Origin: a virus
Taxonomy: Duplodnaviria; Caudoviricetes
Length of the DNA: 64,000 bases
Virus record (IMG/VR): IMGVR_UViG_3300037499_000135
Location: 5,056-69,055 of that record
Direction: 5' to 3' (one strand)
Shown: piece by piece, positions 1 through 64,000 of the stretch
Layout of the letters: every line of letters starts with the position of its first letter
Numbering within the stretch: the first letter of the stretch is position 1
The notes under the pieces: model-generated
What the model saw: the letters and a program-made list of their open reading frames with translations, nothing else
Database searches by the model: none
Told to the model about the DNA's origin: nothing
Position numbers and translations under genes: made by a program

Positions 1-2410
1 AGTACGGGTGCGCGTCCTCGTGCGGCGGCTGCACACACACACCCTCCTGCCCGATGTGGCAAGACCCCCACTGCGCGGCATGCCCGTAGATCCGGCCGTC
101 ATCCGTGACCGTGATCGGCGTCGGCAGAGACAGCTTCGGATCCGAGAACCACTCCGGCGCCGGACGCCACACCTCACCCGCGGCAACCAGCGCCGCACGC
201 GTCTTGGCCGGGACCGGCTCGACCACCGCGAGCGTACGGACGACGTCCTCACCGACCGGCTGCCCGCCGGCCACCACCGCGCCCTGCTCGTCGAGGAGCG
301 CGATGTACGCCTCGGCGAACGCCGGGATGTCCACCAGTGTCGCTGCCCTGATCCGGCCGCCGTGGAAAATCATCTTCTCCGGCTGCGCGAAGAGCATCTC
401 GAAGAGGTCGCCCTCGTCGCCCTCTTCAGTCCCGGCGTTGACGTCATCAGGCCACACGAACTCGACGTCCGCGTCGGCGATGGAGTCGGCGTCGATGGAT
501 ACGCCGCGGAGGAACTTGCCTTCGATCTTGGCGTGGGCGCGGCGGCCGTTGTCGTCGGACAGGTCGAGGACACCCGAGCCCATGATCTTGCCTTCGTCAC
601 GCCAGACCTTGTCGATGCGGCCGACGTTGACGGCGACGGTATGCGGCTCCCCGCCGTGGGAGTCCTCAATGTTCCACCTGAGTGGTACCGGCAGCTCGGC
701 CCAGTTGAGGGCGCCGGGCGCGAACTCGCGGCCGTCGCCGGTGACGATGCCCTCAACGGCGAGGACGCCTTCCCAGGGGGCGGTCTTGCCTGTGTAGTCC
801 ATGCCCTTGTCGTCGGGCTTGTCCATGTCGTCGTCGTCTTCGGCGTACAGGGCGGCCTGCTGTTCCAGGGCGGCGGCTTCGGTGGCGTGGCAGCCCATGA
901 GTTCGTCGGTCATCTCTTTGACCACGGCCCACGGCGTATCCGCGCCGCAGTCCGGGTGATCCTGCTCGACGCGGTACGGCATCGTGCCCTCCTGGTCGGT
1001 GGTCTGGTGCGGCATTGTGTCCGCGGAAGCCGCCAAGATCATTCCGGCGGCGGCTTGCTCGTCGGGCTGCGGCCAGACGGTGACGAGCGTGCCGCGGCAC
1101 CGCGAGCCGCCGAGGCAGCCCGTGTAGCCGCCGGACGGGTACGCGGTCCGGGCGTCGGGCAGCGTGGTGTAGCGGGTGCCGTCGATGTCCCGACAGGGTT
1201 TACATGACGACCGGTCCAAGATTTCTGTGGCCGTGTACTCGGCTGGCGGCGCGACCGCGAGCACCGCGAGACGGCCCTCGTTCTGCGCGGCACTCATCGC
1301 CGCACCCACCTGCTCCTCAACCGCCGCACCCGACAGCCCTGCGAGGTGCTCGTCGACCTGAACGGCTACCTGCGGCGGCGTACCGGAGCCCCACACGCGC
1401 ATCGCCTGCCGCACCGCGGACTGCACCAGCCCAACACCCAGGTAACGGGCCGTCGTACGGCCGACCTGGCGGAGCCGGTCCCGGATCGCCGCCGCGGTGA
1501 GCGCCTCGTCGTCGAGCGACCATTCGGGGACGGTGACGCCTTGTGCTTCGGCTTCGGCCTGCTGGGCTTCGCCTGCCTCCCGCGCGTAGGCGATCATGCG
1601 GGCGATCAGGAGACGTGAGCCGTCGTCGGTGTCGACGGTGAGTCCGTCGAGGCGGTCGAGGTCGTCGGCTTCGGCTGCGGCTTGGATGCTCGCGGTGACC
1701 TCGGCGCGCATCGCCTCCTGGACGGTGGCCCACGCTTCGACGGTGGTGTCGACGGCTTCGTGCCACGCCTTGTCCATCTGCGCGAAGTCGACGCGGGAGG
1801 CGAGCTCCAGCTCGGTGGGCTGACGGCGCAACGGACCGGCCGCCGCGGTGACGGACTGGCCGAGCGGGATGTCGGTGTGGTCCCCGGCGAACGCCACCCG
1901 GATCCGGTCGAAGGCGACCGGGCCGAGGCGTTCCTCCAACGCGATGATGAGATCCAACTCATCCGAGTACGCGGCACAGATATGCGGTACAAACGGCGAG
2001 TGCTGTATGGGGAGGTCCGGGTGGTTGGGGGTTTCTTCCAGCGCGTACGTCACGTCGTGGCGCACCTCTCCCAGACCGGGGCCGTCCGCGTCGCGGTCGT
2101 CGCCGACGGCCCACACCCACGACGGTGAATCGGTGTTCGCGTTCCAGTGGTTCGCGCCGAACACCCGCGCCGTGATCGGCCCCACAAACTGGGAGGCGGC
2201 GATCGCGCGGACGTTGCCGATCAGCTCGTTGCGCTGTTCCTCGGTCCACGCGGCGCCGTCGTCTCCGAGGAAGTACAGCGTCAGATGCAGATCCTCAGCG
2301 GACTCACCGCCCTCGATCGCCAGCCGCGCAGCGTCCTCCACCGTCGGCATCAGCGCAATCATCGCGCCCGACATGTGCGAACCATCAGCCGCGGCTGTGA
2401 GCGAACCCAT
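1..2410 (-). CDS. Partial (>=803 aa, runs off left edge) head fusion protein: N-terminal 2H phosphoesterase-like domain + MuF-like minor head domain + capsid maturation protease-like region
   Basis: Hand translation from ATG at 2410 (GGAG upstream) is open to position 1. Motifs: DLHLTLYFLG and VPHICAAY (2H pair about 101 aa apart); SCKPCRDIDG...GCLGGSRCRG (MuF-type Cys motif); WEGVLAVEGIVTGDGREF...GRID and WFSDPKL...TDDGRIYGHAAQWGSCHIG (actinophage protease-like). Directly follows portal. Absent from the ORF track because it has no stop in the window. Confidence 0.8.
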   Translation of the reverse strand, partial: MGSLTAAADGSHMSGAMIALMPTVEDAARLAIEGGESAEDLHLTLYFLGDDGAAWTEEQRNELIGNVRAIAASQFVGPITARVFGANHWNANTDSPSWVWAVGDDRDADGPGLGEVRHDVTYALEETPNHPDLPIQHSPFVPHICAAYSDELDLIIALEERLGPVAFDRIRVAFAGDHTDIPLGQSVTAAAGPLRRQPTELELASRVDFAQMDKAWHEAVDTTVEAWATVQEAMRAEVTASIQAAAEADDLDRLDGLTVDTDDGSRLLIARMIAYAREAGEAQQAEAEAQGVTVPEWSLDDEALTAAAIRDRLRQVGRTTARYLGVGLVQSAVRQAMRVWGSGTPPQVAVQVDEHLAGLSGAAVEEQVGAAMSAAQNEGRLAVLAVAPPAEYTATEILDRSSCKPCRDIDGTRYTTLPDARTAYPSGGYTGCLGGSRCRGTLVTVWPQPDEQAAAGMILAASADTMPHQTTDQEGTMPYRVEQDHPDCGADTPWAVVKEMTDELMGCHATEAAALEQQAALYAEDDDDMDKPDDKGMDYTGKTAPWEGVLAVEGIVTGDGREFAPGALNWAELPVPLRWNIEDSHGGEPHTVAVNVGRIDKVWRDEGKIMGSGVLDLSDDNGRRAHAKIEGKFLRGVSIDADSIADADVEFVWPDDVNAGTEEGDEGDLFEMLFAQPEKMIFHGGRIRAATLVDIPAFAEAYIALLDEQGAVVAGGQPVGEDVVRTLAVVEPVPAKTRAALVAAGEVWRPAPEWFSDPKLSLPTPITVTDDGRIYGHAAQWGSCHIGQEGVCVQPPHEDAHPY

Positions 2411-4175
2411 TGCTACTCCGAGAAGAGACGGTGGTCAGAAACCCGGTCGTATCCAGATGCGGGGAAAGACGGCCGATCGTGAACCAGCCGAAGCTGTCGA
2501 GCCGCGCCTCATACGTGCCGGACGTACCCGGCCGCGGCAGCGAGTGCAGCTTCAACGCGGCATGCGTGAACGGACAGGAGTACGCGTGCTGCGAACACAA
2601 ACCGGGATGCAGCAACTCCGGCGGCCGGCCGGTTGTGAACCGGACGGCGTGCAGAAGTTGTGCTTGGCGGGTCATGCGTTCGGCGCGTTCGGTGGCGGCG
2701 GCTTCGCGTGCGGTGTCCGGGTCGGGCGGGGTGCGGTCTTGCGGGGGTGGTTCGGGTTCGGTGGCGGCTGGTGGTTCCTCGCCGGGGGCGATGGGTGCGG
2801 TGGCTGCGATGGTGACTTGTTCGCCGGTGAGTTCGGACAGGGCGGATCCGGCGCCGGAGGGGAGGGTGTGGATGATGACCTTGAGGGCTTGTTCCTTCAG
2901 CTCGTCGTCGCTGGGCTTGTCGGCTTCGTTGAAGCCGGTTTCGCGGCGGAGTGCGGCGCCGTTGATTTCGAGGCGGTCGTAGAGGGCGATGGCGTCGTCG
3001 GAGCGGTCGGGGCGGAGGGTGAGTTCGGACATGTCGTACCAGACGACCCAGCTGGCCCAGTCCTCCACGCCGGATGCTTTGAGGCGGGGCTGGAGGTAGC
3101 CGGTGGTGAGGGCTTGGGCGATGAGTTCGGCGTCGGGGGCGACGTTGACTTTGAGGCTGCTCTCGTCTGCGGCCCAGGCGTTCCAGTGGTTGAGGTCGCC
3201 CATGCCCAGGAGGACTTCGGGTGGGACGTTGAGCTGGGAGGCGAGGCGTTTGATGGCCGAGTCCCGCTTCTCAATGATCTTGTCGTCGATCTTCAACGTG
3301 AAGTCGATGTGACGGATCTTCTCGACGTACTCACCCGGCACCCGGATCGGCATCGGCAGCACACCCGACGCCGTCCCCGGCTCGCTGATCGCCTTACGCC
3401 CGTTCTCGATCCACTCCTCCATGAACGGGTCCGGGGCGTCGGCGAACTCCTCACGCACAGGGAAGGTGACCTCGTCAGGGAAGACGACGACGCCAGCGGA
3501 CGCGAGGCGGGAGAGGTACTGGGCGATGATGTGCCGGTTGACCAGCTCCAGCTCGCGCATGGTGGTGCGGGCGGCGCGGGCTGGGCTGTCGGCAACATGG
3601 TGGTAGCGCTTGTTCGGCCGCCACACCCGGATCGGGGCCATGGAGTCAGGGGCGAGGGGACGCCAGTTGTAGCCGTCGCGGGGGTTGTTCTCGTCGATGA
3701 CTTCGTAGTGGCCGCGTGCGGCGCGGACTTCGTCGATGGACCGGACAGCCCACTTCTCGATGCCGTCGACGTTTTCGACGATGACGTAGCCCTCGCCGGG
3801 GACTGCGAGTTGGGTGCCGAGGCCGTTCATGATTTGGGCTTGTCCGGCGACGCCTCCGGCGAAGGTGGTCATCAACTCGACGGCGGTTCCGGCTTCCTGG
3901 CGTACGGGTTCGTCGGCGCCGGGTTCCAGCTTCGCGGCGTAGAAGCGGATGCGGGAGAGCATGTTGGCTTCCCAGTCGGCGGCGTACCGGAATTCGCCGA
4001 GGTCTGAGTAGTACTGCCAGGCTTCTTCTTGCCAGGTGTCGGGGGTGCGGATGAGTTCGGTGCGGGGGCTCGTGACGGGGGCTGCGGCGGCGGTGAGGGC
4101 GTTGGGTTGTGCGGCGGCTGGTGGTGTGGGGGTGGGCAGGCTGCCGCGTCGGGTGAAGGCGCTCCACCAGGCCAT
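2385..4175 (-). CDS. Phage portal protein (596 aa) with Pro-rich linker and C-terminal extension
   Basis: Size, position after terL, and actinophage portal-like segments (WQEEAW.YY...GEFRYA, LAVPGEGY, IRVWRP, PPEVLLGMGDLNHWNAW). Confidence 0.88.
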   Translation of the reverse strand: MAWWSAFTRRGSLPTPTPPAAAQPNALTAAAAPVTSPRTELIRTPDTWQEEAWQYYSDLGEFRYAADWEANMLSRIRFYAAKLEPGADEPVRQEAGTAVELMTTFAGGVAGQAQIMNGLGTQLAVPGEGYVIVENVDGIEKWAVRSIDEVRAARGHYEVIDENNPRDGYNWRPLAPDSMAPIRVWRPNKRYHHVADSPARAARTTMRELELVNRHIIAQYLSRLASAGVVVFPDEVTFPVREEFADAPDPFMEEWIENGRKAISEPGTASGVLPMPIRVPGEYVEKIRHIDFTLKIDDKIIEKRDSAIKRLASQLNVPPEVLLGMGDLNHWNAWAADESSLKVNVAPDAELIAQALTTGYLQPRLKASGVEDWASWVVWYDMSELTLRPDRSDDAIALYDRLEINGAALRRETGFNEADKPSDDELKEQALKVIIHTLPSGAGSALSELTGEQVTIAATAPIAPGEEPPAATEPEPPPQDRTPPDPDTAREAAATERAERMTRQAQLLHAVRFTTGRPPELLHPGLCSQHAYSCPFTHAALKLHSLPRPGTSGTYEARLDSFGWFTIGRLSPHLDTTGFLTTVSSRSSNGFAHSRG

Positions 4176-4345
4176 CGTGTCTCCCGCTGCTCCCGTGGGG
4201 TGGGTGTGCGGGTGACGGTAGGCATTGGCCGGGGAAGATCATTCCGGGAACGGGGAAGGGCCGTCCGCGACGCCCATCGCGAACGGCCCCCTGCCACCCC
4301 GGAACCCGAAGGCTCCGCTCTCACCACCACCGATGCTACGGGCCG

Positions 4346-4753
4346 CTACGCCCACTCCTGTCCGGCCAGCAGAGCACCCGCCGCCCACGTCGCCAACCAC
4401 ACCAGGAGCGGCACGGGCAACCCCACCACCGCCCACGTCCCGGCCGTCACCGCGAGGGCCACCCATCCGCTCGCGCACCAAGGACACGACAGCAACTCGG
4501 CCAACCAGAACGGCGACCACCTGCGTCGCGTGTTCCAACGCTGCTGAACGCCATCGACCTCGGTGAGCGGGAACGGCTGGTTGCCGCCGGGCTGCGCCGC
4601 GACAATCTCCTGCTCCTTGGCGGTCAATGGCCGCCACCCACCGACCAGCCGATCACGCAGCCACAACACCGGCGGGAACGTGTCGGCCACGATGAGCCGC
4701 GTAGCTCTGTAAGTCGCCAGCGACATCACCACGAGCAAGAGCCATGTAGGCAC
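4346..4753 (-). CDS. DUF1360-like membrane protein
   Basis: Hydrophobic termini, LATYRATRLIVADT and WLAELLSCPWCASGW motifs; GTG start overlaps upstream TAG. Confidence 0.7.
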   Translation of the reverse strand: MPTWLLLVVMSLATYRATRLIVADTFPPVLWLRDRLVGGWRPLTAKEQEIVAAQPGGNQPFPLTEVDGVQQRWNTRRRWSPFWLAELLSCPWCASGWVALAVTAGTWAVVGLPVPLLVWLATWAAGALLAGQEWA

Positions 4754-5304
4754 TACGAGATCACCTGACCGACCGTCTCTTCATGAGGGCAGACCCCTCC
4801 GTTGATATGCCTCCCGAAGTTGCAATTCGCGCACAAGACGCGAAACCCCTCCGGATAGCCGTTCTTCCGAAGCCACGGTGCCAGCTTCTGCCCATTGATC
4901 ATTCTGCGATGCTCGGCCCCATCGTCGTTCACGTGATCGATCTGAAGGAAGGTACGTTCAGTCTCACCACAGCACGCACAGAATCCGCCGTAGGCATCGA
5001 TCGCCGCGTCCTGCATCCGCCTGTTCCACGCGTTTGCCTGGGCGCGACGGTTCTCGCGGTTCAGCTCGCGTAGCTCAATCTCGCGCGGCTTGTACGCTGC
5101 GCGGTACTCCTTCAGGTGTTCCCGGTTTCGGTTCTTCCACCGACGGGCGATCGCCGCTCGCTTCTCCGGGTTTGCTTGGTCGTACGCCTTCCGGCATGCC
5201 TTGCAGTTGGAAGTCTTGCCGTCCGGCTGGTCCTTGCTGTTGTAGAACTCCGAGAACGGCTTGACTATGCGGCATTTCGTACACACCTTGGTACGCTCCG
5301 ACAC
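4753..5304 (-). CDS. HNH/EndoVII-like endonuclease
   Basis: N-terminal CTKC...CKAC zinc finger; C-terminal CACCG...IDHVNDDG...LCANCN His-Me finger. Confidence 0.8.
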   Translation of the reverse strand: MSERTKVCTKCRIVKPFSEFYNSKDQPDGKTSNCKACRKAYDQANPEKRAAIARRWKNRNREHLKEYRAAYKPREIELRELNRENRRAQANAWNRRMQDAAIDAYGGFCACCGETERTFLQIDHVNDDGAEHRRMINGQKLAPWLRKNGYPEGFRVLCANCNFGRHINGGVCPHEETVGQVIS

Positions 5305-5330
5305 AGGGTCCTCCAGTCAGGATCCGATCA

Positions 5331-5362
5331 GCAGCGCCTGGGGTAGCCGCCCCGGGCGCTGC
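5331..5362 (-). terminator. 13-bp stem hairpin between terL and HNH gene
   Basis: GCAGCGCCTGGGG(5331-5343) and CCCCGGGCGCTGC(5350-5362), one mismatch. Confidence 0.5.
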
Positions 5363-5426
5363 GCTCATTTTACCGTGCCTGACCTGGGCATTCCCTGTAA
5401 TTGGCGTACAAATACGGTGAGTTGAT

Positions 5427-6830
5427 TCACCGCCGTAGACGCCCGCCAACAATCTGCTTTCTGGCCAGATCACCACCCAACGAACCCTGGCCAGCGGCCG
5501 TCGTCCGCACCATCTTCAGATGCCATGCGGTCCAAACGGCGCTGTCGACACGGTCCGGCGACCAGCCGATCTCCGGATACCACGTCGACATCTGACCCTC
5601 CAACTCCGGGAACGTCCCCGCGTGATGCCAGCGCCCCTGCGCCGTCAACGCACTCACCGGCTGCGCCCGCACCGCCTTGCCGCGCGTCGCCGTGACCGTA
5701 CGGATCGGAATGTTCACGCCCAACGCCTCAGCCGCAGTGCGCAGCACGGCCACAGCTTGGGCCCCGCCGTAGTTTGTCTCCACCACCAAATCGTCTGCAC
5801 TCCAGTCGATCGCGGCCTGCACCGCCCGCCGGCCCCATCCGTCCGGCGACAGATGGCAGGTGCGGTCGTCGAGGACGTACCCGTGATGCTCCGGCCGCGC
5901 CGGGCCGGGTGGCGGCCCGTCGTCTGGTACCGCGTGCAGCGTCGGCAGGATGAGCCCGGACTTCCCGGCCACGACGATGCCCTGCTCGCCTGCACCACCG
6001 GAGGGGTCTACGCCGACGGTGATGCGCGCAAGGTCCGGTACGTCGTCCGGGCGGACGCGGGCGGCGTCGATCATCTTCCGTGTCCATAGGGCGTTTTCGT
6101 CCTCGTCCATGATGAGGCCGAGGAGTTCCTGCTGGCCGAGCTGGGTGCCGCCGTAGGACTCTTCGAGCGCCTGGCGGATGTGCTCGGGGAGGTGCGGGTT
6201 GTCGTAGGTGGTGGCGGTGGTCAGGACGGTGTTGCTGACCTGCCCGGCCACCAGTTTCTTGATGAGCGGCTTGGGCTTCGGGGTGGTGGAGGCGATCCAG
6301 TGGGGGCGCGGTCCGGAGCGGAGGCCGAATCGCATCTGGTCCCATGCGGCGTCGAGGTGGCGCCACGCCGCCAACTCTTCGGCCCAAATCAGACAAGTAT
6401 TGCCACCTGCACGCAAACGTTCCACATCGCCCGGGGAGTCGGTGCCGAACAGCTTCGCCTGCGAGCCGTTCGTCCACCGCACCACCGAGCCGCCCGGTGC
6501 GGAGATCGGCCCTCTTGCTGAAGGGTCGTGCGCGAGGATCCCTGACGGCCCTTCCACGCAGGCCGTGGCCGCGTCGCCGAGGGTGGGGGCGATGATGCCG
6601 ATCCAGTGCGGCACTGGGCCGGGCAGGCAGGCGGGGCCTTTGACGTGTCGGGCAACGTACTCGGCGCAGGCGTCCGTCTTGCCGGCGCCACGTCCGGCGA
6701 TCATGGCCCAGCCGTAGAAGTTGCCGGGCGGTGGGATTTGGTGCGGGAGCGGCGTCCAGCGGGGTTTGAGTTGGGCGCCGAGGAGGGCGGCGGCGCGTGC
6801 CGCTACTGTTGCCCGGTCGTTGGTGCCCAT
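5427..6830 (-). CDS. terL: Terminase large subunit
   Basis: AGRGAGKT Walker A, IWAEE Walker B-like, ASTTP, GVDPSGG and DRVDS RNase H-like nuclease acidic residues; lies upstream of portal. Confidence 0.92.
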   Translation of the reverse strand: MGTNDRATVAARAAALLGAQLKPRWTPLPHQIPPPGNFYGWAMIAGRGAGKTDACAEYVARHVKGPACLPGPVPHWIGIIAPTLGDAATACVEGPSGILAHDPSARGPISAPGGSVVRWTNGSQAKLFGTDSPGDVERLRAGGNTCLIWAEELAAWRHLDAAWDQMRFGLRSGPRPHWIASTTPKPKPLIKKLVAGQVSNTVLTTATTYDNPHLPEHIRQALEESYGGTQLGQQELLGLIMDEDENALWTRKMIDAARVRPDDVPDLARITVGVDPSGGAGEQGIVVAGKSGLILPTLHAVPDDGPPPGPARPEHHGYVLDDRTCHLSPDGWGRRAVQAAIDWSADDLVVETNYGGAQAVAVLRTAAEALGVNIPIRTVTATRGKAVRAQPVSALTAQGRWHHAGTFPELEGQMSTWYPEIGWSPDRVDSAVWTAWHLKMVRTTAAGQGSLGGDLARKQIVGGRLRR

Positions 6831-6941
6831 GGGCGGATTGTCGGGCGTGCGAGGGCGGTCGGGTTCCGGAGCGGGGTTCTGTCGTTGCCTCGTATGCTGG
6901 CCGTGCGCCAGGGTTTGTACTTATGCCCTCATTGACCCGTG

Positions 6942-6973
6942 GGCGCCCCCGGGAAGAAGCGCAAAGGGGCGCC
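6942..6973. terminator. Hairpin downstream of glycosyltransferase cluster
   Basis: GGCGCCCC(6942-6949) and GGGGCGCC(6966-6973) inverted repeat right after the stop at 6976. Confidence 0.45.
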
Positions 6974-6975
6974 AC

Positions 6976-7551
6976 TCAGCGTTGGCGGGCGTCGCCTCGG
7001 TCGGGGCGGCCGCTGGAGTTCTGTGGTCCGTGGTGCCAGGTCCACGTACGGGCCGGGTGGTGCACGATCTTCGCCCCGGCGACGACGCATCCCTTCGTGA
7101 AGGCGAAGTCCTCACCGAGTCCGTGGAAGCCGATCTGCTGGGCCAGCTCGGTGCGTACGAGGATGGTGATCGTGGTGGAGTGCGGACGCCGGTCGTCCCA
7201 GGGTTTGCCGAAGAACATGGGGAACGGGTCGCGTCCGCCGACCACACGGAACCAGGGGTAGACGTAGTCGGCTTCGGTCTGCTCGGCGCAGGTGAGGAGC
7301 TGCGCGAGGTGGGTGGGGTCCATCTCGTCATCGGAGTCGAGGAACGCGGTCCATTCGGTGGTGACCATGTCGAGGCCGCGTTGGCGGGTGGCGGCGGCGC
7401 CTTCGCGGCGGATGTCTTCGACGGTGATCAGATGCGCGGGGATGGTCTGGCGTGCTACGGAGTCGACGGCCCGCGCGAGCATGCCGTTCTTCACGCGGGC
7501 TGGGTGGTAGGGGACGACGACCGTCACCTGTGGCTCGGTCACCGCAGCCAT
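6976..7551 (-). CDS. GT-A (GT2-like) glycosyltransferase
   Basis: VTVVVPY, GAAATRQRG, FLDSDD (DxD) motifs; start trimmed to ATG 7551. Confidence 0.85.
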   Translation of the reverse strand: MAAVTEPQVTVVVPYHPARVKNGMLARAVDSVARQTIPAHLITVEDIRREGAAATRQRGLDMVTTEWTAFLDSDDEMDPTHLAQLLTCAEQTEADYVYPWFRVVGGRDPFPMFFGKPWDDRRPHSTTITILVRTELAQQIGFHGLGEDFAFTKGCVVAGAKIVHHPARTWTWHHGPQNSSGRPDRGDARQR

Positions 7552-7718
7552 CCCCAGCTCTCCGGTTCCAGGAACGGATCGTCGTCCGCGTTGTCGAGCC
7601 ACGCGTCCAGACAAACCTGGCACAGCACCAAGCGGTTCCCGTTGGCGCTGTTCCAGGAGGCGACTGCCGACGGTCCGCAGCTCGGGAGTCCGCCAAAGCA
7701 GGGGCGCATCACCCTCAT
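7539..7718 (-). CDS. Small Cys-containing hypothetical protein (MRVMRPC...LCQVCLDAWLDNADDD)
   Basis: ATGA coupling with upstream stop at 7715. Confidence 0.55.
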   Translation of the reverse strand: MRVMRPCFGGLPSCGPSAVASWNSANGNRLVLCQVCLDAWLDNADDDPFLEPESWGWLR

Positions 7719-7924
7719 CGTGGCGTGTCCTTCGTCGGGTCGATCAGGTCGGCGGCCCAAGTGACGCCGTTGGTGTACGGGCCGCCGGGGGTGATCGCCG
7801 TGGGCGGCACCGTTGTCCGGATCTTCTCCGCCAGCTCGTGCGCGAACGCGTCGATGAGGGCGTTCTTCTCGGCCAGCCTGTAGTTGTCCCACAGCGCGCC
7901 CATGAGAGCATCACGCGCGCTCAC
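7715..7924 (-). CDS. Hypothetical protein
   Basis: Coupled start and stop with neighbours; protein-like composition. Confidence 0.6.
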   Translation of the reverse strand: MSARDALMGALWDNYRLAEKNALIDAFAHELAEKIRTTVPPTAITPGGPYTNGVTWAADLIDPTKDTPR

Positions 7925-8193
7925 CGCTCCGCCGTCCTTACCGTGCCGAACGGGTTGCCGCAGACGCAGGCCGACAGGTCCAGATCACACCCCGGTGACT
8001 GACACGGCCCGGCCGAGTCCTCCTCGCATCGGTCTTCGACAGCGACTGCGCACGCAGCGTCCGGCCCGACAAGACGGCCGCATTCTGGGGGCCACGGGTG
8101 GAGGTAGTGGTGGCGCACGGAACCATCTGTGGACACATCGATGCCAGGCAATCCTTGTGGCTCGACCTCGAACCACTGGGTATCTTCACTCAC
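7921..8193 (-). CDS. Hypothetical Cys-rich protein
   Basis: GTG start overlaps methyltransferase stop (GTGA). Confidence 0.5.
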   Translation of the reverse strand: MSEDTQWFEVEPQGLPGIDVSTDGSVRHHYLHPWPPECGRLVGPDAACAVAVEDRCEEDSAGPCQSPGCDLDLSACVCGNPFGTVRTAER

Positions 8194-8630
8194 CGTGGCG
8201 TCCCCTTCCACAGGATTTCGTTGTCGCCCTGAATGCGGAGCTCCAGAGTCTTCCACGGCCGGAGTCCGTAATCAGCGTGGGCGGCTTTCGTCCCGTCGAT
8301 GTAGTGGAAGCTCTCGACGCACCAGAAGGAGACGTGCGTGGGATCGGCGAACGCGTGCCAGGTTCCGGACAGGGCGTTGGGTACGCGGATCTCGAACACG
8401 CCGCCGGGGTGGAGGACGCGGTGGGCTTCGTTCATCACCGCGATCCGATCAGCCCCGGCGGGGATGTGTTCCATGACGTGGGAGGCGCGTATGGCCTCGA
8501 TGGTGTGGTCGCCGGTGGGCCATGGCGTGTCCTGTGCGAGGCGCTGCCACGCGCCAGTGCCGTGCTGCGGGTCGAGGTTGATCCAGCCGCGTTGGGCGAG
8601 TTTCCCGCCGCCGATCTCGATGCTGGGCAT
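8190..8630 (-). CDS. Class I SAM-dependent methyltransferase (Methyltransf_11-like, glycan-cluster type)
   Basis: IEIGGG motif I, WINLD, SHVMEHI, RVLHPGG, DPTH; ATG at 8630 overlaps upstream stop. Confidence 0.82.
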   Translation of the reverse strand: MPSIEIGGGKLAQRGWINLDPQHGTGAWQRLAQDTPWPTGDHTIEAIRASHVMEHIPAGADRIAVMNEAHRVLHPGGVFEIRVPNALSGTWHAFADPTHVSFWCVESFHYIDGTKAAHADYGLRPWKTLELRIQGDNEILWKGTPR

Positions 8631-8923
8631 CACATACGCTCCGGCCAGTGCCACGTGCCGCCGCGCCGCTCGCCCGGAGGGAGTGAGCAACTGCCGCCGG
8701 GCGCCTCGTACTGGAAGCACCCGCCATCGGCCAGCGAGTGGAAGAACAGGCCGGTCGGGTTCTGCACGCAGAGCCCGACTTGCAGCGGCTCCTCGTCGTT
8801 GACCTCTGTGACGGTGGCCGCGCGGCACTTGGCAACGTACGCCTGCGTGCCGTCCTCCCGGATCGGAGTGCCGAAAGATACGTAATGCACCACTCGACCA
8901 ACGCTCGGTGCTTGTTCGCTCAT
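8630..8923 (-). CDS. Actinophage-type hypothetical protein (PSVGRVVHYVS...CRAATVTEV...NPTG)
   Basis: 97 aa, translationally coupled on both sides. Confidence 0.7.
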   Translation of the reverse strand: MSEQAPSVGRVVHYVSFGTPIREDGTQAYVAKCRAATVTEVNDEEPLQVGLCVQNPTGLFFHSLADGGCFQYEAPGGSCSLPPGERRGGTWHWPERM

Positions 8924-9576
8924 CAGTGCCGTCCGCTTCCCTCGTACTTCAGCCACGCGTTCGCCAGATGCGTACCCGGCAGGCTGGTGGGCTTCAGCTT
9001 CGCCGTCCGCAGCACGTACGGCTGCGACACCTGATCCCGCGCCGAACCGCCCGCCACCTCCTTGGCCCACGCCGCACCCATCCGCCGCACCGCCGCCGTA
9101 TGCCGACGGGCGATCACACCCGACGCCCACAACCCCCAACCCACCGGATGCCCCGCCTCCCTGTACCGGGCCGTCTGCCACCCCGCCACACCCTCCGGAT
9201 CTTTGCCGAGCGCGGCGATCTCCACCGCCTCCGCGAACAGGCAGTCCCGCCACGGATGCACGAACTGCGCGATCGGCTTCGCCAAGGCCAGCGCCTCGGC
9301 CGCGAAGTCCGGGGAGACGACACGAAACGAAGCATCGATCCAGATGCTGGCGGGCGCGTCCGTGTACTTCCACGGCTCGAACTTCGCCGCCTTCGCCGCA
9401 CGATTCGGCGGCACATCCGGACGCGGCTCATGCACGACGCGCCACCCCATGGCGTCTGCGGGCTGCGTGTCGGTGACGAACACCCACTCCACCTCCACAC
9501 CAGCCTGCGCCAACACCGGCTTCACCGTGTCGTAGGCGTCATAACACGCGGTCACAATCGCGACATCAGCGGGCAT
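8923..9576 (-). CDS. DUF616/TOD1-MUCI70-like glycosyltransferase
   Basis: VTACYDAYD, FVTD, AKAAKFEP, IWIDAS, HPWRDCLFAEA, RDQVSQPY motifs. Confidence 0.75.
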   Translation of the reverse strand: MPADVAIVTACYDAYDTVKPVLAQAGVEVEWVFVTDTQPADAMGWRVVHEPRPDVPPNRAAKAAKFEPWKYTDAPASIWIDASFRVVSPDFAAEALALAKPIAQFVHPWRDCLFAEAVEIAALGKDPEGVAGWQTARYREAGHPVGWGLWASGVIARRHTAAVRRMGAAWAKEVAGGSARDQVSQPYVLRTAKLKPTSLPGTHLANAWLKYEGSGRH

Positions 9577-10381
9577 CGCGGTACCACCTCACCGTCTCAG
9601 CAACCCGATCCCACGAGAATTCGGGCTTCCAGTCCAACCGGTCCCAGCCCTCACCATTCGCCGTGATCTGCACGGGTACTTCACCCGCACGCATCGGCAG
9701 ATACTCGATACCCGCCTTCGACCCAGTCTCCTTCAGCACGAACTCCGCCAACTGGTTCACGGTCACCGCAGTACCGGTGCCGGCGTCGAACGTCTCGTCA
9801 TCCCCATATCCGGTGGCTTCGACGAGCATCCGGCCCACATCGTCGGCCTGGACGAGGTCCATGGCCTGAGTGCCGTCACCCCAGATGGGCAGGGGCCGGT
9901 TCTCCCATGCTGCGCGGGCGAAGGTGGGGAGGATCTTCTGCGGGTGGCCGGGCCCGTAGTGCTGGTACGGGCCGTAGCCGTTGAAGGCGCGGACGGTGGA
10001 CACGGGCAGCCCATATGCGTGATGCCACGCTGTTGTGAGCCTGCGGGCGGCGACCTTCGTCGCGGTGTACACCGACGGGAACGGGTCCGGCATCGACACC
10101 CCGACATAGCGGGCGCCACGATCCTGGCACCACTCCAGGATACGGAGCGTACCGATGACGTTGACCTGGATGGCCGTCTCCGGCATGTCGAACAGTTCGC
10201 TGGTGCCGAGGACTCCGGCGAGGTGTATGACGGTGTCGGCGTCGCCGAGCGCGTCCAACGAGCCGAGAATGTCGAGACCTTGGGTGCGGTCGAACGCCCA
10301 CACCTCATGCCCCGCCTGCTCGGCGGCTTCGATGGTGGCGCGGCCGAAGAACCCGGCACCACCGGTTACTGCAATCTTCAA
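9566..10381 (-). CDS. NAD-dependent sugar epimerase/dehydratase (extended SDR)
   Basis: TGGAGFFG Rossmann motif, YTATK (YxxxK), FNGYGP, GDGTQ..D; TTG start at 10381 with AAGGAG SD. Confidence 0.9.
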   Translation of the reverse strand: MKIAVTGGAGFFGRATIEAAEQAGHEVWAFDRTQGLDILGSLDALGDADTVIHLAGVLGTSELFDMPETAIQVNVIGTLRILEWCQDRGARYVGVSMPDPFPSVYTATKVAARRLTTAWHHAYGLPVSTVRAFNGYGPYQHYGPGHPQKILPTFARAAWENRPLPIWGDGTQAMDLVQADDVGRMLVEATGYGDDETFDAGTGTAVTVNQLAEFVLKETGSKAGIEYLPMRAGEVPVQITANGEGWDRLDWKPEFSWDRVAETVRWYRDAR

Positions 10382-10398
10382 CGGTTTCTCCTTGCTGC

Positions 10399-11076
10399 TC
10401 ACCACGGAGTGCGGCCCCACTTCGCCTTGAAGGTCTCGCGGTCACGGCCCGCCTGCGTCTTGAGCTCCGGCCGTTCGTACATCGAGCCGTTGGGACAGCG
10501 GTGCTCGACGGCCAGGCCGGGGACGAGGAGGGCGCCGCCGCGCTCACGGGCGGTCCAGTCGAGGCTGTCGTCGCCGTACCACCACGCAAGGTCCTCGTCG
10601 AGGCGCAGCCCGGTCTCGCCGCGCAGCAGGTACGCGTAGCCCGTGATCCGCGTCCGCAGGTCCACCGGTTCGGCCTTCGTGTGGAGGATCTGGCGCCGTC
10701 CGCCGTGCTGGTCGGGGTAGGCGAGGACCGCGGGCCCGGCCCGCATGGCCGTCGACAGACCTTCGATCCAGCCGGGCGGCACGGTCACATCACTGTTGAG
10801 GACGGCGATGTCCCACCGGTCGGCTTCGTGCTGGTGGGCTTGTGCGTCGGCGAGGGCGAGCCCGACGTTCCACAGCGTCGAGATGTTCGGCGGGTCGATC
10901 GGCAGTGACACCACACCGACCTTGCCGTGCCACGGCTCGGGGTCGATCGGCGGCGACGACAGGTTGTCGATGACGATGACCCGGTCGACCTGGTCGACGA
11001 TCGAGTTGATGCAGTCCGCGAGCATGTCGTGCCGATCCCGCGTCGGGATGACGGCAGCCTGGAAGAGGTCACCCAT
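10399..11076 (-). CDS. GT-A (GT2-like) glycosyltransferase
   Basis: AVIPTRDR, IVIDN, LNSDV, WYGDD motifs. Confidence 0.8.
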   Translation of the reverse strand: MGDLFQAAVIPTRDRHDMLADCINSIVDQVDRVIVIDNLSSPPIDPEPWHGKVGVVSLPIDPPNISTLWNVGLALADAQAHQHEADRWDIAVLNSDVTVPPGWIEGLSTAMRAGPAVLAYPDQHGGRRQILHTKAEPVDLRTRITGYAYLLRGETGLRLDEDLAWWYGDDSLDWTARERGGALLVPGLAVEHRCPNGSMYERPELKTQAGRDRETFKAKWGRTPW

Positions 11077-11293
11077 CAGAAGGCTCCTGGAGGGCCGTAC
11101 GCAGGACATCCCCGATCTCCAGTAGCGCCTGAGCTACTGCGATGGTGGCAAGCGCCTGCGCCTGAGCAGCGTTGACCTTCGCGTCCTCGACCAGCGGCCG
11201 CTCCGGCAGCGCGTTCAGGACCTCCGCGGCTTGGTCGAGGGTGCGCCCGGCCATCTGTCGGTAGGGCGACGGGCGCGCCTCGGGGGCGCTCAC
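11069..11293 (-). CDS. Small hypothetical protein
   Basis: GTG at 11293 overlaps dehydratase stop (alternative ATG 11254); AQAQALATIAVAQALL helix. Confidence 0.6.
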   Translation of the reverse strand: MSAPEARPSPYRQMAGRTLDQAAEVLNALPERPLVEDAKVNAAQAQALATIAVAQALLEIGDVLRTALQEPSDG

Positions 11294-12318
11294 GCGGTGA
11301 GCCACTGCGGGTTGTCCGCGTACCACTTCACGATGTCCGCGAGGGTCTCGTCGAGTGGGCGTGGTCCGGGCCAGCCAAGCTCGGCGAGCTTCGACCCGTC
11401 GAGCGCGTATCGGTGGTCGTGGCCTGGGCGCTGCCCGTGATAGTCCACCAGCTCGAAGTTGAGGGTGCGGCCGGCCGCCGCTGCCATGCGCTGCGCAACG
11501 TCGAGGTTCGTCGCCTCCTCGCCGACGATGTTGTAGCGCAGGGGGCCGGTCGGCATCGTCGGGTAGTACGTCAGCCGCTCGTCGCCATCGAAGTGCCGGG
11601 TGAGCCACAGCCACGCTGCGGCGAAGTCGCGGGCGTCGACCCAGCAGCGCGACCCGGAGACACCGTCGGGGGAAGCGTGGACGGTGAGCGTCTCGCCGGG
11701 ACCGCCGTAGATGGCGCGGGCGATCTTCGGAATGAACTTCTCCGACGCTTGAGGCGCGGGTGCGAGGAGGTTCATCGTGTTCGTCACGATCAAAGGCACG
11801 CCCAGCGCGCGCCAGTAGCTGTAGGCGATTGCCTCCTGCGCCGCCTTCGACGCGGCGTACGGGTTGGAGGGGCGGATGCTGTCCCACTCGTGGTGCCGGT
11901 AGTTCTCGGCGGCGGGCCCGAACACTTCGTCGGTCGACATCTGCAGGAACAGCCGCGGCTTCGCCAGGCGGGCGTACTCCAGCATGTTCAGCTGGAGTTC
12001 GACGTTGTTCCGCACGAACGGCACCGGGTCCGTGAGGGAGCGGTCGACGTGGGACTCGGAGGCGATGTTCCACACGTAGTCGACGGGCCCGATCTGCTCG
12101 GCGAGGACCGGCGTGATCGGCAACGCCAAGTCGTGGGCGATGACGTCCACCCGCGCGCGGGCATCAGGCTGTGCGTCGAGGACGGCGTTGATGCGGGCCC
12201 CGTCGCCGTGGTGCCGGTACGACACCGGACACGTCACGTGCCAGTCCGTGTTGGCGAGCACATGCGCGAGGACAGTCGACCCGACGAACCCGGACGCCCC
12301 GGTGAGCAGCAGTCTCAT
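11290..12318 (-). CDS. rmlB: dTDP-glucose 4,6-dehydratase (RmlB-like)
   Basis: TGASGFVG, ASESHVDRS, STDEVFG, PSNPYAASKA, EKFIP, RPGHDHRYA: the RmlB signature set. Confidence 0.88.
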   Translation of the reverse strand: MRLLLTGASGFVGSTVLAHVLANTDWHVTCPVSYRHHGDGARINAVLDAQPDARARVDVIAHDLALPITPVLAEQIGPVDYVWNIASESHVDRSLTDPVPFVRNNVELQLNMLEYARLAKPRLFLQMSTDEVFGPAAENYRHHEWDSIRPSNPYAASKAAQEAIAYSYWRALGVPLIVTNTMNLLAPAPQASEKFIPKIARAIYGGPGETLTVHASPDGVSGSRCWVDARDFAAAWLWLTRHFDGDERLTYYPTMPTGPLRYNIVGEEATNLDVAQRMAAAAGRTLNFELVDYHGQRPGHDHRYALDGSKLAELGWPGPRPLDETLADIVKWYADNPQWLTA

Positions 12319-12365
12319 GCGCGGCAGGATGCCAGCGGATCCGTGATGGTCATTCCGGGGTGGGG

Positions 12366-12923
12366 TCAGGCCCCGGCAGCAGCCTCGCCGGCACCGAGGA
12401 GATGCTGCTGCGCGGCGCCGAGCGCCGCCACCCGCTGATCGTGGCTGAGCTCCAGCGAGTCCAACGCGGCACCGAGCGCGGTAGCGACAAGCTCACCTTC
12501 GAGGTCCAGGCGTCGTTCCAAGGCCACCATCACTCCAGCGTCTACAGCCTGTTTCGCGGTGGTGGCGGCGAGTTTGCGTTCCTCGCGGGACTGCCGCAGC
12601 CACGGCAGCATCCCGTCTGGCGGCTTCAGCGGATCCCCGCCAGCCTCGACGTGCTCGCGCATGGCGTTCACGATGACGGTGTCGGTCCATGCCGCGCGCG
12701 CGGCTGCCGTGCGTACAAGGCCGAGCAGCGCCTCATGCGGGGTGACGTTCCGTTCTGCTGCGATTTCTTGTGCCATGGCCCATGCCTCCTCGACGTGCTT
12801 CTGTCCGCCGCGATGCCAGATGCAGGTTCCGTACCCGGGGTGCGTGGTTCCTTGTCCGGCGGGTTTGTCGCACATGCGGCCGTTGAGGTTGCGGGCGGGG
12901 CAGCGCGCCGGGTAGGCGGTCAT
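12366..12923 (-). CDS. Probable terminase small subunit
   Basis: N-terminal C..C.KPAG.GT.H.G.G.C.WH.G zinc/HGG-type motif plus helical body; first gene of the packaging operon. Confidence 0.6.
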   Translation of the reverse strand: MTAYPARCPARNLNGRMCDKPAGQGTTHPGYGTCIWHRGGQKHVEEAWAMAQEIAAERNVTPHEALLGLVRTAAARAAWTDTVIVNAMREHVEAGGDPLKPPDGMLPWLRQSREERKLAATTAKQAVDAGVMVALERRLDLEGELVATALGAALDSLELSHDQRVAALGAAQQHLLGAGEAAAGA

Positions 12924-12965
12924 GGGGTGATTGTGGCGCGGCGCACGCCCGTGATCTTCCGGCGG

Positions 12966-13157
12966 CTACTTCTCGATGTCGTCCACGATGATTCCGATGG
13001 TGGGATTTTCGGGATGTTCGAGATTCCACTCGACGTCGATCACACGTCCCTTGCCATCCCCATCGATGATCGTGTCACCGACCCGAGGGACTGCGGGCAG
13101 ATGTACCTCGTACTGACCGTCTCGCCAGAACACCACTACTTTGACAAGGTTTCCCAC
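12966..13157 (-). CDS. Hypothetical protein
   Basis: 63 aa, GGAG SD upstream, PAVPRVGDTI segment. Confidence 0.6.
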   Translation of the reverse strand: MGNLVKVVVFWRDGQYEVHLPAVPRVGDTIIDGDGKGRVIDVEWNLEHPENPTIGIIVDDIEK

Positions 13158-13240
13158 GGTTCTCCCCTAGATGAGTGGCGGCTTAGTCAGAGTATCGGGA
13201 TGGCCCGCTCCCAGCGCGGGCCTTCGTCATGCCGTGAGGG

Positions 13241-13453
13241 TCAGGCGTCGGAGATGTCGGCGGCGGTCACGGTTTCGAAGTGCCACCAGCGTCCGCCCTC
13301 CCACTGCATGACCTTCGCGGTGTCGGCGCCGGAGCGGAGGGCGGCTCGCACGTGGGCGAACGCCTTGGCTTCGCTGGTGTGGCCGATTTCGGCGAGTTGG
13401 ATTCCGTTCTGGGTGAGGATCACGCGCCAGGGCTTGCGGGGCTTCGTGGTCAT
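13241..13453 (-). CDS. Hypothetical protein
   Basis: ATGA coupling with upstream gene. Confidence 0.65.
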   Translation of the reverse strand: MTTKPRKPWRVILTQNGIQLAEIGHTSEAKAFAHVRAALRSGADTAKVMQWEGGRWWHFETVTAADISDA

Positions 13454-13890
13454 GAGGTTGGCCCTCCAGTGATGTCGGCACGATTGCGGGTGATCTTGTC
13501 GATGGCGGTACAGGCGTCCGGTCCGGGGCTTCGGGTCTCGCGCACGCCGTGAGCGGCAGCCTCAGCACCGGACGGGAACAGCGGCACCAGGGAGACGTAG
13601 TCACGGATCGCGTCGGCGGTCTCCACTGTGATCTCCCCAGACGACACGGCAACCCGGGGCGCCAGGAGGTGATCGCCGTCGTGGCATCCGGCCCAGCCGC
13701 CGCAGATACGGGCACGGTCGTCGTCGCGGTCGTGCTGGTGGCAGAGGAACAGTCGGGTGGGCTGGGCGTAGGTCGGTTCGTCGTAGGCGGTGAGCTTGGC
13801 GTATTCGCTGGCGTCCCAGATGCCGGAGGGGACGTCCTGCCTGTATGGGCACGACCCGCAGGGGCGCGGTGCGGGCGGGCGGACGCTCAT
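13450..13890 (-). CDS. DUF6283-like Cys-rich protein
   Basis: PCGSCPYRQDVPSGIW...FLCHQ...CGGWAGCH pattern. Confidence 0.65.
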   Translation of the reverse strand: MSVRPPAPRPCGSCPYRQDVPSGIWDASEYAKLTAYDEPTYAQPTRLFLCHQHDRDDDRARICGGWAGCHDGDHLLAPRVAVSSGEITVETADAIRDYVSLVPLFPSGAEAAAHGVRETRSPGPDACTAIDKITRNRADITGGPTS

Positions 13891-13898
13891 GGGGTTGA

Positions 13899-14038
13899 TC
13901 CTGTCGTGTCGGGCGGTCAGAAGTTCGGGCAGTGGACGTGGTGGCCGTTGGTGGAGTAGCAGTACTGGCAGCGGTTGACGAGGGCGGCGATAGCGGCGAT
14001 GGCGAGTCGCATAGGGGTTCTCCTGTCGTGTCGGGCGG
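13899..14038 (-). repeat. 18-bp direct repeat TCCTGTCGTGTCGGGCGG (13899-13916, 14021-14038) containing the SD
   Basis: Exact repeat read from sequence; the minus strand reads CCGCCCGACACGACAGGA ahead of two consecutive start codons. Confidence 0.85.
13917..14012 (-). CDS. 31-aa micro-protein MRLAIAAIAALVNRCQYCYSTNGHHVHCPNF
   Basis: AGGAG SD 7-8 nt upstream of ATG; fills the gap between the repeats exactly. Confidence 0.55.
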   Translation of the reverse strand: MRLAIAAIAALVNRCQYCYSTNGHHVHCPNF

Positions 14039-14055
14039 AACGGGGGGCGTGGGGA

Positions 14056-14550
14056 TCAGGGCTGCGGGCTGTCCTCCCAGCCCTTGGCGACGTCCAGGGC
14101 GCGGCGGAGCGCCGACGCCAGCGGCAGGCGCTGCGCCTCCGGCAGGGTGATCGACGCCGCCGTGATGCCGCCGTGCCCGTCGTCCTCCAACGCGGTCAGG
14201 GCAAACCCGTCCTGCATCGGGTTGAGAGCCAGCCCGTACAGGTCACCCAGCCAGGTTCCGATGCGGCCCTTCTCGGTGCCGTCCGGCCAGTGCGGCTGGT
14301 GCTCCCAGTGTCCGGTGACCGGCTCGGCGAGCGCGGTGATGAGCGCGGGCAGGTCGGTGGTGGTGATGGCGGCTTCGGCGGCGTGCGTCTTGTCGCGGGT
14401 GACTCGCAGGTACACCTCGGCGCTGCCGGGCTCGGCGTGGGGGAGGCCGGCGGGGATGACGGTGAGGGTGACGCCGTCGACGCTGGTGTAGTCCCAGGGT
14501 TGGGGGGTGAGTTCGGCGATGACCTGGTTGCAGGCGGTGTTGAAGTCCAC
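14056..14550 (-). CDS. Hypothetical protein
   Basis: GTG start with AAAGGA SD; C-terminal part of track ORF 14056..14880. Confidence 0.65.
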   Translation of the reverse strand: MDFNTACNQVIAELTPQPWDYTSVDGVTLTVIPAGLPHAEPGSAEVYLRVTRDKTHAAEAAITTTDLPALITALAEPVTGHWEHQPHWPDGTEKGRIGTWLGDLYGLALNPMQDGFALTALEDDGHGGITAASITLPEAQRLPLASALRRALDVAKGWEDSPQP

Positions 14551-14621
14551 GGGGTTCCTTTCAGACGGCGAGCGCATCCGCGAGGAGCTGGACGCGGGTG
14601 AGGGCGGGGCAGTCGACGGGG

Positions 14622-14960
14622 TCAGTGGTAGGAGTGGACGAGCGTCCAGCGGTAGCCGTCGTGCTCGTCGGCCATGTCGGAGCGCCACACGTCGATCCGG
14701 TCGGGGAGCGTCCGGAAGATGTAGACGTGCTTGCCGATGACGCGCTGGTGCGACGCCGGGTCGTAGTGCACGCCGAACGACCGCCAGTGGAGCGGGAACC
14801 CGCCGGGGGTGTTGATGGGCTTGATGGTCCAGCCCCGGCGTTCCGCCTCGGCACGGTCGACGCGGGTGCAGTTGTCGCACGCGTCGAGCGGGATGGAGCC
14901 GTCGCGGGTGAGCGCGTGGGTGGCGGGCTGCTTGCAGGTCCAGCAGAGGCGGACGGACAT
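14622..14960 (-). CDS. Hypothetical protein with CxxC...CxxC zinc motif
   Basis: AAGGAG SD before ATG 14960; LCWTC...ACDNC. Confidence 0.6.
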   Translation of the reverse strand: MSVRLCWTCKQPATHALTRDGSIPLDACDNCTRVDRAEAERRGWTIKPINTPGGFPLHWRSFGVHYDPASHQRVIGKHVYIFRTLPDRIDVWRSDMADEHDGYRWTLVHSYH

Positions 14961-15021
14961 GGACGACTCCTTGCGGTTCTGGCTGGCGGTCTGGGTCGTC
15001 TGCTGCGCCATGGAGTTGGTC

Positions 15022-15405
15022 TCAGGCGCACCTCGCGTACGTGTCGGCGAGCAGGTGCTGCGTGCCCTTGTAGCTGAACAGGCCCTCGTACAGCGCATCG
15101 TCGACGACCCCGTAGGCGTAGACGTGGATCCATTTGCCGGTGGTGCGGTGCTGCGCCCACACCCGGACGGGCTCGGTGCCGGTGGCCTTGCGGTAGGCCT
15201 TGGCGACGTGCCGGCCGAACCATGCCTTCTGGCCGTCCTTGAGGTCGCCGCCGCCGATGCGGTCCAGGAAGTCGCCGGTCCGTACGAGCCGGCCGGTTTC
15301 GACGGCTGCGGCGATGAGGCCGGAGAGGGTGCGGTAGTAGAGGGCGCGGCTGGTGTGGAGGGCGGTGCGGAGGGTGTTGCGGCGGGTGCGGGTGGCGGCA
15401 TTCAC
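15022..15405 (-). CDS. Hypothetical protein
   Basis: First gene after a clear leftward promoter; AAGGGG SD. Confidence 0.7.
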   Translation of the reverse strand: MNAATRTRRNTLRTALHTSRALYYRTLSGLIAAAVETGRLVRTGDFLDRIGGGDLKDGQKAWFGRHVAKAYRKATGTEPVRVWAQHRTTGKWIHVYAYGVVDDALYEGLFSYKGTQHLLADTYARCA

Positions 15406-15442
15406 GGTGGTCCCCCTTGGTGCGGTGTTCCTTGTGACTCAT

Positions 15443-15502
15443 AGCCTAGGCCTAGCGCGTGAGGCATGTCAACTACCCTAGGCCTGGAGTGTGAGGCATA
15501 AT
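15443..15502. promoter_or_regulatory. Divergent promoters with tandem 23-bp operator-like repeats
   Basis: Minus strand TTGACA(15472-15467)-N18-TAGGCT(15448-15443); plus strand -10 CATAAT(15497-15502) 6 nt before ATG 15509; CCTAGGCCT-N5-GTGAGGCAT at 15445-15467 and 15477-15499. Confidence 0.75.
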
Positions 15503-15508
15503 GGGGGC

Positions 15509-15703
15509 ATGGTCACCGAAGCCGAACTCAAAGCCCTCGACGAGCATTACAAGGACGCGATCAAGGCAGCCGAACGCCAGCGCGCCACCACCATCGCCCG
15601 CGCCATCGACAGCGGATGGGCACAGAAGGACGTCATTGCCGCCACCGGCTACAGCCGCGAGACCATCCGGCGTCTCACCGGAGAAGGGCGGGCGGCCCAG
15701 TGA
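15509..15703 (+). CDS. Small HTH protein (probable leaderless repressor)
   Basis: WAQKDVIAATGYSRETIRRL HTH-like segment. Confidence 0.75.
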   Translation: MVTEAELKALDEHYKDAIKAAERQRATTIARAIDSGWAQKDVIAATGYSRETIRRLTGEGRAAQ

Positions 15704-16248
15704 CTGCGCTCGCTACGCCCAACCCGAAGGTCGCCGGCTACGAGACAGCCCTCTACATCGCGTGGGGAGCCAACGAGACGCCGCTCTACATCGGCACAAC
15801 GAACAACCCCAAGACGCGCTGGCGACAGCACGCAAAGGACAAAGCGTGGTGGCCCGACGTCGAGTACCTCGACTACCGGTGGTTCCCGAACGGCACCGAA
15901 GCCGAGAAGGCCGAGCAACTCCTGATCAGCCAGCACTGTCCGATCTACAACCGCGCAATGCCGCCCTGGTACTGCGGGCTGCCGCCGGAAGGGCGCCGCG
16001 CGTGGCGTGAATGGTTCGACGGCAGGGCCAAGCTGGTATTCGAGATGCTGGAAAAGGGCGGCGACTTGGAAGCCGCTGCCGAGGCTGCCGAGTGGCACCC
16101 GCGCTACATCGTCCGATTGGGTAGGCAGCGCCATGCCCCATGGGCGATGGACTATCGAGGCAGGTATGACGACCTGCCCGCGGAGGGCTACCTGCCATTC
16201 CGACCTCGGCCGGTGCGCCCGACGACCGGCGAGGAGACCAGCGGATGA
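15700..16248 (+). CDS. GIY-YIG nuclease-fold protein
   Basis: ALYIAW...PLYIGTT...RWRQH...EQLLI...PIYN; GTGA coupling to HTH gene. Confidence 0.75.
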   Translation: MTALATPNPKVAGYETALYIAWGANETPLYIGTTNNPKTRWRQHAKDKAWWPDVEYLDYRWFPNGTEAEKAEQLLISQHCPIYNRAMPPWYCGLPPEGRRAWREWFDGRAKLVFEMLEKGGDLEAAAEAAEWHPRYIVRLGRQRHAPWAMDYRGRYDDLPAEGYLPFRPRPVRPTTGEETSG

Positions 16249-16427
16249 GCGAGCCCGTGATCCGCCGCCGCACCATTCCCGACAGCCTCCGCTACCTCGC
16301 CGACAAGTTGGAGTCCGGCACCCTCACCGACGCCGAACGCCTCGGTGTCGCGCTCGCCTTGCAGACCATCGCCGACGAAATCACCAGCGCGGGCCCGGTA
16401 CGCCCGGACGAGGAGACCACCACATGA
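16245..16427 (+). CDS. Hypothetical protein
   Basis: ATGA coupling. Confidence 0.55.
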   Translation: MSEPVIRRRTIPDSLRYLADKLESGTLTDAERLGVALALQTIADEITSAGPVRPDEETTT

Positions 16428-16633
16428 CCGCACGCCACACCGGATACATCGTCACCCTCGCCGACGACATCCGCGAAGACGACGCCGAGCACATCATGAC
16501 CGCCCTCCGCATGATCAGCGGAGTCGTATCCGTCAAGCCCGTAACCGCCGACCTCAACATGGTCATGGCGCGCGAGCAGGCCCACGCCGAGGTCCGGGAG
16601 AAGGTGCTGAAGCTATTCAAGGAACTCAGCTGA
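16424..16633 (+). CDS. Hypothetical protein (GYIVTLADDIREDDAEHIMTALRMISGVVSVKP)
   Basis: AGGAG SD, ATGA coupling. Confidence 0.65.
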   Translation: MTARHTGYIVTLADDIREDDAEHIMTALRMISGVVSVKPVTADLNMVMAREQAHAEVREKVLKLFKELS

Positions 16634-16653
16634 GCACGACCCCCGCATGACGT

Positions 16654-16680
16654 AGGCCCCGCCCGGAAGGTGCGGGGCCT
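16654..16680. terminator. Bidirectional terminator between convergent genes
   Basis: AGGCCCCGC / GCGGGGCCT 9-bp stem. Confidence 0.75.
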
Positions 16681-16692
16681 CTTCACGTCCGG

Positions 16693-17046
16693 TTACGACC
16701 GGGCGCGCGGATCGTCCGCCAACTCCAACCCATCAAGCAACGCATCCTGAAACGCCCGATTCCCCCGAGGCGGAAACTCCTCATCCGCCAACCCCAGACA
16801 CACCTCCGGCGTCCGTGGGTCGTCCGGCCACTCCCCAGCGTCGAAGTTCCAGTCCTCCCACCCGGGTGCCGCCTCGGAGACGGCGACGCTGCACAGGCGC
16901 GCCGTCTCGGCCTGGCTCAGAGACGGCGTCGCGGGCGGCGGGGTGGCTGTGACGGTGACGGTCTCCTTCTTCGGCTCCCCGCCGGAAGAACAGCCCGCCA
17001 ACGCAAGCGCGGCGACGAGTAGAGCGGCGGTGGTGGTGTGGCGCAT
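16693..17046 (-). CDS. Lipoprotein
   Basis: Signal peptide with lipobox LAGC then Thr/Pro-rich linker. Confidence 0.8.
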   Translation of the reverse strand: MRHTTTAALLVAALALAGCSSGGEPKKETVTVTATPPPATPSLSQAETARLCSVAVSEAAPGWEDWNFDAGEWPDDPRTPEVCLGLADEEFPPRGNRAFQDALLDGLELADDPRARS

Positions 17047-17115
17047 GGTCCCCCCAAGGACGTGATGGTGGCCCGGATCGTAACGCCCGGCACCGACATC
17101 ATGCGTGGGAACGGC

Positions 17116-17161
17116 GAAGGCCCCACGACGCCCGGGGGGGGGATCACGCCGTGGGGCCTTC
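17116..17161. terminator. 12-bp stem hairpin
   Basis: GAAGGCCCCACG(17116-17127) / CGTGGGGCCTTC(17150-17161). Confidence 0.65.
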
Positions 17162-17209
17162 CAGGGGTGCCGGGCGCTACCCGGCGCGCAGACTCAGTGT
17201 GGCAGGCGG

Positions 17210-17350
17210 TCAGCCCTTCGGCTTCCCGGGGACGGGCTTCGTCTCCTTCGGGTAGTAGCCGCCGCGGGACGCCTGGTAGTCGGTCACCTGCTTCTCGTCG
17301 TCCGGCACGCGGTTGGGGTCGCGGGTCGGCCAGTTCTTGGGCAGCGCCAT
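17210..17350 (-). CDS. 46-aa small protein (MALPKNWPTRDPNRVPDDEK...)
   Basis: AGGAG SD upstream; below ORF-track cutoff. Confidence 0.5.
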   Translation of the reverse strand: MALPKNWPTRDPNRVPDDEKQVTDYQASRGGYYPKETKPVPGKPKG

Positions 17351-17451
17351 GATGAGGCTCCTGTCTCGAGCGAATCGGGATGGGTGGAACCGGGGCGTGG
17401 CCGCGCTCTCTTGGCGGATGGAGCGGCCCGCCCCGGGGCTTTGTGGATGGG

Positions 17452-17700
17452 TCAGCGGCCCCAGCAGTTCGCCAGGACCAGCGCGAGGAAAAACAGGACG
17501 GCCCAGAACGAGCCCTTCGGCAGACAGCCGTCACCGCGGGCTTCCGCATGGACGTGACGGACCTCATCCCCGTGCGCCGGCCGGAGCCCTCCGTGGGTGT
17601 CGCGGCGGTGCGCAACGAGCTCGTCCTCGGCGTCCTCACGGCGGGCGCGACGCTCCGGGGAGACGGCGTCACATGCCCGGCAGAAGTACTCGTACGGCAT
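17452..17700 (-). CDS. Small protein with N-terminal CxxC and C-terminal TM helix
   Basis: YFCRAC...H...H; FWAVLFFLALVLA. Confidence 0.65.
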   Translation of the reverse strand: MPYEYFCRACDAVSPERRARREDAEDELVAHRRDTHGGLRPAHGDEVRHVHAEARGDGCLPKGSFWAVLFFLALVLANCWGR

Positions 17701-17717
17701 CGGGGTCTCCGGGTGGT

Positions 17718-18473
17718 TCAGGGCTTCTTCAGCGAGTGCGTACGGTGCCGATCGGCCGGATCATTGATGATCGTCATCCCCTCTCGGGACTGCACCAGCA
17801 ACGCACTGTTGGTGTTGTTGTTGGCCGCTGACCTGGGCAAACAACGCTCACCGTCGGGCGTCTCATCCGCGGGGGACAGCGGCGGCAGATCGTCCCGGTG
17901 CACCCCCGGCCCATTCCCGGCCCCGGTGCGCACCCCCGGACGCACCCGCATACCGGCCGCGGCGAGGACCTCCCGCACAGCCTTCGTATCGGGCGCACGG
18001 AGGGGCTGGCGGAGGGCGGTGAGGAGGGTGCCGCGGTCGTCGCCGATGACGTCGCGGACGAGGTCGATGACGTCCTGCGGATCGGGCTCGACGGGCTGCT
18101 CCCCCGTAGGCTCGGCGGGTTCTTCGTTGTCGTCCTGCGGCGGGTTGATCCGGCGCTCGATCCATGCGGTTGCCCGGTCGAGGTACTCCTTCGGGGTGAA
18201 CAGGAGCACTGCGGCCAGCCAGCCGAGGATGATGCCGGCCGCGGTCCAGCCTCCGTAGAAGCCGATCGCCCACACGGCGATGGCGTGCACGGCCCATACT
18301 GCGCCGGTGCCGAAGCGGGCTGCGATCCAGGTGCCGGGGCCGAGGAGCCCGGTGAGGATCGGACCGCGCGCGGCTGCCTCCTCCGGCTCCTCTTCGGTCT
18401 CCTCCGGCGGCGCTTCCTCAACGGCTTCGGGCTCCGGCTCGGGCTGGTGTTTGCGCAGGCTGAAGTAGCTCAT
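17718..18473 (-). CDS. Membrane protein (acidic N-terminus, about 2 TM, soluble C-terminus)
   Basis: ATG 18473 coupled to upstream stop; MSYFSLRK start; only the 3' part of track ORF 17718..19343. Confidence 0.7.
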   Translation of the reverse strand: MSYFSLRKHQPEPEPEAVEEAPPEETEEEPEEAAARGPILTGLLGPGTWIAARFGTGAVWAVHAIAVWAIGFYGGWTAAGIILGWLAAVLLFTPKEYLDRATAWIERRINPPQDDNEEPAEPTGEQPVEPDPQDVIDLVRDVIGDDRGTLLTALRQPLRAPDTKAVREVLAAAGMRVRPGVRTGAGNGPGVHRDDLPPLSPADETPDGERCLPRSAANNNTNSALLVQSREGMTIINDPADRHRTHSLKKP

Positions 18474-18859
18474 GCGAGGTTCACCGCCGTGTTCGCGATG
18501 GCGTCCGAGATGTACGACCAGGAGCCGCCCGCTCCTGCGGCGATGTACCAGAAGAAGATCCCGAGGATGCCGACCTGCTTCGTCGACAGCTTCTTGAACA
18601 GGATGAAGATCGCAGTGGAAAGGGCGAGCGCGGGCATGGTGAGGCCAGGAATCACCTGGTTGACGGTGGTGATGACGCTGCCCACGAAGTCCGGAACGAT
18701 CTGGAAGGGTCCTCCGGCCGCCTTGTACGCGGACCCGGCGAGCATCGAAAGGATCAGGGTGGGCCACCAGCCCAGAGGCCTGAGCACGCCGCCGCCCGGG
18801 ATGCCGAAGACGAGCAGCACGGTAAGGACGACCGCGAGGCCGACGGGTCCGAGGTTCAC
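18470..18859 (-). CDS. Integral membrane protein (3-4 TM)
   Basis: Almost entirely hydrophobic; AGGA SD. Confidence 0.75.
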   Translation of the reverse strand: MNLGPVGLAVVLTVLLVFGIPGGGVLRPLGWWPTLILSMLAGSAYKAAGGPFQIVPDFVGSVITTVNQVIPGLTMPALALSTAIFILFKKLSTKQVGILGIFFWYIAAGAGGSWSYISDAIANTAVNLA

Positions 18860-18868
18860 GAGGGGTTC

Positions 18869-19489
18869 CTAGGGCTGGTAGCCGGTGCCGTAGAGCAGCA
18901 GGCCGGCGACGACGGACGAGACGGGGATGGCGGCGCACCAGGCGATGGGCCACGCCCATGTGCGGGATTTGCGGTAGATGCCGCAGGTCAGGGTGCCGAG
19001 GCCGTAGAGCGCGAATGCGGACGGGGTCAGCCAGTGGCCGGCGGCGTACCAGGCGGCGGTGTCGGTGCCCCAGTCGACCCAGCCGAGCCGCCATCCGGTG
19101 GCGGCGGCGGTGGCGTGGTAGATGAGCCAGCGGGCCCGTCCGGGGACGCAGTCCCAGGCGTCGAGGAGGGACAGGCGCGGCGCTTCGGCCCTGGTGGTGC
19201 GGTAGGTCGGGCGCTGTCGGCGGGGCTTCTTCCGCGGCCCGCTCTCGGGCTCCTTCGCGACGGGTCCGGGGAGCGGCTCGGGCCCGCGGATGGGTCGCTT
19301 TCTGGTGGGGGTGGGCTGGTCGTTGGCGTACAGGCGGTCCCACCAGTCGGCGGCCGGCCGGGGCGCGGGCTGGTCGCCGTCGGGCGGAGGGCCGGACGGC
19401 ATGGGCGGTGGTGTGGCGTCCGGCCCGTCGATGAGACGGCGGAGACTGCCCCGGATACGGAGCTCGTCGGCTCCCACGTTTTGGCTCAT
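18869..19489 (-). CDS. Pro-rich N-terminus, C-terminal membrane protein
   Basis: ATG 19489 overlaps upstream TGA; C-terminal hydrophobic helices. Confidence 0.7.
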   Translation of the reverse strand: MSQNVGADELRIRGSLRRLIDGPDATPPPMPSGPPPDGDQPAPRPAADWWDRLYANDQPTPTRKRPIRGPEPLPGPVAKEPESGPRKKPRRQRPTYRTTRAEAPRLSLLDAWDCVPGRARWLIYHATAAATGWRLGWVDWGTDTAAWYAAGHWLTPSAFALYGLGTLTCGIYRKSRTWAWPIAWCAAIPVSSVVAGLLLYGTGYQP

Positions 19490-20688
19490 CAGTCCTTGTC
19501 TCCTTTCCGTGCCTTCTCGAAGGCCTCGTGCATTTCGTTGTAGAGATCGCGGAGCGTCTGGTCTGATTCGCCGAATCCGCGTTTGCGCCACGCCTTGATG
19601 AAGGCGCGCTGTGAGGGTTGGTCGAGGTCTGCGTAGACGCGGAAGGCGCGGGCCTTGCGCTCGCTGTCGGTTGTGGCGGGGTTCGAACGCGGCTGCGGCT
19701 TGGTGTCGTGCGGCTCGTCTGCGTCTTCGGTTCGGCCGGAGGGCGCGGCTCCGCTAGCCGCGCTGGTCAGCGGGCCGACCGCGCCCGGAAGAACTGCATC
19801 CGGATATGCCGGTCCGGTGTTCGACCGCACGCCTCGCATCAGGGCCGTCTCGAAGTGGCCGCCGCCGATCTGCATGCCCTTCTCGAAGGCGATCCGGTCG
19901 ACGAGATTCGCCTCCGCCATCTGCCGCTCAAGTCCTTCGAGCCCGTGCAGCGCGGCCCGGCCGGCCTTTACCAGGGCGCGCCGATACATGCGGTCGGTCA
20001 TGCGCCGGGGCTTTCCGACGGAGTTCAGGTTGACGAACTTGTCGGCGGCCTTGCTTCGGGAGATCGCTTCGGCGTCGGCGCCGCGCGCTCCGATTCCGAG
20101 GCGGCTTTCGATCCGGTTCTTCTGGTCGGTCCGCAGGCGGGCGAGGATGCCGTCGGACTTGATCTCGATCCGGCTGAGCTTGGACTCCAGCTTCAGCAGC
20201 TTGTGCAGGCCGTAGGCGAGCATCACCGGGCCGACGATCCGCACGAGGGCGGTGCCGAGGTCCTCGTGCTCCTGGCGGACGACCTCGACTGCGCCGATGG
20301 CCTGGGCGAAGACGAGGAGGTACACGACGCGGGCCGCCCCCTTGTCGTTGAACGCCCAGCTGAAGAGGCTCAGTCCGAGGACGATCGCCTCAAGGACCAG
20401 GCCGATCGTCACGTGCCACGGCGAGTCCATGTGGAGGCGCTTCTCGGCGAAGCGTGCGCTGGTGTTGGTGGAGAGGGCGAGGCCGGCGGCGACGACGAGG
20501 CCCATGCCGAGGAAGCCGGTGAGGGTGCGTCGCTTCTGCTTGTCGCGGGGCTTCTTGGCGGTGCGGGTGCGGCCCTTGGCTGCGATGTGGTAGCCGAAAG
20601 CGAGGGTGGTGAGGGCGAGCAGGACGGCCCATGCCTGTGCGGGCACCTGAGCGAAAGCGTCCTGCACTGGGCTGAGCATGGGCTTCAC
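19489..20688 (-). CDS. Multi-TM protein with C-terminal soluble/HTH-like tail (SpdA/DUF2637-like architecture)
   Basis: About 5 N-terminal TM segments, VRIVGPVMLAYGLH, charged C-terminus; CAGGAG SD. Family call is by architecture only. Confidence 0.55.
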   Translation of the reverse strand: MKPMLSPVQDAFAQVPAQAWAVLLALTTLAFGYHIAAKGRTRTAKKPRDKQKRRTLTGFLGMGLVVAAGLALSTNTSARFAEKRLHMDSPWHVTIGLVLEAIVLGLSLFSWAFNDKGAARVVYLLVFAQAIGAVEVVRQEHEDLGTALVRIVGPVMLAYGLHKLLKLESKLSRIEIKSDGILARLRTDQKNRIESRLGIGARGADAEAISRSKAADKFVNLNSVGKPRRMTDRMYRRALVKAGRAALHGLEGLERQMAEANLVDRIAFEKGMQIGGGHFETALMRGVRSNTGPAYPDAVLPGAVGPLTSAASGAAPSGRTEDADEPHDTKPQPRSNPATTDSERKARAFRVYADLDQPSQRAFIKAWRKRGFGESDQTLRDLYNEMHEAFEKARKGDKD

Positions 20689-20709
20689 GAGGATCTCCTG
20701 GGCGGCGGG

Positions 20710-20859
20710 TTATCGGCGGCGGGTGGGTGCGCACCGCCACGCGTACGCGGCAAGCGCTGCGGTGACGAGGAACGGGCCGGTCTGCCCGGTGGCGATGGCG
20801 AGCAGCGCGAGAGCGGTGAAGCCGTAGCGGGCCAAGGGCGTTTGGAAGTGGCGGCGCAT
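20710..20859 (-). CDS. 49-aa membrane peptide
   Basis: MRRHFQTPLARYGFTALALLAIATGQTGPFLVTAALAAYAW; GGAGG SD. Confidence 0.55.
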   Translation of the reverse strand: MRRHFQTPLARYGFTALALLAIATGQTGPFLVTAALAAYAWRCAPTRRR

Positions 20860-20924
20860 CGGGGCCTCCGGGGGTGGGGCCGCCCCGCGCGTGGGGGTTT
20901 TCGCGCGGGGCGGCGGTCGGGTGG

Positions 20925-21131
20925 TTAGCGGCGTCGGCCGCGGTTTTTTTCGCGTTGCCGGTCGGCGTCTTCCCAGGCTTGGCCTTGACGGGCGGCTCGG
21001 GTGGCGCCGTTGTTGCGGTGGCTGGTGCGGCGTTGGCGTGAGGCGGACTCGGTGGCGGACTCGCGGCCCGCGTACTTTGTGGCCGCGCGCTCGTGGTCGT
21101 TGCCGCCGAAGAGGTTGCTGAGGAAGCCCAT
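20925..21131 (-). CDS. Small basic protein (MGFLSNLFGGNDHERAATKYAGRESAT...)
   Basis: ATG overlaps upstream TGA. Confidence 0.65.
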   Translation of the reverse strand: MGFLSNLFGGNDHERAATKYAGRESATESASRQRRTSHRNNGATRAARQGQAWEDADRQREKNRGRRR

Positions 21132-21289
21132 CAGCGTTCGCCGCTGGGGAGTACGCCTTGGCGGGTGCCGGGTCCGCCTTGCGCTTGTTTGGCTGCGGTG
21201 GCGGCTTGCGCAGCGGCGAGGTCTTGGGCGGCGCGGCGTAGGAGTTCCGCGGCGTCGGCTTGGGGGTCGGTGTCGATGGGCTCGCTCAC
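21131..21289 (-). CDS. Small hypothetical protein
   Basis: GTG start with GGAGG SD; coupled to downstream gene. Confidence 0.5.
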   Translation of the reverse strand: MSEPIDTDPQADAAELLRRAAQDLAAAQAATAAKQAQGGPGTRQGVLPSGER

Positions 21290-21466
21290 AGCGACCCTCC
21301 GGGCGCCCTGCGGGGCAGTGGTGCGGGCTCGGGGTGGGGGCGACCCGCGGGCGCGGGGTGGCGTTGCGGCATGTCGCCACCGGGGCGCTGGTGTTCGGGG
21401 GTGGGCCCGGGTTGGGGCTGGCCATTACGATCAGGCACGGTCACTCCTGGTGAGATCAGGGTGGCT

Positions 21467-21500
21467 GGCCAGGCGGGAAGGTGAGATTTCCCGCCTGGCC
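21467..21500. terminator. 13-bp stem hairpin in leader of membrane operon
   Basis: GGCCAGGCGGGAA / TTCCCGCCTGGCC perfect inverted repeat. Confidence 0.6.
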
Positions 21501-21549
21501 GTTTTCATTACGGACGGAGACGGAACCTCCGAGCCGTTGTGTAGCCAAG

Positions 21550-21563
21550 CTACACGCGTGTAG
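21550..21563. promoter_or_regulatory. Perfect 14-bp palindrome CTACACGCGTGTAG (operator candidate)
   Basis: Lies in the divergent intergenic region and overlaps TAGGCT (-10-like) at 21561-21566. Confidence 0.55.
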
Positions 21564-21619
21564 GCTTCCTGCACAAGACGGCAGGACGATCCGCCTCCCA
21601 GCCCCGGGAAGGAACGGAC

Positions 21620-21886
21620 ATGGACGACCGGGCGGAGGAGGTGCGGCGCATGCTCGATGCGGTGGATGCCGTAGCGGCTGAAGAGCCACCCACTGAACAA
21701 GCCAAGCGGATCACGCAGGCGTGGGGCGAGGCTGTTGATCGCTTCCGGTGGCGGCGCCAACAGGCGGTGCGCCGAATGCACGAGAGCGGCATGACCTACC
21801 GGCAGATCGCCGACGAGTTGAGCATCAGCTTCGGACGCGTCAGCCAGATCCTCGCCGAAGAACTCGAACCACCGTCTGACGAATGA
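21620..21886 (+). CDS. Small HTH protein (sigma70_r4-like HTH)
   Basis: GMTYRQIADELSISFGRVSQIL; GGAAGGA SD. Confidence 0.8.
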   Translation: MDDRAEEVRRMLDAVDAVAAEEPPTEQAKRITQAWGEAVDRFRWRRQQAVRRMHESGMTYRQIADELSISFGRVSQILAEELEPPSDE

Positions 21887-21957
21887 GAGACGGCCGAGCG
21901 GTGTCGAGACCGCCCGGCCGTGAAGCAGCCCGACCCAAGCAAGAGAAAGGCGCTCCC

Positions 21958-22569
21958 ATGAGCGTAACGGAGATGGTCCCGATCAGCGTGCTACCGGCAC
22001 CGGAGACGAGCGGCCGTTCCGCCGTCTATCGGATCTTCGGTGACGAGCAGCGGTTGCTGTACATCGGCAGCTCGGAGCGGCCCCGGCAGCGCTGGCACGA
22101 GCACAGGAACCGCACTGCATGGTGGGCGGAGGCGCGGGCTTACTCGCTAACGTGGCTGCCCACTCGGGAGGCCGCGTATGAAGCCGAGCAGTTGGCCATC
22201 GCAGCCGAACTCCCAGTCTTCAACCAGGTATGGCAGCCCCAGCAGATCCCGGCGCCCCGCAAGGAGTCGGAGCCGGTAGAGGAGGTGCGGCGCGTGGCGG
22301 ATGCCCTTGACGCAGTCGAACAGATTGCCGACGAGGAGCAGCGCGTGAAGGCCAAGAGCCGGATCATGGCTGACCAGGTCGAGCGCAATAAGGCGTGGGC
22401 GCAAGAGCGGACGCGACTGATCCGGCGCCTGCACCACGACGAGAAGCTCTCGTACCGGCAGATCGCCGCGCGCCTTGAAATCAAGCTCAGCGCGGTACAG
22501 GACGCCTTCCGGAACTACACGGAGACGGGCGAGTACCGGGGAAAGACGGCTCGGGGCGGCGAGGAGTAG
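21958..22569 (+). CDS. GIY-YIG domain + C-terminal HTH fusion
   Basis: AVYRIF...LLYIGSS...RWHEH...EQLAI...PVFN; then LSYRQIAARLEIKLSAVQDA; AAAGG SD before ATG 21958. Confidence 0.78.
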   Translation: MSVTEMVPISVLPAPETSGRSAVYRIFGDEQRLLYIGSSERPRQRWHEHRNRTAWWAEARAYSLTWLPTREAAYEAEQLAIAAELPVFNQVWQPQQIPAPRKESEPVEEVRRVADALDAVEQIADEEQRVKAKSRIMADQVERNKAWAQERTRLIRRLHHDEKLSYRQIAARLEIKLSAVQDAFRNYTETGEYRGKTARGGEE

Positions 22570-22581
22570 CCGCGCGTGACG

Positions 22582-22612
22582 AAGCCCGGCCGGATGGTAG
22601 ACGGCCGGGCTT
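22582..22612 (+). terminator. Rho-independent terminator
   Basis: AAGCCCGGCCG / CGGCCGGGCTT followed by T-tract. Confidence 0.75.
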
Positions 22613-22707
22613 TCGCTTGCCCGTGAAGCGACGCGGGCGGTAGCAGTGCGGGGGCCCAGCCATGGAAGCCGCCCGCACCACGAAGCGTATCCGCCGGGTA
22701 CGGCAAC

Positions 22708-22736
22708 GGGCGCCTGCTCTGGGGGAACAGGCGCCC
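22708..22736 (-). terminator. Hairpin downstream of leftward early operon
   Basis: GGGCGCCTG / CAGGCGCCC. Confidence 0.55.
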
Positions 22737-22815
22737 TACGCGGAGTCTGTGACCCTTGGCCGTCGAGCGGCTCAGGCGTACGCGTCTTGCCTCGGGTGTC
22801 AGGATGCCACGGCCG

Positions 22816-23502
22816 TCACCCCGGGCCGTTACCGGTGAGGCCGATGGGCGGGTACGGCTGCTCCTCGGGGTGGACGTCCCGCATGTGGTCGGCCATGGCG
22901 CGGCGGGGTACGAGCCGGCAGTCTTCGCAGCGGGGGCACGGGTCGCGCAGCACGACGGGGGCCGGTGCGGGCTCGGGGAGTGCCAGTCCGGCGTTGCGTC
23001 CGGTGCGTTCGCGTTCTTCGTAGCAGGTCACCGCATGGGTGAAGGCGCCGGTTGTCGGGTCGCATTGGCCAGTGCACGGCTCGGTCGTTTGGGTCGTGGC
23101 CGGGCCGGGTGCGGGCTCGTCGGTGAGGCGCCGCTGCTCGCATGCGTCTTCTTCATCGATCGTCTGGTGCGGGAGCTCGCAGATCCGCGTGCCGGGTGCG
23201 GGCTGGTCGAGGGCGGCGCGCACGGCTGTGATGACGTCGGCTGCGTCCTCGTATGTCTCGGCGTCGCAGGCGACAGCGCGCACGCGGTTGATGGCGGCGG
23301 TGCGTTGGTCGCGGGCTTGTACGACGCGCCGCCACTGGGCGGTACGGAGCCGGTACAGGCGCTGTTCCTCGGCGAGTTGGGCGGCCATCTCCTGCCGCTG
23401 CGAGAGGGCGCGGCGGGCTGTCTCCTCGGCTCGTTCCAGCCGGTCGTGTAGTTGGTCGAGGTCGTTGCTGGCCATCTCGTCGAGGGTTTTGCGCTGGGTC
23501 AT
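22816..23502 (-). CDS. Coiled-coil hypothetical protein with C-terminal C2H2-like motif
   Basis: CPRC...HMRDVH; coupled starts. Confidence 0.65.
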   Translation of the reverse strand: MTQRKTLDEMASNDLDQLHDRLERAEETARRALSQRQEMAAQLAEEQRLYRLRTAQWRRVVQARDQRTAAINRVRAVACDAETYEDAADVITAVRAALDQPAPGTRICELPHQTIDEEDACEQRRLTDEPAPGPATTQTTEPCTGQCDPTTGAFTHAVTCYEERERTGRNAGLALPEPAPAPVVLRDPCPRCEDCRLVPRRAMADHMRDVHPEEQPYPPIGLTGNGPG

Positions 23503-23666
23503 GCGGCACCCCTGTGGTGGTCGTTGATCGCTTGGGAGACGGCGGTTTCGGCCCGGTCGGTGCAGGGGCAGCCGGGTGCCGGCGGTACGAAGGGGCGCAT
23601 GCGGTAGCCGAGGGTGAAGCCGAGGCTGCCGGTGAGGGTGGCGGTGAGGATCAGGTATCCGATCAC
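23499..23666 (-). CDS. Small membrane protein
   Basis: GTGA coupling; IGYLILTATLTGSLGFTLG. Confidence 0.55.
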   Translation of the reverse strand: MIGYLILTATLTGSLGFTLGYRMRPFVPPAPGCPCTDRAETAVSQAINDHHRGAA

Positions 23667-24121
23667 TGCTGGCCTCCGCCGAGGATTGCGCGGGCCACCG
23701 CGAGGGCGTTGCGGGTGTCGTTGCAGGGCCAGTCCTCGTCGCCGCACCAGTCGCAGCCGTGTGGTTTGCCGCAGGTCCTGCCGTCTGGCCGGGTGCCGGG
23801 GCAGCCGGGTTCGTGGAGTGCGGCGATCTCGCGGAGCAGCTTGGCGATGGGTTCGGCTGCCGGGCCGGGGAAGGTGGCCATTTTGGTAGCGGCGGCTTCG
23901 ATCTCGTCGGCGCTGGTCACGCCTTGGCAGAAGTCGCAGTCGGGGTCGCAGTGGGCCCGGACCTTCGGGGCGTCGCCTACGCCGAAGTGGTTCCGCTGCT
24001 GCTCGGCGAGCTGGTGCGCGAAGGCGTCAATCTGCCGCTTGGCCCAGTACGGGCTCAGACCGGCGTCACGGATGAGGCGGACTTCAAGGTCGTCACGGGC
24101 GGTGGGTTCGGTGTCGGTCAT
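23663..24121 (-). CDS. Hypothetical protein
   Basis: CxxC pairs and WPC..T..AL C-terminus typical of actinophage hypotheticals. Confidence 0.65.
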   Translation of the reverse strand: MTDTEPTARDDLEVRLIRDAGLSPYWAKRQIDAFAHQLAEQQRNHFGVGDAPKVRAHCDPDCDFCQGVTSADEIEAAATKMATFPGPAAEPIAKLLREIAALHEPGCPGTRPDGRTCGKPHGCDWCGDEDWPCNDTRNALAVARAILGGGQQ

Positions 24122-24208
24122 CGTGGCCTCTTCTCGGGGCTGTGCGGGGCTGTGGGGGCCGGTCCCGGCGTGGGCGGCATGCGGGGACCGGCGGGGCGTT
24201 TGAGGGCG

Positions 24209-24478
24209 CTAGGCGGCCAGTGAGGGTTTCGGGGTTTCTCCGGTGTCGTGCGGGTCGAGCGCCCACAGCGCCTCTGAGGGCCGCTGGGCCGCTTCTAGGT
24301 CGCGAGGGACACTCTTGGGCTGTTCGGGCTCCAGGCGGGCGCTGAGGCCCTTTCTCGACCCCAAGGCGCCCCGGACCGTCCGCCACCAACACGCGGGAGG
24401 GAACGGCTGCCCCTGATGCCCGCAGAGTGCTGCCGTGCAGGCGACCACGGCAGCGACGAACACGAGAACGCCGATCAC
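24209..24478 (-). CDS. Hypothetical membrane-anchored protein
   Basis: GTGA coupling; N-terminal hydrophobic helix. Confidence 0.45.
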   Translation of the reverse strand: MIGVLVFVAAVVACTAALCGHQGQPFPPACWWRTVRGALGSRKGLSARLEPEQPKSVPRDLEAAQRPSEALWALDPHDTGETPKPSLAA

Positions 24479-24696
24479 GAGGACGGCTCCTCGTCGGTCA
24501 GCGCCGCGAGGACACGGGCGCCGGTCTCGAAGTACAGGCCGCGCGCGATCACCCGGATCTGTTCCACGGCAGCCCTGTGAACGTCGGCGCGGTCGCCGGA
24601 GGCGTGGATGCAGGCGCAGTGCCCGCCAGCGGGGCGGCCGTCGTGGGTGACTGGGCAGATGCCGGGGTCGGGGGTCCGGCTGCACGGGCAGGCCAT
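24475..24696 (-). CDS. Small Cys-rich hypothetical protein
   Basis: ATG immediately after upstream stop. Confidence 0.5.
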   Translation of the reverse strand: MACPCSRTPDPGICPVTHDGRPAGGHCACIHASGDRADVHRAAVEQIRVIARGLYFETGARVLAALTDEEPSS

Positions 24697-24697
24697 G

Positions 24698-25465
24698 TCA
24701 GGCCTCCTCGTCGGGCTGCGCCACAACAGCGGGCGCGTCCCGGTGCTCGGGCAGTCCGGACCACCAGCTGAGGTCTCGGCCGAGTTCGTCCAGGTCTTCG
24801 CCGGGGTGGTCTTCGACGAACCAGCCCCAGCAGGACCGGCACTTGCACCACTGGCGCGACTGCTGCTGTGGCGGCTCGTCGGCCATGCGACGCAGCTCGC
24901 GCATGGCGGTCTCCAGGCCGTTGGCCCGCCCGATCTCGTGGTCGGACAAGGCGTGCTCGTATGCCTGGCCCGTCAGCGTCTCAATGTGGTCGGCGGCTTC
25001 CCGCAGCGCGGTGGCCCGGCCGCGGCTCGCGGGCAGCACGGCCTGCTCGGCATCCGCGACGGCCAGTACGGCGTCGAGCACGAGGTCCATCTCGCGTACC
25101 ACCGGCTCGGTGCGTTCGCCGTCCCAGCCGTTCTGTCGCATGAGCGTGAACAGCGGGGCCGCGTACCGGTCGCGGCGCTCAGCGGCCCGGTCTGTGGCAG
25201 GCGCAGGCCCGGCAGACACGGCTGCGGGTGCGGACGCCAGATCGGCAGCGAGATGCTCGGCGAGGTGCTGACGGATCTGAGCGAGCCGCAACTCGGGCCA
25301 GTGGTTGGTCTTGTTGAACGCGATCAGCGAGTCGTAGATGGCGGCGGTGAGTTCGGGACGGGGCTCGGGCTGCTGCACGGTGTGGCTCCTGGGGTCGTGA
25401 TGGGATTCGGTTGGGCCGGTAGCCCCGCGGGTCGAACGCGGGGCTGCCGGTTCGTGCGTGGTCAC
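24698..25465 (-). CDS. Hypothetical protein
   Basis: GTGA coupling; start uncertain (25465 or about 25383). Confidence 0.55.
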   Translation of the reverse strand: MTTHEPAAPRSTRGATGPTESHHDPRSHTVQQPEPRPELTAAIYDSLIAFNKTNHWPELRLAQIRQHLAEHLAADLASAPAAVSAGPAPATDRAAERRDRYAAPLFTLMRQNGWDGERTEPVVREMDLVLDAVLAVADAEQAVLPASRGRATALREAADHIETLTGQAYEHALSDHEIGRANGLETAMRELRRMADEPPQQQSRQWCKCRSCWGWFVEDHPGEDLDELGRDLSWWSGLPEHRDAPAVVAQPDEEA

Positions 25466-25767
25466 GCGGCGGGCTGCCATTGCGGGCAGTGGCTGATCGG
25501 GAACGTGGCGCCCTCGGGGTCGGCCGAGATGTCGCAGGACTCCGGGTAGTCGCCGCAGGCGCACCACTCGCCCGGGTTGCACGACTCGGTGCCTTGGACG
25601 GCGGGCAGGTGGTGCTCGCACGTCTTGCAGTTCCGCAGGGCCGGGTTCTTCCAGCAGCGCGTCATGTGGGACTCGACGGCCTTGACGTCGGCGCGGGTGC
25701 GGCGGCGGCAGAACGGGCACTGGTGGCGGGTGACGGCCACGGGGGCGGGAAGGTCGACGGCGGTCAT
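25462..25767 (-). CDS. Zinc-binding hypothetical protein
   Basis: CPFC...H...C, CKTC, multiple Cys; CAGGAG SD. Confidence 0.65.
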   Translation of the reverse strand: MTAVDLPAPVAVTRHQCPFCRRRTRADVKAVESHMTRCWKNPALRNCKTCEHHLPAVQGTESCNPGEWCACGDYPESCDISADPEGATFPISHCPQWQPAA

Positions 25768-25807
25768 TGCTGCTCCTGGGTGTGTGCGGGCCGGACGGAA
25801 CCGGATG

Positions 25808-26557
25808 TCAGGCGGGGGTCGGGATGGCGGCGATCACGGTGTTCACGCCGGTGCCGGACTCCTTGAACGCGCCGTCAGGCAGCTGGTGCAGCTCCCCGCC
25901 CTCGGCCGCCAGGAGCGCCCGGAACTCGCGGTTGAGCGGCGTGTTCCGGAACGTGACCCCGTTCGACATGACCGCCACCACGAGGCCGCCCGGCTTCAGG
26001 AACTGGTGGGCGTGCATCACGTGCCGGATGTCGTCCTGCCGGGCGAACGGCGGGTTCATCACCACCCGGTCATAGACGGGCTGCGGGTCGGTGGTGAGGA
26101 AGTCGGCGACGATGACGGTGACGTCCAGGTGGTGCTCTGCGGTGATGGCTTCGGCGTGCTGCTCCTGGACTTCCACGCAATCCACGTGCGCCCCGGCGTT
26201 CGCGGCGGCCAGGGCTATGGCGCCGCGTCCGGCGGACGGCTCCAGGACGCGCATGCCTGGCTCGATGCGGGCGTAGCCGAGGAGCTGCTGCACGATCGGG
26301 GCCGGGGTGGGGAAGTAGCCGAACTGCTGCTTAGCGCTGATGACTTCGCCGGTGAGGATGACCGACTCGATGGCGTCGGCTGCATCACCGTCGAACAGGT
26401 GGGCGCGCGCCTTGCGGTTCCACTTCCCGCCCGCGGCCTCCAGGACCTTGGCGGTGTCGAGGTACAACCTCCGGTCGAGGGTGCCCGTGAGGACGAGGCG
26501 GGGGCCGTCGGTTTCGGCGCGGTCGAGGACTTCGAGGACTGAGGTGGGGACCTTCAT
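25808..26557 (-). CDS. Orphan amino (N6-A/N4-C) DNA methyltransferase-like protein
   Basis: YFPTP, VLEPSAGRG (motif I), VMNPPF (motif IV). Confidence 0.85.
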   Translation of the reverse strand: MKVPTSVLEVLDRAETDGPRLVLTGTLDRRLYLDTAKVLEAAGGKWNRKARAHLFDGDAADAIESVILTGEVISAKQQFGYFPTPAPIVQQLLGYARIEPGMRVLEPSAGRGAIALAAANAGAHVDCVEVQEQHAEAITAEHHLDVTVIVADFLTTDPQPVYDRVVMNPPFARQDDIRHVMHAHQFLKPGGLVVAVMSNGVTFRNTPLNREFRALLAAEGGELHQLPDGAFKESGTGVNTVIAAIPTPA

Positions 26558-26600
26558 GGTGTGCTCCGTGGCGATGGTGTGGGTGTGCGGGGGCGGACGC

Positions 26601-26957
26601 TCAGACGGCGGCGGCAGGCGGGTTGCGGCGGTAGACGTCGAGTGCGCTGCGCCCGTTGACGATCAGGTGCGGGGCGGCCTGCTTGGCGAGCTGCTGCGCG
26701 GTGCCGAGGTCGAAGCGATGCGCGGCGATCCACGCGTCATTGCGTTCCGAGGGCCGCGGCTCGTACTCCCACACGCCATCAGCGCCGAGGCAGAACGGGC
26801 CGTCGAGGACCGCCCACGAGTCGGGGCCGCGCCACTCGATGCTGATCGTGAAGTGACGGCGGAGCTCGGCGTCGGCGGGGAAGATCGACACCTCGAAGCG
26901 GGTCGCCTCGACGAACGGGACGGGCGGCTGGTCGTGGGGTTGGGGTGTGGTGGGCAT
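26601..26957 (-). CDS. Hypothetical protein
   Basis: GAGGA SD before ATG; WEYEPRPSER motif. Confidence 0.7.
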   Translation of the reverse strand: MPTTPQPHDQPPVPFVEATRFEVSIFPADAELRRHFTISIEWRGPDSWAVLDGPFCLGADGVWEYEPRPSERNDAWIAAHRFDLGTAQQLAKQAAPHLIVNGRSALDVYRRNPPAAAV

Positions 26958-26997
26958 GGGGTTCCTCGCGCGGTGGTGATCGTTTGGGGTGGGTCGA

Positions 26998-27561
26998 TCA
27001 GGCGGGGACGGGCGTCTCGCCGTGCTCGAAGCGGGCAGAGCGGGCGGCGGTGACCGCGTCGACAAGGCGTTGCCCGAAGGACTTACGGAGGCCGCGCTCG
27101 TCGTGGGTGAACTCGAAGACGCCCGTCTCGGGGTTGAGTTCGACGAGCTGGAACCAGTACTCGTCGGCAGTGAAGAGCATCGGTCCGTGGTCCCGGAAGA
27201 ACGCGGCCGTGAAGGAGTCCGCTTCCAGGTCGGGCGTGAATTGGTGGTAAAGCCGGTGGGCGGGGGTGCCGGTGAGGAGCAGGACGTTCTGGCCTGACTC
27301 GCGGGCGAGGGCTCGGCAGAGGTCGATGTGCTCGCCCTCGTGTTCGTCGGTGTCGGCGTGCTTGATCTCGGCGAAGACGGTGCGGTCGTCGGGGAGGTGG
27401 AGGGTGAAGTCCGGGAGGTACGGCGTACCGGTGAGGATGTAGCCCTGAGGCTCGTACTCCCAGCGGATGCCGAGAGCGGTCAGAAAAACGGCCCACCTTG
27501 CTTCGAGGCGGCTGCGGAAGCGGTGGCCGGCGTAGTGGGTCTCGATGGCTTGGATGGTCAT
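26998..27561 (-). CDS. PD-(D/E)XK nuclease-family protein
   Basis: FRSRLEARWAVF...WEYEP...YLPDF...FAEIK. Confidence 0.8.
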   Translation of the reverse strand: MTIQAIETHYAGHRFRSRLEARWAVFLTALGIRWEYEPQGYILTGTPYLPDFTLHLPDDRTVFAEIKHADTDEHEGEHIDLCRALARESGQNVLLLTGTPAHRLYHQFTPDLEADSFTAAFFRDHGPMLFTADEYWFQLVELNPETGVFEFTHDERGLRKSFGQRLVDAVTAARSARFEHGETPVPA

Positions 27562-27590
27562 GCGAGGACTCCCGTTAGTTGAATGCCGTA

Positions 27591-27790
27591 CGAGGTGGAC
27601 AGGTGGACAAGGTGGACGCGTGTCCACCACCCCCTGTCTCGCGTAGCGCGTGAGTGAGAGTAAATGTCCTTTTTCTTATAGTTTGTTGGGGTGAAAGTGA
27701 GGCTCGATTTCTCGCGACAGGGGGTGGTGGACGGATGTCCACCTGTCCACCTCGGCTTTGTCCACCAAGGTGGACACGAGCTTGTCCACC
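27591..27790. repeat. Probable replication origin: 10 GTGGAC/GTCCAC iterons in a large inverted repeat around an AT-rich core
   Basis: Hexamers at 27595, 27603, 27612, 27622, 27727, 27737, 27745, 27760, 27770, 27784; GTCCACCACCCCCTGTC(27622-27638) pairs with GACAGGGGGTGGTGGAC(27716-27732); AT-rich 27660-27690; directly after primase stop. Confidence 0.72.
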
Positions 27791-27795
27791 TTCGA

Positions 27796-30420
27796 TTAGT
27801 CTGTTTTGACACAGATCCGGTCCCCCTCCTCGAACACCCATCCACGCGCCACGGCCAGCGACACGGCCTTGTCCGCAACAGGCCGGTCCCGGGACGCGAG
27901 AGCCTTCTTCAACGCCCCGTAGGTGACGCCTCCGACCGTCGAGGCGTGACGGCGCACCAGATGAGCGACCCGCTCCAACGTGAGGTCCGCGTCCTTCTTC
28001 GCCACATGCGACCTGAGCTCGGCGTGGACCTTCGCGTCTTCGGCCCGCGTCTTCTCCGCCAGGGCCTCGCGCTGAGCCCGCAGCACCAGCGCGTCACGCA
28101 CCTTGCACGACGACTCCCACGCGATCTCGGCGAGCTGCCAGTCCTCCTCGGACACCTCGTACCGGCCCCCGTCGAGGAGCGCGAACAGTGCGGCGAGCTT
28201 GACCTTCATCAGGCCGGCGTGGCCGTCGAGTTCGGCGACTTCGAGTTCGCCGCGGCCGCGGGCGACGCGGTCGGTCCACAGCATCTTGCGGATGCGTTCA
28301 GGGAAGGTGATGTCGACCGGGCCGTCGGGGCGCGCCTGGCCGGGGTGGGATGCGAGCGGGCCGGGGAAGCGGGGCGGGGTGTCGGGGATGGCGGGGTCGT
28401 CGGCCCATCCCCAGTAGAAACGCTGCGGTGTGCCGGTGTGCGCGTCGGCCAACAAGACCGTGGCGATGGAAGGCTGGAAGCCGGCGAGGAGTCCGAGGCT
28501 GTACGAGCCGGGCGCGATGTAGCGGGTGCGTTCCTCCGACGCGTTGGTCTGCCCGAGGGCCTCGCCGATCGCGGCACGGCGCAGGGTCTCGCCGAGGATG
28601 GAGCCGGAGCGTTCGGCGAGCTTGGCGAGGGTCTGTCCTTCGTCGACGTAGAAGAACGCGTTGTGGCGTACCTGCTTGCGGACCTTCGCCATGACGGGGT
28701 CGCCCTTGTAGGGGCCCTTCTGGTGGAGTTCGCCGGTCGGTTCGTCGACGGTGCCCATGAACGCTTCGGCGACACCTTCACCCGTGCCGATGGGCAGGCC
28801 GTCGCGGAAGTCGTCGTCGGCCGGGGCCATGAGGTCGCGGACGCATCCGGCGGAGATGGATTTGCCAGATCCGGAGGTGCCGACCATGGCGGCGAACACG
28901 TTGAGGGAGGCGCGGCCGCCGATGCCGGTGACGGCGCGGATGTGGTGGGAGATCATGCCGGACAGGCGGGCGAGGGTGCTGTAGAGGACGAGGTCGCCGG
29001 AGCAGCCTTGGGAGTGGGCGGCTTGGCGCATGTGCTGGAAGACGGGGCGGGCTGCCCAGAACGATTCGGGCAGGAGGCCGGGCCGGGCCGCGGGGGGTGC
29101 GGATGCGTCAGGCTCCGGCTCGTCTTCATCGGCCGGGTCCTCGACCACGTTCCAGATGTCTTCGGGCGGGGCCTGTCGGGCGGGCGGGTTGAAGCGGCGG
29201 GCGACTTCGGCGAGGAGTTGTGGCGGCAGGTTGCGTGCTGCGGCGTGGGCGTCTTGGCCGTGGGCGGCGCGCAGGATGTCTCGGGCTGCTTCGGATTCGT
29301 CGCCGTTGTAGTGGAGGTGCGCCCACAGGGTGGGGACGGTGAGCTTCTTGCCTGTGGACTGCTGGCCGGTGGGGAGGCCTGCGCGTTCGGACCAGTTGAC
29401 GGCGACGTGGTCGTCGCAGACGAGGCTGTACTCGCTGTCCGCGGAGCCTTCGGCGCCGGCGGGGCGCAGCCACTTGTGCCGGCCGTCGGCCGCGGTGCCG
29501 CGGTAGGTCCAGCCCTGGGGTTCGAGGACGTCGCGGAAGGTGAGTCCGGCGGCGAGGATGTCGAAGACGCCGTTCCCGGCCGGGCGCGGGAAGGCGGCCG
29601 CGCGGCGCGGGGCCTGGGGTGCGGTGGCGGCACGGCCGGTGCGGTGGTCCTGCCGTGCGCGCTTCTCGCTGGCGGCTTTGTCGAGGAGTTCGCGGGCGGC
29701 TGGTTCGAGGCGGGCCACGGCGTCGCGCATGACTGCGAGGTCGATGACGTCGCCGGTGCCGGGATAGCTGTGGCTGGGCCGCGGCTCGTCGTGCTTGCGG
29801 TTGACGGTGCCAGGGATGCGCATGAGCCGGTCGAGGTTGCCGACCTGGGTGTCCCAGGTGCAGCCGTGGCTGTAGGCGGCGGCACCGAGGACTGCTTGGA
29901 GTGCGGAGGTCATGTGCTCGACGGCGGCGCGGTCTTCGTCGGTGATGATGTGGTTCTCGGCGAGGGTCCACACGGGGTTGCAGCCGCCGCCGGTGTCGAC
30001 CCAGCCGGAGGGCTCGGGGAGGCCGGCGGAGGCGACGATCTCGCGGACGTGGTCGGCGTCGACCGGGTGGGGCATCTCGTCGAGGCCGGGCTTGTGGCCG
30101 ATGCTGCCGTAGTCGCCGTCTGCCCACAGCCAGGTGAGGGCGTGGGCGAGGTCTTTGCCTCCGCGGCCTTTGGCGGGGTGTTCGCGCAGGGTGGTGACCT
30201 GCGCGTAGATGCCCTTCGGGCGGCGGCCGTCGAGGTCGGTGACGTAGCGGACGGCCGCGGCGAGGCCGACCTCGTCGGTGGTGAAGCGGCGTCCGGCCCA
30301 GCGGTCCGCGTCGGAGCAGATGCTGAGGAGGCCGGGGGCGTCGGCGTAGTGGTAGGCGAGTGACGCTCGGATGAGGTCGGTGTCTGCTGCCACTTGAGGC
30401 GCGTGGGGTGCGGTGGTCAC
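27796..30420 (-). CDS. Primase-polymerase / helicase fusion (DUF3987-like C-terminus), 874 aa
   Basis: ADGD and RLMRIPGT.NRK prim-pol-like motifs; GTSGSGKS Walker A, YVDEG Walker B, GTPQRF. Confidence 0.75.
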   Translation of the reverse strand: MTTAPHAPQVAADTDLIRASLAYHYADAPGLLSICSDADRWAGRRFTTDEVGLAAAVRYVTDLDGRRPKGIYAQVTTLREHPAKGRGGKDLAHALTWLWADGDYGSIGHKPGLDEMPHPVDADHVREIVASAGLPEPSGWVDTGGGCNPVWTLAENHIITDEDRAAVEHMTSALQAVLGAAAYSHGCTWDTQVGNLDRLMRIPGTVNRKHDEPRPSHSYPGTGDVIDLAVMRDAVARLEPAARELLDKAASEKRARQDHRTGRAATAPQAPRRAAAFPRPAGNGVFDILAAGLTFRDVLEPQGWTYRGTAADGRHKWLRPAGAEGSADSEYSLVCDDHVAVNWSERAGLPTGQQSTGKKLTVPTLWAHLHYNGDESEAARDILRAAHGQDAHAAARNLPPQLLAEVARRFNPPARQAPPEDIWNVVEDPADEDEPEPDASAPPAARPGLLPESFWAARPVFQHMRQAAHSQGCSGDLVLYSTLARLSGMISHHIRAVTGIGGRASLNVFAAMVGTSGSGKSISAGCVRDLMAPADDDFRDGLPIGTGEGVAEAFMGTVDEPTGELHQKGPYKGDPVMAKVRKQVRHNAFFYVDEGQTLAKLAERSGSILGETLRRAAIGEALGQTNASEERTRYIAPGSYSLGLLAGFQPSIATVLLADAHTGTPQRFYWGWADDPAIPDTPPRFPGPLASHPGQARPDGPVDITFPERIRKMLWTDRVARGRGELEVAELDGHAGLMKVKLAALFALLDGGRYEVSEEDWQLAEIAWESSCKVRDALVLRAQREALAEKTRAEDAKVHAELRSHVAKKDADLTLERVAHLVRRHASTVGGVTYGALKKALASRDRPVADKAVSLAVARGWVFEEGDRICVKTD

Positions 30421-30737
30421 TGGTGCACCGCCGGGAAGTAGTAGGCGCCGTTGGTCTGGCCGATGCAGCGGGAGTTGCGTACGCAGAGGCGGGGTTCGCC
30501 GACGTGGCCCGCGGGGTGGATGTGCTGGTGGTCGCAGTAGGGGCAGCAGGTGACGACGAGGTAGAGCAGCGGGCGGCCGCTGGCGTCGTGGATGTCGGGG
30601 TCATGCGCGGCGATGAGCCGGGCCTGGGCGGGGCGGAGTCCGTAGACGCCTTCGGGCCGGTCGCGCGCGGAGGGCTTGGGCGTGGGCTCGGTGGCGGGCT
30701 CGTCGTCGAAGAGCGTGGGGGTCGCGGTGGTGGTCAT
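30417..30737 (-). CDS. Zinc-ribbon hypothetical protein
   Basis: CCPYCDHQHIH; ATGA coupling. Confidence 0.65.
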   Translation of the reverse strand: MTTTATPTLFDDEPATEPTPKPSARDRPEGVYGLRPAQARLIAAHDPDIHDASGRPLLYLVVTCCPYCDHQHIHPAGHVGEPRLCVRNSRCIGQTNGAYYFPAVHQ

Positions 30738-31075
30738 CGTTCGTTCCTCCGCGTGTTGATCAGCTCGTCGGCGATGTTGTTGATGGCGTCGACCCACATC
30801 TGCTTCGCGGCGCGGATGGCCTGCGGCGAGGGCTGTTCGTTGAGGTGGGCCCGGATGGAGCGGAGTTGGTCGTGGTCCATGCCGGGCTGGGGCCGGCAGT
30901 GGGGGCATTCGAGGTGGGAGCGGATGGCGCCGAGCGTGACCTCCCACCGCGCGCGTTCGGCGGTGGTGTGGTCCCGGAGCGGGGCGTACTGGTGGTCCTC
31001 GTCTGGGGTGGCGAGGAAGGTACGCGGTACTGGCCAGGCGCCGGGTTGGCGTGGCTGCTCAGGGTTGTCGGTCAC
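30734..31075 (-). CDS. Hypothetical protein
   Basis: AAGGAG SD before GTG 31075; CPHC. Confidence 0.6.
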   Translation of the reverse strand: MTDNPEQPRQPGAWPVPRTFLATPDEDHQYAPLRDHTTAERARWEVTLGAIRSHLECPHCRPQPGMDHDQLRSIRAHLNEQPSPQAIRAAKQMWVDAINNIADELINTRRNER

Positions 31076-31176
31076 TCGGTTGGTGCTCCTTGCGGGAGTT
31101 CGGTGGTCGGGCAGCACGATTTAGCAGGTCAGAGCGCTGTCGCTGTGGGCCTCACCTGCCTCACAGCTTACCCGAG

Positions 31177-31240
31177 GGTGACCGGTCAATTGAGGGTCAA
31201 TAAGTAGGTCGACTGTCACAGAACGGTGACCGGTAATTGC
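31177..31240. promoter_or_regulatory. Direct repeats GGTGACCGGT(C)AATTG (31177, 31225) in divergent intergenic region
   Basis: Read directly; 48-bp period, upstream of RHH gene. Confidence 0.5.
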
Positions 31241-31261
31241 ACGGTCAGCTACGCTGTGCTC

Positions 31262-31453
31262 ATGACGACGAAGGGAGAGCCCGGTCGCGTTGTCCGCATC
31301 GACGACGAGACGTGGGCCGACTACGAGAAGGTGTGCGCCGAGAAGGGCGTGAAGCGGGCCACAGACATGCGCATGCACGTGGTGCGTGAGGTTGCCGCCT
31401 GGCGCCGTCGTCAACGCGACATCGCAGCGGCGAAGAACATCGCTGAGGGTTGA
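31262..31453 (+). CDS. Ribbon-helix-helix (Arc/CopG-like) DNA-binding protein
   Basis: RVVRIDDETWADYEKVCAEKGVKRATDMRMHV: strand-helix-G-helix pattern. Confidence 0.65.
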   Translation: MTTKGEPGRVVRIDDETWADYEKVCAEKGVKRATDMRMHVVREVAAWRRRQRDIAAAKNIAEG

Positions 31454-31455
31454 CG

Positions 31456-31791
31456 TCACCACATTGCTCCTTCCGGCCGGCGCCCGAACTCCGGCACCTC
31501 GGACGGGCACCGGTGCTCGATCACGTGCCCGTGCTCGCACGTGCTGCGGCATGACCAGCGCAGTTCGTGGCCGCCGCTGGCGAGGGTGGCGAGGCACCAC
31601 ATCAGCCGGTTGGGTTCGACGAGGTGGAGTGCGTCGGCGAGCGGGATCGGTTCCGCGTCGGCGATGACCCGGAGTGCGGCCCGGTGTCCGACGAGTTGCT
31701 TGATGACGGGCGCCTGGCAGCGCACGCAGACGACGGGGGTCCCGGCCGCAGAGCGGCGAGGACTGGTGCCCCTCTGCGGCCGGGCGGACAT
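31456..31791 (-). CDS. Zinc-binding hypothetical protein
   Basis: CVRC...HVIEHRC. Confidence 0.6.
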   Translation of the reverse strand: MSARPQRGTSPRRSAAGTPVVCVRCQAPVIKQLVGHRAALRVIADAEPIPLADALHLVEPNRLMWCLATLASGGHELRWSCRSTCEHGHVIEHRCPSEVPEFGRRPEGAMW

Positions 31792-32078
31792 CAGGCGGCC
31801 GCCGTGGCGAGCTGCTCGTGCAGGGCGACGCAGGCGTCACACGTGCACGTGCGGATCACGAAGCCGCCACCTTCGGAGGGCAGGCCCTCGCCGGGGACGA
31901 TGACCCGCTCGACGGGCTGCGCTTTCAGGTCGAAGGTGGGGATGACCTCCGGCTCCGGGGTTGGCCCGCACGGCTTCTGGCAGGTGGCGGTGCAGCCGCC
32001 GAGGCTTTTGGTGGTGCCGTCTTGGCGGTGGTTGAGGTCGCTGTGTCCGCAGGTGCAGCGGTGTCCGATGTAGGCCAT
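31791..32078 (-). CDS. Cys-rich hypothetical protein
   Basis: MAYIGHRCTCGH..., CTCDAC; coupled. Confidence 0.65.
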   Translation of the reverse strand: MAYIGHRCTCGHSDLNHRQDGTTKSLGGCTATCQKPCGPTPEPEVIPTFDLKAQPVERVIVPGEGLPSEGGGFVIRTCTCDACVALHEQLATAAA

Positions 32079-32398
32079 CAGGCGACCTCGCCTTCGTGCT
32101 CGAAGAGGGTGCCGCCGGAGGTGCGGCGGTCGTACATCTCTCGTTGCACGGAGCGGAGTCGGCCTGCGGTGATCTCGTCGTCGGCGACCTCGATCGAGGT
32201 GACCCGGACCTTGACGGTGGGGTTCTTGTCCTCGTCGGGGCCGGGTTCGCTGCGTTCGACGTGGGAGAGCTCGACGACGGCCATCCACCGTCCGCGGCGT
32301 TGTTTGAACATTTCGGTGGCGTGGGGTTCGAGGGCTTCGGCGACGTCGGTGAGGACTTTGGAGTCGAATTTGACGTCGGCGTCGATGGGTTGTGTCAC
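32078..32398 (-). CDS. Hypothetical protein
   Basis: GAAAGG SD before GTG 32398. Confidence 0.65.
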   Translation of the reverse strand: MTQPIDADVKFDSKVLTDVAEALEPHATEMFKQRRGRWMAVVELSHVERSEPGPDEDKNPTVKVRVTSIEVADDEITAGRLRSVQREMYDRRTSGGTLFEHEGEVA

Positions 32399-32437
32399 GG
32401 GTGGTGCCTTTCTCTGGTTGGTGCTGGGTTGTTGGGG

Positions 32438-32480
32438 CCCGGGCCCGCCCCGTTCGGGGGGAAGCAGGGGCGGGCCCGGG
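32438..32480. terminator. 14-bp stem hairpin within early operon
   Basis: CCCGGGCCCGCCCC / GGGGCGGGCCCGGG. Confidence 0.55.
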
Positions 32481-32519
32481 TGACGGCCGCGGCGCAGGGG
32501 GGCGCCGGGGGTTCGGCCG

Positions 32520-32812
32520 TCAGTCGGGGGGCTTGTGGACCGCGGCTTGTGCGGCGCGGTAGGTGTGCGGGCTGGAGCGGCGTTTCCCGGAGGCGATGGC
32601 CTTGTTGTCGAACACTGCGGATGCGGCGAGCGGCGACAGCGGGAAGGTGCTGGCCGGCAGGCCGTACCCGGGCTTCGACTCGTCGAGCCCGGCGAGCGCG
32701 GCCGGGGTGTGGGCTGGGCAGCGGAGGCCGGTGAGGACCTGCGGACGTTGTCGGCTGTCCGGCAGTGGCGGTGTTCGGTGCCGATCCAGTGGGTGCACTC
32801 GCGGCCGGTCAT
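32520..32812 (-). pseudogene. Frameshifted zinc-finger hypothetical gene (1-nt deletion near 32736) or sequencing error
   Basis: MTGRECTHWIGTEHRHCRTADNVRR in one frame continues as LTGLRCPAHTPAALAG...AIASGKRRSS in the next; the span is 293 nt, one short of 98 codons. Confidence 0.55.
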
Positions 32813-33387
32813 GCGTGGGCCTTCACGGCTGCGGTGTGTCGCGTCCGTTCGCCCACGTCGATGAGATGCCGGGGGAGGTGGCAGTCCGTGATGCCGCAGT
32901 CGGATGTGATCTGGCCGTCGGGGTGGTGGCCGCGGTCGACGATGTAGCAGAGCTGTTTGGGTGTGTATGTCTGCCCGAGGTAGCTGATTTTTCTGGGGCC
33001 GGTCCAGGCGAGGTGTCCGCCGGGTAGAGGCTTCGTGTTGTTGTTGAAGATTGTTCGGAGGGTGCGGGGCTCTACAGGGCGGCGGGCTTGTTCGGCTTGG
33101 GCTTTGACTTGGTCGGGGGTGAGGTTGCGGCGTGCGGCTTGGCGGAGGAGGTTGCGGCGTTCTGTCTCGGACATGCCGCCGAGGACGCCGTCGGGTTCGC
33201 GGGTGGCGAGCGCCCACTGCCCGCATGCCTGGATGACGGCGCAGGTTCGGCAGATGGCTTTTGCGTACTCGATGTCCGCGGGGATGGTGCCGGGGAACAT
33301 GGCGTCGGCTTCGTCGCGGCAGGCGCCTTGTTTCAGCCATTGGCCTGCGGGTTCGAGGGTGTCGGGCGCGTAGTGGGAAGCCGTCAT
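32809..33387 (-). CDS. whiB: WhiB-family regulator with C-terminal degenerate HNH-like extension
   Basis: GAC...MFP...AKAICRTC..IQAC...GVLGGMSETER; tail HLAWTG...CY...G...DCGITDCHLPRHL. Confidence 0.85.
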   Translation of the reverse strand: MTASHYAPDTLEPAGQWLKQGACRDEADAMFPGTIPADIEYAKAICRTCAVIQACGQWALATREPDGVLGGMSETERRNLLRQAARRNLTPDQVKAQAEQARRPVEPRTLRTIFNNNTKPLPGGHLAWTGPRKISYLGQTYTPKQLCYIVDRGHHPDGQITSDCGITDCHLPRHLIDVGERTRHTAAVKAHA

Positions 33388-33926
33388 GACGCCACCACCA
33401 CGAGCGGCCAGACGCGGATCACGCAGCCGGGCCCGTCGAGGACATCCGGCGCGTCGGTCCCGGCGTAGTACTTGCCGAGCCGTACGTATTCCACAATCCG
33501 TTGATCGTCGTGCCAGACGACGCCGGTGAGGGCGTCTTCCGTAGAGCGGACGATCTTGGAAAGGTCGGGGAACACCGCCGGGCGGATGGGTGCCGTATCC
33601 CGCAGCAGGTGCGCGTTACGGCCCGTGCGGTAGTGGCCTTTGGGCCGGGCGAACGTGAACGTCATCGCGACCGCCAGCGGGCCGTCGAGGATCGTCCAGC
33701 CGGGCAGAGCCGCAGTCGCGCCGAGCGCCGCGTACTTGACGTCTTGGCGCCACGGTTTGACCTTCTCCGACGACTCGACCATGACGCCGTTGCCGACGTG
33801 CCGCTTCGAGCCTTGCGGGCCGGGGAGGCCGTGGACGGTGACGGTGATGGCGGGTGAGCCGGGCCGGGGCCCGGCCGCCGTGGTGGCGGCCGGAGCGTGC
33901 GGGGTGGGTTCGAACAACGTGGTCAT
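33384..33926 (-). CDS. rusA: RusA-like Holliday junction resolvase
   Basis: PGPQGSK, PDLSKIVRSTEDALTGVVWHDD. Confidence 0.85.
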   Translation of the reverse strand: MTTLFEPTPHAPAATTAAGPRPGSPAITVTVHGLPGPQGSKRHVGNGVMVESSEKVKPWRQDVKYAALGATAALPGWTILDGPLAVAMTFTFARPKGHYRTGRNAHLLRDTAPIRPAVFPDLSKIVRSTEDALTGVVWHDDQRIVEYVRLGKYYAGTDAPDVLDGPGCVIRVWPLVVVAS

Positions 33927-34225
33927 CGGTTTCCCCCGATGGGTGTGATGGTGACGTGTCCTGCGGTGCAGGTGTGCGCGCCCGGATGCAGCACGACCGG
34001 CGTCATCTCGCGGCAGCCACGGCAGTGCCGGAACGCCTGCGGGGCGACCGCCCCGTATGCGGGCTGAGGCCAGTCCGGCATCAAGTCGTCGAGCCGCACC
34101 AACTCGACAGCAGCCGTGGTGGAGCGGTGTCGGCCGTCTGGCCCGGGCCACGCCCGAACCACGGCGAACAGGGCGGCGAGGGAAACGATGAGGACGATCC
34201 CGCCCACGGTGGTCGGCGAGTTCAC
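33923..34225 (-). CDS. Membrane-anchored protein with C-terminal zinc ribbon
   Basis: N-terminal TM, HCRGC...CTAGH. Confidence 0.65.
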   Translation of the reverse strand: MNSPTTVGGIVLIVSLAALFAVVRAWPGPDGRHRSTTAAVELVRLDDLMPDWPQPAYGAVAPQAFRHCRGCREMTPVVLHPGAHTCTAGHVTITPIGGNR

Positions 34226-34527
34226 AGGTCGGCTTCTTCGAGGCGTGCGAGCTCGATCTGTAGGTCGACGCGGTTGGCGGTGAGTGCTTCATGCAGCGCT
34301 TCGGCGAAGGTGCGTACGTCGTGGATGACGGTCGACGGATGTCCGGCCGCCACCAGGTGCAGGGCGATGACGTCCTTCGCGCGGGACAGTTCGCCGGCCA
34401 CCTGCTCCAGCGCGCGGCCGGTCGCGTCGGCGTCCTCCTGGAAGGCGTCGCGTTCGGCGGTCAGCCGGTCGATGTGCGCGGCCTGGCGGGCGTTGCGTTC
34501 CTCGAGACGCCGACGGGACACGATCAC
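34222..34527 (-). CDS. Coiled-coil hypothetical protein
   Basis: GTGA coupling, GGAGG SD. Confidence 0.6.
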   Translation of the reverse strand: MIVSRRRLEERNARQAAHIDRLTAERDAFQEDADATGRALEQVAGELSRAKDVIALHLVAAGHPSTVIHDVRTFAEALHEALTANRVDLQIELARLEEADL

Positions 34528-35249
34528 GACGCCTCCCCACGCAGAGCCGGAACCAGCGGCCACTCCGGGGCGCAGTACGCCTCCGGGTCCGTCTTCCGGA
34601 GGAACTGCTGCAACCCGGCCTGCTGCTCCGCACGCCACGCCTTCTGCGCCGCGAACAACTGCGCCGGCCCCATCGAGTTGAGCTGCGGGTGATAGTCGAA
34701 CTGCGCGTCGGCGAGGAGTAGCGCGGCGAGCGCATCAGCCTCCGCCGTGTGCCAGTCATCCAGGGCGACGCCGTACCGCTCGCACGTCGGCTTCAGCTTC
34801 CGTAGCCCGGCACCGCGGAGCCGCTGGACGCACTGCCGGTCGATGACGTGCGGGTCCAGCAGCGTGAGCGGCTCGCCGTCGAGGCGCTCAGTCATGGTCG
34901 GCAGGCCGTGGCGTACGAGGTTGTAGTGGAGGATGCTCCAGTCGAACGACTGGTTGAACGCGATCACCGGCATGCCGTAGGCCAGAGCCGCAGCGAGGTG
35001 CCCGGCGATCTCGTCGAGTGCCGCCTCCGGGTCGACACCTTCGGCTTGGGCCCGCTCGTCGGTAATCCCGTGCACGGCGCTCGCGGTCGGCGGGATCGGT
35101 ACCTGCGGGTTGATGAGGTACGAGAACGTGCGGTCGTCCAGGCCGCCGCCGCGTACGACGATCGCCGCGGTGACAATGCGGTCCTCGTGCACGCTGACGC
35201 CAGTTGTCTCCGTATCCCACGAGGCGCGGCGGAAGTCGGTGAACTTCAC
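34524..35249 (-). CDS. DnaQ-like DEDDh 3'-5' exonuclease
   Basis: WDTETTG (ExoI), AFNQSFD (ExoII), HTAEADA (ExoIII). Confidence 0.9.
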   Translation of the reverse strand: MKFTDFRRASWDTETTGVSVHEDRIVTAAIVVRGGGLDDRTFSYLINPQVPIPPTASAVHGITDERAQAEGVDPEAALDEIAGHLAAALAYGMPVIAFNQSFDWSILHYNLVRHGLPTMTERLDGEPLTLLDPHVIDRQCVQRLRGAGLRKLKPTCERYGVALDDWHTAEADALAALLLADAQFDYHPQLNSMGPAQLFAAQKAWRAEQQAGLQQFLRKTDPEAYCAPEWPLVPALRGEAS

Positions 35250-35776
35250 TCGGCACCCCCAGCAGTGAGCTGGGGCAGCGCCACCGTGGCGAGACGGCCC
35301 TCACGCCAGGCCCGCATGACCTCGCCCCGGCCGTCCTTCTTGAACCGCACGCTGTGCGTCCGCGACCGCGTCCCCGCGATCTCCACACCGGGAACCTCAT
35401 GGATCACCCCGGTCTCCGGGTCCGGCCACTCCGTACCGCCGGCCGCCGTCAACTCCTTCAACAGCCGATCCGTGAACGCCTTCCGCACGCTGATCACGAA
35501 CTTCCGCTCGATCTCACTGCCGAAGTTCGCCAGCACCCACGCCTTGTAGATCTCCTCGTCCACGACGCGCGCCTCGGCACTGCCGGACGACAGGCTCACC
35601 GTCGCGATGTCCGGACCGTCGGGCAGGGACACGGCCACCTGCCGGATCCCGCTCTCCTGGTCCGCAGATTCGAGGGCCTGCCGGGTCTCCGCGCGGGCCG
35701 CCTTGTAGGCGTCGCCCACCACGTCCAGCAGCGTCTTCAGATAGGCCTCGCGGGCCGCAGCCTCTTTCAGGCTCAT
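35246..35776 (-). CDS. Hypothetical protein (recombination module)
   Basis: AAGGAG SD; sits between annealase and exonuclease. Confidence 0.7.
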   Translation of the reverse strand: MSLKEAAAREAYLKTLLDVVGDAYKAARAETRQALESADQESGIRQVAVSLPDGPDIATVSLSSGSAEARVVDEEIYKAWVLANFGSEIERKFVISVRKAFTDRLLKELTAAGGTEWPDPETGVIHEVPGVEIAGTRSRTHSVRFKKDGRGEVMRAWREGRLATVALPQLTAGGAE

Positions 35777-35848
35777 GTGGTCTCCTTACTGGGCGGGGCT
35801 CCCTGCCTGCTTCGGACGGGCAGGGAGCCCCAGTTGTGCGGGCGGTGG

Positions 35849-36742
35849 TCAGGCGGCGACGGAGCCGCGCATCAGATCGGTGGCCTGCCTGAACTCGGCA
35901 GCAGTGCCCTGCTCGATGGCATGGCCGAATGCCGACTCGAACTGGGCGGGCAGCCCGTCGACGAACGCGGCGGTGCGGGCGGCGTCCCACATTGCGTCGA
36001 GGGCGGTCTGCCGCTCGTTCGGTCCGGCGGGGGGCATGGCGCCTGTGCGCTGCTGTTGCGGGGGGTCCGGCACGGCGATGGGCGCGGGTGGCGTCTGCTG
36101 CGCCGGGGCGGCAGCGCTGACCCGGGGCGTCGGCTCCTCGGCGGGTGGCTGCTCTGCCGCCTCCGGGTCGGGCAGGACGGGCGGGTCCTCCGGTACGGAC
36201 GGCGTGGCCTCCGGCTTGTCGTCACCTGTGGCCGCAGGCGGGAGATGTGCGGCCGACCAGATGACCACCGCGTCCGTACGGCCGCCGTTGTAGAGGCCGA
36301 GACCGAACGCGTCGCCGAGGTTCACCGCGGCACGCTTCAACGACTGCGAGTCGGCTTCCTTCACGGCGCCGTCGTGCGCGTCGCCGAGGCCCGGCTGGTT
36401 CTGTGCGTCGCCGGTGGCCACGCCGTCGAACGAGGCGATCGGGTTGCCCGCGATGTCCTTGATGGTCAGACGCTGGTGGACCCGGTAGACGACGGTCCAG
36501 CGGAACTTGTCGTTGCCGTTGCCGTCTTTGCCCGAGGGGATCGGGATCTCGCGGACGCAGTCGATGGAGATCAGCTCGGTGTCGTAGCCGCCGAAGCCGA
36601 ACACGCGGATCAGGAAGCGCCGTACGTCCCACTGCTGGACGTGGGCGAATCCCTTCTGGTTGTGTCCTACGCGGGACTCGTGCAGGCCGGCGAAGAGGAC
36701 TTTGAGTTGTTGCTCGGTGAGCCTGCTGGTGAGGTCGGTCAT
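35849..36742 (-). CDS. Rad52/22-family (Sak-like) ssDNA annealing protein
   Basis: AHVQQWDVRRFLIRVFGFGGY...AVKEADSQSLKRAAVNLGDAFGLGLY; ATG 36742 with GGGAG SD. Confidence 0.8.
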   Translation of the reverse strand: MTDLTSRLTEQQLKVLFAGLHESRVGHNQKGFAHVQQWDVRRFLIRVFGFGGYDTELISIDCVREIPIPSGKDGNGNDKFRWTVVYRVHQRLTIKDIAGNPIASFDGVATGDAQNQPGLGDAHDGAVKEADSQSLKRAAVNLGDAFGLGLYNGGRTDAVVIWSAAHLPPAATGDDKPEATPSVPEDPPVLPDPEAAEQPPAEEPTPRVSAAAPAQQTPPAPIAVPDPPQQQRTGAMPPAGPNERQTALDAMWDAARTAAFVDGLPAQFESAFGHAIEQGTAAEFRQATDLMRGSVAA

Positions 36743-37035
36743 GAGGTTCTCCCCTGGGCGGTGCGGGTGTTGAGGGTGTAGAAGCGGGAGTCCGGCCGTT
36801 CGTGGAGCGTCATCAGCCCTTGACGGGCGCGGTGGGATAGGCAGTCGCGGGCGTGGGACCGGTACAGGCCGCGGCTGTAGCGGGCGAGGTAGAGGCGCTG
36901 GACGCGTTTGGTGTCCCACTCGCCGCCCCACGTGCGGATGGCGGTGTCGAGGACGGTGTTCCAGTCGGCCGGCCAGGCGGGGGCCGGGGCGGCCGGGGCC
37001 GTGGTGGCCCCAGCCGTCGCGGTCGTGTTCGTCAT
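36739..37035 (-). CDS. Hypothetical protein (possible winged helix)
   Basis: Coupled start and stop. Confidence 0.6.
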   Translation of the reverse strand: MTNTTATAGATTAPAAPAPAWPADWNTVLDTAIRTWGGEWDTKRVQRLYLARYSRGLYRSHARDCLSHRARQGLMTLHERPDSRFYTLNTRTAQGRTS

Positions 37036-37718
37036 CCGGCGTCGCCCCGCTCTTCGGCCTCAACGGCGGCGGTGTTGTGGGCGTCGTCCTCGGCGTCGAG
37101 GCGGAACCCGTCGGCCTGGTCCATGTCGTGCAGCTCGGACGCGGTGAAGAAGTCGGCGTTGTCGTAGTCGTCGTGCTGCTCGGCCTGGTCGGGCATGTGC
37201 GTGTCCCCCGTGGTGGTGTCGGTGGTGTCGGTCCAGCCGTCGAGGTCGTCTGAGTGGAATGGGGCCTCCGGCCAGCCGAAGGCGTTCCGCCAGCCGAAGG
37301 CGATCTGGTAGCCGTCGCTGGGTGCGGTGGTGACGTGCTCGACGACGAATTTGATGCGGTGGCCGTGGTGTTCGCGGGTGTAGGTGTGGCCCGGCTGGAA
37401 GAAGTCGGGGGTGGCCGTCGGCGCCTGGGCGCTGGCCTTCTCCCCGGCGTCCGCGTTGAGCAGCTCCACCAGGTACTCCGCCCACACCGTCGAGTACGTC
37501 TCGATCTGCGGCCACGGGCAGCAGTCGTACACGCCGTCCTCGTCGCGAACCGGGCCGCCCGGGTAGTCGTCGATCATGTGAAGGGCGTCGCTGCCCTTAC
37601 CGGTGCAGACGGGGGCGAGGCCGGTGGGGGACTCGCTGTCGGTGATGATGAGCCGCCATGCAGGGGCGGGCTGGTCGGCGCGTGCTGCGGCGCGGGCCTT
37701 CGCGAGGTTCTCGCTCAT
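37032..37718 (-). CDS. Hypothetical protein
   Basis: Coupled; PDFFQPGHTY segment common in actinophage hypotheticals. Confidence 0.6.
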   Translation of the reverse strand: MSENLAKARAAARADQPAPAWRLIITDSESPTGLAPVCTGKGSDALHMIDDYPGGPVRDEDGVYDCCPWPQIETYSTVWAEYLVELLNADAGEKASAQAPTATPDFFQPGHTYTREHHGHRIKFVVEHVTTAPSDGYQIAFGWRNAFGWPEAPFHSDDLDGWTDTTDTTTGDTHMPDQAEQHDDYDNADFFTASELHDMDQADGFRLDAEDDAHNTAAVEAEERGDAG

Positions 37719-38101
37719 GCGGCACCTGCCTCACGCTGCGCCGGGATCGACGCGGCCGGAGCCGCCGGGGCCACCGCGCGCAGCCGGTCCGCGAACGCCG
37801 CCACCGCCGGGCCATACAACGGCAGCTCATAGCCGAGCGCCGAGCACAGCTTCTCGACGAGCAGCGCCTCGGGCTCCCACCCGTCGTGCCGGTGAGTGTG
37901 GGCGTTCCTGCGGTCTTCCTCGATCTCCGTCAGGAGATCCATCAGGTCGGGGTTGTCTGCGATCGTCTCGATCATCGCGACGAGGTAGTCCGACAGGTCG
38001 AGGGTTGCGCCGGTGGGGATGCGGCGGACGTACACGCGGTACGGGCCGGTGAGTGCGGGGCGGCGGAACAGGCGGTGCAGGTACAGGCGGATGCGGTTCA
38101 T
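37715..38101 (-). CDS. Hypothetical protein
   Basis: AAGGGGAG SD; coupled. Confidence 0.65.
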   Translation of the reverse strand: MNRIRLYLHRLFRRPALTGPYRVYVRRIPTGATLDLSDYLVAMIETIADNPDLMDLLTEIEEDRRNAHTHRHDGWEPEALLVEKLCSALGYELPLYGPAVAAFADRLRAVAPAAPAASIPAQREAGAA

Positions 38102-38571
38102 CGGGTGTCTCCCTTTTGGCGCGCTTCATAGCGGCGCGTGCGCTCACGCACGCAGGCCCGGCAGGCGCGGCGACCCCGCGACTTCGCAGGCTTGAGGTAG
38201 GTGTTCTCCGGCGTAAAGGCGTGGCCGTTGACGCACGCGGGCTTCTGGGCGGGAGCGCTTCGCCGAGCGTTCTCGGCCCGCGTCACAGGCTCCAGATGGG
38301 CCGGGTTCACGCAACGGCGATGCGGGCAAGTGGTGCCGCCCGGGCACGACTTGTCGGCGGTGTGACAGACGTGATCGAGTTCAAGCCCGTCGGGGATCGG
38401 CCCGATCCACGCCTCGTAGGCAAGGCGATAGGCCATCTTGGTCCCTTTGCGGGAACCGAGCGTCCCGTAACCAGCGCGGTCAATACGCCCGGCCCAGAAC
38501 CAGCACCCTTCGGTGCGCTGGATTTTGGGTTCAATGCGCTCGGCCAGTTGCGGCCTTACCGGTGCGTTCAT
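38098..38571 (-). CDS. HNH endonuclease (HNH_3 type)
   Basis: CWFWAG...GYG...AYRLAY...LDHVC...CVNPAHL...EN; C-terminal CVNGH...CRAC. Confidence 0.88.
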   Translation of the reverse strand: MNAPVRPQLAERIEPKIQRTEGCWFWAGRIDRAGYGTLGSRKGTKMAYRLAYEAWIGPIPDGLELDHVCHTADKSCPGGTTCPHRRCVNPAHLEPVTRAENARRSAPAQKPACVNGHAFTPENTYLKPAKSRGRRACRACVRERTRRYEARQKGDTR

Positions 38572-38909
38572 CGAGCACTCTCCGGCGCGATCGACAGGAG
38601 CATGAGGAGCGCGACGGCGGTGATCGCGGCATCGCGCGGGGCGTGCTTCGCCCGGTCAGCGGCGGCGTGACCGGCACGCAGGCCGGTGGCGTACGCCCGG
38701 TTCGCGGTGTGGCCCGCGTGGATGGCGGCCTGCCACACCGGAACCAGCCGGCCGGACTCGATCGCACGCCGCACCAGCGGACGCGGATCAAAGTCGGCGA
38801 AGTCCGCATCGACGAGGAGGAAGTACGGGACCGAGAACGCGGCATGCACTCCGACCCCGAGCGACAGAAACGCCGCCCACTCGGCGAGGTCGTGGGTCTG
38901 GTAGCTCAC
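38568..38909 (-). CDS. Membrane hypothetical protein
   Basis: Two hydrophobic segments; coupled. Confidence 0.6.
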   Translation of the reverse strand: MSYQTHDLAEWAAFLSLGVGVHAAFSVPYFLLVDADFADFDPRPLVRRAIESGRLVPVWQAAIHAGHTANRAYATGLRAGHAAADRAKHAPRDAAITAVALLMLLSIAPESAR

Positions 38910-39664
38910 GGCCTACCGCCCGTCTCGGGCAGATCCCGGGGGATGCGGTACGAGTGCGCCAGCGGCCCATCGTGCGGGTCCTCACGCAACGCCTGCGTAG
39001 GCGCCAACAGCCGAGTCAGCTTGTCCACCGACTTCGCCACAGACACGGCATCCTCAGGCGGCCACGCCACCGGCAGCCCCAACAACTCGGCAAGCTGCCG
39101 CCGAGCCGCCGCATGCCCCTGCCACCGGTCGTAGTCGTGCCCGTTGTCCGGGTGGCAGTTACGGATCGCGGTGATGTACTCGGCGCGCTTCGCCACGAAC
39201 TCGGCGACGGCGGTCTCACGCTGCTCCAGCTCGGCAACCCGAGCCCGCAGCGCGTCCCGCTCCTGCTCGGCCTCGATCGCGGCGGTCCGCCACCGTTGAC
39301 GACTGCCTTCAGCGAACGCCGCATCGGCCCGCAACTCCCGACGCCCACGCTGAGCCGACGCCAACGCCAACCGCAGACGGACGTTGTCCTGCTCCTCCTC
39401 CCACCGAGCCAGACACGCCCCCATGACGTCGTCACGAGCCTGATCCAACTCCGACCTCGGCACCGGCCCGCCCGGCACCGGCAACGCACCCTCACGCGCC
39501 ACGAACCGCGCCAGCCGACGCGCCTTCATCCGCGCCAGAATCTGCTCCTGCGACGGCCGCTCCCACGCATGCCAACCAGCCGCGTCCGCGTACTGCCTGC
39601 CGTGACCACGCTCCGCGATACCGCACCACGTACACGCCGACGGCTCCACAACCGGGGCGCTCAC
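38906..39664 (-). CDS. Coiled-coil hypothetical protein
   Basis: CTWC N-terminus, long helical body. Confidence 0.6.
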   Translation of the reverse strand: MSAPVVEPSACTWCGIAERGHGRQYADAAGWHAWERPSQEQILARMKARRLARFVAREGALPVPGGPVPRSELDQARDDVMGACLARWEEEQDNVRLRLALASAQRGRRELRADAAFAEGSRQRWRTAAIEAEQERDALRARVAELEQRETAVAEFVAKRAEYITAIRNCHPDNGHDYDRWQGHAAARRQLAELLGLPVAWPPEDAVSVAKSVDKLTRLLAPTQALREDPHDGPLAHSYRIPRDLPETGGRP

Positions 39665-39960
39665 CGCGACACCGCCGACGCGTCCGCGTCCATCGCGGCC
39701 AGCAGCCCCCGCAACCGGACCTCCAACGTCACAGCCGCCCGGATCATCGCCTCGTGGTCATGGACGTTCGCGCCCTGCTGCACGGCCAAGTCCTCCCGCG
39801 CCAGACGCACCGCAAGGTCCAGCGGCAACGCATACGCGTCGGACCGATGCGGCTGATACAGCGCGTCCACCGGCGGAACAACCGTCGGCCGCGCCTGCGG
39901 CGACTCATGCAGCGGCATGACCCCGCTGCCGGTCTGGAATGATGTACTCAAGTGATCCAC
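39661..39960 (-). CDS. Hypothetical protein (start uncertain, TTG 39951 plausible)
   Basis: AAGGA SD; helical C-terminus. Confidence 0.55.
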   Translation of the reverse strand: MDHLSTSFQTGSGVMPLHESPQARPTVVPPVDALYQPHRSDAYALPLDLAVRLAREDLAVQQGANVHDHEAMIRAAVTLEVRLRGLLAAMDADASAVSR

Positions 39961-40042
39961 TTCCTTCGTAGTGCTGGTGGATTGCCGAGTCGGGGGGCTG
40001 CTCGGGCCGGGAAGTCAGAGCGGCCCTTCGGCGCGTAATGGG

Positions 40043-40231
40043 TCAGGCGGCGTCGGCCGCGGCAGCCGTCTCGGACGCCTTGCGTGCCTGCAAGCGGGCC
40101 GCAGCCGGCGCGAGGATCAAACGGAGTCGGCTGATCAGCTCGGGCCCCGGCTCGGGGGTGGCTTCGACGAGGTTGTGGATGTGCTCGATGACGGCGTCGC
40201 CGAGGAGCGCTCGGCGTTGTTCGCGGGTCAC
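40043..40231 (-). CDS. Small hypothetical protein
   Basis: GTGA coupling to Cro-like gene. Confidence 0.65.
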   Translation of the reverse strand: MTREQRRALLGDAVIEHIHNLVEATPEPGPELISRLRLILAPAAARLQARKASETAAAADAA

Positions 40232-40452
40232 GCGGCGGCCTCGATCGGGATGCGCTTGATGACGGTGCGCAGGTCAACGTCATATGCCTCGGCGAGACGC
40301 ATGGCCGAGTTCAGGTCGGGCTGGGTCTCGCCGTTGAGGATCCGATAGACGGACGATTCGGTGATCCCGGTCCGTCGGTAGATGTCGGCTCGGGTCTTGT
40401 CGCCGTGGCGTTCGGCGACTTCGAGGATCTTGGCGGTGTCCAGGCGGAACAC
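40228..40452 (-). CDS. Cro-like XRE HTH protein
   Basis: RADIYRRTGITESSVYRILNGETQP; AAGGAGG SD 8 nt before GTG 40452. Confidence 0.85.
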   Translation of the reverse strand: MFRLDTAKILEVAERHGDKTRADIYRRTGITESSVYRILNGETQPDLNSAMRLAEAYDVDLRTVIKRIPIEAAA

Positions 40453-40509
40453 GTAGTCACCTCCTTCGGGGGGTGGTTGGCAGGGGTTGCCGCTGGCAGG
40501 GGGTGTTTC

Positions 40510-40693
40510 CTTGCTCACGAGGGAGACTCTTCCATAGTTCTCCCTCCCTCGCAAGGGAGGTTGCGGAGTAATGGAGGACGGCTTTATGTGAACTTTCACC
40601 TAGATGCCGGAGTGACCTGCGTCAATGCAGGTGGCTGGCGTGATCGCGACTCTTGCGATTCAGGGATTTTCTGGATACTCCCTAACTAGGGAG
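40510..40693. promoter_or_regulatory. Lysis/lysogeny switch with four 16-bp operator-like sites
   Basis: CTCCCT-N4-AGGGAG at 40544-40559 and 40678-40693 (perfect); CTTGCT-N4-AGGGAG 40510-40525; CTTGCG-N4-AGGGAT 40652-40667. Confidence 0.7.
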
Positions 40694-40708
40694 GTAAAGT
40701 TTCGGGAC

Positions 40709-41158
40709 ATGACCGACGCCACGCCCCCCACGCACGCGCAGCGCTTCGCCACAGTCGTCGCCCCAGCAGCCAAGCGCGCCGGCTACACCGGCCACGGGTC
40801 CCAAGCGCGACTCGCCCGGGACACCGGCATGTCCGAAAGCAGCATCTCCCGCATGCTCAACGGCCAGGCCATCCCTGAGCTGCGCTTTCTCGGCCCCCTC
40901 GCAGAGGCGCTCGACATGAGCCCCCTCGACCTGCTCATCGAAACTCGGCTGATTTCACCCGAATCGCTTCAGACACTGTCCGAAGCTGATTCGTCACAGG
41001 TAGGCTCCGAATTCATCTCCGTAGAGGACGCAGCAGAGCGGCTCGGCATCACCGACGACGTGAATAAAATGATGTTCCGCGCTGTCGTTGAGAAACTCGC
41101 CCGTCCACAAGAAGACGCCGACGACGACACCCGCGGAGGAACAGCAGCACGCATGTAA
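40709..41158 (+). CDS. CI-like immunity repressor (XRE HTH)
   Basis: SQARLARDTGMSESSISRMLNGQAIP; divergent from cro; TAAAGT -10-like at 40695-40700 suggests a leaderless mRNA. Confidence 0.85.
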   Translation: MTDATPPTHAQRFATVVAPAAKRAGYTGHGSQARLARDTGMSESSISRMLNGQAIPELRFLGPLAEALDMSPLDLLIETRLISPESLQTLSEADSSQVGSEFISVEDAAERLGITDDVNKMMFRAVVEKLARPQEDADDDTRGGTAARM

Positions 41159-41166
41159 CCCCGGGG

Positions 41167-41706
41167 GTGTACATGGATTTCACGACCAGCATTCGGACCA
41201 CCGTCACCGCGGCAGCGGTGGTCCTGGTCACAGGCATCGCAGCAATTCTCTACGGCGTCATGCGAGGCGACCCCGCACACTCCATCGCTGGAGTCGGTCT
41301 CACCACCACCGCACTCACAGTGACCGCCCTCACTGCGATCAGACGATGGGTCACCAACACCACCGACGAACGCCGCCAACTGGCCGCTGCCACCCAAGCA
41401 GCGCGGGACGAACGCGATAGGTATTTCGCCGCCAAGGCCGTACTGGAGAACGATCAGCAGCGGCTCATGCGCGCCGCAGCTGCCGACCGCGCCCACGCAG
41501 CGGCCACCCTGATCGTCGAACGCGAGAAGATGGCGTCAGAGTTCGAGGAGAAACGTGCCGCCTTGGTCTGCGAAACGCTGACCGCCTACGCCGACCTGAT
41601 GCGCAGCCACAAACGGAAGCCGCCTGAGCGCAGCTCCGTCATTCCGTTCCCGACTCAGCAGCCGGAACGGGAACGCTCCCGCGGCCATAACGTGGTTGGT
41701 CCCTGA
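41167..41706 (+). CDS. 2-TM + coiled-coil protein in immunity region
   Basis: Two N-terminal hydrophobic helices; its 3' end overlaps the integrase 3' end convergently. Confidence 0.7.
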   Translation: MYMDFTTSIRTTVTAAAVVLVTGIAAILYGVMRGDPAHSIAGVGLTTTALTVTALTAIRRWVTNTTDERRQLAAATQAARDERDRYFAAKAVLENDQQRLMRAAAADRAHAAATLIVEREKMASEFEEKRAALVCETLTAYADLMRSHKRKPPERSSVIPFPTQQPERERSRGHNVVGP

Positions 41707-43180
41707 ACCCCGGCTGCCCGAAGAACCGCAGCGTGATACGGCCCGGCTCAATCGTGCGCACACCCCGGCTACGGGCCTTGTTCAAACGGATGTTGACCAC
41801 CGCGCGCAACACCGTCCGCTGCTGCTCGATCGTCAACTCGCCGTCCCAGACCTCCTGAACATCCGGCCGGCCGACCAGCCGGCGCACCAGCGGCGGCGCA
41901 TCCATCGACTGTGCCTCCGCCTTGGCGGCCTCGATCTGCGGCACGAGCCGGTCCTCCTGCACGGCCAGCGACGCCAGCGACAGCCGCGGCGTCACCCCGT
42001 CTTCTTTGAACGTCGCCGACATCTCCCGCGCCTCGTCCAGCTGCCGCTGAAGCGCCTTCTGCCGAGCCCGCGCCCGCTCGGCCCGCTTCTCCTGCTCGTC
42101 CGACTGGAACGCGGCCACCGCAGCCCGTGAGCCAAGCCACGACACGACGGCCTCCTCGACGTAGGCATCGAGCTTGTCCTTATTCATCTGCGCGTCGAAC
42201 CGGGCCGAGCACCCGTACACCAGATAGCCGCGCGACTTCCCCACCCGAAGATGCGGATGATCCTCACACTCCCCGCAGCGGGCGATCCCCGACAGCAGAT
42301 GCTTCACCGCGTAGTCCCGCACCGTGCTCCGGGACTCAGCCCCGATGATCTCCTGCACCTGGTCGAAGAGTTCTTCCGGCACGATCGCCGGCCACGTTGC
42401 CTCGCCGAAGTCGTCCCCGCGGTGAAGGCGACGCCCCTTGTAGCCGATGTTCCGCAGCATGTTCGGCAGGTGGTAGTAGCCCCACTCCTGCCCTGGGGTG
42501 CGCTCGCCGCGGGCTTTGAGGTCCTGGAGGATCGAGTACTCGGTCTCGCCGGCAGCGACCCGTTCGAACACCTCCAGCACGATCGGAGCCTGCTCGGGGT
42601 GGGGGTACTGCTCGATGAGGTCGCCAGTGCCGGGGTCGTAGTGGCGGCCGTACCCGTACAGCAGCCGACCGTGGGGGAGGCCCTGTTTCGCTTGTGCGCG
42701 GGTGGAGCGCAAGACGCGGTCGCGGATGCCTTCGGCTTCGTCTTCGGCTGCTACGGCGTCCTGCGCGGTGGCTTTGCGGTCCTCGCGCTTGGAGAGGTCG
42801 AAGACCTGGCCGTTGTAGCAGAGCAGTACATCGTTGGCCATGCAGGCGTTGCGGAGGCGAATGTATGCCTCGATGTCGCGGTAGTAGCGGGAGGCTTCGA
42901 AGGCGACGACGATGCGGCCCTTCTTGTTCTCGATGGCGGCGATGAGGGCTTCGAAGTCGTCGCGGGCTCGGCGCGCGTGGCGGGATGCGGAGCGGTCGAT
43001 GTCGCGGAAGGTTTCGGTGACGGGCCAGCCGTGGGTGTCGCAGAGTTCGTGCCCGGAGTCGAGTTGGTCGCCGACGCTGCGGCCCTTTTTGCGGGGGTCG
43101 CGCGAGGCGCGGCCGTAGAGCAGGGCGTGGAAGACCGTGTCTGGGTAGACCAGGTGGAGGTATTCGGGCGCGATCGGCAT
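41639..43180 (-). CDS. int: Large serine recombinase (integrase)
   Basis: LLYGRAS catalytic motif, DIDRSAS, SRYYR, recombinase domain (YGY), CGEC...C zinc ribbon, coiled coil. Confidence 0.93.
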   Translation of the reverse strand: MPIAPEYLHLVYPDTVFHALLYGRASRDPRKKGRSVGDQLDSGHELCDTHGWPVTETFRDIDRSASRHARRARDDFEALIAAIENKKGRIVVAFEASRYYRDIEAYIRLRNACMANDVLLCYNGQVFDLSKREDRKATAQDAVAAEDEAEGIRDRVLRSTRAQAKQGLPHGRLLYGYGRHYDPGTGDLIEQYPHPEQAPIVLEVFERVAAGETEYSILQDLKARGERTPGQEWGYYHLPNMLRNIGYKGRRLHRGDDFGEATWPAIVPEELFDQVQEIIGAESRSTVRDYAVKHLLSGIARCGECEDHPHLRVGKSRGYLVYGCSARFDAQMNKDKLDAYVEEAVVSWLGSRAAVAAFQSDEQEKRAERARARQKALQRQLDEAREMSATFKEDGVTPRLSLASLAVQEDRLVPQIEAAKAEAQSMDAPPLVRRLVGRPDVQEVWDGELTIEQQRTVLRAVVNIRLNKARSRGVRTIEPGRITLRFFGQPGFRDQPRYGRGSVPVPAAESGTE

Positions 43181-43291
43181 GCGCTGAGGATAGCGAGCGA
43201 CTCACATCTCTGACAGATATTCTCAGGTGAGAATGTGTGCCGGACGGGTGGGTTACTGGTAGAGATCACCGCTGGTTGGTGTGGTGGTGGG

Positions 43292-43516
43292 TCACTCGGG
43301 TGGTCGCGGGCTGGGTTGGGTGATCTCGTCTACGAGTTGGATCACGTCGTTCAGGCGTCCGCGGAGGCGCTCGACGGTGAGAATGAGCTTGGCCGGCGGG
43401 AGTTGACCGAGGTCTGCTGCTTGGGCGGTCGCCAGGTCGCGGGCGGCGAAGTCGATGCGCGCAGTTTGTTCGTTGGTGAGGTGGCGGCCCTGTGTGGGGT
43501 CGGGCTGCTCGGTCAT
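43292..43516 (-). CDS. Small hypothetical protein
   Basis: Helical 74 aa; ARIDFAARDL...LILTVERLRGRL. Confidence 0.6.
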   Translation of the reverse strand: MTEQPDPTQGRHLTNEQTARIDFAARDLATAQAADLGQLPPAKLILTVERLRGRLNDVIQLVDEITQPSPRPPE

Positions 43517-43696
43517 GGGGGTTGTCCGCCTGAGGCTCGGGGTGTCGAAGCGCGGTCGCGCTTCCCGGTGCGTGGGGGTGAAGGCAATCGTGGGGTAAAC
43601 CGTTGCAGTGGGCAATGATCAATGCTTGACGTCACTCGGACGAGCGTTTTATCCGCGCGGGGGGTTGCTGACTCGCGTCAACACGTACTCATGAAA

Positions 43697-43712
43697 GTAC
43701 CAAGCATGGTAC
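43697..43712. promoter_or_regulatory. Palindrome GTACCA-N4-TGGTAC (operator candidate)
   Basis: Perfect arms, 35 bp upstream of a divergent XRE gene. Confidence 0.5.
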
Positions 43713-43746
43713 AGACATTGATCACGTGCCCCACCAGCGTTAACGG

Positions 43747-43980
43747 GTGCCAACCGATCCCCTGCCCGACTGGGTACAGCAACGCCGTCGAGCCATTGGG
43801 GACACCATCCGAACCGAACGAAAACGCCAGAAGCTGACACAGGAACGACTCGGCGAAGCCGCCGGCCTCGATCGGAAGACCATCAACCGGATCGAGCAGG
43901 GGGCCCACGCGACGCTCATCGATCATCTGCTGCTCATCGCCGACGTCCTCGATGTCCCGCTCGCTGATCTGGTGGGGTGA
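43747..43980 (+). CDS. XRE-family HTH regulator
   Basis: LTQERLGEAAGLDRKTINRIEQG. Confidence 0.88.
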   Translation: MPTDPLPDWVQQRRRAIGDTIRTERKRQKLTQERLGEAAGLDRKTINRIEQGAHATLIDHLLLIADVLDVPLADLVG

Positions 43981-43981
43981 C

Positions 43982-44016
43982 GGCGGCCGTCCGTACGGGG
44001 GTGTAGGGCGGCCGCC
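43982..44016. terminator. Hairpin after XRE gene
   Basis: GGCGGCCG / CGGCCGCC. Confidence 0.5.
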
Positions 44017-44061
44017 TCTACCCCGGGCCCGGCATCATCGGCACAAGCCAGACCCGGGGGC

Positions 44062-44271
44062 CTACGAAGGCTCCGCGCGCCACTTCCTGTACAACTCGGT
44101 GGCCTTCACGCACCGAGTCTCGCCGTGCCCGCAATCGCCGCACTCCACCGCGTGCTCCAAATAGGCCCGGTACGCCTTCTGCTTGGTCGTGAACGCGGCG
44201 TTGCTGGCAATCCGCTGCACATGCCCGGAGCCGCTGCCCGCATCACGCTGCTGCCACCCGGTGCCGCTCAT
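44062..44271 (-). CDS. Small Cys-containing protein
   Basis: YLEHAVECGDC...C; ATGA coupling. Confidence 0.6.
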   Translation of the reverse strand: MSGTGWQQRDAGSGSGHVQRIASNAAFTTKQKAYRAYLEHAVECGDCGHGETRCVKATELYRKWRAEPS

Positions 44272-44471
44272 GACCGGCCGCCAGAGTGCTCGGGGTGGTT
44301 ACGCATCTCGATCTCGTAGGTCGTGGCGAGCCTGGTGTCCCCCGCCCGTTCGGCCCTCGCGCGCTGCTCGTCGAGGGCCACGCACACATCACAGCCGCGC
44401 GCCGGCCGCGGCGGCCGCGTCGGATCCGGCAACGAGACGGGCGGCTCCGGCGTGGTCTGCTGGACGGTCAT
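44268..44471 (-). CDS. Small CxxC protein typical of Streptomyces XRE loci
   Basis: PRPARGCDVC...EMRNHP. Confidence 0.65.
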   Translation of the reverse strand: MTVQQTTPEPPVSLPDPTRPPRPARGCDVCVALDEQRARAERAGDTRLATTYEIEMRNHPEHSGGRS

Positions 44472-44653
44472 CACGGCTCCACAGGCTTGGGTCTGCCGCG
44501 GCGCCGACCGGTCCTCTGGCGGGGGATGGGTCGGCGCCGCCTCACGACAGATCACGCTAGGTGTCTGGGTGAGCACAGCCCAGTGACAGAAGCCACCAGT
44601 CGCAGCACCAATTCTGCCCCAACAAGCCCTGCACTAGGACGTGTTGTCCTACC

Positions 44654-45862
44654 TCACAACGCAGGCTCTACCCCGAGCCTCGCAGCCAGCGACCGCAACG
44701 GGGTGTTCCGGCGGCGCTCCGACTCGAGCATCTCCCGCACCGTCGCCGCCGCCAGAGCCTGGAAACGAATCCACTCCGGCTGGTCCTCCTCCACCTCGAG
44801 CAACGTCTCGAGAGCGCCATCCGCGTCGCCCGTCTGATACTTGGCCTGCGCGACATCGACCCGGTACGCGGCCGAGTGCACCGGCCGGCTGATGTCCTCG
44901 AGGACCACGTCGCTCGAGAACGTGAGGGCGTCCTGGGGCCGGTTGTCGCTCCCGGCCAACGCAATGTTGACCTTCTGCGTGCGCACGTCGACCAGGCTGA
45001 ACGCGGTCCCATACGCGCGTACCGGGCCCGACCGGACTGCCGCATCCTCCGCGGCGGCCAGCAGCTGCATGGCGGTGTCGCGCTCGTCACGGCGCGCGGC
45101 CGGAGTGGCTGCGGCGACGAGGAGGTTCCCGTACACGGCCAACTGGGCCGGTGTCGGCCTGCGGAATCCGGGCTCGAGCGCATCAGCTTTCCGCTCGGCG
45201 ACCGTCTGCGCCTGCTCCCACCGGCCCTGCCTGAGCAGCACCCACGACAGCGTGGAGACGCCCATGCCCTCCATCAGCGGATCCGACGCCCGGGCAGCGG
45301 CGGCGAGTTGCTTCTCGACCGCGGCGAAAGCCCAGTCGGGGTGTCCGGCCTGCGTGGCCAGGCAAGCGGCGAGCTGGTAGGCGAGGGCGAGTTGCCGCCA
45401 CACCTGCTCGGTGGGGGTCTCGCGGGCGACCGCCCGGCCGTCGCGCAGTAGCAGCGGGAGTCTGCTCGAGAGGCTCGAGTATTCGCCCGCCCAATACAGG
45501 CCGGTCGCTTCCTTCACGGTGTCGAGCCACATGTCGGCGCCGGGCGGGTCCTCGAGGTTGTCGTCGGTGAGAACACCGGGCAGAGCGTTGACGTCCTGGA
45601 TGGCATCACGGAGGGAGATGAGGCCGCCGTCGTCGGAGAGGTTTTGGGTCACGGTGGGCTGTCCTACCAGGCGCTCGAGCTGCACATCGAGGGCGCGGGC
45701 CAGAGCGCGGAGTGTGTTGATGCGCGCGGATTGCCGGATGCCCTGCTCGAGCTTGCGGACGGTGTCGACGTGGATGCCGGCACGGGTTGCGAGTTCCTCT
45801 TGGGTGAGGTCGCGGAATTCGCGCAGGCTGCGGATGCGGTCGCCGATGGGTGTGGTGGTCAT
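44654..45862 (-). CDS. XRE HTH regulator with long helical (TPR-like) C-terminus, about 402 aa
   Basis: IGDRIRSLREFRDLTQEELATRAGIHVDTVRKLEQG then helical repeats; GGGGG SD before ATG 45862. Confidence 0.85.
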   Translation of the reverse strand: MTTTPIGDRIRSLREFRDLTQEELATRAGIHVDTVRKLEQGIRQSARINTLRALARALDVQLERLVGQPTVTQNLSDDGGLISLRDAIQDVNALPGVLTDDNLEDPPGADMWLDTVKEATGLYWAGEYSSLSSRLPLLLRDGRAVARETPTEQVWRQLALAYQLAACLATQAGHPDWAFAAVEKQLAAAARASDPLMEGMGVSTLSWVLLRQGRWEQAQTVAERKADALEPGFRRPTPAQLAVYGNLLVAAATPAARRDERDTAMQLLAAAEDAAVRSGPVRAYGTAFSLVDVRTQKVNIALAGSDNRPQDALTFSSDVVLEDISRPVHSAAYRVDVAQAKYQTGDADGALETLLEVEEDQPEWIRFQALAAATVREMLESERRRNTPLRSLAARLGVEPAL

Positions 45863-45964
45863 GTGTACCCCCGCCAGAAGGTTGTGGAGTCCACGGTACT
45901 GCTGGCGGGATTTTGGCGGGATGGGCGTGAGTGAGGCGGAGTCCGGATCGGTAGGATCAGGGGT

Positions 45965-46144
45965 ATGCCCCCGCCCCCTTCCTCGTCTGGTTCCGTGCGG
46001 TCTGCTGCCGTGGTGAACGAGGAGATTCGTGCGCTGTGGCCGCACCCGTCGGTACGGTTGTCGAGCGAGGAGCGGGCCCGGTACGAGCGGCTCGTCGCGG
46101 AGTGGGCGGCGGCGGTACGGGCCGAGGTCGTCGAAGCGGCTTGA
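45965..46144 (+). CDS. 59-aa protein divergent from XRE regulator (RSAAVVNEEIRALW...YERLVAEW)
   Basis: Hand translation; just below ORF-track cutoff. Confidence 0.6.
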   Translation: MPPPPSSSGSVRSAAVVNEEIRALWPHPSVRLSSEERARYERLVAEWAAAVRAEVVEAA

Positions 46145-46147
46145 CGG

Positions 46148-46402
46148 TCAGGTGTCGTCGCCTGCGGACAGGTGTTCTTCGAAGCGTTCCTTCAGCTCGC
46201 AGAGTTCCCGCGCTGTGTCGTCCATCTTCCGCTCGGTGCGTGTCACCGTGTCTTTGATGGATCGGCCGCCGTTCGGTGAGAGTTCTTTCACTGCGTCCAC
46301 GATGACGACGATGCGGCGGTTGATGCGCCATACGCCGCGGGCGAGTGCGCCGATGGCGATGAGTGCGGCTGCTCCGGCGCCGAGGTAGATGAGCAGGTCC
46401 AT
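46148..46402 (-). CDS. Lysis-cassette membrane protein (DUF2746-like)
   Basis: N-terminal TM, PNGGRSIKD motif, coiled coil; GGAGG SD. Confidence 0.65.
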   Translation of the reverse strand: MDLLIYLGAGAAALIAIGALARGVWRINRRIVVIVDAVKELSPNGGRSIKDTVTRTERKMDDTARELCELKERFEEHLSAGDDT

Positions 46403-46557
46403 GGGTGCGGCCTCCGTGGTGCGGGCCCTGGTGGTGCGGGCCGTTCGAACGTGAGTGTGGCATTCGAACGCTCTGGCATATTCCGGCAACACGGGTCACT
46501 TGCGCACCGGTTGCATAATGGTATTCAGCCCTCCGGCGAAGTGAATGCGAGGCCAGC

Positions 46558-46803
46558 ATGCAGCAGACCGCACGACGGCCCGGACGCCCCCGCGACCCCG
46601 ACGTCATCGCCCGCGACGAAACCATCTACCGGCTCATCGCAGACGGCATAGGCGCCCGCCGAGACCTCGCCACCGCGACCGGCCTCGACCGGCCCACCAT
46701 CGCCCTCAGCGTCCAACGCCTGAAGCGGGCCGCACGCATCCGGCCTTGCCTCGACCGTGGAGCGATCGTCTGGTCCGTAGCCGACGACACCCCGTGCCCC
46801 TGA
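46558..46803 (+). CDS. Winged-HTH DNA-binding protein
   Basis: RRDLATATGLDRPTIALSVQRLKR...wing W. Confidence 0.65.
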   Translation: MQQTARRPGRPRDPDVIARDETIYRLIADGIGARRDLATATGLDRPTIALSVQRLKRAARIRPCLDRGAIVWSVADDTPCP

Positions 46804-46813
46804 GGAGCCAGCC

Positions 46814-47203
46814 GTGAGCTTGGTCGAGTTCTTCTCCGCCGATGACGTCGCCTGGCAAGAGGGCGCCCCCTGCACTACCACCGGCTTCGACTTCGTCCCC
46901 GACGTCGAGACGGACGAGGGGCTCGACACCGCGCAGCAGTGGTGCCGCACCTGCGACGTACGCACCCAGTGCCTGGCGTGGGCCATGCTCAACCGGGCCG
47001 AAGGCTACTGGGGCGGCACCACCACCTACCAGCGGGATCAACTCCGGCGTGTTCGCACCCGCGCGAAGTGCCCGATCTGCCAGGCCACCGACCTCGTGTA
47101 CACCGACCCGCACGAACTCTGCCTGTGCTGCGGGGCATCGTGGATCCGCGACGTACGCGAGGAACCCATCGCCGCCACACCGCTACCATCAGCCGCAGCC
47201 TGA
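46814..47203 (+). CDS. whiB: WhiB-like protein with C-terminal zinc ribbon
   Basis: WQEGAPC...AQQWCRTC..RTQC...GYWGGTT..QR; CPIC...CLCC. Confidence 0.8.
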   Translation: MSLVEFFSADDVAWQEGAPCTTTGFDFVPDVETDEGLDTAQQWCRTCDVRTQCLAWAMLNRAEGYWGGTTTYQRDQLRRVRTRAKCPICQATDLVYTDPHELCLCCGASWIRDVREEPIAATPLPSAAA

Positions 47204-47224
47204 ACTGCGAAGGAGCATCACCCG

Positions 47225-47779
47225 ATGCAGAAAATCCCGACCCTCTTCGTCCGCAACCCCGACGACCGCCGCCACGTCCTGCCCGAGGTCACCCCGGGCT
47301 GCGAGTGGGTCCTCGCTGGGGAAGGACTCGCGACCCGCAAGTGGGACGGCACCTGCACCAAGCTCGACGAGGACGACGTGTGGTGGGCGAGGCGCGAGGT
47401 CAAGCCCGGCAAGACGCCGCCACCCGACTACGTCCCGATCGGCACCGACGAGGTCACTGGGAAGACGGTGGGGTGGGAACCGATCGAGCAGTCCTCGTTC
47501 GCGAAGTACCACACTGAGGCGCTCACCCACACGGGGCTGATGGTGCCCAGCACGTACGAACTCTGCGGCCCGAAGATCAACGGCAACCCGGAAATGCTCA
47601 GCCGCCACACTCTCATCCTCCACGGCTTTGCACCGTCGTCCGAGACCGACGACATCAAGGCCGCGCCACGCGACTACGAAGGCCTGCGTGACTGGCTGCG
47701 GGATCGCCACTACGAAGGGCTCGTCTGGCATCACGCCGATGGACGGGTGGCGAAGCTGAAGGCGAAGGACTTCCGCTAG
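47225..47779 (+). CDS. RNA ligase-like nucleotidyltransferase (DUF5565/Rnl1-like)
   Basis: MQKIPTLF, ATRKWDGT (KxDG adenylation motif), TYELCGPKINGNPE, EGLVW, AKLK. Confidence 0.75.
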   Translation: MQKIPTLFVRNPDDRRHVLPEVTPGCEWVLAGEGLATRKWDGTCTKLDEDDVWWARREVKPGKTPPPDYVPIGTDEVTGKTVGWEPIEQSSFAKYHTEALTHTGLMVPSTYELCGPKINGNPEMLSRHTLILHGFAPSSETDDIKAAPRDYEGLRDWLRDRHYEGLVWHHADGRVAKLKAKDFR

Positions 47780-48822
47780 ACCGCGACCGCCGTGCGCGGC
47801 GTAGCCTGCTGCACCTCGTACGCCCTCTGCCAGGCATCCTGCCACCGCCACGCATGCTGCGACAGCCGGAGCTGCTCGGCCACCGCACGCCCCGCCTCAG
47901 ACAACTCCGCCCGCAGCTCGGCCGACTCGCGGAGCCGCTTCAACTCGCGGTACCAGACCCGCGGCCGGTCAGCGAGCACGCCCGCGCCCATCGCGTGCAG
48001 CCGCGCGTACTCCGCCCGCGGCGACGCCACCCACGGCACCCCGCAGGCTGAGAGCTCCAAAGGCTTCAAGTACGACTTAGCTTGGTTGAACTTCGTGTCG
48101 GCAAGCGGGGCGATCCCGATCCCCAACTCGGCGACCGCGCGCGGCCATTCCTCGATCGGCACCCCACCGCCGGGCGGATCCCCTGCCAGACCGAACGCCC
48201 TGCCAGCGCCCGTCGGATCGCCGCGCATCACAAACGACGCGCCCTCGTCCACCAGCCGCGCGACCGCCCCGCCCACCACATCCGGATCGTTCGGATGCGA
48301 GTGGAACGAACCGGGCCAACCGATCGTGTCCGAGTCCGTACGCGGCAGCCCGTAGTACATGTCCGGCAGGTAGTTCGGCAGCACATGCCCGCGGCCGTGC
48401 CTCGCGTACACGTCCAACAGCGCCGGCGTCGACACCGTCACCAACGACGCGTTCCGGCACGCCAACGCAAGGTTGTGCCACGAATGCAGCCCCGCGCCCG
48501 GACGATGCACAGCCCACGCCGGATTCGACGGATGAATCGACGACAGATCATCGTCGACATCCACCACCACCGTGATGCCCTTCGCCCGCATCACGCCGAC
48601 AGCCTGCGCCATGTAGGCGTGGGTGACGCGCTGCATGACGACGACATCGGCATCGACGAGTACGTCTTTGACGGTGTGGCCGTCCATGACGACGCGGACG
48701 CGGCGGTCGTTGGGGCCGACGACCTCGACGTCGTGGCCAGATGCGGCGAGGAACTGGCCACTCCAGATGATGCGGAAGTGGCCGCACCCGTATTGGTCGC
48801 TGGGGTAGGCGACGACCTTCAC
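47776..48822 (-). CDS. GT-B fold glycosyltransferase
   Basis: GCGHFR, VMQR, DVDDDL, VTVST, IGWPGS, IAPL..FNQAKS.LK.LE..ACGVP.VAS. Confidence 0.85.
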   Translation of the reverse strand: MKVVAYPSDQYGCGHFRIIWSGQFLAASGHDVEVVGPNDRRVRVVMDGHTVKDVLVDADVVVMQRVTHAYMAQAVGVMRAKGITVVVDVDDDLSSIHPSNPAWAVHRPGAGLHSWHNLALACRNASLVTVSTPALLDVYARHGRGHVLPNYLPDMYYGLPRTDSDTIGWPGSFHSHPNDPDVVGGAVARLVDEGASFVMRGDPTGAGRAFGLAGDPPGGGVPIEEWPRAVAELGIGIAPLADTKFNQAKSYLKPLELSACGVPWVASPRAEYARLHAMGAGVLADRPRVWYRELKRLRESAELRAELSEAGRAVAEQLRLSQHAWRWQDAWQRAYEVQQATPRTAVAV

Positions 48823-49091
48823 TCGGCGGCCTTCCGGGTTCGACGCGCGGCCGGGCGCTCCTCCTGCTCGCTCACGGACGGCGTCTTCTCCAGTGCGTCC
48901 ACCCGGTCTTCCAGCCGCTTGACGACCGTTACGGCCTGGTGCAGATGCTCGTGCAGGTCGGTGATCTGCTGCTGCAGATCGGCTATGCGGTCGGTGTTGA
49001 AGTCAGCATCCGTTGCGGTTGCCGGGATGGTGAACATGCTGGCCGCTTCCTCGCGGGCCAGCTTGCGGATGCGTCCTTCCAAGGCGCTCAT
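48819..49091 (-). CDS. Coiled-coil hypothetical protein
   Basis: ATGA coupling to holin; heptad pattern. Confidence 0.7.
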   Translation of the reverse strand: MSALEGRIRKLAREEAASMFTIPATATDADFNTDRIADLQQQITDLHEHLHQAVTVVKRLEDRVDALEKTPSVSEQEERPAARRTRKAAE

Positions 49092-49285
49092 GCGGTGGCG
49101 TCCTCTCCGGTAGGGGTGGGCCGGTTCGGCACCGCCCACGTCAAGCCGAGGCCCCCGACGAGCGCACCCACGATGAGCCACACTTCCCCGCTCGTGATGA
49201 CGTCGTCGGCTGCGGCGGTGGACAGGGCCCCGCTCCCGGCGACGACTCCGGCGACGAGCGCCTTCCAGTACTTCGAGATCTTCAC
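49088..49285 (-). CDS. Holin
   Basis: 65 aa, two TM, YWKALVA...TWAVPN, directly after endolysin. Confidence 0.75.
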   Translation of the reverse strand: MKISKYWKALVAGVVAGSGALSTAAADDVITSGEVWLIVGALVGGLGLTWAVPNRPTPTGEDATA

Positions 49286-49288
49286 GGG

Positions 49289-50170
49289 TCAGCCTTCCTG
49301 TACGTCGATGAGGATGGTGGCCTTGATGCCTTCGATCGATGACCGGATTTCCGCCTTGAGCGCGTCGAGGTCTGCGCCCGGGCCGGCGGCCACCGCGTCG
49401 ACGAGCTTGTCGATGGTGGCGGCCTGCGCGGCGAGCTGGGCCAGGATTTTCTCGCTGTTGCTGGCCGCCACCCGGGCGAGTGTGGCGGCGGTGCGTGCGT
49501 GCGCATAACCGGAGCCGAGTGCGGTGTTGACGGCGATCTTCCCGTCGGCGAGGCCCTTGTCGTCGGGCCAGCGTTCCTTCACCCACGGGCCGAGAATCAC
49601 CTGATCGTTGAGCTGCATGCCGTCCTCCTCGGGTGGGGTGGTTTTGCCGGTGGCGCGGGCGACGATGCCCGGGAACACGACCTCGCGGAACTGGCGGATG
49701 CGGGCCGGGCCGGGGCAGGCGGTGCCAGATGTGGACCACTGCGGGAACAGGCTGTGGTAGCCGAATCCGGGGTCTGACCAGCTGCGGCAAATCCTGAGCG
49801 GCAGGCCGTGGTGGGTGTGCATCCACGCGCCGAGCAGGATGAGTTGCTCGATCTGCTCCGGCGTCCACGGATCGGAGGCCTTGGTGTTGGACGCGGTCTC
49901 GATCGATACGGCGCCGGTGCCGTCCGGTCGGCGGTTCGCGGCGGCGTTGGCGTCGGCGCGGGTTTCGGTGCCGATGTACTGGGCGATGTCCCCGTCATAA
50001 CCGAGCCCGAAGTGCGATTCGAGTGTGCTGGTGCGCCAGTACTCGTAGGTACGGCGCGGCGTCCACGGTCCGACGATGCTGTGCATGATGAGCTGCGTCG
50101 GCCGGATCGCGGGCTGGTTGTCGCTTTCTGGCTGTAGCTCCATCTTGGTGGCGCCGGGATACCAGGCCAT
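49289..50170 (-). CDS. Endolysin, N-acetylmuramoyl-L-alanine amidase (Amidase_2-like)
   Basis: LIMHS, SHF, SIET, GYH...TACPG zinc-amidase motifs. Confidence 0.88.
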   Translation of the reverse strand: MAWYPGATKMELQPESDNQPAIRPTQLIMHSIVGPWTPRRTYEYWRTSTLESHFGLGYDGDIAQYIGTETRADANAAANRRPDGTGAVSIETASNTKASDPWTPEQIEQLILLGAWMHTHHGLPLRICRSWSDPGFGYHSLFPQWSTSGTACPGPARIRQFREVVFPGIVARATGKTTPPEEDGMQLNDQVILGPWVKERWPDDKGLADGKIAVNTALGSGYAHARTAATLARVAASNSEKILAQLAAQAATIDKLVDAVAAGPGADLDALKAEIRSSIEGIKATILIDVQEG

Positions 50171-50171
50171 G

Positions 50172-50600
50172 TCAGTAGTCCCAGGTCTGGCCGACGAACT
50201 GGGCGTGGCCCACGTGCGCGGCCTCGTGGTGGTCGTGCCACACCTCCACCCCGACGGGCTGCCCGTGCCGGCCGTAGAACGGCCACATGATCGTGTCCCA
50301 GTCGCGGCCGGGTGAGTCGAGCCGGTCTGCGGCGCCGGTGTCGTCACGGATGCCGTGGGGGTCGCGGATGAAGCGGGACATGAACTGGCGCGGCCGCACG
50401 TCTTCTGTCAGAACGGTGACCGGTTCCCAGCGGATGTTACGGGCCCACAGGAAGTCCCCGTCGTGGGCGGGCACGATCAGCGACAGATTCCGCATCATGC
50501 TGAGGTCGTTGCGGATGGCCGTCTCGAACGTGAGGAGCGTCCACATACTCGGCGGAATGGCCTGCGGTGTGTTCCGGTACAGCTTGACTTGCGTGGCCAT
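50172..50600 (-). CDS. Hypothetical tail-end protein
   Basis: GAGGA SD; between tail genes and endolysin. Confidence 0.65.
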   Translation of the reverse strand: MATQVKLYRNTPQAIPPSMWTLLTFETAIRNDLSMMRNLSLIVPAHDGDFLWARNIRWEPVTVLTEDVRPRQFMSRFIRDPHGIRDDTGAADRLDSPGRDWDTIMWPFYGRHGQPVGVEVWHDHHEAAHVGHAQFVGQTWDY

Positions 50601-50613
50601 CAGCACAGTCCTC

Positions 50614-51153
50614 TCAGTAGGGCAGCACGATCAGGCGCCGCCGGAGGAACGTTCCCGTCCCACCAGCCACCCGGTACTTGGCGGTGAACGTGTTCGAACC
50701 CGACACCAGGTCGTCGTAGAACACGGCATGTGAGCCCTGAAAAATGCCGCCCGCGCTGGACGGGTCGAACGACAGGGCGCGGACATCCGATTCGGCGCTC
50801 GACGTCGCGCCCGTCACCTCGATGCTCATCCGGGTGGAGAGGTCGGCGCTGCTGTTCGCCATCTGCGCACCCCAGATCACCAACGCGAGCGGGCCCGTGG
50901 TCACGGTGACCGTCGGGCCTACGGTGGCGAGGTCGGTGTACGTCGTGGACGCGGTCGTCTCCGAGGTGACGATGGTGGCGCGGGCGCCCACCCGTTCCAC
51001 GATCTCGTTCAGCGTGGACGTCACGAAATACCCGCCAGGTGCGGTCGCCTTCGCCGGCGCGGTCTCGTTGAGGTTGTCCCTCACGAACGTGTTGAACTGC
51101 GCGGCCGTGTACACGCTGCCGGATACCGCCGTCATGGGCGCTGTCCAAGCGAT
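50614..51153 (-). CDS. Minor tail protein, paralog B (probable ATC start at 51153)
   Basis: AWTAPMTAV...AAQFN.FVRDNLNETAPAKAT; AAGGAGG 8 nt before ATC. Confidence 0.75.
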   Translation of the reverse strand: MAWTAPMTAVSGSVYTAAQFNTFVRDNLNETAPAKATAPGGYFVTSTLNEIVERVGARATIVTSETTASTTYTDLATVGPTVTVTTGPLALVIWGAQMANSSADLSTRMSIEVTGATSSAESDVRALSFDPSSAGGIFQGSHAVFYDDLVSGSNTFTAKYRVAGGTGTFLRRRLIVLPY

Positions 51154-51168
51154 GGGGACCACCTCCTT

Positions 51169-51720
51169 TCAGAACGGCAGGACGAACAGGCGCCGGTTGG
51201 AAAAGGTGCCGGTGCTTGCCGAGACGCGGTATTTGCAGGTGAACGTGTTGGAGCCGGGGTTGAGTGCGATGCCTCCGGAGTAGAGGACGGCGTCGCCGAC
51301 TTCGATCGTGGATCCGGCTGCGTCGATGATGCCGATGCTGCGGTTGATGGCGGTGGCGATGGTGGTGGCGCCGGATACTTCGACGCTCATGCGGGCGGAT
51401 CCTGTTCCGGAGTTGGAGGCGGAGCAGTGGTAGAAGAGGATCGCGCGGGGGCCGGTTTCGACGGTGACTGCTGGGCCGATGGCGGCGGGGGCGTCGAGGT
51501 CGTCGAAGGTGGTGGAGGTGGTGGTGCCGGAGTTGAGGTCGATGGTTCCGCTGGTGATGCGTTCGGCGATGGTGTTGATTCCGGCTCCGGCGAAATGTGT
51601 TCCTGCTGCGGTGGCTTTGGCGGGTGCGGTTTCGTTGAGGTTGTCGCGAACATATTGGTTGAATTGCGCGGCGGAAAAAATGCTATTTGCGACCGCTGTC
51701 ATGGGTGCTGACCAGGCGAT
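51169..51720 (-). CDS. Minor tail protein, paralog A (probable ATC start at 51720)
   Basis: AWSAPMTAV...AAQFNQYVRDNLNETAPAKAT; AAGGAGG 9 nt before ATC. Confidence 0.75.
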   Translation of the reverse strand: MAWSAPMTAVANSIFSAAQFNQYVRDNLNETAPAKATAAGTHFAGAGINTIAERITSGTIDLNSGTTTSTTFDDLDAPAAIGPAVTVETGPRAILFYHCSASNSGTGSARMSVEVSGATTIATAINRSIGIIDAAGSTIEVGDAVLYSGGIALNPGSNTFTCKYRVSASTGTFSNRRLFVLPF

Positions 51721-51722
51721 GG

Positions 51723-52103
51723 CTACTGCCCTCCTTCTGGCGTGGCGGGCACCCCGTGTTCGGCGTTCTCGGCGCGCAGGTCGTCGATGCTCTGCCCGTG
51801 CGGCACCCGGAACTTGACAGCGGTGTCGTGCCCGTGCGGATACCAGTTACGGGTGTGCGGGACCGGGCGCAGTGCGAGGACGGCTGTGATGTCGGCGAGG
51901 TTCGGCGGCCAGTCGATCGGCACGTCCGTGAGCTTGCAGTACGAGCAGGAGAAGGCAGGCAGCTGCACCACCCGCGGCGCCGCCGGGTTGCGTGAGGTGC
52001 GGGCGTAGAGGTGCTCGACGTTGCCGCAGGCGCGCGGGCAGTCGGCGACCCAGTCTCCGGAGTAGACGTAGGCGCGTGCTCGCGTGGCGATCAGCTGGAC
52101 CAT
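51723..52103 (-). CDS. Zinc-binding tail-region protein
   Basis: WVADCPRAC...FSCSYC...TRNW.P. Confidence 0.7.
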   Translation of the reverse strand: MVQLIATRARAYVYSGDWVADCPRACGNVEHLYARTSRNPAAPRVVQLPAFSCSYCKLTDVPIDWPPNLADITAVLALRPVPHTRNWYPHGHDTAVKFRVPHGQSIDDLRAENAEHGVPATPEGGQ

Positions 52104-52148
52104 GCGGTGACGGTAGAACCCGCCCGGCGAAGATCGTTCCGGGGTGGG

Positions 52149-53030
52149 TCAGGTACCGAACTGGCCCGTGTCGAACTGGCCCTGCGTGAGATGGTCGAAG
52201 ATGAACACGGTGTCCGGGTCGTCCGTTGAGCTGGGGTCGAACACACCGTCATCGAAGCCGAGGCCCGCCACATCGAATGTGAACGGGTTCTCCACCGAGT
52301 CCCCCAGAGTGCGCTCGCAGCCGAACGTCGCGTAGTGCACTGTCTGCGTGCACTCATCAACAACCGTCCGGGCAATAATCTGCTCGATCCGCTCAATGTG
52401 GAAGTCGCCGTCCAGGCCGAGTTCGCCGTTGCGGATGGTGATCCGGTCCGACAGGGCGCGGGTCAGGACCTGCAGCCAGTGATCGTCGTCGGAGGACACG
52501 ATCCGTAGCTGCACGGTGGGGCGGCGTTCCGCGTAGTGCGCGAGGAGCAGCTGGGTGATCGCCTGCGCGTCGTTGGCGTTCACCCACGGCGGATCGTCGG
52601 GGTAGGAGCGGCGGCTGTGGCGGGCGATGCTGACCGCGTCCTCCGCGGAGACTTGCACGGTGCGGGCCACCGGCACGGTGCGGGCCCGTACCTGAAGGCG
52701 GCTGATGTTCACCGTGCCGCCGACCGCGGTGATGGTGATGGTGAGGGATTGGCCGGAGCGGCGGGACAGCAGGACGATGGGGGTGCCGGTTCCTGTATGG
52801 ATGATGTCGGTGCCGTCGGTGAGGTCTTGGGCGTCACGGAACGGATCGGATGCTTGCACGTCGACCTGGACGGACTGTCCAAGGGTCAGGCTGATGGTGG
52901 TGCCGGATTCCCAGACGACGGACAGGCTGGCCTCGGGCCGGCGTTCCTCCACGGCGAAGATGGCGGAGTTGATGATGTCGCGCCAGCCGTGGCTGTAGCC
53001 GAACGGGGGGATGAAAGAGAGGTCGGGCAC
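52149..53030 (-). CDS. Minor tail protein (probable C-terminal half of tail hub protein)
   Basis: GWRDIIN start, GDRITI-like LSDRITI, FTFDVAGLGFDDGVF end. Confidence 0.7.
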   Translation of the reverse strand: MPDLSFIPPFGYSHGWRDIINSAIFAVEERRPEASLSVVWESGTTISLTLGQSVQVDVQASDPFRDAQDLTDGTDIIHTGTGTPIVLLSRRSGQSLTITITAVGGTVNISRLQVRARTVPVARTVQVSAEDAVSIARHSRRSYPDDPPWVNANDAQAITQLLLAHYAERRPTVQLRIVSSDDDHWLQVLTRALSDRITIRNGELGLDGDFHIERIEQIIARTVVDECTQTVHYATFGCERTLGDSVENPFTFDVAGLGFDDGVFDPSSTDDPDTVFIFDHLTQGQFDTGQFGT

Positions 53031-53039
53031 GGCTGCTCC

Positions 53040-54812
53040 CTATGCGGGTTCGACGATCATCCAGGCGACCACCGATGTGTCGGTGCCGCTGGAGCTGAGG
53101 ATGGTGAACGACGTTCCAGCGGTGCGCGTTGAGACGCGCAGGAAGCCGGGGGTTCCTCCGGGCGTCTGGCAGGTGAGGAAGATCCTGCTGTTGGCCGTAA
53201 CTGCCGTGGTGGCGACGGCCAGCGTGCCGCCGACCAGGGTGGCGACACCCATCTTCGCGTTGGCCCCTTCGGCGACCTGAAGGCCGCGGCCCGCGGTGAC
53301 GATCCGCAGATCGGCAGTCGACAGGTCGAGCCGGTTCGCCGCTCCCCGTCCGATCTTCACGTCGCGTGCCGCGTTGCCGGGGCCGAACTCGATGTCGCCG
53401 TTGGCGAATACCTGGATGCGGCGGGTCGAGTCTCCGGCGACGAGCGCGGCGAGCACGGCGGACACGGTGGTGGCGGCGGTCATACGCAGGTGGGGGTTGG
53501 TGTTGCCTGCCCCGTTGGTGTTGACCAGGTCCAGGGCGCTGGCGTCGGTGGCGGTGGTGTTGGTTGCGGTGCCGCGCCATGCCCACGGTTCGGTGCTGGC
53601 CCGGGTGGGTGCGGCGGTCGTCCCGGTGGCGGTGCCGGTGTTCGGGCCGCGCAGCAAAACAGTGTTGGTGCCTGCGTCGTGGAATGCGGTGGTCGCGGCG
53701 TGCAGGTAGGAGTCGGCGACGAGAGCCCAGGTGCAGCCGCCGAACGAGACCGCGCGCTCCGGCGAGTTGGTTCCCAGTCCGTCGTCGCCGACGCCGGGGT
53801 AGCAGGTCATGCCGGTGACGATGATCGGGGTGGTGGCGTTGGTGCCGCGCAGTGCGGCGAAGCCGCCGCCTCCGGCACCGGGGAAGCCGTTGCGGCCGTC
53901 TCTCCTGGCCATCAGTCCTGCCACAACGATCGGCGCGTTGCCGGTGGAGTCGATTAGCACCCCGTACTGGGAGTTGCGGTCGGTGGAGCAGCCGGACAGG
54001 ATGGCGCCGCCGGAGCCCTGGCCGGTGCCCCACGAGCCGGTGATGTAAAACCCGGACAGTGCAGACCACTCGGCGCGGCAGACGTCGAGTTGGGTGTTGG
54101 GTGCTCCGCTGATGTAGTAGCCGTGGCCGCGTACACCGATGGTGCGGCAGTTCACCAGGTGGTGGTCTGTGCCGATGAGGTGGAAGCCGTCCCAGGTGGT
54201 GTCGGCGACGTCTTTGCCGTTGATTTGGACGTTGTCGAAGTACCAGCTGTAGGGGTCGCCGTCGGCGCCGCCGTTGACGAGGACGATCGAGTGGTCTGTC
54301 ATCTTGGCGATGCCGACGTCACGCAGGACGGTGCCGTGGACGAAGCCGGTGCCGCGGATGCCGGAGACGGTCTCCGTCGTTAGATTCACGCCGTCGATGT
54401 TCACGCCGGTGATGTGGACGTCGCGGGTTTCGGTGGGATAGCCGGCGACGTCGGCGTCGAGGAGGTCGATGACCGTGGCGTCGGAGAATCCTGCCAGTGG
54501 GACGAGCGCCGGGTAGTCGTCTGCCGAGACGGCGTCGCGGTCCACGATGGGGCCTGCCAGCCGTATGTAGGGCGGGATGGTCAGCTTCGAGGCGAGGCCG
54601 TAGCGTTTCGCCCCCAGGTAGACCACGGCGCCCGGTGGTGCGGCGTCCAGGAGTCCTTGGATGACGGTCTTGTCGTCGGTGACGCCGTCGCCTGCTGCGC
54701 CGCTGCCTTCTACGGGGATGGCGAGTGAGGTGATCTGGTTTTGCAGGTCTGTCAGTGCTGTGTTGAGGACGGGTCCCCATCCGGTTTGCCCGATCGTGGG
54801 CACGGTGACCAT
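53040..54812 (-). CDS. Tailspike / right-handed beta-helix depolymerase-like protein
   Basis: PTIGQTGWG head, GAAGDGVTDDKTVIQ (pectate_lyase_3-like start), repeated beta-helix strands, GVATLVGGT tail. Confidence 0.8.
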   Translation of the reverse strand: MVTVPTIGQTGWGPVLNTALTDLQNQITSLAIPVEGSGAAGDGVTDDKTVIQGLLDAAPPGAVVYLGAKRYGLASKLTIPPYIRLAGPIVDRDAVSADDYPALVPLAGFSDATVIDLLDADVAGYPTETRDVHITGVNIDGVNLTTETVSGIRGTGFVHGTVLRDVGIAKMTDHSIVLVNGGADGDPYSWYFDNVQINGKDVADTTWDGFHLIGTDHHLVNCRTIGVRGHGYYISGAPNTQLDVCRAEWSALSGFYITGSWGTGQGSGGAILSGCSTDRNSQYGVLIDSTGNAPIVVAGLMARRDGRNGFPGAGGGGFAALRGTNATTPIIVTGMTCYPGVGDDGLGTNSPERAVSFGGCTWALVADSYLHAATTAFHDAGTNTVLLRGPNTGTATGTTAAPTRASTEPWAWRGTATNTTATDASALDLVNTNGAGNTNPHLRMTAATTVSAVLAALVAGDSTRRIQVFANGDIEFGPGNAARDVKIGRGAANRLDLSTADLRIVTAGRGLQVAEGANAKMGVATLVGGTLAVATTAVTANSRIFLTCQTPGGTPGFLRVSTRTAGTSFTILSSSGTDTSVVAWMIVEPA

Positions 54813-54815
54813 GTG

Positions 54816-56750
54816 TCATCCTCCGTATACGTCGAAGCCGTAGCAGCCGTCGCCGTACTCAGTGACGGGGTCGTTGCAGGGGTCGCATGCGCCGATCAGT
54901 CGTGATGCGAACGTGGCCTGCGAGATGATCGACGCGTCCCGCAGCAGTCGGTGATGCCGGTCGCGGAAGGTGAATGTGCCGTCCGGTGCGACGTACGCGA
55001 TCGACGGTGGGCCTTCGGATTCGAGGAGTTCCGTCAGTGCGGTGAATGCGTCGGTGCCTTCCGCCCACCACCACGGCACGAATGTGCCGCCCAGGTCGAG
55101 GTCGCGGGGTGCTGTCCAGCCGATGTGGTCGAGGATGACGTCGATCAGAGTGCCGGTGCGTTGTGCCTGGTACAGCTCGGTGGAAATGGTGGTGCCCCGC
55201 AGCAGGGCGAGGCCGTCGAGGGCGGTGATGGATGCGGAGCGGTCGTCGCGGTCGGGGTGCACTTCGAACTCGTCGATCCGGCCGCGGATCAGCGGGTACA
55301 GGGTGTCGTCCCAGACGACTTCCACCTTCACTGGGGCTGCAGGTGCAATCTCATCGACGATCGGCGAATCCGTGTTCTCCGGGCTGTAGACACGGTCCGC
55401 ATTGCACAAGGTCATCGACAGGCTGCCGACCATCGGCGGGGACAGTTGCCGCGCCTGGTCCCGGCCGTACTGGAAGACGACGGGGCCGCGGGCCAGCACA
55501 TCGCTGGTGACGTCGTCGTTGGGGTCGTCGAAGTCGCCGTCGCCATTCCAGTCGACGGCAACCGTGTAGCCGTCGGCCAGCGCCGGGGTGATGTTGAAGT
55601 TGTCGAACTCGGCGAAGTCGCCAGTTGGGCCGCCGCCGGTGACGAGGGGGGAGCAGTGCGCCAGCAGCTGGACCTGCAGGTCGTTCTCGGTGGTCCAAAA
55701 CGGTGCCGTGTCGCTGTGCTGTGTGACCCATTCGCGGCCGTCCGCCGAGGTGTCCCAGAACACGCTGCCGGAGGTCTCGCGGACCCGTAGCCAGGCGTGT
55801 TCGGTCGGGTCGTAGGGGATGGTCCGGCCGCCTTCGTCCGCGAAGCCGACGTAGATCGTCATCAACAGAATGTTGGTGACGGCGTCGACTTCGAAGACGA
55901 TCTGCGTGCCTGCGACATCGGAGACGATCAGCAGCTGTGCGTACGCTTCGCTGTGGCCGATGCCGTCGGGCGGCATCAGCTGCACGTGCGCATGCGAGCC
56001 TTCCAGTCTGTACAGGGCTGCGGAGGCGTAGGCGGCGAAACCGGTGTCGCATGGGACGCGGGCGCGGCCGCCGGTTTCGGTCGGTGGGCCGCCGGGTCCG
56101 GTGTTGTAGTTGTCCGGCCACTTGACGGTGTCTACGACGTTGTCGTCGAAGTCGTCTGTGAGGTCGGCGAACAAGGCCGTGGACGGGATGACGTTGAAAT
56201 CGTCGAACTCGGCGAAGTCATCGGTGCCGCCGTCCCGGTGGGCTATCAGCTGGACTTGCAGGTCGGCGTCCGCCACCCACGCCGGAGACGCCTCCGTGCG
56301 TCTGGTGGCCCAGGTGATGCCGTCCGCGCTGGTCTCCCAGTGCAGGTCCCCGCCAGCCTCTCTGATCCGGACCCAGGCGTGTGCGACCGGGTCGTAGGGC
56401 AGGCTGGTGAATCCGGGGTCGAAGAATCCGACGCGTACCGCCATGCCGAGATTGCCGGTGGCGGCGTTGACTTCGATGATGGCGTCGGTGCCGGCGGTGG
56501 TGGTGGTGATGAGGAGTTGCGCCCACGCTTCGGTTGCGGCGCCGCCTGCGGCTGGGGGGAAGAGTTGGCAGCTGGCTTCGGAGGCTTGGAGGGTCCAGGC
56601 TTCGGCGGTGGCGTAGGCGTTGAAGCCGGTGTCGCAGGCGACTGTGGCCAGGCCGCCGGTTTCGGTGAATGTGCCGTACGAGTCGGGCCATTTGCCGGTG
56701 TCGACGGTGTTGTCGTTGAAGGTGTCGCGCAGGGTGCCGATCAACGCCAT
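54816..56750 (-). CDS. Minor tail protein with tandem about 185-aa lectin-like repeats + tail hub N-half
   Basis: Two copies of D.F.DN.VDT.KWP...CDTGF.AY...PYDP..HAW.R.RE...W.TSADG...DLQVQL.AH...AEFD.FN; then YGRDQ, FTFRDRHH; follows tape measure. Confidence 0.78.
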   Translation of the reverse strand: MALIGTLRDTFNDNTVDTGKWPDSYGTFTETGGLATVACDTGFNAYATAEAWTLQASEASCQLFPPAAGGAATEAWAQLLITTTTAGTDAIIEVNAATGNLGMAVRVGFFDPGFTSLPYDPVAHAWVRIREAGGDLHWETSADGITWATRRTEASPAWVADADLQVQLIAHRDGGTDDFAEFDDFNVIPSTALFADLTDDFDDNVVDTVKWPDNYNTGPGGPPTETGGRARVPCDTGFAAYASAALYRLEGSHAHVQLMPPDGIGHSEAYAQLLIVSDVAGTQIVFEVDAVTNILLMTIYVGFADEGGRTIPYDPTEHAWLRVRETSGSVFWDTSADGREWVTQHSDTAPFWTTENDLQVQLLAHCSPLVTGGGPTGDFAEFDNFNITPALADGYTVAVDWNGDGDFDDPNDDVTSDVLARGPVVFQYGRDQARQLSPPMVGSLSMTLCNADRVYSPENTDSPIVDEIAPAAPVKVEVVWDDTLYPLIRGRIDEFEVHPDRDDRSASITALDGLALLRGTTISTELYQAQRTGTLIDVILDHIGWTAPRDLDLGGTFVPWWWAEGTDAFTALTELLESEGPPSIAYVAPDGTFTFRDRHHRLLRDASIISQATFASRLIGACDPCNDPVTEYGDGCYGFDVYGG

Positions 56751-56751
56751 G

Positions 56752-59700
56752 TCAGGCCCTCCTCAAAGACTTGGGGAGGCGGTTGGTGCGGTGGAGGTTG
56801 TCCAAGGATTTCGCGAGCCAGTTGTCGAGTTCCATCCGTGAGCCGATGACGCCGGTGTTCTCCATCTTCAGCGTCATGTACTGGTTGATCACCGTGGGTG
56901 TCCCGCTGGTCGAGTATCTGGACCGGGTGATGCTGCGGCCCACGTTCATCCCCGCCATGCCGCCGTCTGCTAGGGCGGGCGCCCCGAGGCTCATCGAGTT
57001 GACCGCGTTCATGAAGGCGACGCCGTACTTGCGGACCGCTGCGCCCCGCATCACATACTCGGTGTCTGCGACCCTCGCGCGGGCGCCGGACCCCAGCAGG
57101 GCAAGGACGCTGTCCGAGGTGGGTGTGCCGGGGCCTTCGACGTAGCCGCCGTGGGGGAACGCCTGGATCTCGCCGCCTGTGGCGTAGCGGGGGACACGGC
57201 CGCCCGCCGCGAGACCGGACCTGGCGGTGCCTGCGGCGACTCCCGCGTAGTTGCGGCGCACCTTCAAGGTCACCGTGCGGGAGCGCACGCTGGCCAGTTC
57301 GCGTTTGGCCGCCGCGACCTGATTCTGAAGCTGGCGGATCGTCGCCCGTAGCTCGGACCGCTTCGATGGCGGGACCGACTTGATCTGCGCCTTGGCGTCT
57401 TTGACTTTCTTCTGGAGGTCGTCGAGCTTGCCCTTGAGTTCGGACTGCTTCGATGGCGGGACCGATTTGATCTGTGCTTTGGCGTCTTTGACTTTCTTCT
57501 TCAGGTCCTTCAGGTCGCCCTTGAGTAGCGCCGTCTTGTTCGGCGTCTTCAGGATCTGGTCGGCGAGCTTCTTGGCAGACTCACGGCTGAGGTCCTGCTG
57601 CATCAGGTTTTTGATGAGCTGCTGTCGGCCCTGTTCATAGATGCCATTGACCTTCGACCAGGAGGCTCCACTCTCCCGTGCGGACGAGGCCGCCGCGTCG
57701 GTCTTCGCCGCCAGATCGACCTGAGCACTCCATACATCTCGGGCTGCCTGTGAGTTGAGGTCGAGTTCTCCGTTGACCAGGCGCAGCGCCCCAGCGTTCT
57801 CCGCTGCCGCCTTTGCCGAGTCATCGATCGCCTGCTCAAGGGCGATCATTCCGCCCGCTGAGGCCCGGTTGACGTCGTTGAGCGCCTGGACTGCTTGCCG
57901 CAGCCCGTCCGCAGACGCCTTCTGCTCGGCCAACTTCGTCGACGTGGCCTGCGCCTGCTGCCCGAACAAACCCATCGCGTCGGCGGCGAGCTGCTGCTCA
58001 AACTTGGCGTCCTCCAACGACGCCTTGTAATCATCAAGACGGCTCGTGAACTCCTTCGTGTCCTTGCCGCCCTTGCCGTACTCCGCCGTCAGCCGCTTCA
58101 ACGCCGCAGCAGCAAGATCCGCCTGCCCGTTCTTGACGAGATTCGCCAGCGCCTTGTCAACAGAGTCGAGGTTCTCCTTCGCCTCCTTCACCGGCGTGGA
58201 ATCCCAGCCAGTCCACCCGACGAGGAACTGCTGCACCTTGTCAGCAGTGCCCGGATCAGTCAGCGACTTCACCTTGTCGTTCAAGCCACCGAGGTCGGTA
58301 CCGAACGCCTTCGCGGCCTCCCCCGCGACCTTCCCGGACCTGCCGAGCCGGGCCAGTGAACCAGTCAGCTTGTCGACGTCCGGCGGCGCCTGCCTCCCGA
58401 TCTGCGACAACTCCGTCAGAGCGATCACCAGCAGCCCGATGCCCGTTCCCGCGACCGCGACCTTCGCCGCCCGCGACAGCGTCCCGAACGCCGCGGCCAG
58501 CCGGGGCAGTACTCCAGTGGCACCGGCCGCGGCCACCCGCATCGCGGTGATGGCCGTACCGAACGCCGCAATGCCCGCCGAAGACGCAGCCATCCCCGCC
58601 GCCGCAAGCCGGACCGCCTTCAACGCGATCGCCATCTGCAGCATCGCCGTGATCGCACCCGGCGGGACCGCCGCGACGATCCCGGCCAAAGCATTCACCA
58701 CCGCCAGCAAACCCGGCCCGACATTCGCCGCACCTTCAAGGATGTTGCCCAGTGCCTCCGCCACATTCGACAGCACATCCCGTACGAGGGGCCCGTTCTC
58801 CCGCGCGTACTCCATGAACTGGGCGACAGCGCCAGACATTTTGCCCGTGTCCAAAGTGCGGGTGAAGCGGATCAGTGCGTCGTTCGCCCGCGTCAGCACG
58901 CCGGTGGAAAACTCTGCGAAGTTCTTCATGAGCCGGTCGAAGCCAGGCGACTGGACACCGCCCGCGGCGATCGTCACAAACCGGTTCAACTGCGCGCTCG
59001 TACCCTCAACCAACGGAGTCAGCTTCGGGAACACTGCACCAAACGCGGCGAACGCCTTCGTCGCCACCGGCATCGTATTGTCGGCAAGACCGTCCGACCA
59101 CTCCCGGTACTGGTCACTGAGCACACTGAACGCCGCTGACGCGGTCCGGGTGGCCGGCGGCAGCGCGGAGAGCGACGCCCGGTACGCGTCCTGGGCCTTC
59201 ACCGCCTCCGCCGAGCTGGCGCCGTGGGTCTGGGCCGCTTCAGCGGCCTTCTTCTCCGCCTCCGCGACTTCCTTGAGCGCCACGACCTGACCCGCGACGG
59301 CCGCACCGAACACACCCACCGCGACTGTCGCCGCACCCAGCCCCGCCGCGATCGGCAGGAGGTGCCCGGCCTGCGCCGCAATCGGCAGCAGCGCAGGCGA
59401 CAGCAGCAACGCTGCAGACCTCAACGCGCCCAAGGCTCCGCCCGCGTCTCCCGCGGACCTGGTCACAATGGTCAGCGAGTCGGGCAGCCCCGCCAGTGTG
59501 GCCGCGGCACGGCGCATGCTCGTGTCGAGGCTGTCCATGTCACCGCGCAGGCTGCGGGCTTGGGTGCCGAGCAGACGCAGCGCGGCCGCAGCTGCGACGG
59601 CCTGCGCGGCCAGGACACGCAGAGCCCGCGCGGTGTCCTGCGCCTCGTCCCGCAAGGCGCGTAGTGCCGTCGTGGCGGCGGTGGTGCCGGCGGTGTCCGT

Positions 59701-59973
59701 GTCGATGCGGGCGTTGATGCGGATGGGGCCGAGTTGCTGGAGGTCGCGGACAGCGGCCCGTACGGCGGCAGTGCCGGGCCCGGTGTCGTCGTCGACGGTG
59801 ACGCTGATGCTGGCGCCGCGCAGCGACGCAAGATCGTCGCGTACGAGGCCGATTCGGCGCTGCAGGTTCCGCAGGGGGCCAGTGGTCTGGTTGACCATGC
59901 GGCGGATCGCGAGGACTGCGCCCGCGGTGGGCATGTCGATGCGGATGCTGGCAGTACCGATCAGATCAGCCAT
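56752..59973 (-). CDS. Tape measure protein (1073 aa)
   Basis: Ala/Gly-rich helical repeats, TM stretches, GGYVEGPGTPTSDSV...EYVM motif; position after chaperones. Confidence 0.9.
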   Translation of the reverse strand: MADLIGTASIRIDMPTAGAVLAIRRMVNQTTGPLRNLQRRIGLVRDDLASLRGASISVTVDDDTGPGTAAVRAAVRDLQQLGPIRINARIDTDTAGTTAATTALRALRDEAQDTARALRVLAAQAVAAAAALRLLGTQARSLRGDMDSLDTSMRRAAATLAGLPDSLTIVTRSAGDAGGALGALRSAALLLSPALLPIAAQAGHLLPIAAGLGAATVAVGVFGAAVAGQVVALKEVAEAEKKAAEAAQTHGASSAEAVKAQDAYRASLSALPPATRTASAAFSVLSDQYREWSDGLADNTMPVATKAFAAFGAVFPKLTPLVEGTSAQLNRFVTIAAGGVQSPGFDRLMKNFAEFSTGVLTRANDALIRFTRTLDTGKMSGAVAQFMEYARENGPLVRDVLSNVAEALGNILEGAANVGPGLLAVVNALAGIVAAVPPGAITAMLQMAIALKAVRLAAAGMAASSAGIAAFGTAITAMRVAAAGATGVLPRLAAAFGTLSRAAKVAVAGTGIGLLVIALTELSQIGRQAPPDVDKLTGSLARLGRSGKVAGEAAKAFGTDLGGLNDKVKSLTDPGTADKVQQFLVGWTGWDSTPVKEAKENLDSVDKALANLVKNGQADLAAAALKRLTAEYGKGGKDTKEFTSRLDDYKASLEDAKFEQQLAADAMGLFGQQAQATSTKLAEQKASADGLRQAVQALNDVNRASAGGMIALEQAIDDSAKAAAENAGALRLVNGELDLNSQAARDVWSAQVDLAAKTDAAASSARESGASWSKVNGIYEQGRQQLIKNLMQQDLSRESAKKLADQILKTPNKTALLKGDLKDLKKKVKDAKAQIKSVPPSKQSELKGKLDDLQKKVKDAKAQIKSVPPSKRSELRATIRQLQNQVAAAKRELASVRSRTVTLKVRRNYAGVAAGTARSGLAAGGRVPRYATGGEIQAFPHGGYVEGPGTPTSDSVLALLGSGARARVADTEYVMRGAAVRKYGVAFMNAVNSMSLGAPALADGGMAGMNVGRSITRSRYSTSGTPTVINQYMTLKMENTGVIGSRMELDNWLAKSLDNLHRTNRLPKSLRRA
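57361..57501. repeat. 87-bp period tandem duplication inside tape measure gene
   Basis: KKVKDAKAQIKSVPPSK repeated; DNA copies start at 57361 and 57448. Confidence 0.8.
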
Positions 59974-60349
59974 TGAGGGTCACTCCCATCGAGGCGAGGA
60001 ACGACTGGGAAGCGTCCTCAGCTCCGGCCCACCACCAGGGCGCGCCAGGGTCTGTCTGCGGCTGAGCTTCGCGGCGTTCGCGGCCGGGGAGCGCCCACGC
60101 CGAAGTGCCGAGGTCGGCGTCGAATCGGGCGCGCGCCTGTTCCTCGGTCTGGCCGTCTCGGACGTTCAGCCGCTGCAACATTTCGGCGTAGATCGCGTTC
60201 AGGAAGCGGTCGGCTCGGAGGTCGCCGAAGTCGACTCCGCGGGCTGCGTATTCGCCGTCGAGCTGGTGCCAGATTCCGGGCTGGCAGACCCATCCGATGA
60301 GTCCGGCGACGGCTGTGTAGGGCGCATGCCGTATTCCTCCAGGAGCCAC
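59966..60349 (-). CDS. Tail assembly chaperone second ORF (probable -1 frameshift extension)
   Basis: Overlaps upstream chaperone by 151 nt in the -1 frame; no clear SD at its start. Confidence 0.55.
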   Translation of the reverse strand: MAPGGIRHAPYTAVAGLIGWVCQPGIWHQLDGEYAARGVDFGDLRADRFLNAIYAEMLQRLNVRDGQTEEQARARFDADLGTSAWALPGRERREAQPQTDPGAPWWWAGAEDASQSFLASMGVTLNG

Positions 60350-60702
60350 AGGACGACGTCGGACATCTGGTCGTCGTCGATGGGGCGCGTCTTGTCCTGC
60401 AGTCGGTCGGAGAACCGCTGCCAGGATTCGGGGAGGAGGGCGAGGACGAGGGCCTGCTTCAGCATGTCGTGCTGCTGCTGGTAGGTCTCGGTGTCACCGG
60501 TGCTGTTGTAGAGGGTGACGAACTCGGCGAAGACGTCGCCGGGGAGGACGGAGGCGGCTTCGAAGGTGTCGCCGTCGATGGTGAAGTTGAGGCGTTTGCG
60601 GGGGCGGCTGAAGTCGCGGGGGCCCGGGGGTAGCGGCGGGGCGGCCATGACCGGGTGCTGTCCGGCCGTGATGCTGTTCGGGTGTGTGAGGAGTTCGGTC
60701 AT
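60199..60702 (-). CDS. Tail assembly chaperone
   Basis: Position before TMP; FTIDGDTF...WLLEEYGMRPT plus low-complexity Ser/Thr tail. Confidence 0.7.
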   Translation of the reverse strand: MTELLTHPNSITAGQHPVMAAPPLPPGPRDFSRPRKRLNFTIDGDTFEAASVLPGDVFAEFVTLYNSTGDTETYQQQHDMLKQALVLALLPESWQRFSDRLQDKTRPIDDDQMSDVVLWLLEEYGMRPTQPSPDSSDGSASPESGTSSTANTQPAESTSATSEPTAS

Positions 60703-60745
60703 GCGGGTGACGGTAGGTACCTCCCGCGCATGATCATTCCGGAGG

Positions 60746-61126
60746 TCAGAGAGCGGTCGGGAGCGCCTTGTTCAAAAAATCATCGGCCTGGGTGCCGGGG
60801 TGATTGACGAGCTTCGCGAACACGATGCGGCCGCCGACGGTGAAGCGGAGCGCCTGCCGCGTCCTCGGCCGGATCTGGTGAGGCGCGGTTCCGTTGATGA
60901 CGTAGCCGACCGCGTCGTGATGGACGCGGATCGTCGCCGACGGCCCGGAAGCACTCCGCTCGACCTGCGGCTGCGGGATGCGTTCGCTCATGCTGCCCGG
61001 GGCGAACTGGCGGGCCGCAGTAGCAGTACGGTCCGCGCGCTGCTGACAGTCCCGGCCGACCATCCCGGTAGGCGAGTTGAGCATGCGGTCGACAGCCGCC
61101 CAGTCGATACGCAGAATCGCGGCCAT
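60746..61126 (-). CDS. HK97 gp10-like head-tail/neck protein
   Basis: GT.PH.IRPR...LRF..GG..VFAK.V.HPGT...FL..AL. Confidence 0.75.
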   Translation of the reverse strand: MAAILRIDWAAVDRMLNSPTGMVGRDCQQRADRTATAARQFAPGSMSERIPQPQVERSASGPSATIRVHHDAVGYVINGTAPHQIRPRTRQALRFTVGGRIVFAKLVNHPGTQADDFLNKALPTAL

Positions 61127-61127
61127 G

Positions 61128-61631
61128 TCAGTTCCTCGGGAGTGAGACTAGCGCCCGCAACTCGGTGCCGACGCACCCACCCAACGGGCCCTGAGGAGTC
61201 TGGGGGCGGACGAGGAAGTCCGAGATTTCGTGGGCGTCGTCCATGGTGCACAGCTCGTGGGAGGTGGCGAGGAGGACTTGGTAGGCGTCCCGGCGTACCT
61301 GCTGTGCGGACGCGTCGAGCTCGGCGACAAGCGGATACAGCTGCTGGCCTACGGGGTTGGGGGCGCAGCGGATCAACTGGATGATGATCTCGCCGACCTC
61401 CCACGGTGCGTCACAGGGTCCGACCCTCGCGGCTTGTGGGGCGGGGAAAGTCTCCGACGGGTAGACGGTGCCGACGGACACGGCGAGCATGCCGCAGTCG
61501 CAGGCATCCCAGGCGATGGCCCCGGGGACGACACCGGAGCGGTCGGGGGTGTCGGTGAGGTCAGCATGGATTGCGGCCCTCAGTCGTTCTGCGACGGTGT
61601 ACCACTTCAACTCGCCAGAGATCATCGGCAT
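61128..61631 (-). CDS. Probable tail terminator / virion protein
   Basis: VVPGAIAWDACDCG.L.V...PQGP.GGCVG; ATG overlaps upstream TGA. Confidence 0.6.
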   Translation of the reverse strand: MPMISGELKWYTVAERLRAAIHADLTDTPDRSGVVPGAIAWDACDCGMLAVSVGTVYPSETFPAPQAARVGPCDAPWEVGEIIIQLIRCAPNPVGQQLYPLVAELDASAQQVRRDAYQVLLATSHELCTMDDAHEISDFLVRPQTPQGPLGGCVGTELRALVSLPRN

Positions 61632-62467
61632 CAGGTGCCCGCCCTTCGCACCGTCGGCCGATCCACGCTGTACACGCGCGAGCGTTGCCGCAGCCCGTAC
61701 GGATTCCACGTCGCCACGAACATATCCACCAAATACAGCCCGGTCCGGCCCTGCCGGAACAGCTCACCCACATCCGGATACGAGATCGTCACACCCTGCC
61801 GCACCAACTGCTGCAACCCCGCAGGCAGCTTGCAGTCCCCACCCGCCGCAGCCTTCGCAATCTCACACGCCAACTGGCCAACCGCCAGCGAAGCGCCCTC
61901 CGGCAACGCCTCCCCATACGTAGCCGTCACCGACCACGTACCCACCTCAGTGTCGTCCAGATTGAGATCGTTGCAGCGCGGCCACCGCCCGCCGTCGGTG
62001 CGCACGAGCAGCCGGTTGTTGTCGATACGGTACGCGCCCGACACCATCGGCGTACCGTCGATCTTCACCTCGACGATCGTGTTCACCGGAGCAGGCAACC
62101 GCACCTCCGACACCTCGGTGCAGGAGCAGTCACCAGCACACGAGCCGCACGTCAGGTTGTACCAAAGCCCACCGATCAGCGCAGGCTGCGGATAGGAGCC
62201 GGACGCCCACGGAGGCCCGAAGTCGTCGTAGAACGAGCCGGTCTGACACTCACGGGCGCACGGGCGAAGCGTCACCTGACACACCCCGAACCGCATGCCC
62301 GTCATCGCCCACAGCGTCTCGGTGGCCATGCTCACGGCCAGCCCGGTGACGGCCGGATTCAACGTGTCAACGTCGCACGTCCACGTGACAGGCCAGTCCG
62401 CACACGGGCCCGTGATATCGCCCGTGCCGCCGGGGACGGTCTGCGGGGTTGGGTTGATGACCGGCAC
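61631..62467 (-). CDS. Head-to-tail adaptor-like virion protein
   Basis: ATETLWAMTG.RFG.C..TLRPC, LACEIAKA, RQGVTI, TG...VD.F...NP. Confidence 0.7.
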   Translation of the reverse strand: MPVINPTPQTVPGGTGDITGPCADWPVTWTCDVDTLNPAVTGLAVSMATETLWAMTGMRFGVCQVTLRPCARECQTGSFYDDFGPPWASGSYPQPALIGGLWYNLTCGSCAGDCSCTEVSEVRLPAPVNTIVEVKIDGTPMVSGAYRIDNNRLLVRTDGGRWPRCNDLNLDDTEVGTWSVTATYGEALPEGASLAVGQLACEIAKAAAGGDCKLPAGLQQLVRQGVTISYPDVGELFRQGRTGLYLVDMFVATWNPYGLRQRSRVYSVDRPTVRRAGT

Positions 62468-62478
62468 AACAAGCCTCC

Positions 62479-63663
62479 CTAAGGCGCGGCGAACTTGCCC
62501 GCGCTGACGATGACGGCCTGCGCCGGGTCAGACAGATCAGCGGCGGTACGGGTCGCCACGACATGGGCGATGAGCGCGCCGTTACCGACGATGAGCGGGT
62601 TGACGACATGCCCGCTCTGCCCGATCGCGTTGACGGCCGCCGACAGGCTGGCGTGTGTGGTCTGCCCGTACTGGAACGCCAACTGCGTGGACGCCTCGCC
62701 CGTCCCGAACAGCCACAGCCGGTGAACACTGCTGGTGTTGGCACCTCCCCCGATCGGAGTGATCACGCCTGCGTTGTCGAAGTTCGCAACGTCCACCGCG
62801 TTGACCAGCGGACCGAACACCGTTCCGGTCGCCGTGATGTACCGGAACTGTGACGGGGACTGGGACGGCACGGTGACGATGTGCGGGTTGTTGGTGAGAG
62901 CGCCGCTGACGAAATGGGAGAACGCGCGGGCGAACATCGTCCCCGACGACTGATCGATCATCAGGTTGGTGCCGTTCGCGGTGACGATGTTCCCCGAGAT
63001 GGAGAACGCGCTCAGCGAATCCATCAGATCAGCAAGCTGGTTCGCGGACTGCGCCAGGATCACCGGCAGAGTCTGAACCACCACGACCGCGCCGCTGAAG
63101 AACGTTGTCACGCCGAGCGCGAGATGCGTACGCCGCTGCTCAGGTGTCGGCTTGATCCCCTGCTGAATGACGTTCGCCGACGAGTCCATGAGCCACCACG
63201 TCACCGACCGCAACAGTGACGCCGCATCCAAAGCAACGGTCTGGTTGGCGGTCTTTATCCGCGTCACCGCAGGCTCGGACTGGTCGCCCGCGAGGTAGTC
63301 GACGATGTAGCCGTCCAGCGCGCTGATGTCGATGGCCTGCGGGTTGCCGACGTTCGGGTTGAGTTCGCCGCCCGAGGCGATGCCGGTGGACAGGTCGGCC
63401 TGCTCCTGCGTCATACCGACACTGACGAGGAACGATTCCGTGTCGAGGTGGACCCAGTAGTTTCCGGACTCGGCCCAGAACGTCAGCACCCCTGCACCGT
63501 TCGTCGCCGTCGGGTTCGCGATCGGCGTCACACCTGTCGCGTCAGTGAACAGTGATGCGAACGCGGTCGACCCCTCGGGGAACACCCGCGTCTCAATGTT
63601 CGCCGCGAGTGCTCCGGAGGGGAACCAGAATCGGTCACTGTACCGGGCCAGAGCCACGCTCAA
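62479..63663 (-). CDS. Putative virion structural protein
   Basis: Ig/carboxypeptidase-like N-terminus (FTDATG...ANP..TNGAGVLTFWA), beta-rich body; in structural operon. Confidence 0.6.
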   Translation of the reverse strand: MSVALARYSDRFWFPSGALAANIETRVFPEGSTAFASLFTDATGVTPIANPTATNGAGVLTFWAESGNYWVHLDTESFLVSVGMTQEQADLSTGIASGGELNPNVGNPQAIDISALDGYIVDYLAGDQSEPAVTRIKTANQTVALDAASLLRSVTWWLMDSSANVIQQGIKPTPEQRRTHLALGVTTFFSGAVVVVQTLPVILAQSANQLADLMDSLSAFSISGNIVTANGTNLMIDQSSGTMFARAFSHFVSGALTNNPHIVTVPSQSPSQFRYITATGTVFGPLVNAVDVANFDNAGVITPIGGGANTSSVHRLWLFGTGEASTQLAFQYGQTTHASLSAAVNAIGQSGHVVNPLIVGNGALIAHVVATRTAADLSDPAQAVIVSAGKFAAP

Positions 63664-63674
63664 CCCCCTTCACA

Positions 63675-64000
63675 TCACGTGGTGGTTTCGTCGATGATCA
63701 GCCCGAGGTTCGCCAGCGCAGTCAGCAGCGACGCGAGCGCAGTCCCATCAGTGCGTGACCCCGTCACCGTCTGCCGGGACACTGGTGTCACGCCATGAAA
63801 AGCAAGCTGGTCATTGTCGGGGTCGATGACATGACGGACCGCCCCATACAGGGCGTCAACGAACTCGCGTCGCCCCGCATGCTGCGCGTTCAGGGCGTCC
63901 GCCGAGTACCGGTCGTACGCGCGCTGCGTCCCGTCGAAACCAGTACCCGACCAGTTGGAGACGATCAGGTCGGCGCCCGTCGCCTCCAGGTCGAGGGCGC
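63675..64000 (-). CDS. Partial (C-terminal) virion protein
   Basis: Open frame from the right edge ending QTVTGSRTDGTALASLLTALANLGLIIDETTT*. Confidence 0.65.
   Translation of the reverse strand, partial: ALDLEATGADLIVSNWSGTGFDGTQRAYDRYSADALNAQHAGRREFVDALYGAVRHVIDPDNDQLAFHGVTPVSRQTVTGSRTDGTALASLLTALANLGLIIDETTT

Follow-up and report, generated by a model that had tools for sequence, protein, structure and literature searches.

The left end of the analysed stretch of DNA (64,000 nucleotides, hereafter the window) raises the question of what a 2H phosphoesterase domain does at the N-terminus of a phage head protein that also appears to contain a protease. An earlier note had described a hidden frame of at least 803 amino acids at this position, missing from the list of open reading frames. 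The frame is real. It is open on the minus strand (2..2410) from an ATG at 2408-2410 up to the window edge, and the last 160 codons of the gene were seen to the left of the window in the parent sequence, a 69-kb IMG/VR phage contig. Its absence from the default ORF list was due only to its running off the window. The following features define the gene and its upstream border.

1-2410, minus strand: head polyprotein gene, first 803 codons (full gene of 963 codons, L004:4574-7465).
2416-2419, minus strand: GGAG ribosome-binding site, 5 nt 5' of the ATG.
2385-4175, minus strand: portal gene, immediately upstream (phrog_776 at 4e-125; PF04860 at 7e-7).

The polyprotein gene lies between the portal and major capsid genes. 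Its start (2410) and the end of the portal gene (2385) overlap by 26 nt, and the gene on its other flank was assigned to the major capsid protein (NF033847 at 6e-166). Its place directly downstream of the portal gene in the head module is the one by which MuF proteins are recognized. The polyprotein gene is a member of the late head operon and supplies the only recognisable prohead protease of the phage. The source is a soil actinobacterial phage, a temperate siphophage of the Streptomyces type; a megablast search of the phage collection with the first 6 kb as query found nothing matching. In order, the protein consists of a LigT-like 2H domain, a MuF-like region, a small alpha/beta domain, a serine protease of the assemblin/T4 gp21 fold, a second beta-rich domain, and a terminal helix.

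The N-terminal domain and its two motifs were located as follows.

1856-2371, minus strand: 2H phosphoesterase domain, residues 14-185, LigT/ThpR-like (AF2 and fold searches).
2279-2287, minus strand: motif 1, H42-L-T44 (H and T each in 147/147 diverse representatives).
1976-1984, minus strand: motif 2, H143-I-C145 (H in 146/147 diverse representatives).

The assignment of this domain to the 2H phosphoesterases had been based on an HLT...HIC pair about 101 amino acids apart, with structure prediction and the conservation of the His residues in homologues as proposed checks. Both checks came out in its favour. H42 (2285-2287) and H143 (1982-1984) are 101 residues apart and almost invariant, and an AlphaFold (AF2) model with a pLDDT of 91.6, low at both ends, has the bilobed alpha+beta fold with pseudo-twofold symmetry that characterizes the 2H superfamily, as does the presence of two motifs of the H-x-T/S type. 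The model matched TT0787 of T. thermophilus (1iuh) with a VIA Z of 14.8 over 159 aligned residues (rmsd 3.3) and further bacterial 2H enzymes with Z values of 14.5 (5h7e), 13.9, and 13.2 (E. coli LigT). In total, 66 chains reached Z>=8, and among the matches listed all were 2H proteins. The best Foldseek matches were likewise all 2H proteins, with LigT at E 4.8e-7, and the domain also matched the profile phrog_2659, 'RNA ligase' (2e-27). A phmmer search of the domain against PDB sequences gave no match at E<=10, and its scores were below the curated cut-offs of PF02834 (12.2 vs 23.3 bits) and TIGR02258 (16.2 vs 65.7 bits). The cut-off of PF13563 was also not reached by the domain, and relatives scored below the threshold. 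Judged by its sequence, the phage 2H domain is a divergent clade.

The earlier note had also cautioned that Cys in place of Thr/Ser in the second motif may alter activity. At position 145, the 147 representatives have C in 87, T in 54, A in 5, and S in 1. Cys is therefore a family-wide alternative to Thr and the majority state, and because both His residues are kept, this worry is largely removed. An inactive enzyme due to Cys145 was rejected as the main reading, since the position alternates between Cys and Thr and the two His residues are invariant. The active site appears to be under selection, and the domain is predicted to be a phosphodiesterase with its two active-site His residues intact.

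Homologues of residues 1-200 numbered 881, within proteins of similar length, and the 2H fusion matched 1448 cluster representatives at E<=1e-3; the fusion proteins are annotated in databases as "2'-5' RNA ligase". Among 146 representatives, the 2H domain was N-terminal in 45, internal in 59, C-terminal in 21, and stand-alone in 21, and in more than 120 it was fused to MuF, portal, or protease carriers. Relatives combine the 2H module with PF04233 MuF and with ADP-ribosyltransferase cargo. The module appears, from these arrangements, to be mobile among head proteins.

Short Ala-containing peptides were found on both sides of the 2H domain.

1823-1852, minus strand: V-T-A-A-A-G-P-L-R-R, residues 187-196, the linker peptide that follows the 2H domain and a candidate site of cleavage by the protease.
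2387-2401, minus strand: L-T-A-A-A, residues 4-8, resembling the linker peptide after the 2H domain.

The motif [LVI]-x-A-A-[AGS] occurs in 8 copies against 1.17 expected, is placed at domain boundaries, and has been conserved across 94 relatives. Next to the 2H domain, it is present on the upstream side in 55% and on the downstream side in 32% of diverse representatives, against a background of 8.7%, and the same motif is present at the N-terminus of the portal and at the boundary of the capsid delta domain. This motif, which is new in the present analysis, may mark where the protease cuts. Both the motif and the proteome are rich in Ala; the upstream copy could belong to the 2H domain itself instead of being a cut site.

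The part of the protein that could act on such sites occupies the C-terminal half.

263-790, minus strand: capsid maturation protease domain, residues 541-716, with His585 (656-658) and Ser638 (497-499).
176-190, minus strand: motif L-V-A-A-G, residues 741-745, a hinge within a disordered linker.
2-163, minus strand: start of the C-terminal domain C2, residues 750-930, continuing to L004:4676 (phrog_18402, phrog_29860).
Beyond the left edge of the window, minus strand: terminal helix, residues 940-959, of the C-terminal part.

Protease-like sequence had been suspected here, and the fold comparison bore this out. Residues 541-716 matched the VZV protease (Z 9.9, 124 aligned), T4 gp21 (Z 9.8, 123/165), and the HCMV protease (Z 8.0), and Foldseek placed herpesvirus proteases on top (prob 1.0) and T4 gp21 at rank 47. 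In the predicted model, the assemblin/T4 gp21 capsid-protease fold of this domain is thus confirmed. In 47 sequences, H585 is at least 90% conserved and S638 is invariant, the two lying 53 residues apart, and we infer a catalytic role for both. Pfam S77, S78, and S80 gave no match above cut-off on the polyprotein; one relative (P0127) showed a weak Peptidase_S77 match (E 0.026). At the L-V-A-A-G hinge, about 110 residues are inserted in many relatives. The domain beyond it, C2, is possibly a second divergent protease-like domain. An ESM lead pointed to Peptidase_S77/S80 at 0.92, and hhalign of the protease domain C1 against C2 gave a probability of 1.5%, which is not significant, so that 'two protease domains' is only a lead; the fold search with a 483-residue model is a poor test of C2.

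Two further segments connect the 2H domain and the protease.

1040-1822, minus strand: middle region, residues 197-457, MuF/SPP1 gp7-like, with a helical part and a Cys-motif core.
830-970, minus strand: small alpha/beta domain, residues 481-527 (PWAVVK...GCH...AALYA), pLDDT about 95.

The earlier claim of a MuF-type Cys motif stood as far as the motif is concerned: C403-x2-C406 ... C432-x5-C438-R-G lies at about 1090-1205. The label MuF lacked statistical support, since the middle region aligned with bona fide MuF alignments at a probability of <1% in each of three hhalign comparisons, and Pfam was silent both for the middle and C-terminal segments alone and, for PF04233, on the whole protein. 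On the other side, the region matched phrog_595 at 5e-7, PF04233 was found at the Cys motif at sub-threshold scores (E 0.004-0.03) in 6 of 29 relatives, and 16 of the 30 nearest ESM Atlas clusters were PF04233, at 0.91. MuF homology of residues 197-457 is plausible on these comparisons, not proven, and on account of the hhalign result the region was not filed as MuF. The small alpha/beta domain is followed by an acidic linker, and the same module is found behind a stand-alone 2H domain in P0230.

The 2H domain is probably carried in the capsid as an enzyme cargo. The enzyme would enter the procapsid as part of the protease/MuF polypeptide, and the protease encoded in cis would cut the [LVI]-x-A-A-[AGS] linkers on either side of it. 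The released enzyme, of about 20 kDa, would be retained in the head and reach the next cell with the DNA, a delivery step resembling that of T4 Alt and the internal proteins. Its substrate in the new cell would be a phosphodiester of the 2',3'-cyclic, 2'-5', or cyclic-oligonucleotide type, and a nucleotide immune signal produced by CBASS, type III CRISPR, or a comparable defence would be the most appealing candidate. The conserved peptide flanking the 2H domain gives indirect support to a packaged, protease-released enzyme, and the persistent carrier fusion together with the conserved flanking linkers suggests selection for capsid targeting. A literature search returned no experiments showing, for any family member, that it is present in virions, cleaved, injected, or active. 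We consider the sequence of steps from carriage into the head by the polyprotein, through release by the cis protease and injection, to phosphodiester cleavage slightly better supported than opposed. A narrower version, in which the phage's own protease excises the 2H domain at [LV]-T-A-A-A, the enzyme stays in the capsid in a copy number like that of the protease and is injected, immune signals that are cyclic oligonucleotides or have 2'-5' linkages are destroyed before phage gene expression, and H-x-C is a functional 2H variant, is tentative and, taken in full, rather doubtful.

The enzyme could instead act on RNA. Where host anticodon nucleases or toxin RNases have cut, it would open the resulting 2',3'-cyclic phosphate ends for resealing by a ligase, or else it would degrade host RNA as a 3' exoribonuclease of the Usb1 type. 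The closest structures, at Z 13-15, are LigT/ThpR-type cyclic phosphodiesterases and Usb1; the nearness of the fold to LigT over Acb1 says nothing on substrate. An RNase role was also weighed by Iyer et al. 2017 (PMC5512222), and the same phage encodes an RLIG1-like RNA ligase (window 47225-47779; PF17720 at 4.5e-8). However, this ligase lies 45 kb from the fusion gene in a different operon, and Tpt1/KptA was not found in this phage genome. PF17720, PF09414, and RtcB were absent from four other fusion-carrying records, three of them complete, and a fifth record, 75% complete, likewise lacked PF17720. The lack of the ligase in these other fusion genomes weakens the idea that the 2H domain and the RLIG1-like ligase form a dedicated pair for RNA repair, and we regard an RNA-end enzyme as unlikely.

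A role in the producing cell is a little less likely still. Here the 2H domain would act late, during polyprotein synthesis, when head proteins trigger nucleotide-signalling defences, and its packaging would be incidental, with no delivery to the next host. The position of the gene in the late head operon and the stand-alone 2H versions (21/146 representatives) are in keeping with such a role, whereas the persistent fusion to carriers (>120/146) and the conserved linker peptides that flank the domain argue against it. Finally, a non-catalytic module that has lost hydrolysis through the Thr-to-Cys change and divergence, and serves in nucleotide/RNA binding or assembly like the AKAP18 central domain, agrees with H-I-C in motif 2, the sub-threshold Pfam and TIGRFAM scores, and the match of AKAP18-type binding domains at Z 12.3, but is very improbable given that both His residues and Thr44 are essentially invariant in 147 diverse representatives and that Cys and Thr alternate freely at 145, as expected of an active enzyme in which one hydrogen-bonding side chain can take the place of the other.

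Delivery of the enzyme in the capsid, as preferred here, has been predicted before. Iyer, Burroughs, Anand, de Souza, and Aravind in 2017 and Iyer et al. in 2022 proposed that 2H-MuF and 2H-portal fusions are packaged and injected and that they degrade nucleotide immune signals or serve as an RNase (PMC5512222; PMC9503650). Both the fusion and the counter-defence proposal were thus already published, in 2017 and 2022, and are not new here; the family is large, and the locus itself adds nothing categorically new. If the published prediction is true, actinobacterial phages would have a very common route for bringing a signal- or RNA-degrading enzyme in the capsid. Such an enzyme would be active before transcription begins, unlike Acb1-type early proteins, and this timing would affect the evasion of nucleotide-based defences in Streptomyces and its relatives. 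If the narrower version holds, it would be the first demonstrated virion-delivered counter-defence enzyme that degrades a signal. Cultured relatives exist (TurkishDelight and Gordonia phages), and the candidate cut sites offer a direct handle for proteomics.

The present protein has the same domain combination and late-gene context as the polyvalent, head-packaged proteins described by Iyer et al. in 2017 and 2022; it differs in that the 2H domain is N-terminal and a prohead protease is on the same chain. The flanking [LVI]xAA[AGS] peptides are a feature of the present protein with no mention in the accessible text of those papers. Among cultured phages, gp15 of Streptomyces phage TurkishDelight ('Capsid maturation protease and MuF-like fusion protein') has a 2H domain 63% identical to the present one. 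The Gordonia phage relatives are Baddon gp18, Ribeye, and JKSyngboy, annotated as 'RNA ligase' or 'head maturation protease'. In TurkishDelight gp15 and the Gordonia phage proteins, the protease part is homologous too, and the genes are likewise placed after the portal gene. However, in TurkishDelight a canonical PF04233 MuF comes first and the 2H domain is internal, at about residue 288, whereas the middle region of the present protein belongs to another, Pfam-silent family than TurkishDelight's MuF.

Among characterized enzymes, E. coli LigT/ThpR and the 2',3'-cyclic phosphodiesterases of T. thermophilus, P. horikoshii, and D. radiodurans have the fold in common with the present domain (Z 13-15; about 20% identity over 145-159 aligned residues), and their active sites show the same pattern of two His residues. 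The present domain differs from them in that a sequence search of the PDB is silent, that motif 2 contains Cys, and that it is embedded in a predicted virion protein. The earlier note had drawn a parallel to Acb1, the anti-CBASS 2H nuclease (7t26, 7t27), which is also phage-encoded. The common superfamily fold was upheld (Z 10.1 for 7t26), but at rank 38, below LigT, Usb1, AKAP18, and VP3, it indicates no specific relationship to Acb1; because LigT/ThpR-type enzymes are closer, the parallel concerns fold and not membership. Moreover, Acb1 is made early, as a free protein of about 150 residues, whereas the present 2H domain is part of a head-protein fusion with no sequence relationship to it.

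For delivery, the nearest likeness is phage T4, in which Alt and IPI-III are targeted to the prohead core, trimmed by gp21, and injected with the DNA. T4 gp21 has the same fold as the present protease. In T4, however, cargo and protease are products of different genes and cleavage takes place at L/I-x-E, whereas in the present phage a single chain contains both, with [LVI]-x-A-A as the candidate site.

The frame of at least 803 codons that an earlier note had placed at the start of the window was found to be open, with 803 codons inside the window and 963 in the parent contig, L004. It had looked hidden solely because the window edge cuts it; the IMG/VR record is 69,055 bp long and estimated to be 77% complete, and the window corresponds to its bases 5056-69055. 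The gene and its neighbours are as follows (window coordinates unless L004 is stated).

2408-2410 (ATG) to past the left window edge, minus strand, polyprotein frame, 803 codons within the window
L004:4574-7465, minus strand, full polyprotein gene, 963 codons
2385-4175, minus strand, portal gene, upstream neighbour (phrog_776 at 4e-125)
L004:2625-4460, siphovirus major capsid protein whose N-terminal extension is a coiled coil, downstream neighbour (NF033847 at 6e-166)

A GGAG sequence lies 5 nt upstream of the polyprotein ATG, and the first 26 nt of the polyprotein gene overlap the end of the portal gene. Neither a separate protease gene nor a separate MuF gene was found between the portal and major capsid genes; therefore, the polyprotein gene appears to provide both functions in the head module.

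The N-terminal domain matched curated models weakly (PF02834, E 0.21; TIGR02258, E 0.007, the latter covering both His motifs), and its strong PHROG matches were to families labelled 'RNA ligase' or 'head maturation protease' (2e-27 and 1.5e-38). Residues 1-195 were modelled with AlphaFold2 from a 51-sequence alignment, at a mean pLDDT of 91.6. In a Foldseek search with this model, E. coli LigT ranked first (E 4.8e-7) and the significant matches were essentially all 2H enzymes. VIA-align gave Z scores of 14.8 for T. thermophilus TT0787, 14.5 for D. radiodurans CPDase, 13.9 for a P. horikoshii protein, 13.2 for LigT, about 13 for Usb1, 10.8 for a Burkholderia phage phosphodiesterase, and 10.1 for Acb1. 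Of the predicted structures from viruses, those matching best belonged to Gordonia and Mycobacterium phage proteins labelled 'RNA ligase', many of them 900-1100 residues long. Structure prediction thus bears out the 2H fold proposed in the earlier note, whose His positions were exact (H42 at 2285-2287 in HLT; H143 at 1982-1984 in HIC). In 147 sequences that each represent a cluster at 50% identity, neither H42 nor T44 varied, and H143 was present in 146. Cys occupied position 145 in 87 representatives and Thr in 54; Ala was found there in 5 and Ser in 1. The replacement of Thr/Ser by Cys in the second motif, which the earlier note had taken as a sign that activity may be altered, is real; however, Cys145 is, from this alignment, an alternative to Thr across the whole clade and not a lesion specific to this gene. 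On the basis of the LigT-like fold and the conserved His and Thr residues, the domain is assigned to the 2H phosphoesterases as a divergent, LigT-like member, predicted to be active, whose active site is under purifying selection.

The middle region (residues 197-457) has the core E-x7-QN-x-GR ... Y-x-A-x-E-I-L-D-x3-C-x2-C-x3-DG ... C-x5-C-R-G, which looks like the end of MuF/SPP1 gp7 domains. Its Cys motif, correctly located beforehand (C403/C406/C432/C438 at 1097-1204), was matched by phrog_595 at 5e-7, and PF04233 gave sub-threshold hits at this site in 6 of 29 relatives. PF04233 was carried by 16 of the 30 nearest ESM Atlas clusters, and the position of the gene next to the portal gene also favours a MuF identity. 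On the other hand, a Pfam search of the polyprotein gave no match for this region, and when it was compared by hhalign with genuine MuF alignments, the probability stayed below 1% in all three runs. The region is thus probably MuF-like, with putative membership. Versions consisting of the middle region alone (about 285 residues) or of the 2H domain plus the middle region (about 460 residues) exist. P0306, a relative of 485 aa, matches the Cys-motif region at 2e-22 and also has a portal domain of Mu type (PF06074, 4.5e-15), so this region occurs fused to portal sequence too.

The model of residues 481-963 (pLDDT 78) opens with an alpha/beta domain (481-527) and a domain C1 (541-716); a disordered hinge separates C1 from a domain C2 (750-930), which a terminal helix follows. 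For C1, Foldseek returned the pseudorabies, HSV-2, VZV, EBV, and HCMV proteases at the top and T4 gp21 lower, and in VIA-align against 48,161 chains the leading matches were VZV protease (Z 9.9), T4 gp21 (9.8), HCMV (8.0), and KSHV (7.1). By the agreement of these two independent structure searches, the modelled C1 has a capsid maturation protease fold. His585 (kept in at least 90% of 47 sequences) and Ser638 (47/47), 53 residues apart, are consistent with the His/Ser pair of this fold, with a predicted catalytic role. Of the earlier note, therefore, the observation stands and the interpretation is supported in part: the 2H and protease folds are upheld, and the Cys motif is present, but MuF membership is not demonstrated. 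An ESM search with C2 gave a lead to Peptidase_S77/S80 at 0.92, on low shared-feature counts, and profile comparison of C1 with C2 gave no significant match. The alpha/beta module (window 830-970, minus strand) is small and confidently folded (PWAVVK...GCH...AALYA, then an acidic run), and it recurs behind a stand-alone 2H domain in P0230 (242 residues). At the hinge (residue ~731; window ~176-220, minus strand), many close relatives (L008, L009, L020, L021, L023, L024, L030, L035, and L044-L046) carry an insertion of ~110 residues between the protease and last domains, which accounts for a length class of roughly 1080 residues.

Residues 1-200 as a query retrieved 881 proteins of 529-1686 residues, many named '2'-5' RNA ligase' (JGI) or 'phage minor head protein' (NCBI). 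An exhaustive search gave 1448 cluster representatives at E<=1e-3; in the best 146 of these, the 2H domain lay at the N-terminus of 45, inside 59, and at the C-terminus of 21, and the remaining 21 were stand-alone. Its partners included the canonical PF04233 MuF domain, ADP-ribosyltransferase domains, and a protease part homologous to that of the polyprotein. In the related head proteins P0149, P0140, P0141, P0051, and P0112, an ADP-ribosyltransferase domain (PF03496/PF01129) follows the middle region or lies between MuF and 2H; the two enzymes may thus be alternative or joint cargo of the same carrier. Cultured carriers are Streptomyces phages TurkishDelight (gp15; 2H domain 63% identity) and phiSAJS1, and Gordonia phages Baddon, Ribeye, and JKSyngboy.

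Iyer et al. 2017 (PMC5512222) describe 2H domains that occur in polyvalent proteins and fused to MuF or portal, and propose that they are Usb1-like RNases or degrade the nucleotides of nucleotide-activated defence systems; Iyer et al. 2022 (PMC9503650) take such fusions to suggest head packaging and injection against (oligo)nucleotide immune signalling. The earlier interpretation therefore repeats a published prediction. A search of the available literature found no bench test of the packaged or injected 2H prediction, and the interest lies in this predicted injected enzyme together with concrete candidate cut sites. An action on RNA ends stays in contention, since the fold is LigT-like and the genome has an RLIG1-type RNA ligase gene (47225-47779; PF17720 at 4.5e-8). 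However, PF17720 was absent from five other records carrying the 2H head fusion. Of these, TurkishDelight and Baddon are complete, two IMG/VR genomes have a completeness rating of 100%, and the fifth record is rated at 75%. Rnl2-type ligase and RtcB were not found in the four complete records among them or in the present genome, nor was Tpt1 in the latter. The RLIG1-like protein has 184 residues (plus strand), its match spans only profile positions 192-265 of 324, and a WhiB-family gene lies upstream (46814-47203, plus strand; PF02467 at 4.8e-11). A purely intracellular late role and a non-catalytic role both fit the conservation pattern less well.

The polyprotein contains eight copies of [LVI]-x-A-A-[AGS] against 1.17 expected from shuffles, a weak null, as runs of Ala cluster in nature. 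Six of them coincide with predicted borders between domains or lie close to one (residues 4, 187, 304, 458, 741, and 926), and those at 4, 187, and 741 fall in low-pLDDT linkers. In 94 full-length relatives, copies are kept even where neighbouring linker residues vary, for example V-T-A-A-A-G-P-L-R-R behind the 2H domain. Across the 147 representatives, the relaxed motif [LVIM]-x-A-[AS]-[AGSV] occurred 10-14 residues ahead of the first 2H strand in 74/134 and 3-8 residues past the domain end in 37/117, the background expectation in these proteins being 8.7%. Such conserved linker peptides at domain boundaries indirectly support the idea of the earlier note that the protease releases the 2H enzyme, and we give such release about an even chance. 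The portal carries the linker motif as L-T-A-A-A at residues 27-31 (window 4083-4097, minus strand). In the capsid protein, I-A-A-A-A and V-T-A-G (residues 140-152; L004 about 4000-4050, minus strand) stand where the coiled-coil extension ends, and close relatives keep them. By their resemblance to the linker peptide, these portal and capsid copies may be maturation cleavage sites.

Loading of the 2H enzyme into the capsid as cargo is the best reading, and a protease acting in cis would probably free it from the polyprotein. It would then be delivered together with the DNA, as T4 Alt and the internal proteins are. Herpesvirus assemblins cut at (V/L)-x-A|S sites, which the [LVI]-x-A-A-[AGS] pattern of the polyprotein recalls.

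Follow-up and report, generated by a model that had tools for sequence, protein, structure and literature searches.

In the phages Che8, Corndog and Myrna, capsid and tail-tube subunits are glycosylated by the phages' own transferases (PMC12363180). In mycobacteriophages this glycosylation of virion subunits sits at the C-termini (PMC12619734) and is the subject of Freeman et al. 2023, as cited in PMC12363180, PMC12619734 and PMC11256854. The Che8 genome is 59.5 kb long, and its genes 108-110 (56.2-58.7 kb) are found at the end, which on a circular map places them beside the packaging genes. Among viruses of eukaryotes, the rhamnose route of Mimivirus (R141/L780) consists of just a 4,6-dehydratase and one bifunctional SDR (PMC4691112), and for its capsid glycans PBCV-1 has A064R, which combines rhamnosyltransferases with a sugar O-methyltransferase (PMC7826918); the capsid or fibril glycans of both are built in the cytoplasm (PMC4691112, PMC7826918). 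The only characterized transferase of the DUF616 family, plant MUCI70/RGGAT1, transfers galacturonic acid to a rhamnose-containing acceptor (PMC10576798).

We analyzed a window of 64,000 nucleotides (the whole stretch of DNA) from the 69-kb record of what is a temperate Streptomyces siphophage, with a serine integrase and an HTH repressor-like gene. The Streptomyces host is borne out by a prophage relative in Streptomyces sp. 549 and by a WhiB gene. Positions 6976-12318, on the minus strand, code for six enzyme types by GC3 frame analysis and by Pfam, NCBIfam and PHROG scans. These scans agree with the identities given in the original prediction (an RmlB-like enzyme, a second SDR, two GT2 transferases, a DUF616-like transferase and a SAM methyltransferase). 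Five small ORFs without enzyme domains, absent from that prediction, are interleaved with them. The features are as follows.

5427..6830, minus strand, large terminase terL (Terminase_6N, 71.8 bits; Terminase_6C, 23.7 bits)
6976..7551, minus strand, GT2B, family-2 glycosyltransferase with a DSDD motif, 191 aa (PF00535, phrog_14775)
7539..7718, minus strand, Cys-containing small ORF, variable accessory gene, 59 aa (ATGA overlap with the ORF upstream)
7715..7903, minus strand, small ORF, variable accessory gene, 62 aa (strong GC3 signal, 0.86-0.92)
7921..8193, minus strand, Cys-rich small ORF, variable accessory gene, 90 aa (GTGA overlap with the methyltransferase stop)
8190..8630, minus strand, small class I SAM-dependent methyltransferase, 146 aa (Methyltransf_11, phrog_6636)
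8630..8923, minus strand, small protein, semi-conserved passenger between the DUF616 and methyltransferase genes, 97 aa (phrog_2293)
8923..9576, minus strand, DUF616 / TOD1-MUCI70-like putative glycosyltransferase, 217 aa (PF04765, phrog_26101)
9566..10420, minus strand, SDR2, compact extended SDR (nucleotide-sugar epimerase, reductase or dehydratase), 284 aa (Pfam)
10399..11109, minus strand, GT2A, family-2 glycosyltransferase, 236 aa (PF00535)
11069..11254, minus strand, small ORF in the slot of the relatives' RmlA-like nucleotidyltransferase, 61 aa (GC3 peak in frame)
11290..12318, minus strand, SDR1, RmlB-like NDP-hexose 4,6-dehydratase, 342 aa (Pfam, NCBIfam, solved relatives)
12366..12923, minus strand, conserved protein, putative small terminase by position only, 185 aa (phrog_3678)
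47776..48822, minus strand, fourth glycosyltransferase, GT-B/GT1-like, at the end of the lysis cassette, 348 aa (phrog_7162)

The cassette is one tightly coupled operon. The overlapping or adjacent stops and starts described earlier were recovered as overlaps of 1-22 nt at most junctions, and the genes do belong to a co-directional late module, in which they immediately precede terL. Neither a sigma-70-like promoter (the scan covered the sigma-70 consensus only) nor a minus-strand terminator was detected in the cassette interior. The ends of the record overlap; once they are joined, terL comes next after the cassette, and the portal, head polyprotein, major head protein, tail and lysis genes come after it, all on the strand of the cassette. 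The terminase, 43% identical to that of Streptomyces phage OnionKnight, forms the downstream boundary 145 nt after GT2B. On the other side, the 185-aa gene precedes the cassette in 11 relatives. Its product has an N-terminal Cys/His knuckle (C8, C18, H28, C34 and H37 invariant) followed by long helices. The "terS-like" label it had been given rests on position, as the protein has no Pfam or NCBIfam match, no terminase signature, a PHROG of unknown function (phrog_3678), no tblastn match among 50,697 phage records and no Foldseek match for its AF2 model (pLDDT 77). In the atlas, the named clusters nearest to it belong to terS families, with values of only 0.83 and 0.77.

The catalytic motifs of the cassette enzymes are intact and strongly conserved. 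SDR1 matches the Pfam models Epimerase (128 bits) and GDP_Man_Dehyd (122 bits). Every one of its ten best solved relatives, aligned over the full length (E 2e-32), is a dTDP-glucose 4,6-dehydratase, and its GxxGxxG, Thr-Asp-Glu and YxxxK motifs are invariant across 15 homologues. Its top NCBIfam model, TIGR01181 (dTDP-glucose 4,6-dehydratase), scores 170 bits, far under the equivalog cut-off of 365, and thus neither the nucleotide nor the sugar is certain. The enzyme type of SDR2 is likewise upheld (Epimerase 120 bits, YxxxK invariant). Its supposed partnership with the dehydratase is not, as its closest solved relatives are mixed (Pal 6bwl, GalE-type epimerases, RmlB, MoeE5) and the locus L017 retains SDR2 although SDR1 is missing. 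In close relatives an RmlA-like gene adjoins the SDR1 homologue, an arrangement that supports a dTDP-glucose route; the relatives' RmlA-like protein and SDR1 each score less than half of their equivalog cut-offs. In the present phage that slot holds the 61-aa ORF, of which an 83% identical copy occurs in the Streptomyces sp. 549 prophage (L025). No remnant of an RmlA-like nucleotidyltransferase was found in the slot, and no sugar nucleotidyltransferase (PF00483) anywhere in the 69-kb record. The phage is therefore not self-sufficient in nucleotide sugar, and the view of a self-contained cluster that supplies its own is not supported, the more so as the fourth glycosyltransferase lies 35 kb away.

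GT2A exceeds the PF00535 cut-off (32.3 bits versus 23.3) and has 62 residues invariant in 16 homologues, the VIDN and NSD motifs among them. GT2B, whose ORF spans 6976-7623 with the real start at 7551, matches PF00535 (46.6 bits) and phrog_14775 (2.5e-43), and its DSDD motif is invariant across 18 homologues. The DUF616-like protein (79 of 217 residues invariant; AF2 model pLDDT 38) scores 19.6 bits against PF04765, slightly under the cut-off of 21.4, and matches the glycosyltransferase family phrog_26101 (7.5e-12). Many of its 572 metagenome homologues carry a precomputed PF04765 assignment, and a 77% identical homologue in Streptomyces sp. 549 is labeled DUF616 by NCBI. The methyltransferase passes the Methyltransf_11 cut-off (23.8 bits versus 21.2), scores 27.0 against Methyltransf_23, falls in the methyltransferase family phrog_6636 and has motif I (IEIGGG) and 75 of 146 residues invariant in 17 homologues. 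The distant GT-B enzyme matches the glycosyltransferase family phrog_7162 (1.5e-31), with Glyco_trans_1_2 at 22.7 bits, under the cut-off; it is 31% identical to KimJongPhill gp6, which adjoins the SDR1 homologue gp4 and terL, and probably shares in the glycosylation capacity of the cassette. No hydrophobic 19-mer exceeds KD 1.61 in any cassette protein, so none looks membrane-bound and all look soluble; a flippase, a polymerase and a priming transferase were not found in the cassette. Among the small ORFs, the 97-aa protein (phrog_2293, 1.8e-19) overlaps each neighbor by one base and occurs in the same slot at 38-62% identity in many relatives, being missing from others. The 90-aa ORF, with no family match, has a 42% identical copy in L012/L038 only; the 62-aa ORF, with no PHROG match, has copies in L010, L012, L014 and L034-L037; the 59-aa ORF has no family match.

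The synteny comparison proposed earlier places the core order GT2A-SDR2-DUF616-methyltransferase-GT2B directly upstream of terL in 18 of the 62 informative terL relatives, some with an additional RmlA-like gene, and again in five shorter loci and the Streptomyces sp. 549 prophage. A chance arrangement was rejected, as the same gene order recurs in dozens of independent viral contigs and this one prophage. Elsewhere the slot holds a UDP-glucose-dehydrogenase cassette in place of the core (6/62), is reduced to the dehydratase (20/62), or carries no sugar gene, the phrog_645 gene adjoining terL (7/62). This variety marks the region upstream of terL as a modular glycan hot-spot, and phages of the lineage would accordingly show different glycans.

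The reading that we favor, to which we give about an even chance, is that the cassette directs cytoplasmic glycosylation of virion proteins, as a Che8-type variant whose glycan would be a methylated deoxysugar one. The parallel that the original prediction drew with virion glycosylation in actinophages is supported. In this reading the cassette is functional and co-transcribed, and it is inserted where the late structural operon begins, between terL and the putative small-terminase gene. Judged by family membership, SDR1 would convert host-made NDP-glucose, most likely dTDP-glucose, to an NDP-4-keto-6-deoxyhexose. More tentatively, SDR2 might reduce or epimerize this intermediate to a 6-deoxyhexose, or independently epimerize a second host UDP-sugar. 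The soluble, GT-A-type GT2A, DUF616-like and GT2B enzymes, on the same grounds, would build a short hetero-oligosaccharide in the cytoplasm, probably joined by the GT-B enzyme, and the small SAM methyltransferase, again by its family, would O-methylate a sugar. The acceptor, a weaker step, would most likely be Ser/Thr on virion proteins during their synthesis. In both L018 and KimJongPhill (gp110), a P4H-type 2OG-Fe(II) oxygenase accompanies the GT2A homologue, which fits a protein acceptor. A candidate site is the Thr-rich tail conserved at the C-terminus of the predicted tail-tube-like protein; this tail is also found in relatives with a different cassette and so does not discriminate.

The same enzymes could instead act at the cytoplasmic face to alter a host envelope glycopolymer (teichoic or teichulosonic acid, another wall polysaccharide or a glycoprotein receptor), resulting in superinfection exclusion or in progeny shielded from re-adsorption. 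The model would be TarP, a prophage-encoded GT2 enzyme that acts on staphylococcal wall teichoic acid. Lipid-linked wall precursors can be substrates of soluble GT2 enzymes, the phage is temperate, so that lysogenic expression of the cassette is conceivable, its tailspike (pectate-lyase fold, K1-lyase C-terminal domain) points to a polysaccharide receptor, and one locus with diversifying cassettes resembles surface-antigen loci. We nevertheless consider this unlikely. The cassette sits within the late packaging/structural operon, where neither a promoter (sigma-70 consensus) nor a terminator belonging to it was detected, and it lacks a membrane protein, flippase or priming transferase. Homologues of SDR1, GT2A and GT2B occur in KimJongPhill, which has no integrase annotated among its 118 features, and this argues against a lysogeny-specific role. 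The DUF616-like enzyme, moreover, is present in one of 401 sampled Streptomyces species genomes, there as a prophage, and is thus no part of a common host pathway.

Very unlikely, in our estimate, is action on a host protein or on a small molecule (for example an anti-phage metabolite of Streptomyces that glycosylation would inactivate), or a mere diversion of host nucleotide-sugar pools. The dehydratase-only slots, which also hold an HTH regulator-like gene and an Rpf-like transglycosylase, suggest that the dehydratase may be useful apart from local transferases. However, GT2 genes occur elsewhere in all four searchable complete records of this type, so the dehydratase is not without transferases, and three or four transferases with a methyltransferase exceed the needs of drug inactivation. 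The known macrolide-inactivating transferases, furthermore, are GT1 and not GT2 enzymes. It appears highly improbable that the enzymes protect phage DNA from restriction by glycosylating its bases, as happens in T-even and other glycosylated-hydroxymethyl-pyrimidine phages. There are documented cases of DNA hypermodified with diverse glycans by virus-encoded glycosyltransferases (Pyle et al. 2024, as cited in PMC12619734), packaging genes adjoin the cassette, and KimJongPhill has two thymidylate-synthase homologues, a dCMP deaminase and a dUTPase. In the present record, in contrast, neither PF00303 (thymidylate-synthase/hydroxymethylase family) nor a P4H-type oxygenase was found, and the 20 largest remaining ORFs included no base-modification gene by Pfam, which leaves no known chemical handle on the bases. 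A TET/JBP search gave no match in the record and likewise none in 14 of 14 control genomes, and is uninformative. Multiple transferases, a methyltransferase and a deoxysugar also fit oligosaccharide assembly better than single-sugar transfer to DNA.

Compared with the dTDP-L-rhamnose pathway (RmlA-RmlB-RmlC-RmlD), SDR1 aligns over its full length with solved RmlB, keeping Thr-Asp-Glu and YxxxK, and the relatives' RmlA-like gene adjoins its homologue; in contrast, there is no RmlC cupin, no RmlD-like top match and, in the window, no RmlA. The protein at 8923-9576 and its close homologues match PF04765 as TOD1/MUCI70 do, although it covers only the C-terminal half of the family's model and falls short of that model's 314 positions by a third. 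With Mimivirus and PBCV-1 the phage shares a virus-coded 4,6-dehydratase, a single further SDR, glycosyltransferases and a sugar methyltransferase; those are eukaryotic viruses with enzymes that are not closely related, and the activities were demonstrated biochemically there and are inferred here.

Closer in sequence are KimJongPhill and Zuko (Zukovirus), whose gp4, gp109 and gp107 are 55-60% identical to SDR1, GT2A and GT2B (55%, 60% and 59%, respectively, in KimJongPhill), with gp4-6 immediately upstream of a phrog_645 gene and terL. The remainder of these genomes is unrelated, however, and their genes, of predicted function, form two clusters at opposite genome ends, whereas the cassette is in one block. 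They lack an SDR2 or DUF616 homologue, their methyltransferases have no detectable homology, and they carry the P4H-type oxygenase gp110. As in Che8, Corndog and Myrna, an actinobacteriophage has its own soluble glycosyltransferases adjoining the packaging genes, and capsid and tail-tube subunits, produced in the cytoplasm, are the acceptors proposed. Yet the cassette transferases share only GT2-level similarity with Che8 gp108 (E 0.002), and Che8 gp109 and gp110 match no cassette protein at E 0.01. Unlike the Che8-type systems, the cassette, with its predicted glycan, has a DUF616-type transferase, sits between the putative terS and terL, and adds an RmlB-like enzyme and a second SDR (in relatives, an RmlA-like enzyme or a UDP-glucose dehydrogenase). 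What appears to be new here is thus a variant of the known actinophage virion glycosylation, predicted to include nucleotide-sugar-modifying enzymes and a DUF616-type transferase.

The cassette, the glycan-enzyme cluster at 6976-12318, opens the late module as a single operon, and its enzymes are intact, conserved and all apparently soluble. GC3 frame plots and three-frame translations resolved the interval into eleven minus-strand genes, comprising six enzymes, assigned with Pfam, NCBIfam and PHROG, and five interleaved small ORFs without an enzyme domain:

11290-12318, minus strand: SDR1
11069-11254, minus strand: small ORF
10399-11109, minus strand: GT2A
9566-10420, minus strand: SDR2
8923-9576, minus strand: DUF616/TOD1-MUCI70-like protein
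8630-8923, minus strand: small ORF
8190-8630, minus strand: SAM methyltransferase, 146 aa
7921-8193, minus strand: small ORF
7715-7903, minus strand: small ORF
7539-7718, minus strand: small ORF
6976-7551, minus strand: GT2B

All six enzyme types listed by the original prediction were confirmed within the cluster; the five small ORFs and the true gene starts had escaped it. At 7475-8200 and 8600-8900 the coding frame changes; frameshifted pseudogenes were rejected as the explanation, since each segment is its own small ORF with its own start; several of these ORFs have homologues among the relatives. Most gene junctions overlap by 1-22 nt, and terL (5427-6830) begins 145 nt past the cassette. 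A scan of the cassette for sigma-70 promoters and terminators returned no promoter and no minus-strand terminator, although promoters of Streptomyces phages may depart from the consensus. No membrane-like segment was found in any cassette protein, the top 19-residue Kyte-Doolittle mean (1.61) being that of an SDR Rossmann strand.

Beyond terL come the genes for portal, head polyprotein and major head protein, and past the record junction the connector, tail and lysis genes. The record is a 69,055-bp IMG/VR entry, of which the window holds bases 5056-69055. An overlap of 746 nt, at 92.5% identity, links the two ends (G000:C1:1-746, in record coordinates, against window 63256-64000), which makes the map in effect circular, with the late genes uninterrupted on the minus strand. 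The record, entered as linear and 77% complete, is probably a wrap-around assembly in which two strain variants contribute to one circularly permuted genome of ~68.3 kb. The left end of the record carries a truncated near-copy of the fibre-like gene at 62479-63663. The plus strand carries, at 15616-16248 and 21883-22569, two genes for GIY-YIG endonuclease-like proteins, one of which has an HTH_23 domain; they run against the surrounding minus-strand genes and are probably homing endonucleases.

SDR1 carries the motifs TGASGFVGS (the GxxGxxG NAD site), STDE and YAASK (YxxxK), of which the T, D, E, Y and K residues and the GxxGxxG site are invariant in 15 homologues. Its alignment to solved dTDP-glucose 4,6-dehydratases (RmlB), at E 2e-32, spans the full protein. 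The RmlB equivalog TIGR01181 is its best-scoring family, yet at 170 bits against a cut-off of 365.1 SDR1 is not an equivalog. An RmlA-type partner (PF00483 nucleotidyltransferase) was not found anywhere in the record, nor was a degraded nucleotidyltransferase remnant found in 11109-11290. An RmlA-like gene (best NCBIfam family rmlA, 171 bits) adjoins the SDR1 homologue in three related loci (L007, L011, L021), and three others (L034-L036) have the RmlA-like gene with no SDR1 detected. The SDR1 homologues fall into two allele classes, ~90% and ~55% identical to the window copy; locus L017 is without SDR1.

SDR2 is a compact extended SDR with a YxxxK motif. Its nearest solved relatives, by single sequence and family profile alike, are Pal, GalE-type epimerases, RmlB and MoeE5. 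Assignment of SDR2 as the 4-ketoreductase partner of SDR1 was rejected, since a profile of 13 homologues searched against the PDB did not separate reductase from epimerase. Both GT2 proteins exceed the PF00535 gathering threshold of 23.3 (GT2A at 32.3 bits, GT2B at 46.6 bits) and keep acidic motifs, DSDD being invariant in GT2B and VIDN and NSD conserved in GT2A. The DUF616-like protein scores just below the PF04765 cut-off (19.6 against 21.4 bits); homologues 58-85% identical to it carry precomputed PF04765, and a 77%-identical protein is named DUF616 by NCBI. Its AF2 model, from a 15-sequence alignment, reached a pLDDT of 38 and was discarded. The gene has 572 metagenomic homologues and occurs in one of 401 sampled Streptomyces species genomes, that one being the Streptomyces sp. 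549 prophage. Plant MUCI70, from which the family takes its name, transfers galacturonic acid to a rhamnose-containing acceptor (PMC10576798), which may serve as a lead for the phage protein. The methyltransferase is class I and SAM-dependent (Methyltransf_11, 23.8 bits against a cut-off of 21.2), with its glycine-rich motif I, IEIGGG, invariant in 17 homologues. A fourth transferase, GT-B-like, is located after the endolysin at 47776-48822.

The enzymes most likely assemble a glycan. SDR1 would convert host dTDP-glucose, phage-made in some relatives, to a 4-keto-6-deoxy sugar, and SDR2 would either complete a 6-deoxyhexose, in the way that Mimivirus makes rhamnose with two SDRs (PMC4691112), or epimerise a second UDP-sugar. 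Three or four transferases would then assemble a short glycan, on which the methyltransferase may cap a sugar, as PBCV-1 A064R does (PMC7826918). The acceptor would most likely be a virion protein, by analogy with the mycobacteriophages Che8, Corndog and Myrna, whose capsid and tail-tube subunits are glycosylated at their C-termini (PMC12363180, PMC12619734). A predicted tail-tube-like protein of the present phage ends in a conserved Thr-rich tail, a candidate glycosylation site; the Thr-rich C-terminus is kept whatever the cassette type, and the sole cassette-free relative is truncated there. This protein, a 225-aa homologue of the phrog_792 'major tail protein', lies left of the window on the minus strand (G000:C1:1018-1695), with the tail WNVTTTAPPT.ACDPTTLAA, and its place between head and connector genes is an unusual order.

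Other targets were weighed against a virion protein. Modification of a host wall polymer would suit a temperate phage, as this one is, and one with a polysaccharide-lyase-like tailspike. The tailspike (53040-54812, minus strand, 590 aa) combines a pectate-lyase/beta-helix fold with a K1-capsule-lyase C-terminal domain and is likely polysaccharide-depolymerising, which implies a host glycan receptor. This target nevertheless fits poorly with a cassette that sits in the late operon, contains no membrane components and has homologues in a phage without an annotated integrase. Glycosylation of DNA is opposed by the lack of a PF00303 match in the record and of any hydroxymethylase or dioxygenase among the 20 largest other ORFs; PF12851 (TET-type) likewise gave no match in the record, though the control for that search was uninformative. 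A small-molecule or host-protein target is possible but improbable. The original prediction of a glycan built on virion proteins is supported in part, its underlying observation being both confirmed and extended.

The cassette had been described as lying between a small terminase gene and terL. Its position upstream of terL held; the supposed terS (12366-12923) is a putative one, and no sequence or fold search links that ORF to terminases. The 185-aa product is conserved; its Cys/His knuckle is invariant and long helices come after it. It matched no terS family in Pfam, NCBIfam or PHROG and gave no tblastn match among isolate phages, and its AF2 model (pLDDT 77) had no Foldseek match in BFVD or PDB; an Atlas lead to terS was weak (0.83). 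The ORF is never immediately upstream of terL, the cassette always standing between, and we infer the terS label from position. An unrelated gene type, phrog_645, backs the placement of the cassette indirectly: it is found directly before terL, with no sugar gene, in 7 cassette-free relatives and precedes the cassette in L012, L038 and L025, the last a Streptomyces sp. 549 prophage. The cassette has thus been inserted between terL and a conserved gene associated with packaging. phrog_645 is an HTH protein labelled 'RNase E' in PHROGs and GenBank (copies at L012:2400-2987, L054:5267-5911 and L003:3827-4375, the last being gp7 of the isolated Streptomyces phage KimJongPhill); a small terminase is a likelier identity for it than an RNase.

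A Megablast search with 5400-13000 found nothing in 50,697 phage records, so there is no close isolate at the DNA level; the closest isolate terL is 43% identical. Viral contigs yielded 19 loci when scanned with a single terL sequence and with GT2B, and the Streptomyces sp. 549 prophage came from a scan of bacterial genomes. In 16 loci of this first survey the core cassette (GT2A-SDR2-DUF616-MT-GT2B) immediately precedes terL. A second, less biased scan with a terL profile gave 80 loci (terL identity 55-97%), and the 62 with at least 5 kb upstream were classified. The core cassette was upstream of terL in 18 of the 62; a different one, with three GT2 genes, an SDR, an unknown 189-aa protein and a UDP-glucose dehydrogenase, replaced it in 6. 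Twenty loci had an SDR1-like gene only, together with an HTH regulator-like gene and an Rpf-like transglycosylase, 7 were the phrog_645 loci, and 11 showed none of these with the queries used. The SDR1-only loci are L054:5267-9693, L053, L059, L061, L062, L064, L069, L073, L075, L079, L081-L083, L093-L096 and L106-L108; the gap of each has a single gene for an RmlB-like SDR, one for an HTH sigma/LuxR-like protein and one for a secreted Rpf-like transglycosylase, with no glycosyltransferase. All four searchable complete records of this type have GT2 genes elsewhere.

Further variants carry a second GT2B paralogue, a second methyltransferase, tandem DUF616 genes or a prolyl-hydroxylase-type 2OG-Fe(II) oxygenase. 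At L101:5965-7283 the core cassette has the DUF616-like gene as a tandem pair of paralogues, which share 50% and 54% identity with the window protein. The P4H-type oxygenase (PF13640) of L018:2462-3115 is 62% identical to KimJongPhill gp110 (L004:11889-12533); this oxygenase accompanies a GT2A homologue in two unrelated phage backgrounds, is absent from the window, and hints at hydroxylated amino-acid acceptor sites. KimJongPhill and Zuko, a second isolated Streptomyces phage, encode homologues 55-60% identical to SDR1, GT2A and GT2B while the remaining genome is unrelated, and the cassette genes thus form a mobile pool. In several relatives (L013, L022, L020, and also L051, L052, L094-L097 and L105-L108) the terL match is split into two pieces ~1 kb apart or starts at residue 144, which suggests an intein or homing-endonuclease insertion in terL.

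A more far-reaching reading, which we hold tentatively and consider on balance doubtful, is that the gap between the terS-type gene and terL would be a glycotype-switching locus in widespread uncultivated soil Streptomyces phages. Swappable cassettes would give different particle-surface glycans, much like bacterial O-antigen or capsule serotypes, and their diversification would be driven by host defence or adsorption ecology, not by animal immunity. The modules observed are of Rml-type deoxyhexose with or without RmlA, of UDP-glucose-dehydrogenase/uronic-acid type, or with extra GT2 or methyltransferase genes, sometimes with the prolyl-hydroxylase-like oxygenase, which would provide hydroxylated amino acids as acceptors.

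Phage glycosyltransferases and nucleotide-sugar epimerases are widely annotated. To our knowledge, enzymes encoded by the phage itself have been shown to glycosylate the virion in a few mycobacteriophages, where the discussion was of antibody shielding. If the virion is the target here, environmental phages would commonly bear glycan coats as an evolving trait, under selection unrelated to animal immunity, and the cassettes would supply soluble deoxysugar, uronic-acid and methyl-sugar transferases.

Compared with known systems, the cassette differs from Gtr-type lysogenic-conversion modules in being without a membrane flippase or a polyprenol-linked or integral-membrane transferase, and the record differs from those of the T4 glucosyltransferase or TET/5hmC-glycosyl systems in being without a detected hydroxymethylase or dioxygenase. 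The transferase genes of Che8 also adjoin packaging genes, as the cassette does. Of the experimentally implicated Che8 proteins, gp108 matches GT2B by blastp at E 0.002 and a GT2 of the relative L009 at E 2e-18, while gp109 and gp110 gave no blastp match at E 0.01; sequence comparison thus points to a likely shared fold family with the Che8 transferases, not to orthology. The cassette is a probable instance of self-encoded glycosylation in actinophages, homologues beside terL being already known in sequenced isolates; new here are its own sugar-nucleotide remodelling and the modular hot-spot architecture. It is much richer than the mycobacteriophage systems, with enzymes predicted to make or remodel its own sugar donors. 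Many soil Streptomyces phages have it conserved at one position, and chemically different cassettes take its place in relatives.
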